A stretch of DNA of 63,791 nucleotides, the filler included, from Rhizaria sp. SCN 62-66 (Eukaryota): NCBI GenBank assembly GCA_001724265.1. It is 5 parts of 5 records of this genome, joined end to end, with 100 filler letters (N's around TTAATTAATTAA, not from the genome) between each part and the next. Parts side by side here need not be neighbours in the genome. Positions count along the whole stretch, not along the records: positions 49,562 to 63,791 come from MEDY01000664.1; 4 more parts are not named here. One strand, written 5' to 3'. The notes under the pieces are model-generated. The model made no database searches and was not told the DNA's origin. It was given only the letters and a program-made list of their open reading frames with translations. A program made the position numbers and the translations under genes. Positions 1-63,791 of the stretch are shown in pieces. How positions within the stretch are numbered: position 1 is the first letter of the stretch; the number at the start of each line of letters is the position of its first letter.

Positions 1-323
1 AATCGAACGAAGTTCACTTTCAGAAACATACTTAAACATTTTTGCGCACTGAAGACAATCAGACCAGAGTACGGATATTTTGTCCCGCGGTTCGGATATC
101 TTTGTCTCTTGTAACATGTATTTTGTTTCATAAGTGATAATGTGTTATGTGTCGTCTGACCATGTGTAAAATTATGATGTACATGTACATGTACATGAGT
201 GTCCTATGAACGATTAAAAACGTTGTTTATAGATATTGACAGCGATCTGGGTCAAAACAGAAGCAAAAAGCTCGTAGACGGGCTAAGGAGATAGATAGAA
301 ACATATAAGCAGCTGCAGACGTG

Positions 324-2204
324 TTACCTTCTTGGCACACATAAAACAACCGGAATAGACGATTGTGACTCCAGTTGAAAAGAGAGAGATCCGATCTCAT
401 CCCAGCAGTCACCGTTGCCGCGGAGGCTGCAGCACTTGGCTTCAGCAATTGCGACCAAGCTGTTGTACATGTACATCAAAAAATTAAACTGATTACCGTC
501 AGCGCGGTCATAGTCCAAGCCATTCTCAGTTGTGTAGTCAATGGGCCCTCCAGTGGTCCAGTCGTGATGAACGTGCACTAGATCACGCGACCAACAGCAC
601 TGCATTCGGCAGCAGGCTCGCCGGGCACGGCGGGTACACAAACGTCGAGGTCCCAGGATGTCGTGCAGGTTTGTCTGAAGCGCAACACACGAGACCGCGT
701 TGCGGGCATTAATCGTGACGCGCGCACTAAAGAATATACGCTTGCGCGCCCGGGCCTGCAGCAGCGCCAGTGCCGCCGCAGACGGCGCACCGGCCACGCG
801 CAAAAGAGCCAGCCGCACTCCAATTTTTACGGCCACTATCCCGCCAGCGCCGCAGGTGGCCGCCCTTTTCGAGGCTCCACGCCCGGTGTGCATTAAACGC
901 CGTCTCCTAGACCGCGTTGGTGAGTAAAAGACAGTCGGGTCAAAGAAGGAGTAGATCAGCTAGAGGAGAGAGTAGGGGTTGCCGTCCCTGGTGAATGTGC
1001 GCAGGTCCGTCACCGCGGTGCAGCTCTGCTCCTCTGGCAGATGTCTCGCTGTGTGTACACGTAACAACGCAAAAGATCGAGCAACTGCGACCCGCGCTCC
1101 TTCACAAACGCTGGTGCAAACGCCTTGCCGCCCGCAGCAAGCTGGCGTGGCGCGCGCAAGAATACATTGAGGTTGCTCACAAATGCGGCGTTGGCGCCGA
1201 GAGCGTCACCGCCAAACGCGGCCGCGGTCAGTCCCGCCACGCAGCACTTGGCCGCGCCGCGCTGCGCCAGATTTTCCGCGGTCCGCGCGGCTTCGGCGAT
1301 GTCCTGCACGGTAGCAATGCGGTGCAGGGCGTTAAACGCTGCACGCGCCGCGATCTCTGTCTGTTGCGCGCAGCGCGGCTTGGGACTCCGCTCGAGCAGC
1401 TGTACCAGCTTGACGAGCACGCTGCGCCTTAGCAGCTGCCCCGCGAGCGCGAGCAAGGCCGCCGTGAAGCGCGCGAGCGCGGCGCCTAGCGTGGACACCG
1501 CGCCCCCGCTCAAGTGTCCAGAGGAGCGGCGCCGCGAGCGCGCGCGCAACGCGCTCCAGTGTAAAATCACGCCCGAGCGTCGCGGCCGGCAGCGTGGCAA
1601 CGCGGGTTATTACAACGATGAGCGCCTTGGGCGGGGGATATTGGCCGTCCGCGAGTATGTAGTGGCCGAAGTCTTTGTTGCGGAACAGCATGTGCCACGC
1701 AAAGTCAAAGAGTCCGCTCTCAAACATAGCCTCAATGTCGTCGTCAGCGGCAGCGCTAAAGCCAGTGCCCGAGTCAGAGTCATAAATCGCGTTCACCAGA
1801 GCACTTGCCAGCACCCGGGGCATGTTGTGGTGGCACCCGCATCGCAGGTAAATTGCGCCACAGCGCGCCGTAGCTCTCGCGCAACAATTCCCCAGACGCA
1901 GCGCAGCATCAATCGCGCGCTCCAAAGCAGTACCGCACGAACAGCTTCCCCTCTCCGTCCCCGACCAGCCCGCGCGGGCGCTCGCTTCAGATTGCCGGTC
2001 GCTGCAAAACTCGCTTGCTGCAGCAACTTTGGCGCATAATGAGCGTACCAGCGGCACGCTTCCGGTTGCGTTCGACCTAGCCGCTGCTAAAGAGCGCGAG
2101 GAGAGCCCGCCAAGCACAGTCGCCGCGTCCCGCAGCGAGCACTCTGCAACGGCCGCAGCTCCACGACGCAGCGCCGGCCTTACCGGCAATGAGCATGGCG
2201 TCAA
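324..2204 (-). pseudogene. Degenerate helical-repeat (ARM/HEAT-like) coding remnants with frameshifts
   Basis: GC-rich ORF pieces 1332..2204 (DDDIEAMFESGLFDFAWHMLF) and 1010..1600 (VLVKLVQLLERS...AAFNALHRIAT) read as amphipathic helical repeats and switch frame near 1510. They lie next to ARM paralogues on the same strand. Family assignment is weak. Confidence 0.3.
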
Positions 2205-2374
2205 AGACCTAACTCACTCTGTGCCTGATTTTGTGCCGCGTGCTCGCTCCGTACGCCCAATTTCCCGAGAACCGCCTCTCTCTGTCCCGAGTCTGAAAGT
2301 CGCCACTGTTGCTACCTCGTGCAAGCAGCTTCACGGGCGCCGCTATGACAAAGATGGCTGGTCGCAACGGCCGC

Positions 2375-2462
2375 GGTCACCACGGCCGTGACCGCTGCAA
2401 CGGACTGCGCCGCGCTGCTCTCACGCGTGTCCGCGCGGCCGCTGTGGGCTGTGTCAGCGCGA
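2375..2462 (+). repeat. Dispersed degenerate repeat, copy 1
   Basis: ggtcaccacggccgtgaccgc...ctgcgccgcgctg...gcggccgctgtgggc resembles 5520..5607. A more decayed copy lies at about 5090-5180. Confidence 0.6.
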
Positions 2463-2803
2463 CTCAGGCCGCAATAGCCGTGCTGCGCGAGGCTTTGTGC
2501 GCCGAGGCTGCCGCGCGCGGCGAGTCCATCCACGACACCGACTCCTCGGACTCGGACATCAAGTCTGCAACGCGTGTAAAAACGATGAATATACTAGGAC
2601 ATGTATGATGAATAAAAACTGTTTGTACATGTACGTTTATAATCAGAGAAACCACTGGTGTTTTTGTCACCGGGCAGATTCATAATGATGTTCGGTCTCC
2701 CACTAACTTCAGATGAAAATTACCTCGCTGTGTCGCGTCTGAGCAGCTCCAAGGTTATCGATTGTTTTCTTTTTCATTTTCGTGTACGGCTACTAGGACG
2801 TAA

Positions 2804-4274
2804 TCAAAAAGAAACGGTCGTATGGACAAGCTGCTCTGCTTCGCCTTTGGCGACGTCGCCCAAAATGCTCACCAACAGCTCGTGCAGTTGCATGGCTTCG
2901 TCCCGTGCACTGGCGAGCGCCTGCTCGCTCTGGATCAGCGTCGGCCAGGAAAATGTTGCGGGGCTCCGCGCCCTGGGCCCGCACCGCGGGGTCCGCGCCC
3001 GTGTCGCCGGTCTCGACCATTGTGCGCACGACCATGAGCACGAGCGTGAGCAGCCGGCCCAGCGGCCTATGGGGCGGCGGCCCCGGCAGCGCAGCCACAG
3101 CGGCCAGCGTCGCTGCGCAGTAGGTCACCGCGCCGGAGCCGAGCAGCACGAGTGCCATGGCGGGCGTGCCGCCGTCGTCGGGCGGCGCACTTTTCAGTGC
3201 GTTCCACATCACCCACATCAGCTCGCTCGCGATCGGCCACCGGTTGGACTCGGCGTCGCCGGGTGGCGGTGCGGGCACGCGCAGAATGAGCGTCTGGACC
3301 GCGTTGGATGCAAGCACGCGCGACACCATCGCGGCGTCCGCGGCCAGCAGGTTCGACAGCAACCACGACAGCTACATCATTGCTTCGGTGTCCGTGGGTC
3401 CCAGAGAGCGTGCAAAGCGCTGCAGGTGCGCCAGCGCGGGCGGGGTAAACGCACGGTCGGGCTCGCCGTGAAAGAGCGAGGCAACAATGCCGGCAATGCG
3501 CAGCGCAGGCGTCCGCAACTCGCGGCTCACGTGCAACTGGGCAAGGATACGCAAAAAGATGTCGTCGTCGTCCACGAACAGGTACTCAAAGCGCACCCCT
3601 ACGCTCTCTTTGCGGAACACAAACGACAGGGACCACAACACGTCTTTCAGAGCGTCAGTCAAACGCGCGGCGGGAAAGCGGCGTAGCGCGAAGAAGAGTT
3701 GCGGCAAGGCCGTCACAGTGACTCTGAACGGGAGCGGTGGCGTGACCCTGAGGAAATTTGATACTGTCCACGAGAGAACATTGTGCAAAGCGACCCGAAT
3801 TTGGACTGTTCCCCCGTACACATCCGCCATATAGCGGCACACGTGCGCAAAGACTCCGCGCTCAATGAGCGAGTCAACAGCCTCGCGGCCCTCGCCAGCA
3901 ATGTTGCCCAGCGTCCAAAGCGCGTTTTCGACGATGTCCGTGGGTTGGTCAAGGTAGAGCACGCAGCAAAGCTTCTCAGGAACACCGCGTAAAAGCATCA
4001 CGCGGCAGCCTTCAGATGTCGCAGCCAAGTTCTTAAAAACCCGAAGCGTCTCATGCGTGCGCTGAGGCTCGTCAGCGTCGGCACAATACTCCAGCGACCT
4101 TAAAAACCAGTCAAGCACGCCGTGCTCGAGACACTCCGTCGCGAAAGTCTTCAGATCGTAGTTCTAGGTAGCGCTCTGCCTCCTCAGACTACGGAGCCCG
4201 TCGAGTGACGTTGTTACTGACATCAGGTCGGCGAGTGCCTCATGAAACGAGAATGGATCATACGGGACAGACAT
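2804..4274 (-). CDS. Importin-alpha-like armadillo-repeat protein with two in-frame TAG codons (4164-4166, 3372-3374) and a frameshift near 2941; may be a pseudogene
   Basis: Importin-alpha ARM motifs ENALWTLGNIAGE, SWTVSNF, DVLWSLSF and SWLLSNL. One frame runs from ATG 4274 through both TAGs to about 2941. A plausible C-terminus (TLIQSEQALASARDEAMQLHELLVSILG) follows in another frame and ends at TGA 2804-2806. A basic IBB-like stretch (IRKLRRRVASRRSDEL) lies upstream at about 4410-4470. Confidence 0.7.
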
Positions 4275-5519
4275 CACTGAAACAGTGGAGCGTACGCTGT
4301 TTCAGGCTCTGCTGTTGGACTCAAAAGCTCCAGTAAATACAAGGTTAAAGCGGAGCTCCAAGCTATATAGCAGGGAAATTGATCCACTAAGGCCTAACAA
4401 CGCCTGTTTGTGCAAAATAAGTTCGTCGGACCTCCTGCTCGCCACCCTTCTGCGGAGTTTTCGTATGGAAAGACGTGCCCACAAAAAAACATATTTGATT
4501 TAATAGATACAGTTAGTGAATTAAAAGCACCAATGCGTCAACTGTTTGTTCTCTGTCGACACATATCATCGAAGTGATCGAATTCTGAGTCGCGTCATTC
4601 TCCCTCTCCTTCTCTTGCTTCGAAAGCGCCCGACATTCGGTTGTCAGATGTCTTAAATCGGATCGTCATTTGTGGCGATATATGGATGGATGAAATTTAA
4701 GAATAATATCTGCACAATTCCTCAATTAAACCTGTTGGGAGGAAGAGATCATTCTGATATCACTAGTTTACGTCGGCCAGGTCCCTTGCGAAGCTCGACG
4801 TCACCATGACCTTGCACACGAGCACCGTGTGCGCGCCTATCTACGATTGACTGTGCATTGACGCTACTTCCGAGCTTCAATTAGTGTACGTCAATACGTG
4901 TAGCCGCGTTGTGCTCTTTTCTCTTTCCTCCAGTCCGACGTTAATCCCTCGATACAACGACATGTGTGCACCTCCATGCATGCACACATCCCACTGACGC
5001 CGCACCTGGTGAGTGCCTACTTACAGTCTTCCGTGCCTTCACAGCCCATGTCTCTGTCAACGCTGTAGCCGTTGTTGCCGCCATGCGTGCGCGGCTTCAC
5101 GAGCGCTGCGACAGCGCGTCGAGGTCATAGACGCTGTCACAGTGACCGTGACCGCTACTTGTGTGCGGCCGCTTCAGGGGGTGATATTGCTACGCTGACC
5201 GCGATGGACGCGGCCCCCCCCCCCCTGTTCCCCTGTGACTCAAACCTCGGGCCTGAAGAGACAAGCCTTTGAAACTAGGTTATCCAAGTGCCTGATAAGT
5301 CGTACGCACATATTATTACAATCTTCCTCATGATATATTACATATTTATGTTAATATGCGTTATCTCTTAACACCGTACCAAATGTGTTCTGCTGCTCAT
5401 CGTTAGGAACTAGCGAACCTGTGTGACAGAGGACATTGAGTGCTGATTTTGCATCCTCGCGAGGCTGTTCCTTAACAATGAGCGCTGCGACGGTGAGGGC
5501 CAGTGCCAGTTATGACCAC

Positions 5520-5607
5520 GGCCACCACGGCCGTGACCGCCATGGTGGGCTGCGCCGCACTGTTATTGCACACATACGTGCGGCCGCTGCGGGCGGCGAC
5601 AGCGCGG
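5520..5607 (+). repeat. Dispersed degenerate repeat, copy 2
   Basis: ggccaccacggccgtgaccgc...ctgcgccgcactg...gcggccgctgcgggc, similar to 2375..2462. Confidence 0.6.
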
Positions 5608-6405
5608 AGGGGACTCTGCGCCGTTGCTGTTGCGGCAGTGTCTTCTGGAGCCGCAATCCAAGTCCCCAAACAATATAAAGCCGGTGGGTAGTAACACGTA
5701 TGCGCTACTTAACCAAAAACAAACGGGTGCATCAACAAAGTGCGTTTAAGTTCATTAGACAGAGGCTGGGATAACCAGGAGCACTTGGAAGGCTGAGACT
5801 TTGCACACATTCACGATTATATACAACGCTAATTCAGAATTTCAAAACAAATAAACAAAACTGCATCGACATTAAAAGACTAGTGGGTATTGCACATCAA
5901 AAAGTTGAACTTAGAGTCGTTGTTAATATTACGCTAGATCCTGTTTACCTCCTGTCAGAGCATTTGTAGTTGACGTGAAGGGCGTTTCCAAGCGTTAGTG
6001 GTGGTTAAGAGGGGGGGGTGTGTGCCACTTTTCCTTCACCAAGAACAATGTCGATAAATAATCGTCAAAAAAGGCTGTGTTCAAAGTGTACAACATTTTA
6101 CTTGTAGTATCTCTTTATAAATTTAACTGTATTTCATGGGAGCTTTATTTCATCAAGATCTCACCCCTGGCTACTCTTGACCTCGCATGCGCGCCCATCT
6201 GCGATCGATGCCTCATTGGCGTCCCGCTAAGCTTTTGTAGCGCGGCTACCTTGCATGATGAAGCGCCAACTCCATAAGTCTGCAGTGAGCGATCTTAGGC
6301 GACCCCCAATGCGCCACCTTGGCAACGGTCTGCCGCTGAGCGACCTTCGGATGCTTTTGAGCTCTCCTACTATGGCCACTGCGCCATATTAATATGTTAC
6401 ATTTG

Positions 6406-6929
6406 TACGCGCGAAATTTTTCATAAAGGGACTCTCTCACAGGAAAACCACAGAGAAACGGCACCCAACGACCTACCAAGCTCCGGATATTTTAATACTG
6501 AATTACAAATACTTATCTGTGAACACACATAGAAGGATTCTGTCTTTAAAGTGTGTGTTTTCTGTGTTAAAGTATCTGTTATCTGAATATAATTCGAATT
6601 ATATGTATTTAAATGCTTATCATTTACACAAAAAATGGTTAGCCACAGCTACGGATATTTTTGCCCGCAGTAGTAAAGGGAGCCTTAGGAGGTCGTTGGG
6701 TGCCGTTTCTCTGTGGATTTCCTGTGAGAGAGTCCCTTTATGTAAAATTTCGTGCGTAACACACACTTTAAAGACAGAAGAATCCTTCTATGTGTGTTCA
6801 CAGAAAACACCACCCTTGTACTAAAGTACTTAGGACAGTATTAAAATATCCGGAGCTTGGTAGGTCGTTGGGTGCCGTTTCTCTGTGGTTTCCTGTGAGA
6901 GAGTCCCTGTATGTAACATTTCGCGCGTA
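6406..6929. mobile_element. Non-coding foldback/MITE-like element with nested inverted repeats
   Basis: 6406..6500 is a near-perfect inverted repeat of 6836..6929 (about 95 bp). A second copy of the right arm lies at about 6690..6758. An inner pair at about 6518..6559 is inverted to about 6758..6802. The core is AT-rich with no credible ORF. Confidence 0.7.
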
Positions 6930-7634
6930 GCACAAGAAACACCGCCTTTATATTAATATCGCGACCGGCAAATGCTGTCGAATGGAATTTTATGCAGAAT
7001 GTCGGCGGTAACAACATATTTCAACATCAAATGACGCCAACTCAATGGCTTTGACACCCTCTAACCATGGAAATGACCAGGGGCCATACCAGTCCAGTCA
7101 AAATCCCCCGTCCCCTACAACTTGGGGTTCCAAAAAAGGGGTGGGTTCCAGCGAATCCAGGGAATGAGCGAAGCTAGGTGTCCGCCTAAACTGCAACGAC
7201 AGACTGCGAACGTCAGGGAATGGCGTGTGTCGGCGGCCTGGGTGATGGCGTGAGCGATGGGAGCGGGACTTTTGTCAAGCTTTTCGATCGCGATACGCTT
7301 TCCCCAGGTTTGAACATTTCGTTATGCTGCTTCATGAACTGGACTCGAGGGAGCAACGCCGTACAGGAAATGAGCCCCACTTTTGAGTGGGAATATCACC
7401 GAGATTACATCGACAATCCAGCTTTAAATTGCATAATCGTTTATTAACGCGTATTTTCTGTTATATGAAAATCTTTTTACATGCTAACAGTAGTTTAATA
7501 TCCCTTAACTCTCTCGTCTTGAAAGTGTCTCACCCACGTTCTTTCTCAACGCTCTTGCCCCACTTGCCTCACCCTCAACAGCTTCGCCCGAGTTCGAATC
7601 CCGACCTCGTATGGCAAGCTCTCCATCGAGGCTT

Positions 7635-7734
7635 NNNNNNNNNNNNNNNNNNNNNNNNNNNNNNNNNNNNNNNNNNNNTTAATTAATTAANNNNNNNNNN
7701 NNNNNNNNNNNNNNNNNNNNNNNNNNNNNNNNNN
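7635..7734. other. Artificial assembly spacer (44 N + TTAATTAATTAA + 44 N)
   Basis: The same 100-nt construct occurs four times, and the 12-mer places stops in all six frames. Confidence 0.97.
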
Positions 7735-8380
7735 CACAGACCGAGCTTGCTATCGTCGTCAACGCCGCCGCTCAGCGCGGGCGGCACGGGCGCGACCGGG
7801 ACTAACGTCTGGAGCACGCCCGCGGCCAGAATGCGCGCCACCATTGTGGGGCCATCAACCATCATGTTCGACAGCAGCCATAGCAGCGTCTGGATTGTAT
7901 CGGCATCGCGGGGTCCCAGTGCCGCAGCCAGCCAGCGCAGATGCGCCAGCGTGGGTGCCGTGAAGACCTGCGTGGACATGCCGGTGTTCAAAGCGGCAAT
8001 CTTGCCGAAGAAACTCAGTGCGTGCGCACGCCGCTGGGCGTTGTCGTGCAACTGCTCAAACACGCGGTCGAAGACGCTGGCGTCCCCACAGTCGCGATCA
8101 AGCAGTACGTTGTTGCCATCAGATGACCCCATAAAGTTTTGAGAACCTAGAATGTCACCTAGCTCCGTTCGGCCTCATCCAAGTCCGACGAGTAGGCCAA
8201 GGACCAGAGTTGTCACTCGAAAACGCCGTCCTCCAGAAATGCCGCAAGGAGATCTGACAAATCGTCGTGACCCTCAGTAAGTTCCTTCAGCTGTTGAACC
8301 CCCTCGAGGGATGTTGCGGGCGACATCAAGTTCGCAATCACCTTGCGAAACGCGACTTCTTCAAAGGGTCCCGCATGCAT
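7735..8380 (-). pseudogene. Importin-alpha-like ARM paralogue, pseudogenised, with its 3' end lost in the gap
   Basis: The N-terminus (PFEEVAFRKVIANLMSPATSLEG...LEDGVFE) and later part (FTAPTLAHLRWLAAALGPRDADTIQTLLWLLSN) align with the 2804..4274 gene. There is a TGA at 8213-8215 where the paralogue has Trp, and a frameshifting internal deletion of over 100 codons near 8135. Confidence 0.75.
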
Positions 8381-10339
8381 CGCTTCACTGTGTTGAGTAG
8401 GTCTTTACCGGATAATCACTCTCTAAACTGTTTGCTTGAATCACCAGTAACAGGCTGGCGGATGCTCATCTCACGTGAGTTAAGCGGATATAGCAGAACA
8501 AATGTCCCGGTTTATACCTTAAAGTGAAAGGATTACTACATGTTCTTTTGACAGCTGCACTTAAGACGATTACTGCAATCGCGGTTGCCGTTCATGATCC
8601 TAGATAGATGTCACGTCAAATGATGGGTTTAAGTGAACAAATAATACATGTCAAAGCTGTCAATTAGATTAACTCGGATCATGTAATAATAATTGTATTT
8701 TAGGCCATACTTTAAGAAAAAAAACGTTCTAGTTGAGCCTTCAACTCGCCTGCGTTTCCCCTGTAATGATCCTACATGTCGCAGGCGGTCGCTGTTGCAG
8801 CAGTCGTGCATCTCTGAGTAGCAGTGTGCATTGTATGCTTTCCACTGCAACTTATACGACGATGACGCGCGGCAAGACGGACGGTTAGAGACGTGAAAAT
8901 CGTGTGATCAATGTGATACTGGGAAATTGTTGGTGGGGGGGGGGGGGGGGGGGGGGNTGGAGGAGCGGGAGACACACATGTAAGACAAACGCGACAGCGT
9001 AAAACGAAACAAAAAAATGAATAGCCAAAATAAGGAAGAGTATAAACAACGCATCGTATCATATTGAGTGCGATACCAATACGTAAAAGTGCGATAACGA
9101 TTGAGTGGGTAGAGTGAGCGAGAGCGTGAGCGAACAAAAGGCAAAAATCGATTTGAATCAATCGTATTCGTCAACTTACTACGATGGTAGCGAGGCGACG
9201 ATGTTAACATTTAATCAAGCACATAAGCACAAGCGGTCGAACTTGTCAATGACGAGAGGTTTGACATGTACCCGTGAGGCATGCGTACGCGGTAACATGC
9301 GTGCGCAGTCAGCAGAGCAAAGCAAGCTTATGAACATGTGAAATCAAACACAACCACAAGCGAAGAAAGGCATAACAACAAAGGCAGCAAAGAGACTACC
9401 TCAGTCTCGGCCGCTGATGATGCTACTGTCACAATAGTCGTCGCAGTTGGTTGTGTGATTGTGTTGATGCCGATCTCAATCGGTTACTTCCTCCGTCTCG
9501 TATTACGGTGAGACGGAGCAAAGCGCACAAGAGAGACGTGAAAGAAAAGAAATTAAAAAAATAGATCGTAAAATCGTCTTTGAAAAGTTCCAGCACAGAC
9601 AAAATGGACTGTTTCATCTTGCACATAAAGTGTGAACACAGAAACAGATAGGCGAACTGGACAACGACATAAACGTATGCGAATAGAGTAAAAGAGCACA
9701 TCAAAAGAAACAGAAACCCCAATAAAGAAAGAGTGATCAACAAAGTTACAAATCAACATGATCAGCAACTGCTGCTTTGATTGACACGTCAAACGGCAAC
9801 CGCAACAACAAGCAATCAAGCGAAACGCAGTCGCGTCGCTGAATTCGATTCAAGTAAAATAAGTGCGTTCTGAAAGGGAAATTTAAGAAAGCGCAACGCT
9901 AGCTTAAACCACAGTCATTGCAGAGATATAGCGTCTTCGTGACGCAGGTTTGATATAGCTATAATCATCATTATTGCAATCTCACACTCATGAATAAAGA
10001 AGAAATAAAAAGCACGAAGCACTCACAGTCAGTTAGGATGTTACATATGTACAGTACATCAAGTTTCTTGACTGTTGTTGTTGCTGCTGTTGATTGTGTG
10101 ATAAATGTGTGATAAAATTGATGTTGGCATTGTGCCGTTGGTAACTTTGTCGTAGTAGAAGTTGTTGCTGTTGATGTTGATGGTGTTGAAACATTATTTG
10201 TGGAATGTGAGTTTGGTTATTGACAGTTTGTTGATCTAGTCGTAATCAATATTGTTGCAATCTCACGCTCATGAAGGAAGAAAAAAAAGCAAAAACAAAA
10301 AAAAAAACGAAAACGGAGAAGCTTACTTGCCGACTGCCA

Positions 10340-13300
10340 TCACAGCTCAGCTGCATCGGCCTCGGTGCCCGCAGTGGCCGCGTCCGCGCCCGCAGTTGCC
10401 GCGTCCGCGCCCGCGTTGGCCGCGTCGCCGTTGTCGCCGCCGTCGGCCTCAGCCTCGGCAGAGCTGGGCTCGGCGTCGCCGTCTGCGACGAGGGGCTCGT
10501 CGTCGCCGCCGTCGCCGTTGTCGACGTTGTCGCCGTTGTCGTCCACGACAGGCAACGCCTGTTTACCGGTGGGTTTCCTGTCACCGCCGGCGGCCGCGAA
10601 ACCCTTGCGTTGCTCGGAGTCCAGCTCCCAGGGCGCGGGCGTAGGGAACATCGTCTCGAAGGTGTCCGCGAGACGGTCCGCGAAGACCGGCGGCGCATCC
10701 CCTTCGATTGCGTCGTTGAGACATACAAACGGTCGTTTGCGGCGGCGGCCCGCAAACATGGACTGGATGTGGGTAAAGAGCGCGTCCGGGTCTTCTAAGT
10801 GCTTGTTCGAGATGCCTAAGTAGGACACCGAAGAGCCCTGGAGGGGGGACCGCGCATGGTACAAGGGACGGTACGGCAAGTGCGTTTGCATCATGACAGC
10901 GCGCGCGAGAGACCATGATAGCAGCTGATCGAACGACATGGTGATGTGAGCAATTTGAGCGTCGCGGTCGGCAGCAAGGGCAGCGGGGGTCACACGGACC
11001 GTGTTTCCGTCATCAGCGTCATTGTTGTCGTTGTCGTTGTTACCGCTCGTTGAGGACAAAGAAGTGGTGGTGGCCAATGTCGTGGGGCGGGGGCGAGGAG
11101 TCGAGCTAGAGCTGGAAAATGAGGTTTGCTTTGATGAGTGGGTGATAACTGACGCAATCTCAATGAAAGCAGCATCCTTTAGATTTGCATTTGCGCTCGC
11201 ACGCGCAGCGACAGTACCAGTAGCAGCTGCAGTGGCAGTGGCAGTGTTCACGTCGTTGTTGTTGTCGTCGTTGTCATCGTCGTCGGCGTCGCTGTCAGAG
11301 CCGGACGCATTGTCTGCCGTTGCCGCAGCGGCAGCAGCAGCATCATCACCCCTCGCCTCATTATTCCCAGCCTCGTTGTCATCGTTGTGATCAGCGGTCG
11401 CAATAACTGTGTTCTCGTCGATCGCGCGTGTCACGGCGTCGCCTCCGGCGCTAACGTCCACATCAGCAATATCGCTGGTTCCGCCGTCGCCGCCGTCGTT
11501 GTCGTCGTCGTTATCGAGCGGGGAGCGGACGTTGGACTCACCGTCGCCGCCGTCGCCGTCGCTGTCATCATCGTCGTCGTTGTTATTGTCCGAGACGTCA
11601 ATGGGCGCAGGGGTAAGGACAACGCCGGACTCGTCGTCGTCGTCGTTGTTATTGTCCGAGACGTCAATGGGCACAGGAGTGAGGACGACGCCGGACTCGT
11701 CGTCGTCGTCGTCGTCCTCGACGTTGCCGGTGCGGCTGCGAGGGGTAATGCCAGTGTCACCAATGGGACTCGCGCCAGCGCCAGTGCTAGAGCCAGAGCT
11801 AAAGCCAGAGCCGATGCCACTCCCAGTGCCAGCGCCAGTGCCGGTGCCAGTTGAGCCGGTGCCAGTGGAGCCGGTGCCAGTGGAGCCGGTGCCGGTCGGA
11901 GCAGCACCGCCAGTCTGACTCAAAGCGCCAGTGCCGGTGCGAGTGCCAGTGCCAATGTTACTCCAAACAGAACTGGAGCCGGAGCTAGAGGCAGGCTGGG
12001 CAATAGTAGAGTCATCCGTCTCGGTCTCGGTCGCAGTTGAGGCAGACCCGGGCTGCTGGCTCTCGGACGGCGGCAGCCGACTCAGCGGGTGCGCGCCTGC
12101 ATGCGTGACTTTAAGGTGGCTGGCGGGCGGGGCGTAGCGGACCCAAGGTGAGGCGAGAATCATGCGCTGGAAGATGGGCTCGGTGAGGAGCTGTTCGACG
12201 GCAAAGACCTCGGTTCCACCGGGGATTAAAGAGGGCATTGTCGGGGCGCGAGCCAGCATCGTGTGCCATGTGCTCGTGCTGAATCGCAAAACAACGAAAT
12301 ATGCGATTATATAACACAAAGTATAAAAATCGAGGTGAGGTCATGATCTTTGATGCAATGCACGAGCAAATTATTCAAAAATAGCAAAAGCAAAATAGCA
12401 AAAGCAAAGTTTAACAAAAATCAAGACTGTGAATCGAGCTTTCTTGTCTTTGCTTGTTTTCGCAGTAATTTCGCATTATGCCATGCAAAATGTGATGTAA
12501 TATGTGGAACGTACCGAGTGTCAGCGTCGGGCGCAGTGCCATTTGGCACACAGAGGAAATCCCACTCACTCATCCTCTGCGGCATCCTCTTGGCGGCGCG
12601 CTTCTGAATGTCCGCAGAGATCTCGGCTTCGGCCTCGGTACGGCACAGGGGCAAGGAGAGGGGTGCGCGGAAGGGCCAGCGGCCGACACGCTCGCGGGAC
12701 GTCACTTTCAAGTACTCAGGGATGATCTGAGCGTGCAAATTTGATAAAAGAGCAAAAAGGAGTAGAATTCGGTGTAAATGTCAGAATAGTGATATAAAAC
12801 TCATAAATAACATTAATTATTGCAAAAATACATTAAATAATACAAATTTGTTTTAAAATAGGTTAAAATAAGTGCTACATAATCATAATACGTACCTGTG
12901 GCTTGAAGAGGTCCTCAAGCAGTGACCGCACCTCAATACCCGTCAACAGGCCATTGCAGTCGAAATCATGCGCACCAAACAGCGCCTGCGCGAGCGAGTA
13001 CAGCGACGGGTGCTTAGCGCCCAGGAGGAAACCGGTCATGGAGTAAGCGCCGGTAAAAGCGCCTAGAGAGAGAAAACAAAGCAACAAAATGCGAAATTAA
13101 ACAACATAGACATGAGCACAGGACAATAAAACGAACCAATATACACAAGTTCTAGAAAGGCATAACAAACCATGATAGAATCATATCATAATAAGTGTAG
13201 ATATCTCATAGATACACAAAGATGTTTTGCTATCGCAAAGTGTGACTCGCACAGTGAGACATACCTGCATGCGCGCGTAGGCGTGCTTGTTGCCGACGTG

Positions 13301-14463
13301 CGGCTTATGGGGCGCCGGCGTATCTACCGGGTTGACCACAAGCTTGCGCATCATCGCCATTGAACGTGCAAGCACACTCTTGTGACTAGCTTCGACCTGC
13401 TTCTGCGGGAGCGAGGACGCGCGGATGAGCCGTTTCGAGTACACGGGCACCCACCAGGCACCCGAGACCAACGGTACGGGCCGCACGAGCCCCGACACCG
13501 ACGGAAACGCGTCGACAGGCCACGATAAAGACGGCGCCGAGGCCAGAGGCAGAGCGCGCTGCTCGGCGGCGAGCGCCAAAGCGGCCGCGTCGCCGCCCTC
13601 CCGCTGGAACACCGCGTACCGGGCCTAAGGGAGATCGCAGAAATGAACAGAGATAACACAAGATTAGTGCAACGCACAATGATAATGTGAATTTCAATAG
13701 AAAATTGTACATAAATATGAAATTTAAACGTTCGATTCTAAAATTCTTTAATATCACATATGTTGACCAAATATAAGATTCTGGGTGAAAGGTTTGCAAA
13801 GAGTAGTTTTCAAGGACAGCAACGAACCTGAGTGGCGGTGTCCGCGTCGTGACGCTCACCCTCACGCCTGTTGTGGTACGATGTGGCGAGCACCGACACG
13901 AGCCAGCCGAGCGACGTGCCGGTCGTGCGGTGCGAGTGGAGCTCCGTGGCAGCCTTGGCGGGCGGCCTAACATACCCTTCGGGGAAGACACCGAGCTCCA
14001 TGGGCGCCTGTTGCGCGATAAAAAGCCCGTCGCTGGCATTGATGCCCGACTGAAAGCGCGCGTAGGCGTTCTCCTCGGTGACCCTGGCGCCCCACGCGCG
14101 CACGTCGCCAATTAGCCCCACGATGATGGTGTACATCGCAGTTTGCTTGCTGAGAAGCTTGTTCACGCGCGCTGCCACAGCCGCATGCGTGTCCCGGACA
14201 ATGTTGGCGTGCTCGGCGGCGGCAGCGCGAAACTTCAAATGTGCCGCCTCGGCCGCGAGGGCTTCTGGGGTGTTCAACCGGCGTGAACGCGAGTTAGAGC
14301 TGGAACTACTGGAGCCGCGGCGCAGAGGCAGTGGCGCGGCAGGGCTGTTGGCCATGCTCACGGTCACACTAATAACACAGTCGCCGCGGTCAAACGCGCA
14401 GGCCTCGACGTCGCAGGCGCTGTCACAGACGCCGTCGCCGGTCCACGCGGCGGGGCAGCCCGG
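10340..14463 (-). CDS. GNPTAB-like Stealth-family GlcNAc-1-phosphotransferase, 5' partial. Exons 14463-13828, 13624-13265, 13062-12896, 12726-12515, 12278-10340
   Basis: LNR/Notch repeat (GCPAAWTGDGVCDSACDVEACAFDRGDC), CR3-like PAPHKPH, EF-hand-like FDCNGLLTGIEVRSL, and Stealth CR4 (FVCLNDAI...FETMFPTPAPWEL). Four GT-AG introns, three phase-consistent. Exon 3 is out of phase (see findings). Stop is TGA. Confidence 0.8.
11571..11715 (-). repeat. 66-nt tandem duplication within coding sequence (DDDDESGVVLTPxPIDVSDNNN x2)
   Basis: tgttattgtccgagacgtcaatggg occurs at 11581 and 11647. Adjacent 15-nt TGTGS-coding repeats lie at about 11835-11895. Confidence 0.85.
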
Positions 14464-14563
14464 NNNNNNNNNNNNNNNNNNNNNNNNNNNNNNNNNNNNN
14501 NNNNNNNTTAATTAATTAANNNNNNNNNNNNNNNNNNNNNNNNNNNNNNNNNNNNNNNNNNNN
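14464..14563. other. Artificial assembly spacer
   Basis: N44-TTAATTAATTAA-N44. Confidence 0.97.
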
Positions 14564-15047
14564 GGGCGCGCAGCAAGGCGAAGCGGTTGTCACTTGCGGC
14601 TGCGACTCGCTCGATCTGGAGAGCGATAGCCTGCTCTGGGGTCTCGAGGGGTGCGCTGGGGGTGTAAGGAGGCGGAAGACCGTCAAGTGGATCGCCTAGA
14701 GTGGTTGCAAGCGCCCGCCAGAGGCTCGGCGGCAAGTTTGCGGGGTTCTTGAGCAAGAGATTGCGTATCGTGACATTATGCGTCAGGCGGCTAACGAAGG
14801 CCATGTAAGAGTAGACGCGCGGCAACGAGTTGAGGTTGAATGGAAAGACAGTATGGAGCGGAGAAGCCGGGAAGTACGCCTCTGGGGGATACGCTGGAGA
14901 GCTGCTGTCAAGAGCGGAGTAGGCGTGTGAGACAACTTCTTCGTCAGCGTAGACGGAGGCGGCGCATGACAGAGGCGGTGTCATTAGACCGAGAAGGAGC
15001 GCTATCAGGGCAAGCAGCGTGCCCATGGCGCCATCGGCCAAGCGCAT
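14564..15047 (-). CDS. N-terminal fragment of a secretory-pathway protein (signal peptide or anchor); possibly the 5' end of the Stealth gene across the gap
   Basis: Hydrophobic MGTLLALIALLLGLMTPPLSCAA. The frame is open into the gap, on the same strand as and upstream of the 5'-truncated Stealth gene. Confidence 0.55.
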
Positions 15048-16009
15048 TGCGTTGATATATAAGACAATACGATCTTGGAAGCCTGGTATCCGCTGAGCCG
15101 GACGTTGTTGCGTTGCGTAGGATGACGGACGTGAGTGATTTCAAAGTTATGGCAGCAGGACTTCGTGAAAATGAGACCTTAAAAGTGCTAAACACAACAG
15201 AAAAAAGGCGATAAAATAACATGATACAGTATCTTAGTTAGTTCGATGGGTTTCTATTCAGTATATCGCATTGAAAACACGATAAAGTGGAGTAAATGTT
15301 ATGAGGATGGCAAGTTGTGACCGTGGAGTGGGGGGTGTTCTGGAAACGGCTTTCACCAGGTGACACAGGCTAAATAACATATCAAAACAGTATGATATCG
15401 TTTCAACGCAAGCAAAAAACTCATATACAATATAGAAATTCACGTTTGGAACTTCAATGATTCATACGACTCGATATCAAAAACACGCGGTTCGCTGAGG
15501 TCTCCTTCGTGGCATTTTTCAGCAAGCTTTAGCGTCACCATACGTCCATCGAGAGGATATAGCAAAAGTTGTACAGATAAGAGTCGCAGAGAACTTTCTA
15601 TTTTGAAATTGTACTTCGAGTTACCCTCCAAATAAGCGAGCATACTGACCTAAAAAGCCACCAGGTCGACAGCTTGACCGGTAGCAGACAGTCTTCGCCT
15701 GCTCACGGTCCCTCCGAGTCACCAGCTAGCTCAAGCGAGGCGATTTGTGATGCAAGATATGCGACATAAAGTTCATTCCCGGAGTTAGCGGTGGAATCAA
15801 GGAGTTTATATTTGTTTAATTACGTTAATTCCAGCATAGACCGTGTTTAGAACTACCATCTAAATACTTTAGCCGCAGCGCAGGAAGCCACCCGGCGCCC
15901 CCGATCGCAACTCCGCGCAGCGCACACAACCTCGACCGCTTCTTGGACCTCACGCACACGCGCTTCACACTCAAGCTCGCCGCCGCCACCGCTGCGAACA
16001 CCGGGGCCA

Positions 16010-16193
16010 TACCCCATCGAGAAGGTCTGGGAGATCGTCAAGACTCAGGTTTCCCGCATGGCGGTCAACTCTCGATAATACGGTGCATCAGTGTCTCGCG
16101 AACTATCCCCTGGAGATAATCGAGAAACTTGTGATTGGTCACGATAAAGTGATGAAGAAGGTTAAGAAAAAAATATATGTGCCAATTAAGTAA
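16010..16193 (+). mobile_element. Relic of a Tc1/mariner-IS630 (DDE) transposase C-terminus
   Basis: YPIEKVWEIVKTQVSR matches the (SPDL)NPIExxWxxxK motif. After a frameshift, NYPLEIIEKLVIGHDKVMKKV resembles the Tc1 C-terminal helices. Not present in the ORF track. Confidence 0.6.
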
Positions 16194-16375
16194 TAAATAA
16201 TAATATGACAGTGATATTAAAATATTACTTCTTAAAAATGTATTTTGGTATCTCGTTTAATGATAAAGTGCTCACTCACTGTTACACTGACTGTGTCTCC
16301 AAAAACATACTAATAGTAGTACGTTGTAATATGTGATGCAGAACCCACAACTCTCTTGAATAAGAAAGGATTCCT

Positions 16376-19300
16376 TCAGTACTCCCTGAAGATGCGCCCG
16401 CCGCCGCCACGAGCGCCGGTGAGACTGGCCAGCGTGGCTTCACTTGTCTCCTCTGCGCCCTCCGCGCCAGTACCAGCACCAGCACCGGTACCGGCACGAG
16501 TGGCCGCGCTCGTGGGGGCGGCGACGCCGGGGCGGGACTGGGAGCCGCGCAAGGCGGTGGCTTCGAAGACGGCCATCTCGTTCAGGTCGTAGGCGCCCGT
16601 GGGACCTTGAAGCTCGCGGATCTCGAGCAGAAGCATGCGCTGGTCTTCAGGCCTCGAGTAGATGAGCGGCTTCTCCACGATGGCGGCGCGCTCCTGGTAG
16701 TCGAGCTCGGACTTGAGCATCACCTCGTACTCGTAGCCCTGGTCGACCAGAAAGCGCTGGCGCTTGGTCGCGTACTTGACCTCGCTCGTGTCGGTCGAAA
16801 TGAGCGAGTAAAAGTACGCGTCGATCGTGCCCGACTTCTTAGACTTCGGGCGTAAAATGCGGCCTGTGAGGCGGAGGAAAAAACAAGAAAGCAAGGGGAT
16901 GGAGTTAGAAGAAAACTGATGATGATGTGATTTGTGAAAAACGTCAGACTGGACAGTTCAACACACACTTGGACAAACACGAGACTTTGTTGAACAATAC
17001 AATGCCAAATTTTAAAGAACAGCAAAACAGCAGAAGCGTTATGCGTACCGAGGCGCTGCGCCTCCTGCCTACGCGAGCCGAAGTGCGCGGAGAGCTGGAT
17101 GATGACGTTGGTGTCGGGCAGGTCGATCGCCGACCTTGGAGATGAAGATGGTGTTAAGCCCGTTGTTGGAGGAGAACTCGCGGAAGATCTCGACGCGCTC
17201 CTGGTCGGGCACGGAGCCGTCAATGAAGGGCCGCTTGAGCCGGTTCGCCAGCAGCTGCAGCGCAACGATTGACTCGCAGAAGATCATGATCTTGTCGCCG
17301 CGACGCTCGTGCGCGCGCATGAGGACCTCCATGGCCATCACCTTCTCCGGGTTCAGCGTCATGAGCAGCAGCTTCTTGTGCGTGTCGGCACCAATGTACT
17401 CGCGAAAGAAGAGCGGCGACATGGGGCACCACACCTCGCGGCACATCACCGTCGCGATGAAGCCCTGCGCGCTGAGGTCTTTCCAGTTGGCCTCGTAGAG
17501 CTTCGGGCCCAGCATGAAGTACAAGTCCTCGATCTTGCTGTCTTCACGTACAAGCGTGGCCGTGAGCCCAAGCTTGCAGCGCGAGTGCGTCACGCGCACG
17601 CACTTGGAGAACTTGTCCGCGGGCGCAACGTGGACCTCATCCAGCAGCACTCCTCCTGCGTGATCATGTCCATCACGGCCTTGGCGGCGTCGGAACGCTT
17701 CTGCTCGAAGGCTATCATCGAGTAGGTCGTGATCACCACCTTGGCGCCCGCGGGCACGGGGTTCTTGTTGAAGCGCGTAAAGGTGCACACGCACTCGTCG
17801 GGCAGATTCGTCCACAGCTTCACCTGGCGCCGCCACTGCTCGACCGCGACGGCCGTGGAACAAAAGATGAGCGTGGAGCGCGCGACGGTGGCCATGGCCG
17901 TGATGCCGACCTTACCAGCGCCGCAGGGCAGCACGATGATGCCCGACCGCGCGCGCCCGTTGCCGAACATCTTGGACAGCGCCTTCTCCTGATACTCGCG
18001 GATCTGCGCGCTGGGCCGCAGCTCCAGCGGTAGCTTGACCGCCGTGCCCGCCGCCGCCTCGGCGCGGAAGTCGTACTCCTCGAGCATGGGGAAGCCCAGG
18101 TCGTTGGAGAGTTTGCGCACCGTCTCGACCTGCGCGGGGTCCACCTCAAATGCAAACACAAACTCGGCGGCGCCCGCGGCCGCGGCGGCGCTCGCGCGCA
18201 CGCGCCGGCTCTTCTTGACGCTTCTACTACCCGCATCAGTCGCGGTGTCATCGTCGTCGGCCTTGGTCTTGCTGAGGGAGATGCTGGTGTCCTCGTCTTC
18301 TTTGAGCATGTTCCCTCGCAAGCGCGCGCGCTTCTGCGGCTGGCCGGCATCGGCCACGCCCGTCTCAGTCTTGACCTTGACGGGCTTAGCCGCCGCCACC
18401 TCGTTGTCATCGTCGTCATCATCGTCGTCGTCGTCGTCGTCGTCGATGACGCGGCGTGCGCGACGGGCCTTCTCCGCGTCGGCCTTGACCTTAGCTTTGG
18501 CCCTGGCAAACATGTCGTCGTCGTCGTCCTCGCTGTAGCGCGGCTGTCGATGCGCTTATTGACGCGCTTGCTGTCCTCCCTGTCACCGCCCTTCGTCGCA
18601 CTGGAGCCACTGGCGTTGCCGTCGTCCTTGGCGTCAAGCTCGCCGGTGCCCTGGAGGAAGATCTCCATGTCGGCCGCGTCGAGCCGCGTGACGAGGAAGC
18701 CCGTCTCGTCATCTACGGCCATGCGCGCGGCGGCCGCGGCCTCGGCCTCGGCGTCGCCGGCGGCCGCGGCCAGGATCGACGAGCGCTTCGAGTAGCTCCA
18801 GTCCGTCTCCTCGGTCTCCGCTGTGGCCGTGCCGGCGGCGCCCTTCTTGGGCTTGGCGTACGCGGCCAGTGACCGGTTGTCCACCCGCGCGGCGGCGATG
18901 TCCGGCGAGGCCAGCAGCTGCTTCAGCACTTCGGGGTCCAGCGCCTCGACGTAGTAGCGCCGGTTCTTCAGCACGAGCTTCACCTTGCCGCAGCGCTCCG
19001 TATAGCGCGTAATAAAGCGCACAACCTAGGGGTCGACCTCGGTCTTGGAAAGCTTGCGCAGGCCCTGGAGAATGTCCTCGGTGTCGAGCCCCAGCGAGGC
19101 GGCGGCGTAGAGTGAGTACTGCGTGATGACGTACTCGTGCACGTACTGCGGCCGCGTCACAGGATCCGAGATCGCGATCATAAAGTCGCACGCCTGCTTG
19201 TACACCGGCGACCAGGACTCGAGGAACACGTGCCGGTTGGGACACACCCAGAGCGGGCGCCGCTCGTGGCTCGGGCGTAGCGGGAGACGGCCGAAGTTGG

Positions 19301-19382
19301 ACTTGAACAGCGCGTCCATTGCGGCCGTGCGCGCCGCGGCGTCTGTCACCACCGTGGAAGGGTCAAGCGCGTCGTCGGACAT
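16376..19382 (-). CDS. XPB: TFIIH DNA helicase/translocase XPB (ERCC3/Ssl2). Intron 16864..17048, in-frame TAG at 19026-19028, four short deletions
   Basis: Motifs [94 protein letters not shown] and [11 protein letters not shown]. Phase-1 GT-AG intron. Stop is TGA. Confidence 0.95.
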
Positions 19383-20630
19383 AGCGAAGGAGCGAACAGG
19401 AGACCGCGTGGGCGAGGCGAGGTTTGACTGTGTGCTTGTGTGTGAATAAAAGTTGTGTGTTGGCTTGTTGTCGAATGCTGGCGGAGTTTTGATCTACAAA
19501 GAAAGAAAATGAGGAAATTACGCAAAGAAAAAGAAGTATAGAATATAAAAGTACGTTTCAATGGTAATACGACGTGTCGTAGCGTTATTGTGGCATATTG
19601 TAACGAGTTATGAACTACATTGGATAAGGTCGTGGTTGTGGTGTCCCGAGACCGAAGATGAGGCTTTGAAATTGAGCCACGCTCACAACAAAGATATGCT
19701 TTCCAAGAGTTGCTAAAATAAGATATAAAAGAAAAGTACAATTAATTCCAGGATCCTTGCGTATAAGGGTAATCTATGATCACAATCACGCGGTGCAGCT
19801 TTGTGTTCTCAATGGCTCTCTGGATCGGCATAGTCACGCAAGATGTACGTTTGTGGTGGCTGGTATTTTTTCACTAGACAAGCTTGATCTTGACGTGAAT
19901 CAGGTCAACGATAAGGTTGTTCAAATATGTAACATAATCGCTATACTTATATACGTTATAGCTTTATTAGACATATCATTCTTGTCAATTCTGACTACTG
20001 TTCATATAGCAGTCATATTTTCATAGATGATTGCTGGATCAACGGTAGCCGTTGCGGCGTGTCAATGCTAACATGTCATTGCGTTACAAGAACACATCTA
20101 ATCACTCAATTTCTATTATAACTCGTAGGGGATTATTACAAACTTAAGATGTAAACATATGGCTTGCTATCTGTACACTATCTACTTAGGACTACCGTGA
20201 AGTTTGTCCCCGCTAGAAGACTCACGTCATCGCGAAGTTGGCGTCAACGCGTCCACAGCAAACCAGAACAAGATCTGAGGGCTTCTGGTGGTAGCAAACA
20301 GACTAGAGCAGAAAGCACATACGTAGGGTTCATAGTACACGGTATCAGTAAAGCTTATGGAGCTCAGCTGGTGGTCAGGAGCAGTAGCTTGCGGGAGGAG
20401 ACAGCGCCAAGTGGGAGAAGCGGCTGATGGTCGAGACAAGCCATCATACAGACCCAATCCGAGCTAGCTAGCAATGCCCAGACTAAACGCACAGTTCATC
20501 CATGAGGCGAACACAAATCCACCTTCAGGGACTGTTACCGTCGACATTCTGCATAAAATTCCAGTCGACAGCTTTTGCCGGTCGCGATTTAAAGGTGGCG
20601 TTTCTTGTGTATACACACTTCGTTTTCCTG

Positions 20631-20730
20631 NNNNNNNNNNNNNNNNNNNNNNNNNNNNNNNNNNNNNNNNNNNNTTAATTAATTAANNNNNNNNNNNNNN
20701 NNNNNNNNNNNNNNNNNNNNNNNNNNNNNN
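20631..20730. other. Artificial assembly spacer
   Basis: N44-TTAATTAATTAA-N44. Confidence 0.97.
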
Positions 20731-23700
20731 GCTGCGCTGCCCGCCGCCGCCGCGGTCGCCGCGGCCGCCGCGCCCGGGGCTGCGGCCGGCGCTGGCGGGG
20801 CCTCTCTGGCCGCCGCGACCGCCGCCGCTGCTGCAGCGGCCGCTGCCGCCACTGGCGGCCTGGGTGCGGGCGCGGGCGCGGCGTCCGGCGCTGCCGCCGC
20901 TGCCGCCGCCGCCGCTGCGTCTGTCTCGGCCGCGGGCGTCGTGGGCTACATGCCCGGCACCGTCGTCGTGCTGGGCGGTGGCGCGGGCGCGGTGGCTGGG
21001 CCCGGCATTAGCAACGGCGTCATGTCCACGTTCGCGGGCTTCAGCTCCGGCCCCGCGGTGGCGGCCGACGGCGACATGACCATGGGCCGCGCCGCGCAGA
21101 TCCGCGCCGCGCTGCCGCGGGGCAACGTCGACGTGCTGCCCGCCGTGACCCCCGAGCAAGAGAGCTGCAGCGCCGCTGCCTCCACTGCTGAGGGCGAGGG
21201 CGCGGGCGTGAGTGAGCCGCCGCGGGCGCCCGCGCTGCTGCCGACACGCGCGCTAGCACTGCACCTGGCACACGCGCCGTGGGTGCATCCTACCACCCTC
21301 GACGCCGTGCTCGCCTCAGCCAGCGACCTGCTCAGCTTCTCGCGGGCCAAGGCGCGCGCGCGCGGCCAGCGAGCCCGCGTGTGGCGCTCGCTCGTCCGCA
21401 GCGCGCTACAGTACGACTGGGAGAACGGCAGTCCCGAGCAGGACGGCGCCGCTGCGGACGGCGACAACGGCGACGACGGGCAGCCGCGCACCGCGGACGA
21501 CTCCGCCGCGGCTGCCGAGATGGGCGACGCCGACAACAGCAAGGCGCTGACTGTGGGCGGCAGCGGCAAGAGCCGGCGCACGCCGCAGTTCTCGGACGGC
21601 CCCATGCTCGGCCAGTCGCGTCTGCGCGCGCTGGTCAACGCCGCCATCGCCTCGCTCGTCGACGGCACCTCCGCCGACTCCAACTCCAACGCCACCAACA
21701 GCACCAGCGCCGCCAGCGCGACCGCGAACAGCGGCGCCGCCGCTGCCGGTGACGACGCCGAAGATGCGGCCGCCCCCACGGGCGCACAGTCGCAGTGGCA
21801 GCAGGCGCTGCTGTCGAAGCAGGCGCGCCCGGTGACGCTGCTGGATGTGCGCGTGCTGACGCTGCTGCTGGACCGTGCGCGCGGCTGGCACGGCCGCGTG
21901 CGCCACCTGCTGCGCTCCAAGGACGGCTTCCCGCTCGAGGACATCCAGGCGCTCGAGGCCGAGGCGCGCGATCAGCTGCCCTACATCTCCTCCAAGGAAC
22001 GTGCCAAGATCGCCGAGCTGTCGCGAGAGGCCGGCGCGTGGGTCGCCGCGGTGCGCCTCAAGCTCGCCAAGGCCTGGGCCACGCCCTCGGACCCGTTCTA
22101 CTCCGGCGCAGTCGCCACGGTACCCGCGGCCGACGAGCCGGACAGCAACGCCGCCGCGGTGAACTCGAGCAGCAGCGCCGCCAATGGCAACAACGCTGCT
22201 GAGGACGGCGAGGGCGAGGACGCCGAGGACGACGATGACGACGACGCTAACGAGAGCAACGCTCAGGCGGTCACTGTCGCGGGCAACAGCAACAGCAGCA
22301 GCAGTAGCTCGCGTAATCGGTCGCGCAACAACAGCAAGCGCTCGCGCAACCGTTCCTCGACCTCGGGCTCCAGCTCCAGCTCCAGCTCAGGCTCCAGCTC
22401 CTCGAGCTCCGGCTCCGGCAGCGGCGGCCAGGTCGACGTGCCGCACCCGCCGGGCAAGCTGACCCCGCTCGCGGTCATGCGCCTGCTGCGCACCGCGGAC
22501 AAGGCCTTCCCGGGCGTGTTCACGGACGAGGCCAACTACCTCCGCGCCGCACTGCTCTTCCGCAAGCACCTGCTGTCGACACTCTTCTCCGCGCTGCCCG
22601 GTGTCCCGCGCCGCCTGCTGCTCGACGCGGACCCCGCGGCCAGCGTGACGGTCTCGCAGCCTCTGCCGCCGCTCGTGTCGCCCTCGCCCGGGTCGCCGCT
22701 CGTGGGCGCCGCGGCGGGCGCCAGCACCAGAACGCTCGCCATCGCGGCCGCCGCGGCTGCTGCGGCCAACGCGGCCGCTGCGGACCCGAACGACGACGTG
22801 GACGACGACGAGGAGGGCGACGGCGGCCGTGCGCTGTCTTCGTACGCCTCCACCGCCAAGTCTACTGGCAAGAGCACCAACAAGGTCATGACCGACTCGG
22901 ACTCCGCCGACGCCGCGGCCGGCGCCAACGCCGCGACAGGCGGCGTGCTGGGTTTCATCACTGCCGCCAACGTCGCGCCTGACCACGCCGTGGCGTCCGC
23001 CGCCGCGTCGTCTGCTTCGGGCTCCAGCTTCACCGACCTGCCCCCGCTGAGCGCGCCGTCGTCGCCGTTCCTGTCGTCGACGCTGTCGTACCGCTCCGTC
23101 GCGGGCTCGCTGTCGTCCTTCGGCGGCGTGCCCAGCTACCTGCTCATGCGCACGCTGCAGCAGGCCGAGGTGATCCTGCCCGGCCCGCTCATGGCCACCA
23201 TCGACAACGTCGTCACCATCGACGTGTCCGGCTTTTGCGCGCCCTCGCGCCCGCGGCTGCACCTGGCCGAGGCCGTGGACCTGCTTGCGCTGGCCCACAC
23301 GCGCCTGGGCTTCATGCATGTGCCCGAGCTGCGGTACCTCGAGGTCGCCGTTCGCGTCGCCACCGACTGGGTCACCATGGCGCGCGACCTCTGCACGCGC
23401 CCGCAGTCGATGCCGCTCTTCTCGCAGATGCGCGACCACCTGGCGTATGCGCAGATCCTCCCGCTGGCCGTGTCCGAGGAGGCGCTGCTGCGCCGCGAGC
23501 TGGCCACGCGTGAGTGGGGGCTGCAGGCGACCGTGATGCGCGCCACGGCGCTGCGCTGCGGCTATCGCGGGCTCACGCTGCCCACGGTCACCTCGCTGCT
23601 GCACGCGGCCGACGCGATCCCCGTGGACCCGGCCGTGCCGACGTACCGCACGCTGCGCTCCACGCTCGACGCCGCGCACGTCGTCAACGCGCTCGCGCAG

Positions 23701-26700
23701 GACGCGCTGGGACCCATCTACAGCGAGCCGGCGTCGCTGGAGCCGCTCGACGCTGTGACAAGCGCCGTCGCCATGCTCAACGCGGCGACCGCCGAGGCCA
23801 CGGCCGCCGTCGCCGCGGGGCTGCCCCCGCCGCTGCTGTCGTTGCCCGAGGTCGACCTGCTCGCGCTCACGCACAGCCACATCAAGGCGCTCGAGAAGGC
23901 CTACTCCGCCTACGCCACCGCGGTCGCCGCCGCCACCGCGGCCGCCGCCGCTGCCGGCACGCCCGCGCCGTCCCCGCTGTCGCGCCTGCTGCGCCGCGCG
24001 CAAACCCCGCACCAGCTGTTCCTCAGCCCGTCGGGCGCGCGCGCGGCACCGCGGCAGTCGCTGATGTTCTGGCGCGCGCTGCACCTGGCGATCCGCTCCA
24101 CAGGGCTGCACCAACCCATCGTGTGCCAAGTCGAGGTTGTCATCGCCAACACCCTCAAGTGGTTCGTCGAGGCGCGCGCGCTGCTCACGGTCACCAACTC
24201 GCCCGCCAGCGCCGGCAGCGCCAGCGGGCTGGAGGGCACGGACGCTGCGGTGGGCGCTGCGGCCGCGGTGGTGGCGCCGCACTCTATCCCGTTCCTCCAG
24301 GTCGAGGCGATTCTCTCGCGGCTCGGCTCGCCGTCGCTGGCCTTCATCCCGGCCGCCACGCCCGAAGTCATCCTGCTGCGCCACCTCTCCACAGCCGGCC
24401 GCGGCTGGGTTGACGCCGTCGCCGTGGTGCTTAACACGCTGCGCTTCTCCAAGGCGCTCGTGCCCAACTTCATTAAGAACCAGCTCATGAACCCGAATGT
24501 CGTCGCCACGGCCGCGCACAACGCCCAGATCATCGCCGGCAAGAGCACCGGCCTCAGCGGCGCGGGCAACATGGGCGCCAACAGCGCTGCTTCAGTCGCT
24601 GACGACGACGACGGGCCCGAGTCCTCCGCGAGCCAGTACGCGGGCGCCGTCCCCGAGGCCTACGCGGCCGCGCAGGCGACCAACAGCGCCCTAGCGGCGG
24701 CTGGGCTCACGGGCCCCTCCGCGGCGCACGCTGACCGCGCCGAGGCCGTGATTGGGCTGCGCTGCCTGCTCTCCCTGTACGCGCACCCGCCGACGTACAG
24801 CCTCGCGCAGCGCTTCGTGGACGCTCTCGAGGCCGCCTGCGTCATGTCACGCGCCATGCGCGACCAGGCGCGCCTGCGCTCCAGCGGCCACGGCTACGGC
24901 TACGGCAGCAGCGGCCGCGTCAAGGGCGAGGACGCCGAGAACGGCGACGGCAGCGGTGCCGTCAATGGCAGCGGCGTCGGCAACAACAACGGCGAAGAGG
25001 AGGAGGAAGAGGAGGACGACGGCACCGGCAACGCTCTCAGTCTCCGCACGGGCCGCGGTCTCAAGCGTACCCTCCCCGCGTCCTCGCCGTCCACTTCCGC
25101 CGCCGCCTCCAACACCGCCGCTTCGGCCGCTGCGGCTGACGCCGTCAAGGCCGAGTCTGCCTCGGCCGCAGCCGCCGACGCCGCGGCCACGGACGCCGCC
25201 ACCAAGCGCTCGCTCACCAAGCGCAAGCGCTCGCGCACGGCCGCGGCCTCCGCTGCCGCCGCCGCTGCCCGCCGCGCGCTCGCTGCCGCTGCCGCCGCCA
25301 ACTCGGCTGCCGCCGCCGCCGTCCGTACTGCAGGCTTCACGGGCTTCGGCGTCGCCACGCCCGCCGCTGCCGCCGCCGCGGCGGCCGCTGCTGCCTCGGA
25401 CTCCGTCGCAGGCGCGGCCGCGGGCTCAGGCGCTGGTGCTGGCGCGGGCGCGGGCGACGGCGCCGGCGCTGGCTCCGGCTCTAACACCGCCGCCGCGACC
25501 GCTGCGTCCGCCGCCGCCGCTGCTGCCGCAGCAGCGGGCGTGTCGCACCATCACATCACGATGGGCCGCCGCATCACGCCCTACGAGCTGGCGCTGCTGT
25601 TCGGCCTCTCTGTGGACGTCATGTCGCTCGGCGACGTCGCCGCGCTCGCCAACACCGCCGCCGTCGCCGCCAACTCGTCCCTGGCCGCGGGCGGCAACGC
25701 GCGCAGCAGCAGCGGCCTCGGCTCCCCGGCCTCCGTCTTCGCCACGGCGGCGTCCCCGCTCGCGGCCGCGGGTGCGCGCGCCGGCGCCTTCGCCAGCCCC
25801 ACAGCGAGCTCTAACGCCAGCGCGCACGCCAGCGCGTTCCTGTCGCGCAGCCAGCTCACTGGCACCGCGGCCGCGGCCGCGATCGTCGCCGCGGGCCGCT
25901 GGGACCAGGCCGTGACGCGCGCCGGCTTCAACGGCGCTAACAGCGGCAACGCGGGCGTCGGCTACGGCCTGGGCCTCGACGACTACGAGGACGACGACGA
26001 AGAAGAGACCGTCTCGCTCGCGAGCCCCGCTGCTAACGCCAGCGGCGACGGTAACAACGATCTCATGCAGCTGCCCTCGCCCGTCTCCGGCGCCAGCGCG
26101 AACAACAGCAGCGGCGCCAGCGGCGTCTCTGCTGTGACCTCGCCCGTCGCCCGCACCCCGCGCGCCAGCCCACTGCTGCGCTCGCGGCTTAACTTCTTCT
26201 ACCGCGCGCTGCTTACGGTCTTCACCTCCTCCGACTCGGCCTCCGACGGCGACGACGTGGCGGATTGGGACACCGTGCTCGCCGCGGGTGCGGGCGCCGG
26301 TGGCGGCGGCGGCGGCGGCAGTGTAACCGCGACGGCGACGTACATCGTGCACGACCTCGCTGAAGTGCGTGAGCTCATGGCTCTTGCCGTCTCCGCGGCG
26401 GACGCGGCCAACGTGTTCGTCGATGTCCCCATCACCTCGCTCAACGCCATCGCCACCTCCAGTAACAGCAACGCCATCAAGAATGCCGCCGGCTCTAGCG
26501 CTGGCTCCGGCTCTGCTGTCGTGCCTGCTGCGGCCAGCACCGGCCCCAGGAAGGTCCAGAACTCTTCGCCGTTCCTGGCCACCAACTCCTCCGCCGCCGC
26601 TGCTGCTGCGGCCGCTGCGAGCGCCGCTAGACTGGCGAAGGCCACCGGTAGCGGCACAGCCGAGACCGGCTCACCGCTGCTGCTGCCCCCGCCGCTCCCG

Positions 26701-29700
26701 GCGTCGGCCTCCGTCGCCGCTGCCGCAGCCGCCGCGGCCGCCGCCGACGCTGACGCCGATGCGGACGCCCCCGTGCCCGCAGCCGCAACGGTCGCCGCGG
26801 CCGCCGCGGCCGCTGCGGCCGCCGCTGCCGCCGCTGCTGCTGCAGCCGCTGCAGGTCGCGGCGACGCCCTGAGCCCCCTGAGCACGCTGCCGCCGCACTA
26901 CTCGCTTGACCAGTCGCCGCTCATCTGCGCCGCGCCCTCCGCGGCCGCCGCTTCGGCCGCGACGGGCGGCTGGCGGCGCGTGGCGCTGCGCGACATGACC
27001 CTGGCGGACATGCAGGCGTACTTGGGTGCCTCGGCGACGGCGTCTGTGCCCACCACGGCGTCGCCGCTCGTGCGCATCGTGTCCACCGAGGCCGCCAACG
27101 CCGCGGCCGCCGCAGTCGCGTCCGTCACTGCTGCCGGCGCCGGCTCGACCGCGCTCGCGGTGATGGGCGACGGCGACAGCGACAGCGGTGCTAATAACAA
27201 CAACGCCGCGCGAGCGAGCGCGACTGCGAGCGCGCCCGAGGTGTACGCGCTGACTGCGTCCGTGTCGTATTGCGGCGTGGACGGCGTGGCGTGGCTGCCG
27301 CACCCGGCGCTGCTGACGCGCTCCCCGCTCGCGCTGCTGTCGATCCCGCTCGTCGCCATCGCCGAGGCCAAGCTGCGCGAGGTTGTGCTGACCGTGCGCA
27401 CAGCGTGGATGCTGCTCTGCGCGCCGCCCACCGTCACCTTCAGCATGAAGACGCACCAGAAGATGATTGTGGCGCTGCGCAACATCGGCGAGACGGACGT
27501 CGAGTTCGCACCCTTCGCCGCTGCCGTCAACAACAGCAGCATAGGTAACAGTTCTAGTGCAGCCAACTCGAACAGCGTCAAGCGCGAGTCTTCCGGTGCC
27601 GAGACTGCGCCGAGCAGTGACGCCGCGGCGAGCGCGACCCCGTGCACCGTGGGCGTGCGCGTCGAGCCGCTGTACTCGATCGGCATGCGCCTCGCAGCTG
27701 GCGCGACGTGGGTGGCGCGCGCGGCGTCGATCCTCAAGACGGCCGGCACCGCGGCCAACGCCAGCTCCAACTCCACCACGGCCGCCGCCATTGCTGCTGC
27801 CGCGGCAGGCGCCGCCGCGGTCAAGGGCGCCCGCGCGAGCAAGCGCTCTGTTGCGGACGCCACCGCCAGCAACAGCGGCGTCAGCATCGACATCCTGCCC
27901 GACGGCGACGACAGTGCGGCGCACGGCGACGGCGACGGTGACAGCACCGAGCACGGCGCTGGCGCGATGTCCGACGGGCCCGAGCCCTGCGCCTGCACCG
28001 CCGCGTGCGACTGCGCCAGCGCCGCCGCGGACAAGAACGGCGCGCTCTCGGCCGTGCAGTCCGCACTGGCGCTCACCGCGGCCGCCGACGTGCTGCTTGA
28101 CTGCGACGACGACCTCACGCTGCACTGCGCCGCCGCCACGCGCCTCGACGCGCCGCTCACCTCGGCCGCCGCGCTCGCCGCCGCGGCCGCCGCGGGTGGC
28201 GTGGGCGGCGCCGTGTCGCTCCCCGGCGCGACATCGGTCGTGCCGCGCCTTGTGCCCGCCGCCGCTGCCGCCGCTGCCGCCGCGCTGACGCGTCTCGCCC
28301 CCGCCGCGGGCCCCGCCGCCGCCGCCGCTGCCGCCGCCGCCGCTGCCGCGGGTCCGGCCCCCTCGCAGGTTCTGGACATGGGCGTGCTGCAACTGGCGCT
28401 CGTGCTCGGCCTCGCGCAGTCCGGCCTTGCGCCCTTTGACTCCGTGTACAACAACTCGTCCACGCTCGGCACCGCCGCTCACGCCAAGGCAGTCGCGAAA
28501 CCGAACGCCGACTCTGCGACCGCGTCGTCGAGTCTGAGCGAGGACTACGGCCAGGGCGGCGAAGGCAACGCGGGCGCGCTCGCCAGCGGCTCCGCGCCCG
28601 GCTCCGCGGCGCTCGTGATCCCGTCGCGCGCGCTGTCTCCCTACCAGACCGCCCTGCTCTCGCAGGCCGGCTACGTCAACCCCGTCGCGGCCACCGCGCG
28701 CGCCGCCGACGCCGCCCGCGCGCGCGCCGTCGCGGCGGCGGCGGACGCGGCCGCTGCGGCCGCTGACGGCGACGTTGCGGGTGCCGGTTCGGCCGCCGCG
28801 GTCGCTGCCGCTGCTGCCGCCGCCGCTGCCGCTGCTGCTGCCGCGATCGGCGGCTCGGCTGGCGCCGGTACTGCTGGTGCGGCCTATGCTGCCGCCGCTG
28901 CTGCCGCCGCGGCCGCCCTGGCCGCCGCGAGCCGTCTGGAGCCGCGCACGCTCTCGGCTCGCGGGGCCGCTGCTGCTGCTCGCGGTGGACGTGGCCGTGG
29001 CCGCGGCCGTGGTCGCGGCCGCGGCCGCGGCGGAAGCAGCATTGGCGCGGGCATGCATGACAACTCGGACAACGAGAACGCGGGCGGCAGCAGCAGCGCG
29101 AGCGGCAGCGGCAGCGACAACGAAAACGACGGCGCCGCCTCCGGCTCGTCGTCCTCTGAGCCCTCTGGAGGCGAGGAGGACGAGACCGTCTCCGCCGTCG
29201 ACGTCGCCGCCGTGGCCGCTGCCGCCGCTGCGGACGCCGCTGCTGCGGCCACCGCGGCCGCTGCTGCCGCCGCCGCTGCCGCCGCTCTACCTGTGGTGAG
29301 CCTCGACCCCACCAGCGCCGTGGCTGCCGCTATCAACGACCCTATGTGCTTCGTCGGCCGCATCACCAGCGTCTCCGCCCCCAACAACGCTGCCCTGAAT
29401 AGTATGCGGTCTGAGTCAAGCACCAGTGCGGCCGATGGCGCTGTTGTCGGCGAGAGCACGCTCGCGGGCGTGCCCGGTGTCGTCGTCGGCACCATCACCG
29501 CCAACTACTGCGACGCGACCCACTTCGACGCGCTCGTGAACTTTCCCGCTGCCGGCGCCGCCGCCGCTGGCTCTGCCGGCGGCGCGGGCTCCCCGACCTC
29601 CGCGGCTGCCGCGGCCGCTGCTGCGGCTGCAATGGGCTCGGCGGGCGCGGGCTCCGGCGCCAACGCCGGCGTCGGCGGTGTCACTGGCAGTGTCGGTGGC

Positions 29701-32700
29701 GCCGCGGGCAGTCTGGAAGGTGCGGCGGGCGCGAACAACGTCGACTACGGCGCCAACCTGGTCACGCTGCAGCAGGCGATGCTCTGTCTCTTGACGCAGC
29801 TGTCCTCTTCCGGCTCTGCCGCTGCCGCCGCAGCTGCAGCTGCCGGTGTCGCCAGTGGGGACGATGCTGCTGCGGACGAGGGCACCGCGCTGCTGCCGCC
29901 GCTTTCCGCGGCGACTGCGGCGACGCTGGTGCCCTTCGCGCCCCACAGCGACGGCTCGCACGGACTCAACGTGCACCTCGCGCTGCTGTCGCCGCTCGCC
30001 ACGCACGCCGACGTGCGCGCCGCGCTCTCTGCTACCGACAACAGCAGCAACGGCGACATGACCACCTCGACCTCTGGCTCTAGCGCCAGCGCGAGTGATA
30101 ACGTTGCGTCCGTGAGCGTGAGCGCGCGCGCCGCGGTGCGCCGCCTGCGCCGCGTGCTGCGCCACCTCGACGGCCACGCCATCGCAGACATGATCTGCAA
30201 GATCGCCTCGGGCGCGGGCCGGCTTAACTTCGACTCCGCGGATACGAACTCCAGCAACGCCGACCCCGAGTCGCTGGTGTCCATCTCGCATGGCGTTCGC
30301 CTCCTCATCTCCTCCGTCTCTGACGCTGATGCCGACGCTGACGCCGAGAACGCAACTGACGCCGACGCGTCTCTGTTCGACGAGCTGTCCTCGCCTCTCA
30401 CGCGCGCTGTCGCCAGCAGCGGCGTGGCCGGCGCTGCGGTCGGCGCCGCGCTGCTGGACGTGTGGCACCTCGCCGAGCACGGTCTGCTCGGCCTGCTCTG
30501 GCCCACGGTCACTGGCGCCTCGCTCTCGGCCGCCGCCGCGGGATTCCCTCTGCCCGCGCTCACGGCGACTGCGACTGCAACTCGCAGCAGCAGCTCCAGC
30601 GTCTCAGCGAGCGTCAAGGCGCAGAAGGTGACCGAGGCTGCGGACGCCGGCGACGCCGCTACCGCGATCGCGCTCGCACTCGGCAACCCGCGCGTGCCCT
30701 CGTCCAACTCGAACAGCAGTGTGACGGTGACGACGACGACGACAACCACGGTCACCACGACCACCACAGTGACTGTGGAGAATGACAGCAAGAGCAACAA
30801 CACCGACAGCGCCGCCGCTGCCTCGCCGTCCCAGTCGCAGTCCGCCCAGGGCCAGTGGTCTGCAGTCAACTTCAACGCGCTGATCAACGCGTCAGGTCGT
30901 CGCGCCGGCATCTGGGGCGCCGCAACTGCGCCGCTCGCGCTGCTGCTCGCGCCCTTTGTCGTGGACCCGCTCGCCCTCGCGCTCAACACCGCGCCCTTCG
31001 CCGCTTCCGCGACCAGCACGAGCTCGCAGACGCACACTGTGCGCTGCGCAGGCCCCGTCACCGCGGCCGCGGCGCCCTCCGCGACCGTTTTCTTCCCGCC
31101 GCGCCCCGCTGTCGCCTTCAGCACCAAGATGGTGTCCGAGATCGCCGCTGCCACGGCCGCGACCGCTGCGGCCAACGCCGCCGCTGCGGCCGCCGCGACC
31201 GCTGCGGCGACTGCTGCGTCGGACCCGATGGCCCTCGCGGCCGCGGCGTTCCAGCGCAGCCTCGGCGGTGCGCGCGCGCGTGGACGCGGCCGCGGCCGCG
31301 GCCGTGGTCGTGGCCGTGGCCGTGGCCGCGGACGGCTGGACTTCAACTCGATGCTGCACGACGACCTGAGCGGCGGACGCCGCCGCGGCGCCGCGGGCAG
31401 TGACGATGACGAAGCTGAGGCTGAAGCTGAAGGCGAGGAGGCTGATGTCGACTCTGCGGCGGCCGCTGCCAACGCCGCTGCTGTCGGTATTGATGATGTG
31501 ACGGTCAAGACTGAGCCTGAAACGGCTGCCGTCGTTGAGCCCGCTGTGGCTGTGGCGGTGACCAGCATGACCGACGGTGACACCGAAGTCGCGCCGGTCT
31601 CTGCTACCAACTCTAGCGACAACAAGCCTGTCCCGACCGCTGCGAGCACCACTGCGCCCGCTGTGAACGCGTGGGCTGCCATCGCGTCCGCCGTCGCCGC
31701 CGTGCCGCCCTCGTCGGTGGCCGCGAGCCTCGACCCCCGTGTGCTGCTCCTCGTGTCGCTGCGCAGCCTGCGCCGCCGCCGCGCACAGAAGAGCAAGCTC
31801 ATCAGCCACGCGCACGTCGCGGCACAGCGCCGCGACCGCAGGCGCGGCGGCCGCGGTGGCAACGCCAATAGCGCCGCCGCTGCTGCCGCCGCCGCCGCTC
31901 GCGGGGGCGGTGACGACGACGATGAGGAGGAAGAAGAAGAGCCCTCTAGCGCCGCCGCGGCAGTCGCTGCCGTCGCCGCGGCCGCCGGTGGCGGCAAGGG
32001 CCGTAAGAGTCAGCAACAGCAGCAGACCGCTGCCGCCGCTGCCGCCGCCGCCGCTGCTGCTGCGGCTGCCGCAACCGCTGCCGATGACGACGAGGAGGGT
32101 GCCGATGGCGCCCGAGACGACGACGCTGCGGCGGACTCCGTCTACGGTGTCGACCTCGGCCTCGGTCTCCCGGGCTCCTTCGCGCTTCCGTCGCTCTCGC
32201 TGCCGCTCTCCACGGCGCTCGCCGCTGGGGTCTCTGTGCCTCGCAACAGCAGCGGCAGCAGCTCGAGTACGGTGGTGACCGTCGGCAACCTGATGGGCTT
32301 CCCGTTCATCTCCACCGCAGCGCACGCCGTGCCCGCTTCCGCCTCGTCCTCTGTCCCCGCCTCGACGCCGACCGCGTCGTCCACTGACGGCGACGCGAAC
32401 GCGAGCGTGAACGGAACGATGAACAGCTACGCTGTCTCGATCCCGCACCTGTCGAAGCTCAACCCTCTCGGATACCTGCCCTCCGCCGTGCCGCTCGAGG
32501 TCGTCGCGCGCAACAGCTGGTACCGGTTCACGCTGGAGGAGCTCACGCCCGACGCGGACGACGTCGCCATGCGCCTCGCGCTCTGGGGCCTGATGCGCGG
32601 CGTCATGGCCAAGACCGCCGCCGGCGTCGCGCTCGCCAAGTGCCAGGACACCAGCGAAGACAGTGCGAGCGCCGACGTCGCTGCCGAGAGCGAGGCCGGA

Positions 32701-35700
32701 GCTGCCGATGAGAGCTCGCTTGAATTCATCGACCGCTTCATCGCCCTTCCCGCTGGCGCTGCCTCCGGACCCGCCAGCGCCGGTACTCGACTCAGCGCCA
32801 GCGCTGATGTCAGCGGCATGAGCGCGGCCGCGTGGTACGCGCAGACGATCGCGGACGCCTTCCCCGCATCCGGCCCCGTGCGCGGCACCATCGTCTACTA
32901 CGGCCACGAGCCCACCACGGCCGCCTCCGCTGCCGCCGCCGCCAAGGCGCGCGCGCAGGCGCAGGCTCAGGCCGCCGCTGCTGCTGCCGCTGCCGCCGAG
33001 GGCGACGCCAAGCCCGAGTCCGCCGCGGCTGCCGCTGCCGCCGCGGCTGCCGCGCTCGCGCTGGCCGACGCCGCCCCCGCCGTCGCTGCCGTCGCGTCGC
33101 CCGCTGAGTCCTCGTCCTCGTCCGGTGGCCGCGCGGTCAACGCCGCCGCGCTCGCCGCTTACCTGCACTACTACGCGCCGTCGTCACTGGCCGCGGACGC
33201 CATGAGCCGTCTCTGGCGCGCTTCGCACGGTACCTCTAGCGCGCGCTCCACCGCGACTGTGACCGCGGCTATGGACGATGACGACGCCAAGAGCAGCGCT
33301 CCCCACGACAGCGCGCGCGCATCGCCTCTGACCGCGATCGCACCGTTCTCGTCCCCGCTGTCGTGGCCGCAGTCGGTGGTGTCCTCGCTGTGGCCCTGGC
33401 CCGCCTGGTCGCTCCCCGCGGCCTCCGCGTCGGCCGGCAGCGCCGCCTCGAGCACTGCAGTCGTCGCCGCGCGGCAGTCCGCGCTGCCCGTGCTGACCAC
33501 CTCGCTCAGCCGCGCGCTCGCGGGCATTTCGCTGCCGCTCGCGCACCGCCTCGTGGCCTCAGTCAGCCGCGTGTGCTCATGGCGCAAGCAGGTGCTCTCA
33601 GTCCTGCTGCACCAGGCCGCCAAGGAGGCCGGCCCCGCCGCCGTCGCCGCGCTCACCTCGGCCGCCAACGCCGCCGCCGCGGCCGTCGCCGCCGCAAGCG
33701 GTCCCGACACGCGCGTGCTCGTGCCTGCCGCGGTGACCAACACCCTCCGCGCCCGTGCCCGCGCCCGCGCCTCCGCCGCAGCCGCCGCGGCAGCCGCGCT
33801 GCTCGCGCCCCCACAGCCGCTGCGCGCGCTGCTGGCGGCTGCGCCGACGCTCGCGGTCACGCTGCCCGAAGTCGCGCAGCTCGAGCACCGCCACTGGGCG
33901 CTGCTTTGGGTGTCGCGCGCGCAGCGTCTGTTGGCCGCAACCTCCGCAGCCGCGACGACCGCGGCCGCCGTCACTGCGGCCGCGGTTGCCAGTGCGAACG
34001 CTCAGGCGCACGCGCAGGCTCAGCAGGGCGACGCGGCTGCTGCTGCGGCGACCCCGGCGAGCGGTGACGTGCAAGTGTGGGAAGCCAGCGCCAACGTGCC
34101 GTCGCTGTCGCACATGCTCGCGCACCACCTGCAAACGCAGCAGGGCAAGCGTGGCATGCGCTCGCTCCAACAACCCCCCCAGCCCGAGTCCGTCAGCGGC
34201 GGCGCCAGCTCTCTGTCTGAGGCGCTGGCGTCGCTCCCCAGTCTCTTTGCGCTGGCCTCGGCGCTTAACGCTCTGCGTGCGCGTTGGCGCAACGACCCGT
34301 CGTCCCTCGCGCAGGGCATTTCCGCCGCGGACGTCGCCATCACCGAGCGCGCCGTCGCTGCGCGCGCGGTCGAGAAGGTGCGCGCGCTGCGTGTTGCCGC
34401 TGCGGCCAAAGTCATCGAATCCGAGCTCGCTGCCGCGGCTAACGCCGCCGCCGTTCGCGCCGCCAATGCCGCCGCGCTCGCCGCTGAGAGCGGTATCGCT
34501 GCGCCCGCGGATGAAACCGAGGAGGAGGATCCCGCCGCCGTCGCCGCGCGTGTGTTGAGCTCTGTGGACTGGTCTGCGCCGGCCACGCCCGAGGAGCTCG
34601 AGGCCCTTCAGCACAAGCCCGTGTGGGATCACCTGGACCGGCCCGTGGACCCCAACAGCTTCCCGTCCGTGCACCGCTTCACGCTCGCCGAGCTGGAGAC
34701 ACGTCTGCTGTACCTCACCGAGTGGGGCCGCCTGCTGCGCGCGCTCACCACGCTACGTCTCTCGAGCGCCAACGCGGAGGCCATTCTGGGCCCCGAGGCC
34801 ACGTACGTGCTCGAGGTCGACCCCGACGCGCCCCCGCTCGCGCCCGACTGGAGCCCGCTCTACCAGCTCTTCGCCCCTCTGCTCACGCTCGGCGACTGGC
34901 CCGGTGCGCCGGCCTCGGCCGCCGCGGCCGCCGCGGCGGACGCCGGTGTGGTCGCGCCCAGTCCCGCGCTCGCGGCTGCTGTCGCCGCCGCCGTCGCTGC
35001 TGCTGGTGGCCGCCCGCTGCTCTTCCCCGCACTGGCCGGCCTGTCCGCGCTCCCCGCCTCCGCCACTGCGGGCTCTGCTGATGCCAGCAGCAATACCGGC
35101 GAGGAGGGCGAGATGGCGCATCAGCAGCACGAGAACCCGGCCGCGACGGCCGCCGCGTTCGCCAACGCGCCCGCACACGTGCTCGCTCTCGCGCGCGGCC
35201 TTAGCGACGGCCCCGTGACGTCGTCGCTGGTGCTGCACGCGTACGGCCGTCTGTTCGTGCCGCCGTGCTGCCCGCTGCCCTCGCTGGCGACAATGCGCAC
35301 CGCGCTGACTCTGATCGGCCTCGCGCCCGAGTCCTACCTCCCCGCGCCCGGCTCATCCTTCAGCGTCGAGAAGGTCATCGTGCGCGCGCCGACTTTCCCC
35401 ATCCTCTCCGCCGACGCCCTGGCCGCCAACGCCGCTGCTGATGCGGCCGCTGCGGCCGCGGTCACGCCCGCTATCCCTGTGTTTGACACCAGCGACCCCG
35501 AGGGCCTTGCTGCGGCTGCTGCGGCGGCGGGCTTCGAGACCGTTGATGCGCTGCTCGCCGCCGCTGCGGGCGCCGGCATGGATCTCGACCGCTACCTCTC
35601 CGTCACGCTCGCGCACATTGCTCCTGTTGCTGCTCCTGTGGCGGCGTTCCCCGTCGCGGCAGGGTTCGACGCGTACGCCGTCGAGGCCGAGGCCGCGGCT

Positions 35701-38700
35701 GCGGAAGCCGAGCTCAGCGTGCGCGGCGGACGCGGACGCGGACGTGGTCGCGGAGGCCGCGGTGGTCGTGGCGGCCGCGTTAGCGCTGCTGCTGCCGCCG
35801 CCGCTGCTTCCGCGGCCGCGCTGCCCGGTGCCTACTACGACATGGCCGACACCGGCGTCGTGGTCGGCGCGCGCGGTGGCCGTGGCGGCCGTGGACGCGG
35901 TCGTGGCCGCGGCGGCCGTGTTGGCGCCCAGGGATTCGCCACCACCGCTGGCTCCGTTGGCGTCCTGCCTCAGTCTGGTGCAAGCGTCTCCGCCGACGGC
36001 GGCGTCGCGCTGTCCACCGCCAGCAACGCGCCGTGGCTGCTCGCCCCCGCGCCGCCGCTCGCGCCCGGTGACGTCTTTACGCCGCACCGGCCCGCGACGT
36101 ACTACGGCCGCTCGCTGACCGCCGCGGCGCCGGCTGCGGGCGTGTGGCTTGAGTGGATGTTGCCGCTGCTGCCGCCCGCGTCGGCCGAGGCCGCGACGTA
36201 CGCCGCCGCGGACACGCTGCGCTTCGCCGTCGTCGCGCTTCGCAAGCACGCTGCAAACGCCAACAGCGGCGGTGCTGCTGCGGCAACTGCGGCCACCGGC
36301 GCGGAGGTTGTGGCTGCCGAGGCCGGACGCGCGGGCCCTCTGACGGGCACCGCTGCCGGTCAGATGTTCGTAGAGCTCGCTGAGGTGCCCACTGTGACTG
36401 TGTTCACCGCTAGCGCCCCAGCTGCTTCCGCGCATGCGAATGCTTCCACCGGCGCGCTTGTGCAGACCAGCGACTCCTCTGCGGTCGACGACAGCACTGC
36501 CGCGGCTGCCGCGTCGCGCTCATCCAGCAGTGCAAGCGCGAGCGGCACTGCGAGCGCGAGTGGCGCTGCGAGCAGCGCGTCTGGCTCCGCGCTGCTGGCT
36601 GGACTGCCCACGCTGCGCCCGCTGTCCGCGGCGAGCGGCGCTGGCGTCGACCTGGGCGGTCTCTACAACCGCCCCGAGCAGCTCCAGAGCGTGGGCCGCA
36701 CGATCCCGCTCGCGCGCCTGTCGCCGCGCGAGATCGCCAACGTCATGGCCGTCCTTGCGTCGGCGCGCCAGGCGCTGCCGTGGGCCGCCGCGTCCTCCTC
36801 TACCGCAACCGCGGCTTCGGTGGCGTCCCCGAGCAACGCGCAGCTGCCCGAGGAGCCCAGCACGACCGGCGTCGACCACTGCGACCCGGAGGCTGTGCCC
36901 ATCCGCGCCGACGGCATCGACGCCGAGGCGGACACGGACAAACTTAAGGCCGCTGAAGGTTCCGCCTCTGCCGCGGCCGCCGCGCTGGCCGCCGCCGCTG
37001 CCGCGTCCCCCGCGCCCGCGCTGTACTGCGTGTGCAAGCTGATGCGCGACGACGGCGAGGCCATGGTGGCGTGTGACACGTGCTTGGACTGGTTCCACCT
37101 CTCGTGCCTCGGACTCACCAAGCTCAACGTCAAGAAGACGACGCAGTTCGTGTGCCCCGTCTGCGCTGCCGCGGCAGGCACGACGTACCGCTTCCGCTCG
37201 CGGCTGCCCATCACCTCGGCGCTCACACGGCCTAACTTTGTCGCCGTCGCCAAGGAGCTCGCCGCGCGCTCGCCGTTCGCGGCCGCGAACAAGGCCGCCG
37301 CGGGCATCACTGGCCGCGACCCCGTGTCGGGCTGGAACGGGTACTTGCAGACCATGGCCCGTATCTACGGCCTCGACATGCACCTTGCTGCTAACAACGC
37401 CTCTCACGCCAGTAGCATTACTGCGGAAACGAGCTCCGTGGTCGTTGCGAGCAGCGCTCTGTCGTCTGCGTCCACGGCAGCGTCTGTGTCTGCCGGTGGC
37501 CTAACCTTAAGTGCGATCGAGTACCTCTCCGACGTGTACAACTTCATCCACGCCGACGACGGCAACGCGGTTTTCTTCGCCCCCAATGTCGGTGCCACGC
37601 TCGCCTCCGCCCCTGCTTCTGCATCCGCGTCTTACTCCGCCGCCGGCGTCTCAGGCTCCAGCGTCTGTGACGCCACTGCCGCGCTCATCATCGCTGGCGC
37701 TGGCAGCTCCGGCGTGGGCGCGGGCGCGGGTGTGGCTGGTGCAGGCGCTGGCACCGGTGCCGGTGTCGGCGCGGGCGCTGGCGTTGGCGCAGGCAAGGCC
37801 CTGCTGCCGCTGCCGATCGGCGTGCTGCTGCGCGCGCTGTCGCCGGCCGTGCTGCCGCTGCTGGCGTCGTGTCCCGAGGCCGCGGCCGTGGCTGCGGCCG
37901 TCGACCGCGCGCGCCTGTGGTCCGCCGCGACGGGCGCCATCATGGCGACCCCCGCGGCGCAGGACGTGCTCGGCCGCGTGCGCGTGGGCTCGAAGCTCGG
38001 CGCCGCTGTCGCTGCAATCACTAACAACAGCAGTAACAGCGCTGTTAGCAGTGGTGATGCTGTCGGTATCGCGGCTGCTGGTGCGGGTGAGAGTGAGAGC
38101 AACGAGTGCGAGAGCGAGGGCGACAATGAGCGCGGCCTCGATTACGTCTCCGCGATGGTCGTCACTGCTGAGCCCCACCCCGACTTCACGCCCGCCGCTC
38201 TCGCAGTCGCCGCCCCGGCCAACGTGAGCAGTGAGCCGTGCGAGCAGGCCAGTGATGCGGAAGCTGTCAGTGAAACTGCGTCCTCTGCCTCTGCCTCTGC
38301 CGGGAGCACTGCTGCTCATAGCTTCACGTGGGTCTCTGCCGCGCCGCTGCTGCGGTCGCTGCTGCCTGAGGCCACGCTGGCGCACCTCACCACGCGCACC
38401 GACGCCGCGCACGCGCTCGCGCGCTCCGTCTCGCTGCTGCTGCGCGTGGTCACGGTCGCCACGCTGCTCGCCAAGGGTGACACCGTCGGTGTGTGGGCGC
38501 TGGCCAAGCGCCTCGGCCTCCTGCGTGCACGCGCAAGCAAGCGCAACGCTGCCCGCAAGGCTGGCCGTCGCGCCGATGCCGTGGCTGAGGCCGAGGACAA
38601 GCTCAACAAGGCCCTGTTCAACGCTTCTGCCGTCAGCTCTGGAACCAAGAACAAGCGCGACAGTGCTTGGAACGACGCTGAGGGCAGTGACTGTGAGTTC

Positions 38701-41700
38701 GACTTTGTTGGTGACGGCGACAGCGACAACGATGACGAAGCCGAAGCCGAAGCCGATGCGAATGCTGCTGACAGCGCGCTCGCGGTCGTCACGCCCGGTG
38801 CCGCTGCCAACACCAAGACGAAGACTGTGTCGGCACGCCTCAGCACTGCACCGCTGTCCTCAGCCTCTCGCGCGCGCATTGTCGCCGCGCTCGCCGCCGC
38901 GGGCCACCCTCTTGGCGCTGGCGCGGGCTCGGTTGAAGGCGCGCATGCGCTCGCGCAGCAGCTGCTCGTCGAGTCTTGCTTCGACCTGGATGCCTGTCTC
39001 GCCACTGCCAACAACATCAACAACAGCGGCGCGAACTCTGGCAGTGTCATCTCGTCTGTCCTCGCCGCGCTGCCGCGCACCCCCGGCGCGTCCGTTTCGC
39101 TGCTGCACGTGATCGTCCCCCTGCTGCAGCACATCCGCCACCTCTCTGCCACGCTGGCCGAGGACGCGCTCCACGACGGCGCCGGCCCCGCGGCCGCGAC
39201 TGCCCAGGCCGCCGCCGCGGCTGCCAACGCCGCTGCCAACGCCAACGCGGCTGCGACCGCTGCCGGCTCCGGTGGCGACAGCTCCGCGGCCGCTATGGCT
39301 GCTGCCGCGGCCGCTGCTGCCACCAAGGCGGCTCGCGGCAAGGGCGCCAAGGCTGCTGCCGCCGCCGCTGCGGCCGCTGCCGCCTCCGCTCCCGCTGCCT
39401 CTTCTGAGGTAGTGTCGTCCGCAGCCTCCGCAGCGTCCGCCCTCCCCGCCGCCCCCGCGGCGCCCGCGGCGGCGACGTCCGCGCTGTCCTGGCTCGCGCT
39501 GCAAGCGTACGGGCTCACCGCTGCCAGCGCGGCCGCGACCGCCAGCGGCAGCTCGGCCGACGGCATCGAGGCGTGGGACGCGCTGCTGGGCGCTGGCCGT
39601 GTGCCTGTGCTGGCTGAGTCCGAGCTGAACCGCATCTGGCGCGGCGTCGAGTCGATGATCGCGCTGCCCGCCGTTTACAACATCACAGAGGAGCCGCTCG
39701 CGCCCACCGCGGCCGCGGCTGCTGCCGCCGCTGCTGCGGCGGCGGCGACGGCGACTGGCGCGGCCGACGACGCCGAGACCGCGTCCGCCGTCGTCATTGC
39801 GGCGGGCGAGGCCGCGCACACGCTGCGCACCGTGATCGAGCTCGACGAAGACGAGACCGAGCACAAGAGCGACGCCGGCGACGGCGAGCTCGAGCAGGTG
39901 CGCGCGGGCCGCGAGGCCGCGACCGCTGCGGCCCAGTCCGCGGCGACCGAGGCCGCGGCGTCGTACCCCTTCGCGCTGCTGCCCACGGTCACCACGACGA
40001 CGACGACGACGACGACCACGGTCGTCACGACCACCACCACGACCGCTGCTGTGGCCGCTGGCAACGCTGCTGCTGTCGCTCCCACGAACAACAGCAGCTT
40101 CCTGAACGAGTGCGTGTCCGGTGGCATCATTGGCGCCGCGCCCCCCGCGACTGCGGCGCTGGCGCTCGCCGGCACGGCCTCGCTCGGCCTCGTCACCGTC
40201 GCCGCACCCACGCACACGCTGCTGCAAACGCACGCCGCCGTGACCGCCGCGCTCACCGCGACGGGCGTCCCCACGACTGCCCCCGCGCCAGTCGCGGCCC
40301 CCGCGGCCGCGCCTGCTGCGACCGGCGCCGGCGCTGTCGCCGTCGTGGCAACCGGCAAGGCCAGCTCGCGCCCGACCGCGGCTGCTGCGGCCGCCGCGGC
40401 TGCCGCGGGCGCGAGCGGCGGCGGCGCGTCGCTGATCTTGCCCCCCGCGCTCACCATCATCGGCCAGGCCCTCGTGGCGGCCGCCGGTGGCAGTGGCGGC
40501 GACATTGGCGCCAGCGTCGACGCGCTCATCGCCGCCGCGTCCTCTGCTGCCGCGGGTGCCGCCGGTGCTGCCGCTGGTGCTCTGGCAATGGGCGCAGGCG
40601 TCGGCAAGAGCGCCGGTGGTAGCGGTGGCAATAAGGGCCGTGGTGCTGCCGCCGCCGCTGCTGCTGCTGCTGCCGCCGCTGCTGCCGCTGCCGCCGCCCC
40701 CACCGCCGCAGCTCTCGCCGCCATGGGCCTGCCCCCGTCTGCGACTGCCGCGTTCGGCTCCTTCACGCGCTCCCCGGCCACGACCACGAACCTGCTGCCG
40801 AACCTGCACGGCAACGCCGCCGCAGCTGCCGCGACGGCCGCCACCGCCTCCGCGGCCGCCGCGGCTGCCGTGCTGGCCGGCGGTGCTGGCGTCGGCGCCG
40901 GACTCGCGTACGCCGCAGCCGCGGCCGCTGGCGCTGGCGCTGGCGCGGGTAGTGCGATCACGTTCCTCACGCACACGGTCACTGCGGCCGCTACGGCGTC
41001 GTCCTCCTCGTCGTCCTCGTCGTCCTCGGCCGGCACCGCGGCCAACGCCGCCGTCGCGTCCGCGGGCGCGGGTGCTGGCGCCGGCGCGGGCGCGGGGTCG
41101 CTGGTGCTGCTCGCGGCTAGCTCTGCCTCGGGCAGCCACCCCGCCGCCCCCGCGCCCGCCGCGGCCTCCGGCGCCTACGCCGACTTCGCCGCCGTGGTCT
41201 ACGAGGCCGCGCGCGCGATGGCCACGGCTGGCGCGGTCGCTGAGGCCACTGCCACGGCCAACGCCGCTACCTCCGCCGCTGCGAACAACAACGGACTCAA
41301 CGCTCTGTGCGCGCTCCCCGAAGCTTCGAACGCTGCCACGAGCAGTGCCAGCGCTGCACACGGTGCCGTTTCTGCTCGCTCCAACGCGAGCGCGATCGCG
41401 TCACCGTCACGCCTGCTGACTGCGCTCACCGCGTCGACTCTGTCCGCGACGACGGCGCTGCTGCGCCACGTGCAGTCGCACGTCACGGCCGTCGCCGCCG
41501 CCACGCTCACGCGCGCGCGCCTGAACCTGCTCACGCAGCTCTACTTGGCGTCGCTGCACATCCACGTCACGCTGCCGCTGCGCCCCGCGCTCGAGGCCAC
41601 CGTTGCGGCGTACGGCGAGGCCGCGCGCGGCGCCTGTGTGGCGCTCGCCGCCGGGGCGCGCGCGGTGCGCGCGGCCGCTGCCGACGCTGGCGCCAAGACC

Positions 41701-44700
41701 GGCGCGCTGGTCGGCGCGATGCGCGTGATCGGCGTCGCCGGCACTGACGCACTCGCGCTCACTCGCCCGTCGAACAATGCCAGCGTCAACGCCAGCAGTG
41801 GCGCCAACGCCGGCGCTGTTGTGGCCGCGTCGGTCGCTGCGTCGGCGGCGTGGGTCGCCCGCGGCGGCGTGCCGTGCGGCGCGACCGTCGAGCTCGGCGT
41901 CGACTGCTACAACGGCAACACCTGCAATGACAACAGCAGCGGCCGCACCACTATCGCGCTGAAGCAGACCGGCGCCGGCGTGCCTCGTGTCGCGCTGCGC
42001 GTTCCCGGCACGGCTGAAGCCACTGCCGCCATCGCCGCCGCCGCGGCCGCCGAGGCGGGCCACGCGGCCAGTGGCTCCGGCGCTGCTGCAGGCAGCGGCT
42101 CCGGCAGCCACAGCAAGCAGCCGTCGCGCTCGCGCCGCTCCGTTGCCGCGGCCACGGCTGCAGCTGCTGCTGCCGCGGCCACCGCCGCCGCGTCGGCCGC
42201 GTCCGCCGCTGCGTCGACGCACAGCCGCGACGACGCGTACTCGCTCGAGTACTTTGGCCCGCTGTCGACGCTCGACGTGGTCAACGCCGTGCTGCGCCGC
42301 GGCGAGCAGGCGCGTCTGGCCAAGTCGCTCCGCATCCGCGCGCTCCGCCGCTCGCTCTCTGCCGCCGCCAGTGCTGCTTCCCCTAGTACGGCTGACCGTA
42401 TGGACGACGGCGACGATGATGAGACCGGCGCTGACGGTGACTCCACTGTCGCCGCTCTGCGTACCGCCCTCTTTGCATCCCCCGCTTCTGCAGCGTCCGA
42501 GTGCACCGCGGCCGACGCCTCGCCCCTTGAGCGCGCGCTGCTCAGCCCCGCGCTGGCGGCCGCGTCGACCGCGGTCTTCGCCGCGCACATGTCCGCGCAG
42601 CTCGCGCTCGCGGTGCTCGGCCTGTGGGCGCCCGCGCCCGCCGCGGCCGCCGCCAAGGGCGCTGCGTCCGCGCTCGTGTCTGCGCCCGCTGCCGGCGACG
42701 ATAGAGGCAGCATCGATGACAGCGACTCTGTTGATAAGCTCAGCGCGCTGTCGCACGTTGTCCTGATCCCGACTGCGCGCGCCGCCAAGAGCGGTGACGC
42801 GACGGCCGCGACTGCAACCGCAGCTGCGGCCGCGGGCCCCGTTGTCTACACGCACAACGCGCTCACCGCGCTCTCGCTCCCGCTCGCTGCCGGCGCGTCC
42901 GCCTCCCACGCAAGCGGCGGCGCTCACTCCAGCAGCAGCATTCACGCTGCTGACGACGATGAAGAGGAAGACGAGTCTGCCGCGACGAGTGCGGCCGCAG
43001 CCGTCACTGGCGCGGTCAGCGCGAGCGGGCGTCGTCAGCGCCCCGCCACGAAGCCCGTGGCGTCGTTCGCGGATGCTGCTGCCGCCGCTGAGGCTGCTGC
43101 TGCCGCGGATGCCGACGCCGCTGCTGCTGCCGCGGTGGCCGCCGCTGCGGTTGCCGCCAGCAGCGCGAGCAACGCTGCCAACGTCAGCGCGTCGTCGCTG
43201 CCTATGTCCGCTGCCGCCACCGCCGCCGCAGCTGCTGCCGCTGCCGCTAACACCGCGGCAGCTGGGACCGCCGCCTTGTCTGCGGCCGCCGCCGTCGCCG
43301 CGCGCGCCGCGTTCCACCGCGCGAGCCGCCGCCACGCGGCCGCGCACGCGCTCACGGTCACGCGCCTCAGCTCTGCCCGCACGCCGCGCGGCAAGAGCGA
43401 GAGCGAGCGCGGCGTGGTGTACCTTGGCGACTGCGGCATCAGCATCAACGACGCCGGTGCGCAGTGGCTCGACCTGCTCTTCGCGCATGCAATGCTCACG
43501 GTTACCCCGCCGCCGCCGCCCGCGCCCACGCCGCTCCCGCTTGCCACCTACAACATGTCCAGTGTGCGCGCGCTCGAGGCTGTGCGCTACGCCGCCGTCT
43601 TCGGGCTGTACGCGCACACGGGCGCCTACGTCCCCGTCGAGCCCGCGGTTCCCGCCTCGCAGACGTGGGGCGGCGACGGCGCGTGCCGCCCGGTGCCCGT
43701 GGTGGCGTTCGCGCAGATGCCCGCGCGCGTCCCGCTGCTCCCGGCCTTCCTGAGCGTGCCCGCGTCGCTCTCCGCCTCCTCCGCCGCCGCTGCGGCTGCC
43801 GTGGCCTCGGCCTGCTCGCCCGCTCCCACGCCTGCCTCTGCCGCGACTGCGGCCACTGCGGCGGGCGCGAAGGGCCACGCTGCCGCCGCTGCTGCATCGC
43901 ACACTGTGACGGCGTCGTCGTCGGCTGCTGCCGCCACTGCTGCTGCGGCCGCTGTCGCCGCCGCGGACGCCGCCGCCACTGCTGCCGTCTCTGCTGGTAC
44001 TGCCGCCGCGCCCGCCGCCGCCGCCGCTGCTGCCACCGCGGCCGCTGCTGCTGCTGCCGCTGCGGGCGTTCCCACCGCGCCGCTGTCGACCGGCGCGCTC
44101 ACGCTCGTGCCCGGCAGCAACGGCGCCGCGCCGGTGCCGGTGCCCGCGCTGTCCGCGGCGTCCGGCCTCGGCGGCGGCGCGGGCCTCGCGTCGGCCGCCG
44201 TGCCCGTGTGCCTGGTCGGCGGGCTCAGCCACCGCGACCTCTCGGCCGTGCAGCAGGGCCGAAACGAGCTCATCGCCGTGCGCGTGCCTGCCGCACTCGC
44301 CGGGCTTGGCGTCGCCGGCCCCTTCGCGGCGCCCGCGCACGCCGGTGCCAACCGCGTCCGCGCCGCCGCGACCACCGCTGCGGCTGCTACGACGGCCAGC
44401 GCGAGCGGTAACGCCAGCGGCTCGGCCGCGACGCTGTCGCCCGCCACACCCATGGCCCCTGCCGTCGCTACTGTGCCCGCGGCGGCCGCGCTCTCCCCGC
44501 TGCTGTCGACGTACCTGCTGTCCACGGCCGCGGTCACGGACACGCTCGTCGCGCAGTCGTTGATGCTTACGACGCACTTGCGCCGCCTGCTCGATTCGCC
44601 CGCGCACGTCGCCAGCCTCATCACGGCGCTGCGCCTGTGGGCCGCGCGCGCGGACCACCTCGCCGTGCCCGCAGTCGCCGAGGCCGCCGCGCGCGTCGCC

Positions 44701-47700
44701 GCCGTCGTGCAGTGGGGTGTGCTCGAGACCGAGCTGCTGCGCTCGCTGCCGGTCATCGCCGCCGGCGCGCCTGCGGCTGCCAACGCCGCCGCCGCGGTTG
44801 CTGAGGCCGCTGGCGCCGTCACTGCGGGCGCCACTGCGGTCGCGACCGCGGCCGCCTCCACTGCTGCGGCCGCTGAGGCCGCTGCGGCCGAGGTCGAGTC
44901 CGTCGCGGCGTTCGCGGCCGCCAAGAAGGAGGCTGCTGCCGCTGCGGCGAAGGCTGACGAAGCCCAGGCCAAGGCCGCAGCTGCCGCCAAGGATGCCGCC
45001 GCCGCTGCTGCGGAGGCCGCTGGCGCTCTGCAGGCAGTCGCCGCCGCCAACGCCACGCTCGCTGCCGCCACGACTGACGCTGAAGGTGCCAACGCGGCTG
45101 TTGCCGGCTCAGCTGCGCCCAGCGTTGCTGCCGCTGAGGCTGCGCCTGTCCCTGCTGCTGAGGCTGGTGCTGAGGGTGCTGCTGATACTGCTGCCACCCC
45201 TGGGTCTGGAGAGCCTGTGGCTGCTCCAGCTGCTGGGGTTGATGCTGCTGCCGCAACCGAGGCCGCCTCTGCTGCTGCCGCCGCTGTCGAGGCTGCGACC
45301 GCAGCTGTGGCTGCTGCCACCGCCGCGCACGCCGCCGCTGCCACCGCTGCCGCGGGCCGCGCCGCTGCTGCCTCGATCTCTGCGTCCGCGGCGACCGCGG
45401 CTGTGGCTGCCGCTGCGAACGCCGCCTCTGCCGCGGCGCTCGCCGAGGCCGTGTCGCTCGACGCCGCCGCGCACACTGTCGCCACGCGTGACTACGCCGC
45501 GGCGACCGCCGTCGCCGCCAACGCCGCCGCCAACGCCGTCACCGCGACGGCGCCGGTGCTGGCGTCGCGCACCTCCTCGCCCTCCGCCACGATCGACGCC
45601 GTCGCGGCGCTGATGTCGGCCCGCGCCGCCGCGTGCCGCGGCGTGGCGTCACCCGTGACGCTGCAGCTCGACCGCGAGGTCGCGCGCGTGGCGCTGTGGC
45701 GCGCCGCGTACGGCGAGCTCGTCAAACGCCGCGTCGCTGGCGCGCTGTTCGAGGGCCTCGCGGCGCTGGCCCGCGGCGTCGGCGGCATCGTCGTCGACGG
45801 CGGTGACCGCGCGGCGGCCGAGGCCAAGGCAGGCGTGTACTGCGTGTGCCAGCAAGACGGCTGCGAAGCCGCCGACGACGTCATGGTCGGCTGCGACTAC
45901 TGCAGCGACTGGTACCACCTGCGCTGCGTGAACCGCCCCGTCAAGCCCGAGTCACCGCCCGTCTCCGCGGTCGCCTCGCTTACGGTCGCGAAGCAGGCGA
46001 TGACCGACGCCGACGACGACGGCAACTCCAACGCGGCTGGTGCAGTGGCGATGGGCGACACCGACTTCGCCGCCGCCGCCGCCGCCGCCGCCACCTCTGG
46101 GAACAGCAGTCCCAAGGCCAGCTCGCCCGACACCGACGTGTTCGAGTGCCCGCGCTGCGCGCTGGCCCGCGGCGCGCCCTACGCGCACGGCCACGTGCCG
46201 GCGTTGCACGACCTGCCGCCGCTGCTGTCCGCGCCCGCGCTCTCCACGCTCGCGCCCGCTGCAGCGGCATCTGCGGCCCTTCAAGCCAGCAGCATCGCGC
46301 CCGCTCACCACAGCATCAACGCGAACGTGGGCCACATGAACCCGCTGCACGCGCTTGCTCTGTGGGCCGCGCCGCGCGCGTTCCTGCGCCACGTCACCGG
46401 CTCCACGGCGCCGCTCGCGTTCCCCGCGCTCGCCGCTCCCGCGGGTGGCAGCACCGGCGCTGTCGCGCAGGGCAGCGAGGCCGTGCTCAGCGCGTACTGG
46501 CTCGGCGCCGTCACCGCGCGCTCGTACCCGACCGTCGCCGCTGCGGGGGCCGCGCACGCGCGCAACAAGGCCGCCGCAGCCGCGCACCAGTCGAGCAAGC
46601 GCACCGCTCTGGCCGTGGCGCCCGCCTCCGCCGCCGCCACTGCGTTGGCTGCCGCGACGTCGTGGTGCCCGCTCGCCAGCGCTGACGGCGGCGAGAGCGC
46701 TAGAGTATCTTCTGCCTCTGCCCCCTCTGCCTCAGCCTCTGCCTCTGCCTCCGCGGCAGGCGCCGGTGACGGCGTTGACACCAAGGAAGAGGGTGAGGAA
46801 GACAGCACCGCGGCCGAGAGCGGCGCCGGCAGCGAGGGCGGCGGCAGCGGTCCGCAGGGCCGTGCCCGCGGCCCGCTGCCGATCCAGCTGAGCGAGGTCG
46901 CTTTGATGTGCGCGATGCTCGACCCAGCGTGCCCCACCGCGTTCCCCGCGCTTCGCCACGCCGCAGCCGCCGCGCCGCTCACGCTCACGCTCACCGCGGG
47001 CGGCAAGACCGGCGCCGCTGCTGCGACGGCGGAGAGCGGCGACGTCGCCGCGCCGCTGGGCTGCTTTACGGTGCCCGGCGCGATGGCCAATCTGCCGATC
47101 TCGACGCTGGCTGCGGCTGCGACCGCGGGGTACAACGCCAACTCCGCGGCCAACACCGCGATCGCCTCGCGCACCGTCGGCCCCGCAGCCGCGACGCTGG
47201 CCGCGGCCGCTGCAGCCTCCGCGGTTGCCGGCGCTGGCTCCGGCTCGCGCGCGTACGTCACCGCGTTCTCGGCCGAGTCTGCCGCCGCCGCTGCCGCGGT
47301 CGTGGATTTGGACGCCGTGACTGCGCTCGCCGCCTCCGCCGCGGCCGTGCCCACGCCGGCGCACCCGGCCGCCGCCGCGCTCGCCGCAGGCGCGGGCGCA
47401 GTTGACGTCTCGCTCTGCGGGTCCTCGTTCCAGCGCCACTGCCCGCTGTCGGTGTCCACCGCCACCGCGGCCGCCGCCGTGGCGGGGAACGCGGGCGCGC
47501 ACAAGGTGCACTCGATCGCGGGCGCGCGCGGCAACGTCGGCGCACGCGGCCGCCAGCCCGTCTGCGCGACCGAGTCCGCGCACTCGGGCCAGCGCGGCGC
47601 GGGCCCCGCGGCGGCGCTTCAGTCGCGCTGGCTGTCCACCGCGGCCGCGCCGCACGCGCACTGCAACACGCTTGCGCACGGGACCTCGGCGGCCGTCGTC

Positions 47701-49461
47701 GCCGCCGCCAGCGCTGCGACCGCTGCGGCCGGCCTCGGCCACAGCGCTGCGAGTGCCAGTATGGGCACGTTCGGCGGCATGAGCGGTGCCGGGCTCGGCG
47801 TCGGTGCGGGCTTCAACACCCTCATCATCACCGCGCCTTCGCCCGCCAGCGCCGCCCCGGGCTCCCACACGGTGGGCGGCGCGGGCGCGATCGCTGAGAC
47901 GCTGGCCGCAGCCGCGCCGGGCGCCGCCGCGGCGTCGTCGACGTCGAGCACCGGTGCCAGCGCGCATAGCCACAGCCACGGTCACGGACACGGTCACGGA
48001 CACCGTGGCGGAGGCAGCGGCGGCGCGGCTGCGTCGTCGGCCTCGGCCGCTGCCGCCGCGGCCGCGGCCGCCGCCCTGCCCGGCGCGCGCAGCGGTGCCG
48101 CCAACTACAAGGCGCGCGCGCAACACAACAGCCAGCAGCACCAGCAGCAACAACAGCAGCAGCAACAGCAGCTTGCCGCAGCTGCTGCCGCCGCCGCCGC
48201 TGTCGAGGACGCCGGCGCGCTCACTCAGGCTGCGTCTAACCGCATCCTGAGCCAGGCCGCGCTGCTGCAGACGCTGGGCTTCACGCCGCCGATGGTAGCC
48301 GCAGTTGCCGCACATGCGGGCAAGGTCGCCGAGACCAACGCGCTCGCCGCCGCCGCCAACGCCGCTGCCACGCACGCCACTGCCGCCGAGGCCGCCGTGC
48401 CAGGCGCGGTCGCCGCCGCCAGTGCGAGCGCCGGCCGCGCGCGCGGGGGCGGTGCCGCTGCTGCGGCCGTGGCGGCGTCTGCTGCCGTGGCCAACGCCAC
48501 TAACGCCGCCGCTACGGCCGCCTCTGCTGCAGCAGCCGCGTCCGAGGCCGCTGCAGCCACTGCGGCCGCGGCGGCTGCGCCCGGCGTGCTGCCGGGCCTG
48601 TCCGAGCTGACCGAGGCCGCCGCAGCAATAACGACTTTCTCCAACTCCGGCGTCACCGCGCTCGTGCTCACGCTCGAGACGCTGGGGCTGGACGAGGTGG
48701 AGCTCAGCACGCTGGCCAACGTGGAGCCGCTCCAGTACGCCGCGCTGCTCGCGCGCATCACCAGCGAGGTCGGCCACCACCTGTCGACGTCCAATAACGC
48801 CGCCGCGGCCACCACCCTGGGCCACGGGCAGGCCGCCGCGGGCGCGCAAGAGGGCGAGGCTGAGGCTGAGCACAGCGGCGCTGCGGCCGAGACCGCCGGG
48901 GAGGCTGACGCCTTCTCCGCTGCAGCGAACGCCGGTGCTGCTGGTGACGCCGCTGCGGCTGCGCCTGTGCCGCAGCAGCGCCTCACGCTCTCCTTCACCA
49001 ACTCCACGCCCGCCGCCGCGGCTGCTCCTGTGTACGCGCCCACACCCGCCGCGCCTAAGCCCGCGAGCGCGCGCCGCGGAGCCAAGGCCGCTGCCGCTGC
49101 CGCGGCCGCTGCCGCCGCAGCCACTGCTGCCGCTGCGGGTGGCGAGGTCGACGGCTACGCGGCCGGCGCCTTCGCGCCGCCCGTGCCTGCGCCGATCACC
49201 ACGCCCGCGCGCGGCAAGCGCGGCCGCACGTCTGCCGCCTCCGCCGCCGCCGCTGCTGCCGCCGCCGCCGACGCCGCGACCGCCGCAGCCGGCCACCACG
49301 GCGCCGAAGACGGCGCGGTGGGCGCTGGCACAATCCACGGCAGCTACTACGAGTCCGAGGTGTCGAGCCACTACTCCGCGCCGACCCCGCTGCACGCCCC
49401 GCTGGACGCCGGCGCTGACGGCGAGGACGCCGACGGCGACGCCGCCGCCGCTGCGGCGGGG
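20731..49461 (+). CDS. Giant Ala-rich chromatin protein (at least 9577 codons, open at both ends) with PLU-1-like helical segments and two PHD fingers; KDM5/JARID1-like C-terminal architecture
   Basis: A single frame is open across the whole segment with strong GC3 bias. PLU-1-like ARGWHGRVRHLL...LEDIQALEAEA...AGAWVAAVR and further W-x-x-x-A repeats are present, plus two C4HC3 fingers and RG tracts. No JmjC domain is visible, but it could lie in the gap. Confidence 0.75.
37021..37164 (+). other. PHD finger 1 of the giant ORF
   Basis: LYCVC...MVACDTCLDWFHLSC...FVCPVC, a canonical C4HC3 pattern with Y/M/W aromatic-cage positions. Confidence 0.9.
45835..46158 (+). other. PHD finger 2 of the giant ORF, with a long insertion
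   Basis: VYCVC...MVGCDYCSDWYHLRC-(73 aa)-CPRC. Confidence 0.85.
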
Positions 49462-49561
49462 NNNNNNNNNNNNNNNNNNNNNNNNNNNNNNNNNNNNNNN
49501 NNNNNTTAATTAATTAANNNNNNNNNNNNNNNNNNNNNNNNNNNNNNNNNNNNNNNNNNNN
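49462..49561. other. Artificial assembly spacer
   Basis: N44-TTAATTAATTAA-N44. Confidence 0.97.
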
Positions 49562-52500
49562 CGTCCGCGCCGTGGCCCGCGCCGCCCGCGGCCGCAGCGG
49601 CGGCGGCGGACACCGCAGCCGGGTCGCGGGGACGCGCGCGGCCCGCGGCAGCGGCCTCGGCGCGGCCCACTGCGGCGGATCTGGCGGCCAGCGCGCCCGC
49701 CTCGGCGGCCAGCAGCGCCGCCGCGGTCACGGCCGCGGGGGTTGCGTCCGCGGCGGCGGTGGCAGCCCTGTGCGCGGCCGCGGCGACGGCGGCCAGCTCG
49801 GGGGCGCCGTCGGCGGCCTGTTGCGACAGACCGAGCGAAAGCAACGCCTGCTAATGCAACGCGCGCGCCGGGAGCCCGCGCACCCAGGCGCCCGCCACGG
49901 TCACCGCGCCCGCGCACTGCGGCAGCGCGGGCTGCGCGCGGCCGTGCGCGGCGGCGGCGGCCGCGGCGGCAAGCGCGGGCGGAAACAGCCCGGTGCACGT
50001 GAGGCCCGCGGTGTGGGGCAGCACGGCCATGGCCACAACCGGTGCGCCGTCGGCCGCGGCGTCCACGCCGGCCGCGGCGGCCGCGGCGGCGTCGGCGGAT
50101 GACGCCGAGAGCACAGGCAGTAGCGGGACCCAGGAAGTCAACCCGCCCGCCACGGCGGCGACGGCGACGGCGGCGGCGGCGGAGCCCGCGGGGGCGGACA
50201 GCAGCGCGCACTCGGCGGCGTTAGCGCGCGTCAGGGCCAGCTCGAGCACCTGCTGGGCCTGGATTGCGCCGACAAGCCCGCTCGCACCTGCATTGAACCC
50301 ACCTGCAGAGCCAGAGCTGTGGCCGTGCGCAGCAGGAGCAGCGGAGCCGCCGCCACAGAGGGCACCGGCAGCCGTCACGGTGCCGAAACGGCTCCTGCTG
50401 CCGCTGTTGGGGTGAGCGTTGGAGGTGCGGTAGTAAGACTCTGCGACGGCGGCCGCTGCGGCCGCGGCCGCGGTGTCGGCCGTCGCCGTTGCTGTTGCCA
50501 TCGTGATGATGTCCGTGACGGGGCTCCAGCCGGGCAGCATCAGCGCCGCGCCAGTCACACTGCCCGTTGTGGCCGACGCAGACAGCGGCGCGGCGGCGGC
50601 GCCGCTGCTGCTGAGCGCGAGGCCCGTCGCGGACACCGAGGCCGGCGTGGCCGTGGTCGCGCTGAGGCGGCCGGCGAGGATGCGGCAGACATGCGCCGCC
50701 ACTGCGTGGTCGTACACGCTCTCTAGCACGTCGCCCAGCCGAGCCAGCGCTGCGCGCGCCACGGCCACGTGCACGGCGGCCGCCGCGGGCAGCGCGCCCG
50801 CCAGCGCCAGCCGCGCCGGGTCCGCCAGCGGCGCTGCGGCCAGCAGAGTCGCGAGGTCGGCGCCGCGGCCTGCACTCGCGGCGGTGTTGAGCGTGGGGTG
50901 CGCGCTGGCGACAAGCAGCGCGGCGACCGCGGGCCACGCGCGCACCAGAGCCGGCGCGGCCTTGTGCGCCAGCGCGTTGTAGGCCGTCACGTGCGCGGCC
51001 AGCGGCGACGCGCACGAGGCCTTGAAGGCGTTGAGTTTGGCCGCGTGCGCGCTCACGGCCGCGAACAGCGGCTCCAGAGCGGCGTCGCGCGCGGCGACCA
51101 CTGCGGCCACGACGCCATCGCTGCCGTCGGCGGCCGCGGAGGCGGAGGCGGAGTGCGCGGCGAAGGCGGCGTACTGTGCCTGTGACAGCGCGAGGGTGAT
51201 TGAGAGCGCGGAGCCGGCGGGCACGTGCAGCGGCGCGGCCGCGGCGGCCAGCGCCTGCGCCAGCAGCCGCGGACATGGCGCGGCCAGCGCGACCGCCGCG
51301 ACGGGTTGCTGTGAGCGCAGCAGCAGCGCGACGGCGCCGGCGCGGTTGCCCGCCGCCAGCAGCGTCTGCGCGCGCAGCAGCGCCGACGCCGACTCGACCG
51401 CAGCGGCAGCAGGGCCGGCGTTGCTGGCGGTCGCAGGGGCAGCGGGCGCGGGCGCGGGCACCGGGGCGGGGGCGGCGGCGAGCAGAGCGCGCGCGGCGGC
51501 GGCGAGGTTCGCACTGACTGGCTGCGGCACCGGCAGAGCAAAGGAAAAGGCGTCGCAGGCCGACTTACTGTTCATGTTTCTGGTCTCGTCGTTGGTGTCG
51601 ACCGCGGTGGGCTCGAGCGCCGCGATGAGAGTCGCCAAGGGACGGCAGCTCTGCTCACAGTCGCCTCCCGAGGACGGAGACGAGGCGCCGACGGCAGCAC
51701 CAGCAGCAGCGTTGCCTGCATTGTTGTTGGCGTTGGCGTTGATCTCAGCGGCGGCGCTGCCCTTAAGCGCGGAGACCGAGGCCTTGACACCCGAGACAAG
51801 CTTGCTGAGGCCCAGAGAGCCCGAGCTTTTAAGACGGCTCGCCAGCGACCCGGTGTTGCTGTTGTTGCTGCCGGAGCCAGCGGGCGCAGCCGCCGTCGCG
51901 TCCGCGCTGCCGCCGTCCGCGGCGCCCTTTCTAGCAGTGCTGCTTGTAAACAGTGCGGCGTCGCCGTTCGCGACCGCGGCGTCGAGCAGCAGCGCGGCCG
52001 CAGCGGCAACGGCACCGCTCGTCTCCACACCGTCAGTATTCGCGCTCGCATGAGCAGCAGCAGCAGCAGCAGCAGCAGCGGTGGCGGTGGCGGCAGCACC
52101 GGTGTGGTTCCGCGCGTAGTCGAGCAGCAGCGCGCAGACCGAGCGCTCGAACAGCGACAGCTGCTCATCGCCCGCACCCGCGCCGCTGGCGGGCACGTCC
52201 CCGTTGGCATTCGCCCCAGTGGCGGCGGCGGCGGCCGCGTCGGTGGCGGCGGTGGCAGCGCGCGTCACCTCGCCGATGACGCGCCAGAGTAACGCCAGCT
52301 CCTGCTCCTGCCCCGCGGTCGCCTGCGCGGCCATGGTGCTCAGCGCGTTGGTGTTGCCGCCCGCAGCAGAAGTCGCGGCGGCGGCGCGCGCGGCCCACGC
52401 GTTGCCTCGCGCGCCATGGGCGGCGGCGCGGCCGGCGATAAAGCGGGCGAGAGCAGCCGCCGCGGCGGGGGCGGCCGAGTGCGCCAGCGCGTGCGGCGTG

Positions 52501-53858
52501 CCCGTCAGAGGGCCAGGAAAGGCCGATAGGGAGAGCACAGGCAGCGATGACGATGACGTTGCATTCGCACTGGCATTGGCCGTAGAACTAGCGTTGGCGA
52601 GCGAGAGCAGAGGAGCGAGCTTGGGGAAGACTGAACAGCCAGAGCGAGTGTGGGCCGCAGCGGCAGACTGGGCAGCAGAGTGACCGTGGGCGGCTGAGTG
52701 ACCGTGGGCGGCGGCGAGCGAGCCCGGGGCCGCGTTCGCGAGCACGAGTGCGCCCGAGGGGGCGAAGGTGGCGAAGACGCGGCCGCCGGCCTTGGGGCAG
52801 CGGGCCAGAGGCACCTGGGCCGGTGCATTCAGAGCAGGGGCGGCAACAGCAGCATGGGCGGCGGCAGGCATGGCGTTGTGCACAGGCGCAGTGGCGGTGG
52901 GCGCGGGGGCATAGACGGAGGCAGCAGCGGCGGCAGCGGCCGGCGGGGGCGCCATCTGAGCGGGGTAGGCGTTCATGCTGTCACTGGCAGCCGTATTGGG
53001 GCTGCCAAAGGCGACCGCGGGCTGCGGCGGCTGCGCTTGCGGCTCAGGCTGACACTGCGGCTGCGTCTGTTGCACTTGCAACTGAGGCTGTTGAGGCTGA
53101 GGCTGTTGCAGGGGAGCTGGAGGCTGTGACGGCTGCAGCGGTTGCAGAGGCTGCAGGGGCGGCAGTGGCGCCAGGCCCGGGAGCGGCGACAGAGACGCCA
53201 TTGCAGCGGCACTCGCAGCGGCCTCTGCAGCAACAGCAGGAGCAGCATGAGCAGGAGCATGAGCAGCAGTAATGTCTGAGGCTTGTTGGCCATAAGGGGC
53301 ACCGTATACACCGTAGGGGCCAGCGGCGCTGCTATCGCCAAGCGCGGACAGCACAGACGCAACGGGCTCCGGCACAGCGGCAGCAGCAGCAGGGACAGCG
53401 GCAGCCTCAGGGACAGCGGCGGCAGCAGCGTCGTAGTTGCTTCGCTGAGGAGGCATACCGTATCCCAGTCCGTAGTCGTCTCTTGCGCCCGAGAACGTGT
53501 CGAAGATGCCATTGGACTCTCTATGGGCGTCGAACTGGGTCTGGGTCGTGGTAGCAGCAGGCGCAGCGTGCGCAAAGGAAGCGGGCGCAGCCGGGGCAGA
53601 GGCAGGTGCACTGTAGTCCGCCACAGGAGAAGCTGGGGCGGCGGAGGCTGCGGCGGGCTGCGCTGCAGTGGGGGCAAACTGGGCCAAGTGCGGCGGCAGC
53701 GTTGCGGGGGCGTCAGAGTTAAACACGGGTCCGGCGTCGGAGAACATGGAGAAGGCCATGTTGTCCACCATAAGCGCAGATGAGGAAGCCGAGGCTGCTG
53801 CGGCGGCGGGGTCATCCGTCTGGTCTGCGGCGAACGCAGAGCCAAATGGGGATGACAT
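49562..53858 (-). CDS. SEC16: Sec16-like COPII/ER-exit-site scaffold, 3' partial, with in-frame TAG at 49851-49853
   Basis: Ordered motifs of the Sec16 central conserved domain: ATFAPSGALVL (FGFGGKL-like), SAFPGPL, LALLWRVI, QTLLAAGNRAGAV, RLGDVL...AAHVCRILAG, IQAQQVLELA, LLSLGLSQQA. Disordered P/Q-rich N-terminus. Confidence 0.7.
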
Positions 53859-54352
53859 CGCTACGCAGGAAAGATAAACGAAGTGAACGGAGATAGATTG
53901 TCAACGGGAGTAGTCAAAAGTTCGGTGATCAAGCTAATGAAGTTCGTTATATGTGCGAAATAGTCCCGGGAAGGGGGTTGGGTCGCATGGCTGAGGGAGG
54001 GCAGATATGGTCACAGCGAAACGGGCGAATACACATCGTCGTGCTTCGTTCTCAGAGAGTCCACTTCTAAAAAAGATAGAATTATACACAAAAAATCTCA
54101 AACACAAACAATAATGCTATTGCACGTTCACCATGCAGTTCTAAGGACAATGTGAGATCCCCCTCAAAGCCGACGTGCTATGCTTCACAGTCACTTTTTT
54201 CGGTCCTTACAGCCGCCGATTCGACAGCACGCGCTGTGACTTGAAAAACCACTTTCAAGTTCAATTCTACAACAACGTAAGCCTCAATCGAATTTCTGTC
54301 TATGTATTACTATAATTTACGCTATATAAATTCCCAATTCAGTCCATTTGGA

Positions 54353-57300
54353 TCAATCACGCTCCAAACTGCGCTTCACCTGCCCTTGCAGTTGCTGTCC
54401 TTGCTGCTCTTGGTGGCTCAGCTGCTGCTGGTTTTGCGCAGCCCTGGCTTCCATAACTCGCCACAGCCGGCGGTCCTCCCCGCGCCACTGCGCCCGCGCC
54501 AGTGCCGCCGCAACCGCAGCCGTCTCTGCCTCCGCCGCAGCAGCGGCCACAGCTTCAGCACCACTGTTTGCGTTGGCGACGCTCTGCGACGCCGCCGAGG
54601 CCGAGGATAGTGCCTTGCGCAAGTTAAGCCGCGCCCGCGCAAGACTAGCGGCGACCTCGCGCCCCTGCCTGCGGCGCTCGCGGCGCGCCGCTTTGAGCAC
54701 GGCCCGCCACATCGAGTCGCCGACCACCGCCGCGGCCAGCTCGATCACTGACACAGTCAACGCCGCATTCGCACTCGCGGTCACCGTCACCGCTGGAGCG
54801 GCAGCAGCAGACGTGGCCGCAGAAAAAGCGCTGCTGCCGCTGCCATCTTGCTGCTCTTGATGACTAAGTGCCTCGTGGCCAAGTACCCCGTCGAAGACGC
54901 CCTCCGCGAAGAGCTCTGCGACGCCGGTGCCCCATCCGGGCACGGGGGCCCACACGCTGGCTCCCGCGTCGCAGAGCGCGGCGGCTACGGCGCGCGCGCG
55001 CGCCGAGCCGCGCAGCACGGGGAAGACGAGGGGCGGCGAGCCGCAGGGGCAGGCACGTCCGGGGTCCGCGCCCCAGTGCAGCAGCAGCTGCACCAGGGGC
55101 AGCGGCAGGCCGTCGCGGACGCAGACCTGCAACGCGGTGCAGTTGGCAACGGGGCCGCCGCTGCCGGCAGCGGCGGCGGCGCAGTCGCCGAGGTTTGTTA
55201 CAGAGTCCGAGCCCAAGCCTGAGCCCGAGCCAGACTCGGCGTCATCGTCATCATCACCTACGCCGGCATTTTTGCTGTGATGGCCGAACTCGCCGCTGTC
55301 GTTGCTGTTTGTGGCAACCGCAAGCGCCGTGAGTGACTGCGCCAGCGCGTCCCTGAGCGCGCGCGTCCGCGCCTCGCCCGGCACCGCGGGCGCCACGGCG
55401 TCCACGGGCGCCCCGTGCGCCAGCAGCCCTGCCAGCACGGCCAGCGGGCCCTCCGCCGTCGCAACCGCCGTCCCCGTCGCAGTTGCGGTGTGGTTGAGGT
55501 CGGTGCTGTGTTCAGAGATGAGGGCGGCGGTGGCGCGCGCGGCGGCCTTCGCGGCGCGGGCGGCGCAGTTCGCGGCGGCGGCAGAGGCGGCAGAGGCGGC
55601 GAGGTCGGCGGCGTTCTCGGCGGCGTTGTTGCCAATGATGTGGGCGCGCGAAAGCAGAGCGAATGGCGGCGGCGAAGGTGAGAGTGTCGAGAGCGGGGAA
55701 GCTAAGTCGCCAAACAATGAAGGTAAGCCGCCACTGACAGGAAAGAGACGACTCGCACTGGATGGGCGCGCACTGAACACAGCGCTGTCATCACTTGCAT
55801 TCACACGCATACTCCCCAGCTTAGTTACGTTTCCAGACGCAGCCACAGCCTCAGTCGGAGCTGCTGTGGCAGCATTGCTGTTGTTCCGCTGCTGATCTTT
55901 GGCAGTGTCAATGAGAGCTCGCAAGTCATGCTCCAACTGGGGGTCAACACCGTCGGTACTGAGACGACGCGCGGCACTTACACCAGGGGTGCTTACATCA
56001 GAGGTACTTACATTAGCAACGGCTGCTTTAGCGGCGGCCCTGGCGGCAGCAGCTGCGCCCTCAGCCGCAGCCACGCTCGCAGCCCCCAACGCGTCCGCCG
56101 CGGATAAAGCGGCAGCGGCGGCACTGAGGGAGACGCTTTTGCCGCTCGCGTTGCTGCTGGTACGGGCGTAACAAGAGAGCTTTGAGCGCCACTTGATGTC
56201 GTAGTCGCCGCCACTCTCGCTGTCACTGTCAACATCACTCGCGCTGGTGCTAGAGTTAGAGTTCACACTGCTACCGTTGACACCGCCACCGACGTCGATC
56301 GTGATGCTGCCATCAGACTTTGCTGTTGCGTTGCCTTGCGTTGCTGCAGCTGCGTGTGCAGTTGAACTCGACGATGGTGGCGTGAATGCGTCGGCAAACT
56401 CAAGGATTTGACACCAAAACGCCTCCGTCAAAAACATCGTCATCAGCTTCTCATGCTGCATCTCGCTTTCACTCCTTTGCTGGTGTTGTTGCTGTTGCCG
56501 TTTGAGCGCATTCTCTTGAATATCCCACTCCCGGGCTCGCGCCAGCAACCCCACCTCGGTGCCGCCGTAACTGACCGTGGGCGCCCCGTACCCGTGCCCG
56601 ACTGTGGGCGCGAACGCGTAGCCGACCATGGCATCCCCCGTCAAACTGCCCGCGGGCAGCGCGCTCCTCTCCGTCACCGAGGAGCCGCCGGCGACCTTGC
56701 ACAGCCCCGCGGCTGTGGGCCGGCCCCCCGCGGCCACGAGCGCAGTGACGACCGCGGCGGGCCTGCCGAGCGCGAGGGCGACGTCCACGGGCCCCGTGCC
56801 CGCGAGCCACCCCGAGCTGTGCCCCACCGCCGAGGCGGGGTCCGCGCCCGCGCGCAGCAGCAGCGCGGCGGCGGCGGCGGCGGCGGGCCCGGGGTGGTGG
56901 AGCGCAACCCAAAGCGGGGACGCGCCGTCCGCATCGCGGTGGTTCGGGTCCGCGCCCTGGGACAGGAGGAAGCGCACAGCGGAAAGCGAGGAGGCGGGCA
57001 ACGGAGCCAGGGACGCGGGGTGACGCGAGGCGACAGATGCAGCTGTCAAACGAGAGCTCGAGCTCGAGCAGCTGGCGCGAGAGACAGAGGTAGAAGTTGC
57101 TGCAGTCCAGTCGATGGGAGGGGTGGCGAGGTCGGACTCGCGGAGCGCGCGTGCCGCTGCCAAGTTGCTGCGAGCTTGCTCCAGCGCTAACAGCGATGAT
57201 GACAATGACGACGACTGCATCTTCGCAGGAGTAGTCGTGTGCGAATGAGACAATGCTGCAGCAGCTGGCGCTTCTACTGCAGCTGCAGACGCTTCTTTGG

Positions 57301-59896
57301 CTTCCTCATTTGACACCAAACCAGCCCCAGTCTCGGTCTCAGCTTTCGCTCCCGCTTGAGCCACGGCGGCCGCAGCGGTGGCAACCGCGGCCTCAGCGGC
57401 TTCGATGGCGGCGGCGTGGTAGGCCGCGATCAGCGCCACGGCGCGCGCCGTCGGCCGCCGCTGCAGCACGTCGAGCAGGGTGGCGCCTGACGACGACTGT
57501 GAGAGCAGAGCCACGCGGGAGGCGCGCAGCGCGGACTGAGTTGAGAGCGGGTGTGGCGGTGCCTGCGACTGGAAGTGTGGCTGTACACTAGACTTGTTCA
57601 TGTGGGCTGACACAGCTTGGCTGGAGGTGTCTTTGTTTTGGGGAGATAAGTAGAAGCCGTTGCCCGCTCCACCATGCCCACAGTCATTCGAGTCCTCACC
57701 ACACTCTCTATCGCCGTCGACGTCGTCATCGTCGCGCATGCCGCTAGCGTCGCGCTCACGGTCAGTCGAGGCGTCCTGCTCACAGTCACTAGCGTCGAGT
57801 TGCGAAGTCGAGACCGGAAAATCGTAGCTGCTGTCAAGAGACAGCGAGCAAGGTGAACCCAGCGACTGAGAGACTGCCATCGACTGTGGGCTCAGCAGAG
57901 TGCGACTCGTCTCGCCCGCAGCAGCAGCAGCAGCAGCAGCTGTGGCAGCGGCAGTTGCGCTGACAGGGGACTGTCGGGCGCGCTGCCGTTGCCGCAGAGG
58001 CAGAGCCTGCGCCTGCGCCTGCAACTGCTCATGCTGTTGCTGCTGCTTTAGGTGCTGCTGCTTCTGCTTTTCTGCCTTCTCTTGCGCCTTGCGCTGCCGC
58101 TCTTGCTGCTGCAACAGCTGGTGCTGCAGCTGCTCTTGCTGCTCGACCGTCATGAAGCTCACGAGAGGCTTGCTCGACTGCGGAACACGTGCCTGGTCCT
58201 GTCGCGGGTATCCGTGACTCGCGCCGGCACGCGTGCTGCTAAAAGTGGCACTTACACTCGCGTCAAGAGCGTCTAAGTAGCCCATCATGTCTAAGGGGCT
58301 AGCACCATCGTCAGTAGCGCCAGAGCCAGAAACACCAGTCGCGTTGTTGTTGTTGTTGTAGTCGCTGCTATCTGAGGCTGAGTTCAGCACGGAGCATAAG
58401 GCAGATGTAGAGGCAGGAGCAGAGGCCGACGGTAGCGGCGACGACAGAAACAGGTCAAACAAACTCTGATCAGAGTCCCCGACCGCGCTCGCGCTGCCAC
58501 AGATACTGGCACTTGCGTTCGCATTTGAGGCTGTGTGAGAGCCACTCGTGAAACTCGCACTTGGCAAGCTCGTGTCTTTGTCACTCACGGCGCCCGTGCT
58601 TGTATCGCTATCGTCGGTAGTGCCATATGATGCCATTACCGAAGCAAAGTGCGAGTGGACATTGTTGTTGTTCAAGTTGAGTGCAATGTCAATCTTGCGA
58701 GTCCCGTCTTCATCGGGCGCAGCCAAACTTTCCTCCACGTCCAGGCCCCACAGTGATGCCAGAGATAGAGGCTGCGCCTGCGAGTCGATCTCAGTCTCAG
58801 ATTGCGACTGAGACCGAGACTACGACTTTGAAGCTGAAGCCAAGCCACTTTTCGCAGAGGTCGCGCTGCCTTGCTTGTCCGTCACAGATGACGCTGACAA
58901 TGATGTGATTCCAGAGACCAGCAGTGACATGTCGCCGTCGGGCTGGTGTTGGCTGTGGCGCCGCGTTGGCCGCGATTGTTGTGTTGCGCTAGGACTTCCG
59001 CCCCCGATCACAGTCGCAGCGTCACCCATAGGCACTGACAAAGCAGCTGTTGCTGCTGTTGATGCCGATGCTGCAGCTGGTGAAGCTGCAGCAGTTAATG
59101 ATGACGCCATGCGTTGAGACCGCAACAGCAGTGTACTGAGCACGGTCGACGCTGACGATTGCGACAGCGACTGGGACTGGGACTGGGGCAACGATTGTGA
59201 CGCTGTCTCGGACTGAGACAACTGCGTCTGTGCCGTTGACGCCGGGTCGGGGTCACGTTTGGCGCAAGCGCCGGTACTCGCCACACCGGCAACAACAGCA
59301 ACAGTAGCACGGGGAGTCGACTTGACAGACTGTGACACAGGCAGCGACTGCAGCGATGACGGCGCAGACGACGACGATGACGACGAGGACGACGTTGTCG
59401 CAAGCAATGACAGCGATGACGGAGCCACGCGTGCCCTTGCAGCTTCAGCACGAGCGCCGTCGGCCTTAGTGACAGCAGCAACACCTGCAGCTGGAGCGGC
59501 AATGGAGCTGCCACTGCCGCTGCTGCTGCGGCGCCCAGCGCTAAGGGCACGGACAGTGGCGGTGCTGCTGCTGTTGTAGCTGCCACTTGCAGCGCCGAAG
59601 AGCACTGATATCGCACTGGCACTGGCACTAGCGCTGCTGTTGAGAGTGTTTGTGTTTGCGTAGTTGCTAGTGGTGTTCGACACAGTGCGCACTGAAGACC
59701 CAACAGCAGGTTGCGCAATCGTTGCAGCCGGACTCTTCACAAGGACATGCGCTGCAGCGCTGCGTTGTGCTAAAAGTGGCGCATCTGCTGCTGTAGAGGC
59801 TGCGGTGGACGCAATGGGCGAAGAAGCGGCGGCTGCTGGCGAGGCGGTAGAGGTCGGCGCCGAGCCTGGGCGGAACGCCTGGCGCCGAATCGACAT
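54353..59896 (-). CDS. Ankyrin-repeat protein with Ser/Gln/Ala-rich N-terminus (1847 aa if TAG 58820-58822 is read through)
   Basis: VRFLLSQGADPNHRDADGASPLWVAL, LLLRAGADP and TALQVCVRDGLPLPLVQLLLHWGADP. ORFs 58820..59896 and 54353..58738 are in the same frame, separated only by one TAG. Stop is TGA. Confidence 0.8.
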
Positions 59897-60489
59897 CGAT
59901 ACAAGTGCAACCGCCGTCGATCAGCAAGGCAACTGCGCACTATCAGGGTTTTAAGTAAACTTGATTGATCTGAATTTGAGTTGATGAAATGAGAGAGTCA
60001 GAAGGGGAAGTGGGACGAAAGGCGGGAAGATGAGGCGAGGACTCTCAACGACTCAGGGCCGCTAGGATGAAAATCAACGGGAGTTGAATTAAAATCATAA
60101 AATCCAAGTACTAATTCATACGAAATACTCTAAAATGCCACTGGCGTCTAATTTGACGGTCGCTACATGGTGTTCTGCACTGTTTCCTCAATGCCGTGAT
60201 TGGCGCGATCTTCTTTACACCGCGGCCACCACAAGTTCGCACTCTGACGCTAATAGTCGAGATACGCCATGAAATCAACAATCTGGTCTGTATTCCGTTA
60301 CTATACAGCGCTGCCTTATGCAGCTCAATAATCTAAATAAACTGACGCACAGTGAGACTCTCGCGATCTCATATGCTTTGACATTATAAAACAAGTGCAG
60401 CTCAGCGAAGGCAAAGCCAGGCTGCCATGACACCACCCCATTCACCCAGGCTTTGAGTGGGCGGTGCGCCAAGGTCACCAAGAGCGCGC

Positions 60490-61259
60490 TTAGAGCTCCG
60501 ACTTGAGCCCGGCGGCGGCGGTGGCGGCACCCGCGGAGCCGAACATGGCCTCGTAGTACACGAGCTTGATGATGAGAAGAGCGGCGGTTGCGCCGACCAT
60601 GCGAGTCATGAGCAGCGCGAAGCGCCCGGCGCGGGTCAGCGTGCGGCGCTGCCAGTCAACGAGGGCCTCCATGGCAACCATGACGAAGAGCGGGACCGAT
60701 GTGAGCACGATGAAGAGCGCGATGGTGGAGGACACGGCGCCGACGATGAGCTTGTTGTCGACGAGCAGGGCCAGCGCGCACCACGTCAGGCACCACACGA
60801 TGCACAACGACGAGGAGAGACCAGACAGGACGCACGCCCAGACGGGGATGGGGCCCATCAGCTCGCGCTCCAGGGCGTCGAGGTCCAGGTCCCTGTTGGG
60901 GCCGAACGCGCAGCAGCGTGAACGTGAGGCGGAGATGAGAGGGTGGCATGTTGTGTGAGTGGTAGTACGAGGCGTTAGAAGAAGCGGATAAAGCGTCTAG
61001 TAACTGTTTCAAGAGTAAAATTAGTCATTGACAGTGTAGCACTACCAATTCATATCTGTTAGACATCACGAAAATATGAATCTTAGCAATATAATGCTGT
61101 TTTAGAGTGAGTCCACACGTACTCGTCTTCGGCGTTGAGAGTGACACCCTTCTTAGCAGGAGGCGCAACATCCTTCTTTTTGTTGTTGCCGCCATTGCCG
61201 CCGTTGCTGTTGGCGGAGGAGCGCTGAGAGCCGCTGGTCTGCTTGCTCACTTCAGACAT
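60490..61259 (-). CDS. Small multi-pass membrane protein (about 179 aa), exons 61259-61123 and 60892-60490
   Basis: Phase-2 intron GA|GTACGT...CAACAG|G joins MSEVSKQ...NAEDE to DLDLDALERELMGP. About three hydrophobic helices. Ends KSEL followed by TAA. Confidence 0.75.
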
Positions 61260-61646
61260 GTCGAGTGTGTTGCTGCGAGGCGGCGTTATGGTGAAGTTGA
61301 AGTGTGGCAAGGACAGGGGTCAACAGGGGGAAACGGAAGCGGGGCGTAATTGAGAGGTATAGTCTAATCAACACAAAATAGAAAGGGATAGTATAATAAA
61401 ACACGTATAGATTTCTAAAACGCATGCTAAATTCGGTTTGACGATGAGACCATGGAAAGCTTGCCTCTTTACGAATGTCGGATGTTCGCCACCGACTACG
61501 TCAGCTTCTAGCCGGACCTAAAAAAATGGGCGAAGCATGCAAGCATGCGACTGGCTGGTCGAATCGATCGACGGGCGGGCGTGGGTAACTGATTTGAAAC
61601 GTCGGTAGCGGAGGTGTTTCGTCGTCAAATCGTCCACGCTTCAACT

Positions 61647-62759
61647 ATGTACTTTGTTGCTGCCGCTGTTCTTGCCGCTGGTATTAGCGCATACTTCTTC
61701 GCGAAGAAGGCCGGACTTATCGGTGGTCCCCGCGCCATCCAGCTCACGCCCGAATACGTCGACTACACTCTCATCGAGAAGGTACGCTTACTCTTTTTAT
61801 GGCCCCATATACTTGTTTATATACGAATTCCGCGACATTTCTTCATGTGCCTGCTTGCTTTATTCCCGCCTAGCTGCTCTTCTTCATTGTCAAAACCCGT
61901 ATTTCCTTAACTCCGCACACGCCAGCCACACACGCCAGTTCCTCACTCATACGCTTACTGTTGACCCAAATCGTTCTATCTTGCTTCGCAACCTTTGCAG
62001 CGTGACGTGATCTCGCCCGACGTGGGCCTGCACACGATGCTGTTCCGCTTCCAGCTGCCCGAGGGCGCATACCTGGCGCTGCCCATCGGCCAGCACCTCT
62101 CGATCCGCGCCCCGACCCCCGGCCAGGACACCGCGTTCGTGTCGCGCCAGTACACGCCCACCACCTCCGTCGATACCGTGGGCTACTTCGACCTCGTGAT
62201 CAAGATCTACCCCACCGGCGTGATGGGCAACTACCTCAAGAACCTCCCCACGGGCTCCAAGGTCGGCGTCCGCGGCCCCAGTGGGTCGCTCCAGTACAAG
62301 GGCAGCGGCGAGTTCGTGATCCGCCGCAAGAACGAGGCCACGGGCACCGCCGCGCCTGTCACTTACAGCAACATGTCCGTCGGCATGATCGCCGGCGGCT
62401 CGGGCGTCACGCCCATGCTGCAGCTGATCCGCTACATCTCGGCCCGCGCGTCGGACCCCACGAAGTTGTCGCTGGTGCTGGGCAACCAGACCGAGGGCGA
62501 CATCATGTGCCGCGAGGAGCTCGAGGCCGCCGCTGAGCGCAACCCTAACTTCAAGCTCCACTTCATGGTCGACCGGTCGAACAACACGGCCTGGCGCTAC
62601 GGCGTCGGCTACATCACCGCGGACGTCATCAAGGCGCAGCTGCCCCCGCCCGGCAAGAACACGCTCATCCTCATGTGCGGCCCCCCGCCGATGCTCACGG
62701 CGATGAAGAAGAACCTCGCCGCGCTCGGCTACACCGACGACATGATCTTCTGCTACTAA
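61647..62759 (+). CDS. CBR1: NADH-cytochrome b5 reductase, exons 61647-61781 and 62001-62759
   Basis: N-terminal membrane anchor, LPIGQHL, RQYTP, FDLVIKIYPTGVMG, RGPSG, GMIAGGSGVTPMLQ and LMCGPPPM. Phase-0 GT-AG intron. Stop is TAA. Confidence 0.95.
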
Positions 62760-63694
62760 GCGCAGAGACGCACGGCTTTCAGTCCCTGAAAACAAGCGCA
62801 AATGGAAGTAAACACAGCTGTACACAGACAGCTTTGCTTTTTACATTGGACTTGGTTTTGTTTGAGAGTTTTGAGTTGTATGTTTGGACGAGAACGATTA
62901 TGATAACTGATGATATGTTAATTTTGATATTACGATACAAAGTCTATTTTTACATGTACGAATGTCGAGTTACGCTTAGCTTCACAGCGATGCCGATGAA
63001 GGCGCATGCACCAAGCTGTTAGCTGCGTGAACTTAGCATGGTTGCGCAATTACTTGGCTTGGATGTGTATTGTCCATATACGCAGCCGATTCATAGATGC
63101 ATTTAACTTCGGGCGCCAACACATACTCATGACGCAGTAGAAAGTATTCGCAGTCGTTCTTAGAACGTAACCCTCGAATCAACAGTTGCATTAGTCACAA
63201 AACTTGCATTTCATATAAGTTTGGAGAACGAGAGTGTGTTTGATTGTGTAAACCCAACGGGGGGTGTATTTGGAATTGTGTTGTCAAAAATAAAAAGTTG
63301 TCATCATTTGTTGCATGTCATCGTCTTGTCGTCTCATCACACACACATCATCGCAGCCAAAAACTCCGCTGCAGGCAGGACAGGCAGGGCGCCCCCAAAC
63401 GAGGGACGCGACCGCTGCCCCCACGCACGGCGCGGGAGGAATAAGATTATAGATTATATCTGCGCTTTCATAAGGCAGCACTCACTCGGGACGAGGGAAG
63501 TGTCAAGTGGCACCTCACTAAGAGCAGCAGGAATGCGGCTAAAGCATCACTCAAGCGCGCACAAGAAGCAGAAGGGGAAAAAAGAAAAACCAGTAACTAA
63601 AAAAAGTGATTTCAAAAAGACAATGTCAGACCAACAAAAGAGGCAAGACAGATCTTTGTGATATGTTTTTTGTTTAGCAAGTTAAACTTCAAAC

Positions 63695-63791
63695 TTAGTT
63701 CTTGCGGGCAGCGATCTCGGCAGCAAGCTTGGCAGCCTTCTCCTCGACCTCCTTGATGTTGCCGACCATGTAGAAGGCCTGCTCAGGGAGG
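63695..63791 (-). CDS. ATP2: F1 ATP synthase beta subunit, C-terminal end (continues beyond the window)
   Basis: LPEQAFYMVGNIKEVEEKAAKLAAEIAARKN followed by TAA. Confidence 0.92.
   Translation of the reverse strand, partial: LPEQAFYMVGNIKEVEEKAAKLAAEIAARKN

Follow-up and report, generated by a model that had tools for sequence, protein, structure and literature searches.

An in-frame TAG in a damaged XPB/ERCC3 gene copy of a GC-rich eukaryote, with four further in-frame TAGs in three other genes

The XPB gene copy and its lesions

The window considered here is the whole 63.8-kb stretch of DNA that was analysed, which consists of five contigs of a GC-rich eukaryote placed end to end; the third contig occupies positions 14564-20630. 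The small contigs are joined by N-linkers, and a G-run with a terminal N is found at 8957. GC3 in the genes of the window is 0.7-0.9. The third contig carries a copy of the XPB/ERCC3 gene with the following features:

16376..19382, minus strand: XPB/ERCC3 gene copy, from the ATG at 19382-19380 to the TGA at 16378-16376, lying in four different frames
19026..19028, minus strand: in-frame TAG, codon 119 counted from the ATG at 19382
18496..18537, minus strand: lesion 1, a shift to the -1 frame (tblastn segments stop at 18537 and resume at 18495)
17908..17913, minus strand: lesion 2, an in-frame 6-nt deletion at an aag/gtc junction
17646..17655, minus strand: lesion 3, a frameshifting deletion just ahead of the DEVH motif
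17121..17131, minus strand: lesion 4, a frameshifting deletion in 'SKVGD..IDLP', placed by the Pfam split and the comparison with P0006
16864..17048, minus strand: GT..AG intron of 185 nt, AT-rich and in phase 1, read from the DNA

The nearest relatives of this gene, and of the armadillo-repeat gene described below, are JGI, ENA or Logan records. The sequence-only reading of the locus had named the gene as XPB/ERCC3, and this identity is borne out by its Pfam domains (Helicase_C_3, E 2.4e-30; ResIII; ERCC3_RAD25_C), by its match to human XPB and by 75% identity to the closest relative, P0006, across the query ORF. The order of domains (N-terminal domain, SF2 helicase core, ERCC3/RAD25 C-terminal domain) is colinear with that of the orthologues, and the ERCC3_RAD25_C match is split into three pieces in three frames (profile positions 1-118, 118-146 and 146-225; E 7.9e-42, 4.3e-11 and 7.1e-22). 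P0006 likewise matches the locus in three frames by tblastn. The TGA lies one residue short of the end of P0006, the ORF of which carries an in-frame read-through insert at the position of the intron.

The minus strand reads gag gtc gac ccc tag gtt gtg cgc ttt att around the TAG, which was found again in the DNA where it had been reported, in the XPB frame at residue 119, with a translation of the surrounding peptide that matches the reported one exactly. The alignment to ERCC3 orthologues that had been proposed as a check places the TAG in frame and without a gap: residues 32-171 of the query align with residues 64-203 of the solved human XPB chain (PDB; E 2.2e-44), in which the codon at 19028-19026 faces the Gly of the 'vpdgimqfi' stretch, and P0006 has Glu-109 at this position (tblastn). 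The earlier claim of colinearity with no room for an intron thus holds against both proteins, and an intron spanning the TAG is ruled out because homology crosses the site ungapped. The site had also been described as one variable polar position; the column is indeed variable and mostly polar in 120 orthologues (G 50, S 43, E 9, P 5, gap 4, K 3, D 2, and M, N, A and R 1 each). GC3 in the frame of the TAG is 0.86-0.96 on either side. Given the ungapped homology and this steady GC3, the TAG is a stop in the frame of a homologous coding sequence, neither a fortuitous ORF boundary nor part of an intron.

The sequence-only reading had cautioned that the site was weakened by the other lesions of the gene, a caveat that was right but understated, given three frameshifting deletions and the loss of Thr-Leu from Walker A. 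Together with the four deletions, the TAG brings the number of lesions to five over some 2.85 kb of coding DNA. Lesion 1 truncates a conserved motif of the 'IDQRAAMG' type in the relatives after 'IDSRA'. Lesion 2 leaves GAGK-VGI in place of the GAGKTLVGI of the relatives, the Thr-Leu next to the lysine of Walker A being lost; this pair is present in P0006-P0009 (Ser-Leu in L001, introduced below), and the locus holds no intact Walker A (G-x-G-K-T/S). By comparison with P0006, lesion 3 removes about 10 nt with residues W-G-L, and lesion 4 about 8 nt with residues N-S. The gene is therefore not read in a single continuous frame: in addition to the TAG it has three frame changes, which are not introns because conserved residues are absent at each of them. 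Programmed frameshifting at these three sites was rejected, because no slippery run is visible and slippage cannot bring back the missing conserved residues. Whatever the TAG means, the locus as assembled cannot encode an active, ATP-hydrolysing helicase, owing to the three frameshifting deletions and the Walker A Thr-Leu deletion.

Conservation of the copy is otherwise high. Across 196 columns, each at least 95% conserved in 115 XPB orthologues, 185 are unchanged, eight are changed, all conservatively, and three are missing, the last corresponding to the deletions (Leu in lesion 2, Trp in lesion 3 and Ser in lesion 4). Six of the eight conservative changes are common to the relatives P0006-P0009 and two are unique to this copy; functional relatives have 5-14 changes in the same columns. 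No second XPB was found in the window by tblastn of P0006, and two protein searches (176-562 and 491-2,000 residues) gave no near-identical XPB ORF. A scan of a genome-contig collection matched 76 stretches, only one of which was an XPB (L001), an unrelated one with 46% identity, from a bin labelled Chitinophagales; it was used as a control only. All three helicase motifs are intact in this eukaryotic XPB from another metagenome bin, which suggests that deletions of the kind seen here are not a routine outcome of such assembly.

Other TAG-bearing genes and control genes

In-frame TAGs are present in three other genes of the window, and two further ORFs served as controls:

2804..4274, minus strand: armadillo-repeat (importin-alpha-like) gene with TAGs at 4166-4164 and 3374-3372 and a frameshift near 2938-2945
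49851..49853, minus strand: in-frame TAG in an Ala-rich gene, after 1349 open codons
58820..58822, minus strand: in-frame TAG in an ankyrin-repeat low-complexity gene, split into 366 open codons before and 1488 after
20731..49461, plus strand: uninterrupted Ala-rich ORF (control) that runs off the contig on either side, 9,577 codons without an in-frame TAG
61965..62759, plus strand: intact last exon of an NADH-cytochrome b5 reductase gene, with a TAA at the family C-terminus (control)

In the armadillo-repeat gene, residues 1-45, upstream of the first TAG, are conserved and the homologues start at the same Met, so translation has to pass this TAG. At codon 310, also a TAG, P0129, the closest relative, carries E, and the counts among 15 family members aligned at this site are E 6, D 4, T 3, K 1 and S 1; the 12 importin-alpha repeat alignments that were printed all have an acidic residue here (E 8, D 4), and an armadillo paralogue within the window has Thr. 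The C-terminus resumes in another frame (E 1e-5 and 6e-5), and stops and frameshifts thus occur together here as they do in XPB. A 55-nt GT..AG intron at this frame change was considered and not adopted, since residues of the family are missing and, in contrast to the AT-rich intron of XPB, the segment is rich in GC. Homologues of 317-496 residues are predicted to be unbroken under the standard code. A separate protein record in ENA, P0128, is 98% identical to the armadillo ORF, with three residues different, and has three member sequences on two contigs, the longest of 17,484 nt. The two TAGs mark exactly the limits of its ORF, and the ORF of the window has a record of its own, which argues that these TAGs are not one-off read errors.

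All in-frame stops of the window are TAGs (five in four genes, XPB included), with no TAA or TGA. By codon-usage score the coding frame runs on past each of the five, and by GC3 past four of them. At 58820..58822 the frame of the TAG scores highest in codon usage both before and after it, with a weak GC3 signal; past the TAG at 49851..49853 the frame stays open for 96 codons, to the contig end. Apart from their TAGs, the ORFs of the ankyrin-repeat and Ala-rich genes are intact, the former with 1,855 codons and the latter with at least 1,446. The six gene ends of the window, a small sample, use TGA (four) and TAA (two) but never TAG; only two of them, the TGA of XPB and the TAA of the cytochrome b5 reductase, are verified by homology. 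TAG occurs five times per approximately 15,100 codons, as against about 420 GAG codons. The 9,577-codon ORF is also free of frameshifts; its off-frame TAG density is 2.4-fold lower, and the chance that all five TAGs would miss it, corrected for this density, is about 0.07 by arithmetic. By contig, there are five lesions on the 6.1-kb contig, three or four on the 7.6-kb contig, two on the 14.2-kb contig and none on the 28.7-kb contig, and no frameshift appears in some 42 kb of coding sequence elsewhere in the window. From the codon usage of the window genes, 57-65% of single-base nonsense changes would yield TAG, 24% of these from GAG.

Scans of the 63.8-kb window for tRNAs and RNA families returned no tRNA gene or Rfam match, and no eRF1 gene was found within it. 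A Pfam sweep of 94 further ORFs, with TAG read as X, found only an LNR domain and the cytochrome b5 reductase, and thus provided no additional conserved gene in which TAG could be tested.

Interpretation of the XPB TAG

The simplest reading, which we favour tentatively and with less than even confidence on the basis of sequence comparison, is that this XPB is a dead or damaged copy with a Glu-to-stop change. It would have been inactivated recently, as an unprocessed pseudogene or a null allele, keeping its start codon, conserved intron and TGA stop while losing a few bases at four sites, and the TAG would count as a further lesion, most probably from a G-to-T substitution in a GAG (Glu) codon. 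We infer that the lesions arose in the organism and not during assembly, that GAG was the original codon, and that a second, working copy would be found elsewhere in the genome. GAG and TAG are a single step apart, and with the nonsense spectrum described above a TAG facing Glu fits an ordinary nonsense mutation; the 9,577-codon ORF, with neither TAG nor frameshift, suggests that the lesions are specific to genes rather than genome-wide. The locus resembles unprocessed pseudogenes and null alleles in its in-frame stop and several frameshifting indels, in the intron, start and stop that it has kept, and in its high similarity to functional orthologues, but differs from them in showing no excess of substitutions at conserved columns and in having intact-looking neighbour genes that also carry in-frame TAGs. 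Several observations count against a dead copy: amino-acid constraint shows no sign of relaxation (185/196 columns unchanged), four more TAGs lie in frame in three other genes without any TAA or TGA, four of roughly eight genes with lesions would be a very high load for a standard-code genome, TAG stands at none of the six gene ends, and no intact second XPB occurs in the sequences searched. If the copy is dead, the case is an ordinary one, which warns that this contig set holds damaged genes and that in-frame stops in it should not be read singly as recoding.

The main alternative, possible but doubtful, is that UAG specifies an amino acid, most probably glutamate, with UAA and UGA kept as stops. 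The TAG of XPB would then be a rare sense codon, and the microdeletions of XPB and the armadillo-repeat gene would have to be explained separately, by assembly error or by genuine damage to these copies. It is the window-wide pattern of five TAGs in four genes, with no in-frame TAA or TGA, that constitutes the sole real support for recoding, and the sequence-only reading had missed it. In favour of recoding are the continuation of the frame over the TAGs (all five by codon usage, four by GC3), the Glu or acidic residue suggested at both sites that can be judged by homology (XPB and armadillo codon 310), the conserved armadillo N-terminus ahead of the first TAG, the recurrence of the armadillo TAG boundaries in P0128, and gene ends that are TGA or TAA, two of them verified at the family C-terminus. 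Against this, TAG is very rare and absent from the 9,577-codon ORF, and both TAG genes that can be checked by homology are also frameshifted, so some damage process is needed anyway, and could have created the TAGs as well. Nonsense mutation of GC-rich codons likewise predicts a TAG-only, Glu-only pattern. The window is without any tRNA, the armadillo paralogue has Thr at codon 310, and the armadillo homologues of 317-496 residues are predicted to be unbroken under the standard code.

It is unlikely that the TAG and the deletions are sequencing or assembly errors on short, poorly supported contigs, with the real gene intact. The fall in lesion density on longer contigs (from five at 6.1 kb to none at 28.7 kb), the XPB deletions without substitution decay, which would be unusual for an old pseudogene, and the small N-linked contigs, with a G-run ending in N, are consistent with such errors. 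Deletions of 6-10 nt are, however, atypical of consensus error; the armadillo ORF limits given by the two TAGs are seen again in P0128, a separate record, the approximately 42 kb of other coding sequence has no frameshift, and L001 is intact at the same motifs. Substitution errors that gave five stops would, by arithmetic, be expected to break the 28.7-kb ORF too. It is very improbable that the gene is functional through an individual bypass of this TAG under the standard code, be it programmed readthrough or A-to-I editing that turns UAG into UGG (Trp). Correction of premature UAG by A-to-I editing is known in some fungi, and TAG, to which all five in-frame stops belong, is the sole stop that A-to-I editing can convert to a Trp codon; yet Trp occupies the TAG column in none of 120 XPB orthologues and none of 15 armadillo homologues. 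The bases that follow the five TAGs all differ (GTT, CTG, AAC, TCT and CAG), and therefore provide no common readthrough context, and neither readthrough nor editing would repair the frameshifts or the Walker A deletion.

Comparison with known variant codes

A more specific form of the recoding proposal, which we consider rather doubtful, is that an uncultured GC-rich eukaryote is beginning to read UAG as glutamate, with UAA and UGA kept as stops, and that roughly half of the genes, XPB among them, tolerate UAG, at less than 1 per 1,000 codons, as an early-stage or low-usage reassignment of UAG only. If recoding were true, a GC-rich, non-ciliate eukaryote would have a UAG-only (Glu) reassignment at a stage when UAG is infrequent; no such case is known for this lineage and base composition, and the finding would bear on how stop-codon reassignment begins. 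The literature searched yielded no account of rare in-frame UAG in a GC-rich lineage, which does not itself establish that none exists.

UAG-only nuclear codes in which UAA and UGA are kept are described for the rhizarian exLh (UAG=Leu) and for Iotanema spirale (UAG=Gln) (PMC5304391). The window resembles them in that only TAG is found in frame, with TAA and TGA at gene ends, but its aligned residues suggest Glu rather than Leu or Gln. For exLh, 384 in-frame UAGs in 71 genes are reported (PMC5304391), in contrast to five TAGs in approximately 15,100 codons here.

In Amoebophrya sp. ex Karlodinium veneficum, roughly half of the gene models, those of DNA-repair genes among them, are reported to contain ambiguous stops, with all three stops in frame, an AT-rich genome and suppressor tRNAs found; frameshifted alignments were dropped (PMC12005148). 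The two cases are alike in the low density of in-frame stops, in the involvement of about half of the genes, essential ones among them, and in the same argument between pseudogenes and recoding. They differ in that the window is GC-rich with TAG only in frame, and in that frameshifts are the main problem here.

Codes in which UAG (or UAR) is Glu have been described in Blastocrithidia nonstop (PMC12153298), and UAA and UAG encode different amino acids in an oligohymenophorean ciliate (PMC10553269). The two informative sites of the window suggest the same amino acid as in these organisms. In the ciliate with split UAA and UAG, UAG is reportedly read as Glu. Both organisms are AT-rich and use the reassigned codon frequently, unlike the window, with its GC3 of 0.7-0.9 and very rare TAG. 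Trypanosomatids are almost without cis-introns, and the two introns of the window argue against an origin in this group.

The TAG in the XPB gene

The XPB (ERCC3) gene copy lies on contig 3, minus strand, and contains the sequence gag gtc gac ccc tag gtt gtg cgc ttt att; its TAG, at 19028-19026, is codon 119 counting from the ATG at 19382. The sequence-only reading had described this TAG as in frame, colinear with XPB orthologues without a gap and at a variable position, and it was right on each count. Pfam assigns the first 274 residues to Helicase_C_3 (E 2.4e-30), and the solved human XPB aligns ungapped (E 2.2e-44; query 32-171 against 64-203), with Gly opposite the TAG. A tblastn search with P0006, the protein record of the closest XPB relative (1,021 aa, 75% identity across the query ORF), places Glu-109 opposite it, also ungapped. 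Among 120 orthologues, the column holds G (50), S (43), E (9), P (5), a gap (4), K (3), D (2), and M, N, A and R (1 each). GC3 in the TAG frame is 0.86-0.96 both upstream and downstream of the codon.

State of the XPB copy

The other lesions mentioned for this gene were also found: the reading frame switches three times, and there is an in-frame loss of 6 bases. The three frame changes are not introns, because conserved residues are absent at each. Deletion sizes are inferred from the P0006 protein sequence, not from DNA.

18537-18495, minus strand: frame shift cutting the 'IDQRAAMG'-type motif of the relatives, from comparison with them
17911/17910, minus strand: in-frame 6-base loss; Walker A reads GAGK-VGI against GAGKTLVGI
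about 17651/17650, minus strand: loss of about 10 bases; W-G-L gone directly ahead of LLDEVH
about 17127-17125, minus strand: loss of about 8 bases; N-S gone from SKVGDNSIDLP
17048-16864, minus strand: GT..AG intron; the P0006 ORF reads through an insert at exactly the same place
19160-19175, minus strand: Leu-to-Met in 'DF[L]IAIS', unique to this copy
18945-18960, minus strand: Ser-to-Ala in 'YVE[S]', unique to this copy

The Pfam ERCC3_RAD25_C match is spread across three ORFs (profile 1-118, 118-146 and 146-225), and the terminator is a TGA, one residue short of the P0006 end. As assembled, the locus is incapable of yielding an active XPB, whatever the meaning of the TAG. In the control XPB, L001, 46% identical to P0006, all three helicase motifs are intact. 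This eukaryotic, intron-containing gene (300-2340 of contig CAYYMF010000050.1, 54% GC) lies in a metagenome bin labelled 'uncultured Chitinophagales bacterium', and is probably eukaryotic DNA mis-binned in a bacterial genome.

When the five XPB pieces were aligned separately to 115 orthologues, 185 of the 196 columns conserved at 95% or more were unchanged, three were missing (the deletions) and eight carried changes, all conservative and six of them common to the relatives P0006-P0009; functional XPB relatives show 5-14 changes in the same columns. Only two changes at highly conserved columns are unique to this copy, both mild. Judging by these columns, the damage appears to consist of deletions and one stop, without visible substitution decay. 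It fits a very young pseudogene, a null allele or assembly damage; an old pseudogene does not fit.

Other in-frame TAGs and gene ends

The 63,791 bases consist of five contigs joined by N44-TTAATTAATTAA-N44 linkers rather than a single molecule, so synteny over the linkers is meaningless.

1-7634; 7735-14463; 14564-20630; 20731-49461; 49562-63791: contigs 1-5
7635-7734; 14464-14563; 20631-20730; 49462-49561: linkers between contigs

The genes are eukaryotic: exons are GC-rich (GC3 0.68-0.95), spacers and introns are AT-rich, and Ala/Ser-rich low-complexity proteins are numerous. The closest relatives of the window's proteins are JGI, ENA and Logan records. A scan for stops between long same-frame ORFs, followed by gene-by-gene checking, revealed four sense-strand in-frame TAGs beyond that of XPB.

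4166-4164 and 3374-3372: armadillo-repeat (importin-alpha-like) gene, contig 1
58822-58820: ankyrin gene, 1,855 codons
49853-49851: Ala-rich gene, with 1,349 open codons before and 96 after, to the contig end

The TAG-bearing genes showed neither TAA nor TGA in frame. Around the ankyrin and Ala-rich TAGs, codon usage scores best in the frame of the TAG, both before and after it; GC3 supports that frame for XPB, the Ala-rich gene and the two armadillo TAGs, but its signal in the ankyrin gene is weak. TGA ends the XPB, ankyrin, Stealth-domain and armadillo genes, and TAA the cytochrome b5 reductase and one membrane-protein ORF (end not verified), giving no TAG among six gene ends; the XPB and reductase ends match family C-termini. 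The NADH-cytochrome b5 reductase gene (61593-62759, plus strand) is intact: it has a first exon encoding a membrane anchor, a single AT-rich intron, and a last exon of GC3 0.95 that ends with TAA at the family C-terminus. A GlcNAc-1-phosphotransferase-like gene (10343-12340 and 13813-14463, minus strand), ending in TGA and free of in-frame TAG, has Stealth CR4 (E 5.9e-12) and Notch/LNR (E 5.8e-7) parts set apart by a long Asp/Asn/Gly/Thr-rich spacer. Contig 4 (20731-49461, plus strand) is a single uninterrupted 28.7-kb ORF of 9,577 codons, 74% GC, open at both ends and extremely Ala-rich, with PHD-finger-like Cys/His motifs seen by eye in the translation; in-frame TAG, TAA and TGA are all absent from it.

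In the armadillo gene, the 45 residues ahead of the first TAG are conserved, homologues beginning at the same Met. The second TAG falls inside an ARM repeat; each of the 12 importin-alpha alignments listed has E or D opposite it, and 15 family members have E (6), D (4), T (3), K (1) or S (1) there, with E in P0129, the closest. P0128, an ENA record distinct from the separately recorded window ORF, is 98% identical (3 residues differ), comprises 3 member sequences on 2 contigs (longest 17,484 nt), and has a start and stop coinciding exactly with the limits set by both TAGs, which are thus not private read errors. Further on, a different frame encodes the C-terminus (E 1e-5 and 6e-5 against the family records P0131 and P0132), with about ten family residues absent at the junction. 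Two paralogues of this family lie on different contigs (7737-8174 and 2804-4274, minus strand), and ENA/Logan records hold many members at 30-58% identity (13 matches at 1e-30 or below). The P0128, P0129, P0131 and P0133 ORFs share a start at one Val-to-Met position, 17 codons past the window's first TAG, which could reflect a shared upstream stop or intron.

Dead copy, recoding or artefact

We tentatively favour a dead or damaged XPB copy in which the TAG is a Glu-to-stop lesion. Every hypothesis needs a damage process for the XPB and armadillo genes, and that process can also explain their TAGs. Recoding is called for only by the absence of TAG terminators and by the TAGs in two long ORFs that are otherwise intact. 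The ankyrin (1,855 codons) and Ala-rich (at least 1,446 codons) ORFs each contain exactly one TAG and no frameshift, and selection must be keeping both open. Four of about eight recognisable genes in a random 64 kb contain premature TAGs, a very heavy burden in an organism with the standard code unless many copies are redundant or decaying; together with the two long ORFs, this burden argues against a plain pseudogene reading. Decoding of UAG, as Glu, with TAA and TGA as stops, is a serious possibility, if a doubtful one, drawing on those two ORFs and the lack of TAG at six gene ends. However, the armadillo gene is also frameshifted, and both homology-checkable TAG-bearing genes carry deletions, the agent of which could have produced the stops. 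Given the codons used in the window, TAG would be the outcome of 57-65% of single-base nonsense changes, most frequently from GAG (24%), so that finding only TAG, and finding it opposite Glu, discriminate weakly. TAG is absent from the frame of the 9,577-codon ORF, where off-frame TAGs are 2.4-fold less dense than in the other genes; adjusted for density, all five TAGs would lie elsewhere with a probability of about 0.07 by our arithmetic. TAG is at about 1% of GAG frequency, far under the level of a neutral synonymous codon, and no tRNA gene was found in the window.

An assembly artefact, with which the XPB damage would fit, is unlikely: the limits set by the armadillo TAGs reappear in a distinct record, and no frameshift interrupts about 42 kb of the window's other coding sequence. 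Readthrough or editing seems very improbable.

Comparison with known reassignments

Published reports describe UAG-only reassignment, with UAA and UGA kept, in the rhizarian exLh (Leu; 71 genes with 384 in-frame UAGs) and Iotanema (Gln) (PMC5304391), and UAR as Glu in Blastocrithidia (PMC12153298). In Amoebophrya sp. Kv, about half of the gene models, repair genes included, have in-frame stops; frameshifted alignments were discarded first, and the authors argued against pseudogenes from gene essentiality and suppressor tRNAs (PMC12005148). Unlike exLh, Iotanema, Blastocrithidia and Amoebophrya sp. Kv, the present case is GC-rich, with a rare codon and frameshifts alongside.

Contig 2 contains a likely assembly trouble spot at 8935-8957, where 22 or more consecutive Gs, surrounded by AT-rich sequence, end in a single N.

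Follow-up and report, generated by a model that had tools for sequence, protein, structure and literature searches.

The in-frame TAG in the Ser-rich part of a minus-strand gene near one end of the window probably lies inside one 1847-codon gene rather than at a gene end, as judged from the sequence. The probability that TAG is a sense codon here, with glutamate a likelier meaning than glutamine, is put at roughly 0.55. The original prediction had likewise described two open reading frames (ORFs) fused through this codon but had assigned glutamine to it.

The window, i.e., the whole stretch of DNA that was analyzed (63,791 nucleotides), consists of five separate pieces, A to E, joined by spacers of the form N44-TTAATTAATTAA-N44. 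The features discussed below are collected in Table 1. Coding DNA in the window has a GC content of 0.6 to 0.85, the intergenic DNA is AT-rich, and at least one gene, the XPB homologue of piece C, contains an AT-rich GT..AG intron. The source organism is a GC-rich, intron-bearing eukaryote and no evident ciliate. ORFs running over the spacers, e.g., 20683-49509, are artefacts at their ends.

Table 1. Positions of the pieces, genes, and in-frame TAG codons along the window
Feature	Position	Strand	Remarks
Piece A	1-7634		
Importin-alpha-like ARM gene	2804-4274	-	Piece A; two in-frame TAGs
In-frame TAG, ARM codon 301	3372..3374	-	Homologue column E5 K1
In-frame TAG, ARM codon 37	4164..4166	-	Homologue column E2 T1
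Spacer	7635-7734		
Piece B	7735-14463		
Diverged second copy, C-terminal half of ARM gene	7740-8174	-	Edge of piece B
GlcNAc-1-phosphotransferase-like (Stealth) gene	10343-14463	-	LNR/Notch domain 13813-14463; Stealth CR4 10343-12340
Spacer	14464-14563		
Piece C	14564-20630		
XPB/ERCC3 homologue	16379-19382	-	One in-frame TAG, one AT-rich intron
In-frame TAG, XPB/ERCC3 homologue	19026..19028	-	Inside Helicase_C_3 domain
Spacer	20631-20730		
Piece D	20731-49461		
Single open frame, 9576 codons	20731-49461	+	Piece D; open at both ends
Spacer	49462-49561		
Piece E	49562-63791		
Ala-rich gene	49563-53858	-	Starts MSSPFGS, runs off piece E, without family match
In-frame TAG, Ala-rich gene	49851..49853	-	Piece E; neighbor of the 1847-codon gene
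TGA terminator of 1847-codon gene	54353..54355	-	Following 300 nt, GC 0.39
Downstream part, 1488 codons	54356..58819	-	Same frame as upstream ORF
Second region matched by ankyrin-repeat proteins, aa ~1570-1671	54884..55189	-	923-1024 of 1200-aa query
Ankyrin-repeat match, aa ~969-1020	56837..56992	-	Pfam and ankyrin-protein matches
Ser-X run SASKS(TAG)SRSQSQS, aa 354-366	58799..58837	-	7 Ser; TAG in X position
In-frame TAG, codon 359/1847	58820..58822	-	Plus strand reads CTA
Upstream ORF, 358 codons from ATG (59896)	58823..59896	-	Low-complexity, Ser/Ala-rich
Cytochrome-b5 reductase	61593-62759	+	FAD/NAD-binding exon intact, ends in TAA

On the minus strand, the codons around the TAG read TCA AAG TCG TAG TCT CGG TCT CAG TCG CAA TCT GAG (SKS*SRSQSQSE), exactly as had been reported. 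The ORF upstream of the TAG, the TAG itself, and the downstream part add up to one unit (358 + 1 + 1488 = 1847 codons) in a single frame, and this frame scores best in all 37 sliding windows (100 codons each) before and after the TAG, with the coding score based on codon usage trained on the other genes of the window. The 366 open codons on the upstream side stayed free of stops in none of 20,000 shuffles. The claim that the gene contains no other lesion also holds: there is no further stop and no frame change, leaving the TAG as the sole lesion. The Ser-X run around the TAG is the longest alternate-Ser run of the protein and is reached by 21 of 5,000 shuffled proteins, which bears out the placement of the TAG inside a coding repeat, and the similar run said to lie upstream is present as SQSQS at aa 239-247. 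Taken together, the single frame, the unbroken coding signal, the Ser-X run, and the lack of a plausible intron indicate that the two ORFs are, or once were, one coding sequence.

Other parts of the original prediction are less robust. The downstream part indeed lacks an ATG at its start, the earliest one being its codon 62 (at 58636), with a GTG and a TTG 28 and 32 codons past the TAG, respectively; the "annotated start" mentioned in this connection does not exist, as the window carries no annotation. The periodicity of the repeat was held to predict Gln. The X positions around the TAG are occupied by A, K, TAG, R, Q, and Q, so that Gln makes up only two of the five known positions, and CAG, GAG, and AAG are each one base away from TAG; the periodicity therefore does not single out Gln. 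A duplicate of the TAG region was not found elsewhere in the window, and an exact 40-nt scan of the sequence beside the TAG against bacterial and archaeal genome contigs gave no match.

The protein had been named an ankyrin protein, and this label is partly justified. PF00023 (Ank) reaches 24.2 bits against a cutoff of 21.1 as the one match above its gathering score, while PF12796 and PF13637 score under their cutoffs in the 1847-codon protein. Generic ankyrin-repeat proteins match two short regions, with a best E value of 2.7e-30 (HMMER). These repeat matches are common to the 1847-codon protein and the ankyrin-repeat proteins (PF00023 and its clan), whereas well above 90% of the 1847-codon protein is low-complexity sequence without a family. 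The two ankyrin regions stand, but the name is thin and weak for the protein as a whole; a protein-binding repeat is the likely functional element. For the N-terminal part, the protein atlas provides a model with a mean pLDDT of 0.35, which fits a predicted disorder of this part.

No orthologue was returned at an E value of ≤1e-3 when the fused protein (X at the TAG) was compared by word index with 5.8 billion proteins, within a length range of 1015 to 3233 aa. When the C-terminal 1200 aa served as the query of an exhaustive HMMER search, only P0012 and generic ankyrin-repeat proteins were returned. P0012, a fragment from the same species, is the sole true relative found. Because the 1847-codon gene is without an orthologue, the residue cannot be read from the TAG at 58820-58822. 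This codon, in low-complexity sequence with no orthologue aligned over it, is hence not the best site for determining the amino acid, as had been proposed; the TAGs of the XPB and ARM genes are informative instead.

Public records contain the gene in two parts. The 358-aa upstream ORF is identical, letter for letter, to a record of the protein atlas, and P0012, a record of 632 aa, represents essentially the same sequence as the window at about 56840-58726. The initial M of P0012 corresponds to the TTG located 32 codons past the TAG, and the record differs in one residue, with V in place of D. Look-ups in the protein atlas yielded no relatives. Public gene calls under the standard or bacterial code break the gene at the TAG, giving the 358-aa and 632-aa records. 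These records may derive from the same sample or the same assembly as the window. The last residues of P0012 (EIGRAHV) diverge from the window. This tail resembles a sequencing adapter in translation and would then point to a contig of its own, built from raw short reads.

Including that of the 1847-codon gene, the window contains five in-frame TAGs, which are spread over four genes on three of the five pieces when TAG is read as X. In about 14500 codons of the same frames, in-frame TAA and TGA are both absent. Five terminators are well defined: TGA ends the 1847-codon gene, the XPB homologue, the Stealth gene, and the tail of the ARM gene, and TAA ends the cytochrome-b5 reductase. TAG serves as a terminator at none of these five gene ends, a small sample. 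Under the standard code, the chance of finding no TAG among five terminators is estimated at about 0.1 to 0.3. The sequences that follow the two groups of codons differ in composition, with a GC content of the next 300 nt of 0.33 to 0.46 after the five terminators (0.42 beyond the TAA of the reductase) compared to 0.54 to 0.84 after the five TAGs. The TAG at 58820-58822 has the value of 0.54 and no AT-rich spacer behind it. Coding-like sequence with a GC3 of 0.60 to 0.93 follows every TAG, and the bases directly 3' of the five TAGs (A, C, G, T, and C) reveal no common context.

Piece E carries two of these codons in two long frames of 1446 and 1847 codons (3293 in total) that are free of indels. 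The TAG of the Ala-rich neighbor gene is followed by 289 nt up to the end of the piece, with a GC content of 0.84 and a positive coding score in the same frame. A Pfam scan of 111 further ORFs yielded no additional conserved gene with a TAG. Piece D is taken up by a single ORF with 30% Ala, a GC3 of 0.85, two PHD fingers, and a weak PLU-1 match. This ORF has 302 codons for Glu and 167 for Gln, and TAG is absent from it; from the codon counts, the probability that all five TAGs lie outside piece D is about 0.01 if TAG use is uniform. Neither tRNA genes, Rfam families, nor a release factor (eRF1) gene were found within the window.

The residue is best approached through the TAGs inside conserved domains, which are those of the XPB and ARM genes, both of which also carry deletions. 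In the XPB/ERCC3 homologue, the Helicase_C_3 match spans the TAG with 105.8 bits (profile positions 1-122 of 125). The corresponding column of 10 homologues reads E4 R3 D1 A1 Q1, and the closest homologue (68% identical) has E. Both TAGs of the importin-alpha-like ARM gene fall inside a homologue alignment of 440 residues. When the three conserved TAG columns are pooled, 11 of the 19 residues are Glu and a single one is Gln, with Leu and Ser absent, a count that covers three sites only and that GAG-to-TAG lesions would reproduce. The closest homologue has Glu at all three of these TAG sites. With 11 of 19 residues as Glu compared to 1 as Gln, the proposal of glutamine is unsupported, and glutamate is the best candidate. 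The expectation of a glutamine code, in which UAG would stand opposite Gln, is contradicted by the same ratio (1/19). Likewise, the expectation of a UAR code, in which UAA would also be sense, is contradicted by the lack of in-frame TAA and by the TAA that terminates the reductase.

The deletions in these two genes deserve a closer description. The 'TL' of the Walker A motif GAGKT of XPB is missing through an in-frame loss of 6 nt (GAGK-VGI), and three frame-breaking deletions are located near 18556, 17650, and 17125, with changes of frame within QEE-WGL-VLLDEVH, within KVGD-NS-IDLPD, and at RIDQ. Of 297 positions without variation among three homologues, 246 are retained in XPB, and a single frameshifted stretch accounts for 24 of those lost. 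As far as can be read from the DNA, the damage of XPB is confined to deletions, with no general decay, and its conservation fits a gene in use. The intron of XPB (~180 nt, GT..AG, GC 0.40) coincides with an insertion that is also present in the homologue P0002. In the ARM gene, about 13 conserved residues are missing after RNIFLA, with a frame change near 2943; the true tail (LIQSE...TTVSF) lies in another frame and ends with the TGA at 2804-2806. The XPB and ARM genes may be recently dead copies (pseudogenes), or the assembly may drop short stretches. The diverged second ARM copy has Thr opposite the second TAG of the copy in piece A.

A decoding scheme may be proposed on this basis. TAG would be decoded as an amino acid, with TGA and TAA staying terminators, and the ribosome would read through the TAG at 58820-58822. 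The product would be a single long protein, rich in Ser and Ala and for the most part disordered, that contains two small patches of ankyrin repeats. Judging from the three TAGs elsewhere in the window, glutamate would be the best candidate for the inserted residue and glutamine a poor one. Such decoding would presumably require a tRNA whose anticodon is CUA, along with a changed release factor. The DNA itself shows that frame and coding signal continue across the TAG, that further in-frame TAGs exist, which codons serve as terminators, and which residues are aligned with TAG; from this we infer that the TAG is probably translated.

Several readings that keep the standard code have to be weighed against this scheme. 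The TAG could end a 358-aa protein, with a second gene starting at the ATG, GTG, or TTG downstream. Public gene calls under the standard or bacterial code make the same split, but the two parts share one frame, the AT-rich spacer seen after all other gene ends is absent, the Ser-X repeat continues across the TAG, and the coding signal extends throughout the 61 codons ahead of the first ATG, all of which makes two genes very improbable. Removal of the TAG by an intron, which the original prediction had named as a refuting observation, would be consistent with an organism that has introns (that of XPB, ~180 nt). The coding signal is, however, unbroken across the TAG, and none of the 197 in-phase GT..AG intervals of 30 to 600 nt that were checked is a plausible intron: all have a GC content of at least 0.53, and the donors GTAAG, GTACG, GTGAG, and GTATG occur in 0 of the 197. 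This reading has the slimmest chance of those considered. Leaky termination, in which a 358-aa product would be accompanied by some 1847-aa protein made with a near-cognate tRNA, agrees with the open, coding-like frame past the TAG. Near-cognate tRNAs place Gln, Tyr, or Lys at a UAG that is read through, and the aligned Glu would be an unusual product of this process; in addition, the five TAGs have no common 3' context (A, C, G, T, C), and little functional protein would result if the essential domains of XPB depended on readthrough. Leaky termination is thus improbable, if slightly less so than two separate genes.

The weightiest objection is that, under a standard code, the TAG arose by nonsense mutation in a gene copy undergoing decay or entered the assembly as an erroneous base, so that what was once one 1847-codon gene now makes a fragment of at most 358 aa. 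Three of the five TAGs belong to XPB and ARM, which also have frame-breaking deletions, and the in-frame deletion in XPB takes out a Walker A residue. With the codon usage of this window, random single-base nonsense changes produce TAG in 58 to 66% of cases, so five of five would be TAG by chance with a probability of about 0.07 to 0.12. GAG is the commonest one-step neighbor of TAG, in line with the Glu columns. The GC-rich codon usage and the prevalence of GAG would thereby let lesions imitate the TAG-only pattern, and likewise the Glu columns, fairly well. The absence of TAG from the 9576-codon ORF of piece D and the existence of redundant copies, with at least one more copy in the ARM family (7740-8174), point in the same direction. 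Against lesions, piece E, which offers the cleanest test, has no indel in the 3293 codons of its two frames and undamaged cytochrome-b5 reductase domains, and yet has two TAGs; two adjacent pseudogenes with a single lesion each are possible, but this assumption is strained. Moreover, premature stops are TAG in five of five cases compared to none of five terminators, general decay is absent in XPB, and the TAG-delimited ORFs recur in public records, one of them with a residue difference. Damage or error is therefore possible but on the unlikely side, and a sense TAG, with glutamate as the preferred meaning, remains the favored reading.

Among the known nuclear codes, the closest are those in which UAG alone is sense and UAA is kept as a stop. 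According to the accessible parts of PMC11687900, these include an uncultured rhizarian (Leu) and Scotinosphaera (Ser), as well as Iotanema spirale, Protocruzia tuzeti, and some phyllopharyngean ciliates (Gln), with other phyllopharyngeans using Leu. The window resembles these codes in having TAG alone in frame, with TAA (one case) and TGA (four cases) ending genes. The aligned residues differ, being Glu in 11 of 19 cases with Leu 0, Ser 0, and Gln 1. A further difference is the organism, which is GC-rich with introns of the spliceosomal type and shows no evident ciliate affinity; translation of its TAG is proposed here. A second group reads UAA and UAG as Glu and comprises peritrich ciliates and Blastocrithidia nonstop, and Oligohymenophorea sp. 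PL0344 has UAG as Glu and UAA as Lys, as given in the accessible parts of PMC11687900, PMC12153298, and PMC10553269; the latter two agree in this regard for Blastocrithidia and one ciliate. In the accessible text of PMC11687900, UAG as Glu is known only alongside a reassigned UAA. Glutamate is also the best-supported meaning of TAG here, but in contrast to the codes of this group, TAA ends the cytochrome-b5 reductase and is never found in frame. In Blastocrithidia, UGA is also recoded and the genome is AT-rich.

The code in which UAR is Gln (NCBI table 6) is the commonest stop codon reassignment and is used by many ciliates, Ulvophyceae, Hexamita, Streblomastix, and Amoeboaphelidium protococcarum, as listed in the accessible parts of PMC11687900. 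It is the code that the original prediction had assumed; here, Gln accounts for 1 of 19 aligned residues, and TAA is a terminator. A code with UAG alone as glutamate and UAA and UGA kept as stops, in a GC-rich, intron-bearing, non-ciliate eukaryote, can be suggested only tentatively and is, on balance, doubtful. Full-text literature searches, whose coverage is incomplete, did not turn up any GC-rich eukaryote with a reassigned UAG, including UAG alone as Glu.

If TAG is a sense codon, every standard-code gene call on this organism would be cut at its TAGs. Few nuclear codes reassign UAG while leaving UAA unchanged, and any addition to them is relevant to the uncoupling of UAA from UAG; the meaning of Glu for UAG, if true, would be a further code variant. 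If the TAGs are lesions, GC-rich codon usage would let nonsense damage mimic a reassignment of TAG, a reason for caution in code prediction screens.

Some minor observations concern the remaining parts of the window. A lone N is found at 8957, in a C-rich run (poly-Pro when read on the opposite strand) within AT-rich intergenic DNA. The GlcNAc-1-phosphotransferase-like (Stealth) gene contains long low-complexity inserts of Asp/Asn/Thr-Gly, and comparison of its ORF with solved structures gave only one short match. In the cytochrome-b5 reductase gene, an exon-1-like ORF that encodes a membrane anchor (MYFVAAAVLAAG...) precedes the FAD/NAD-binding exon, with a putative intron between them. The reductase itself is present in the protein atlas from residue 15.
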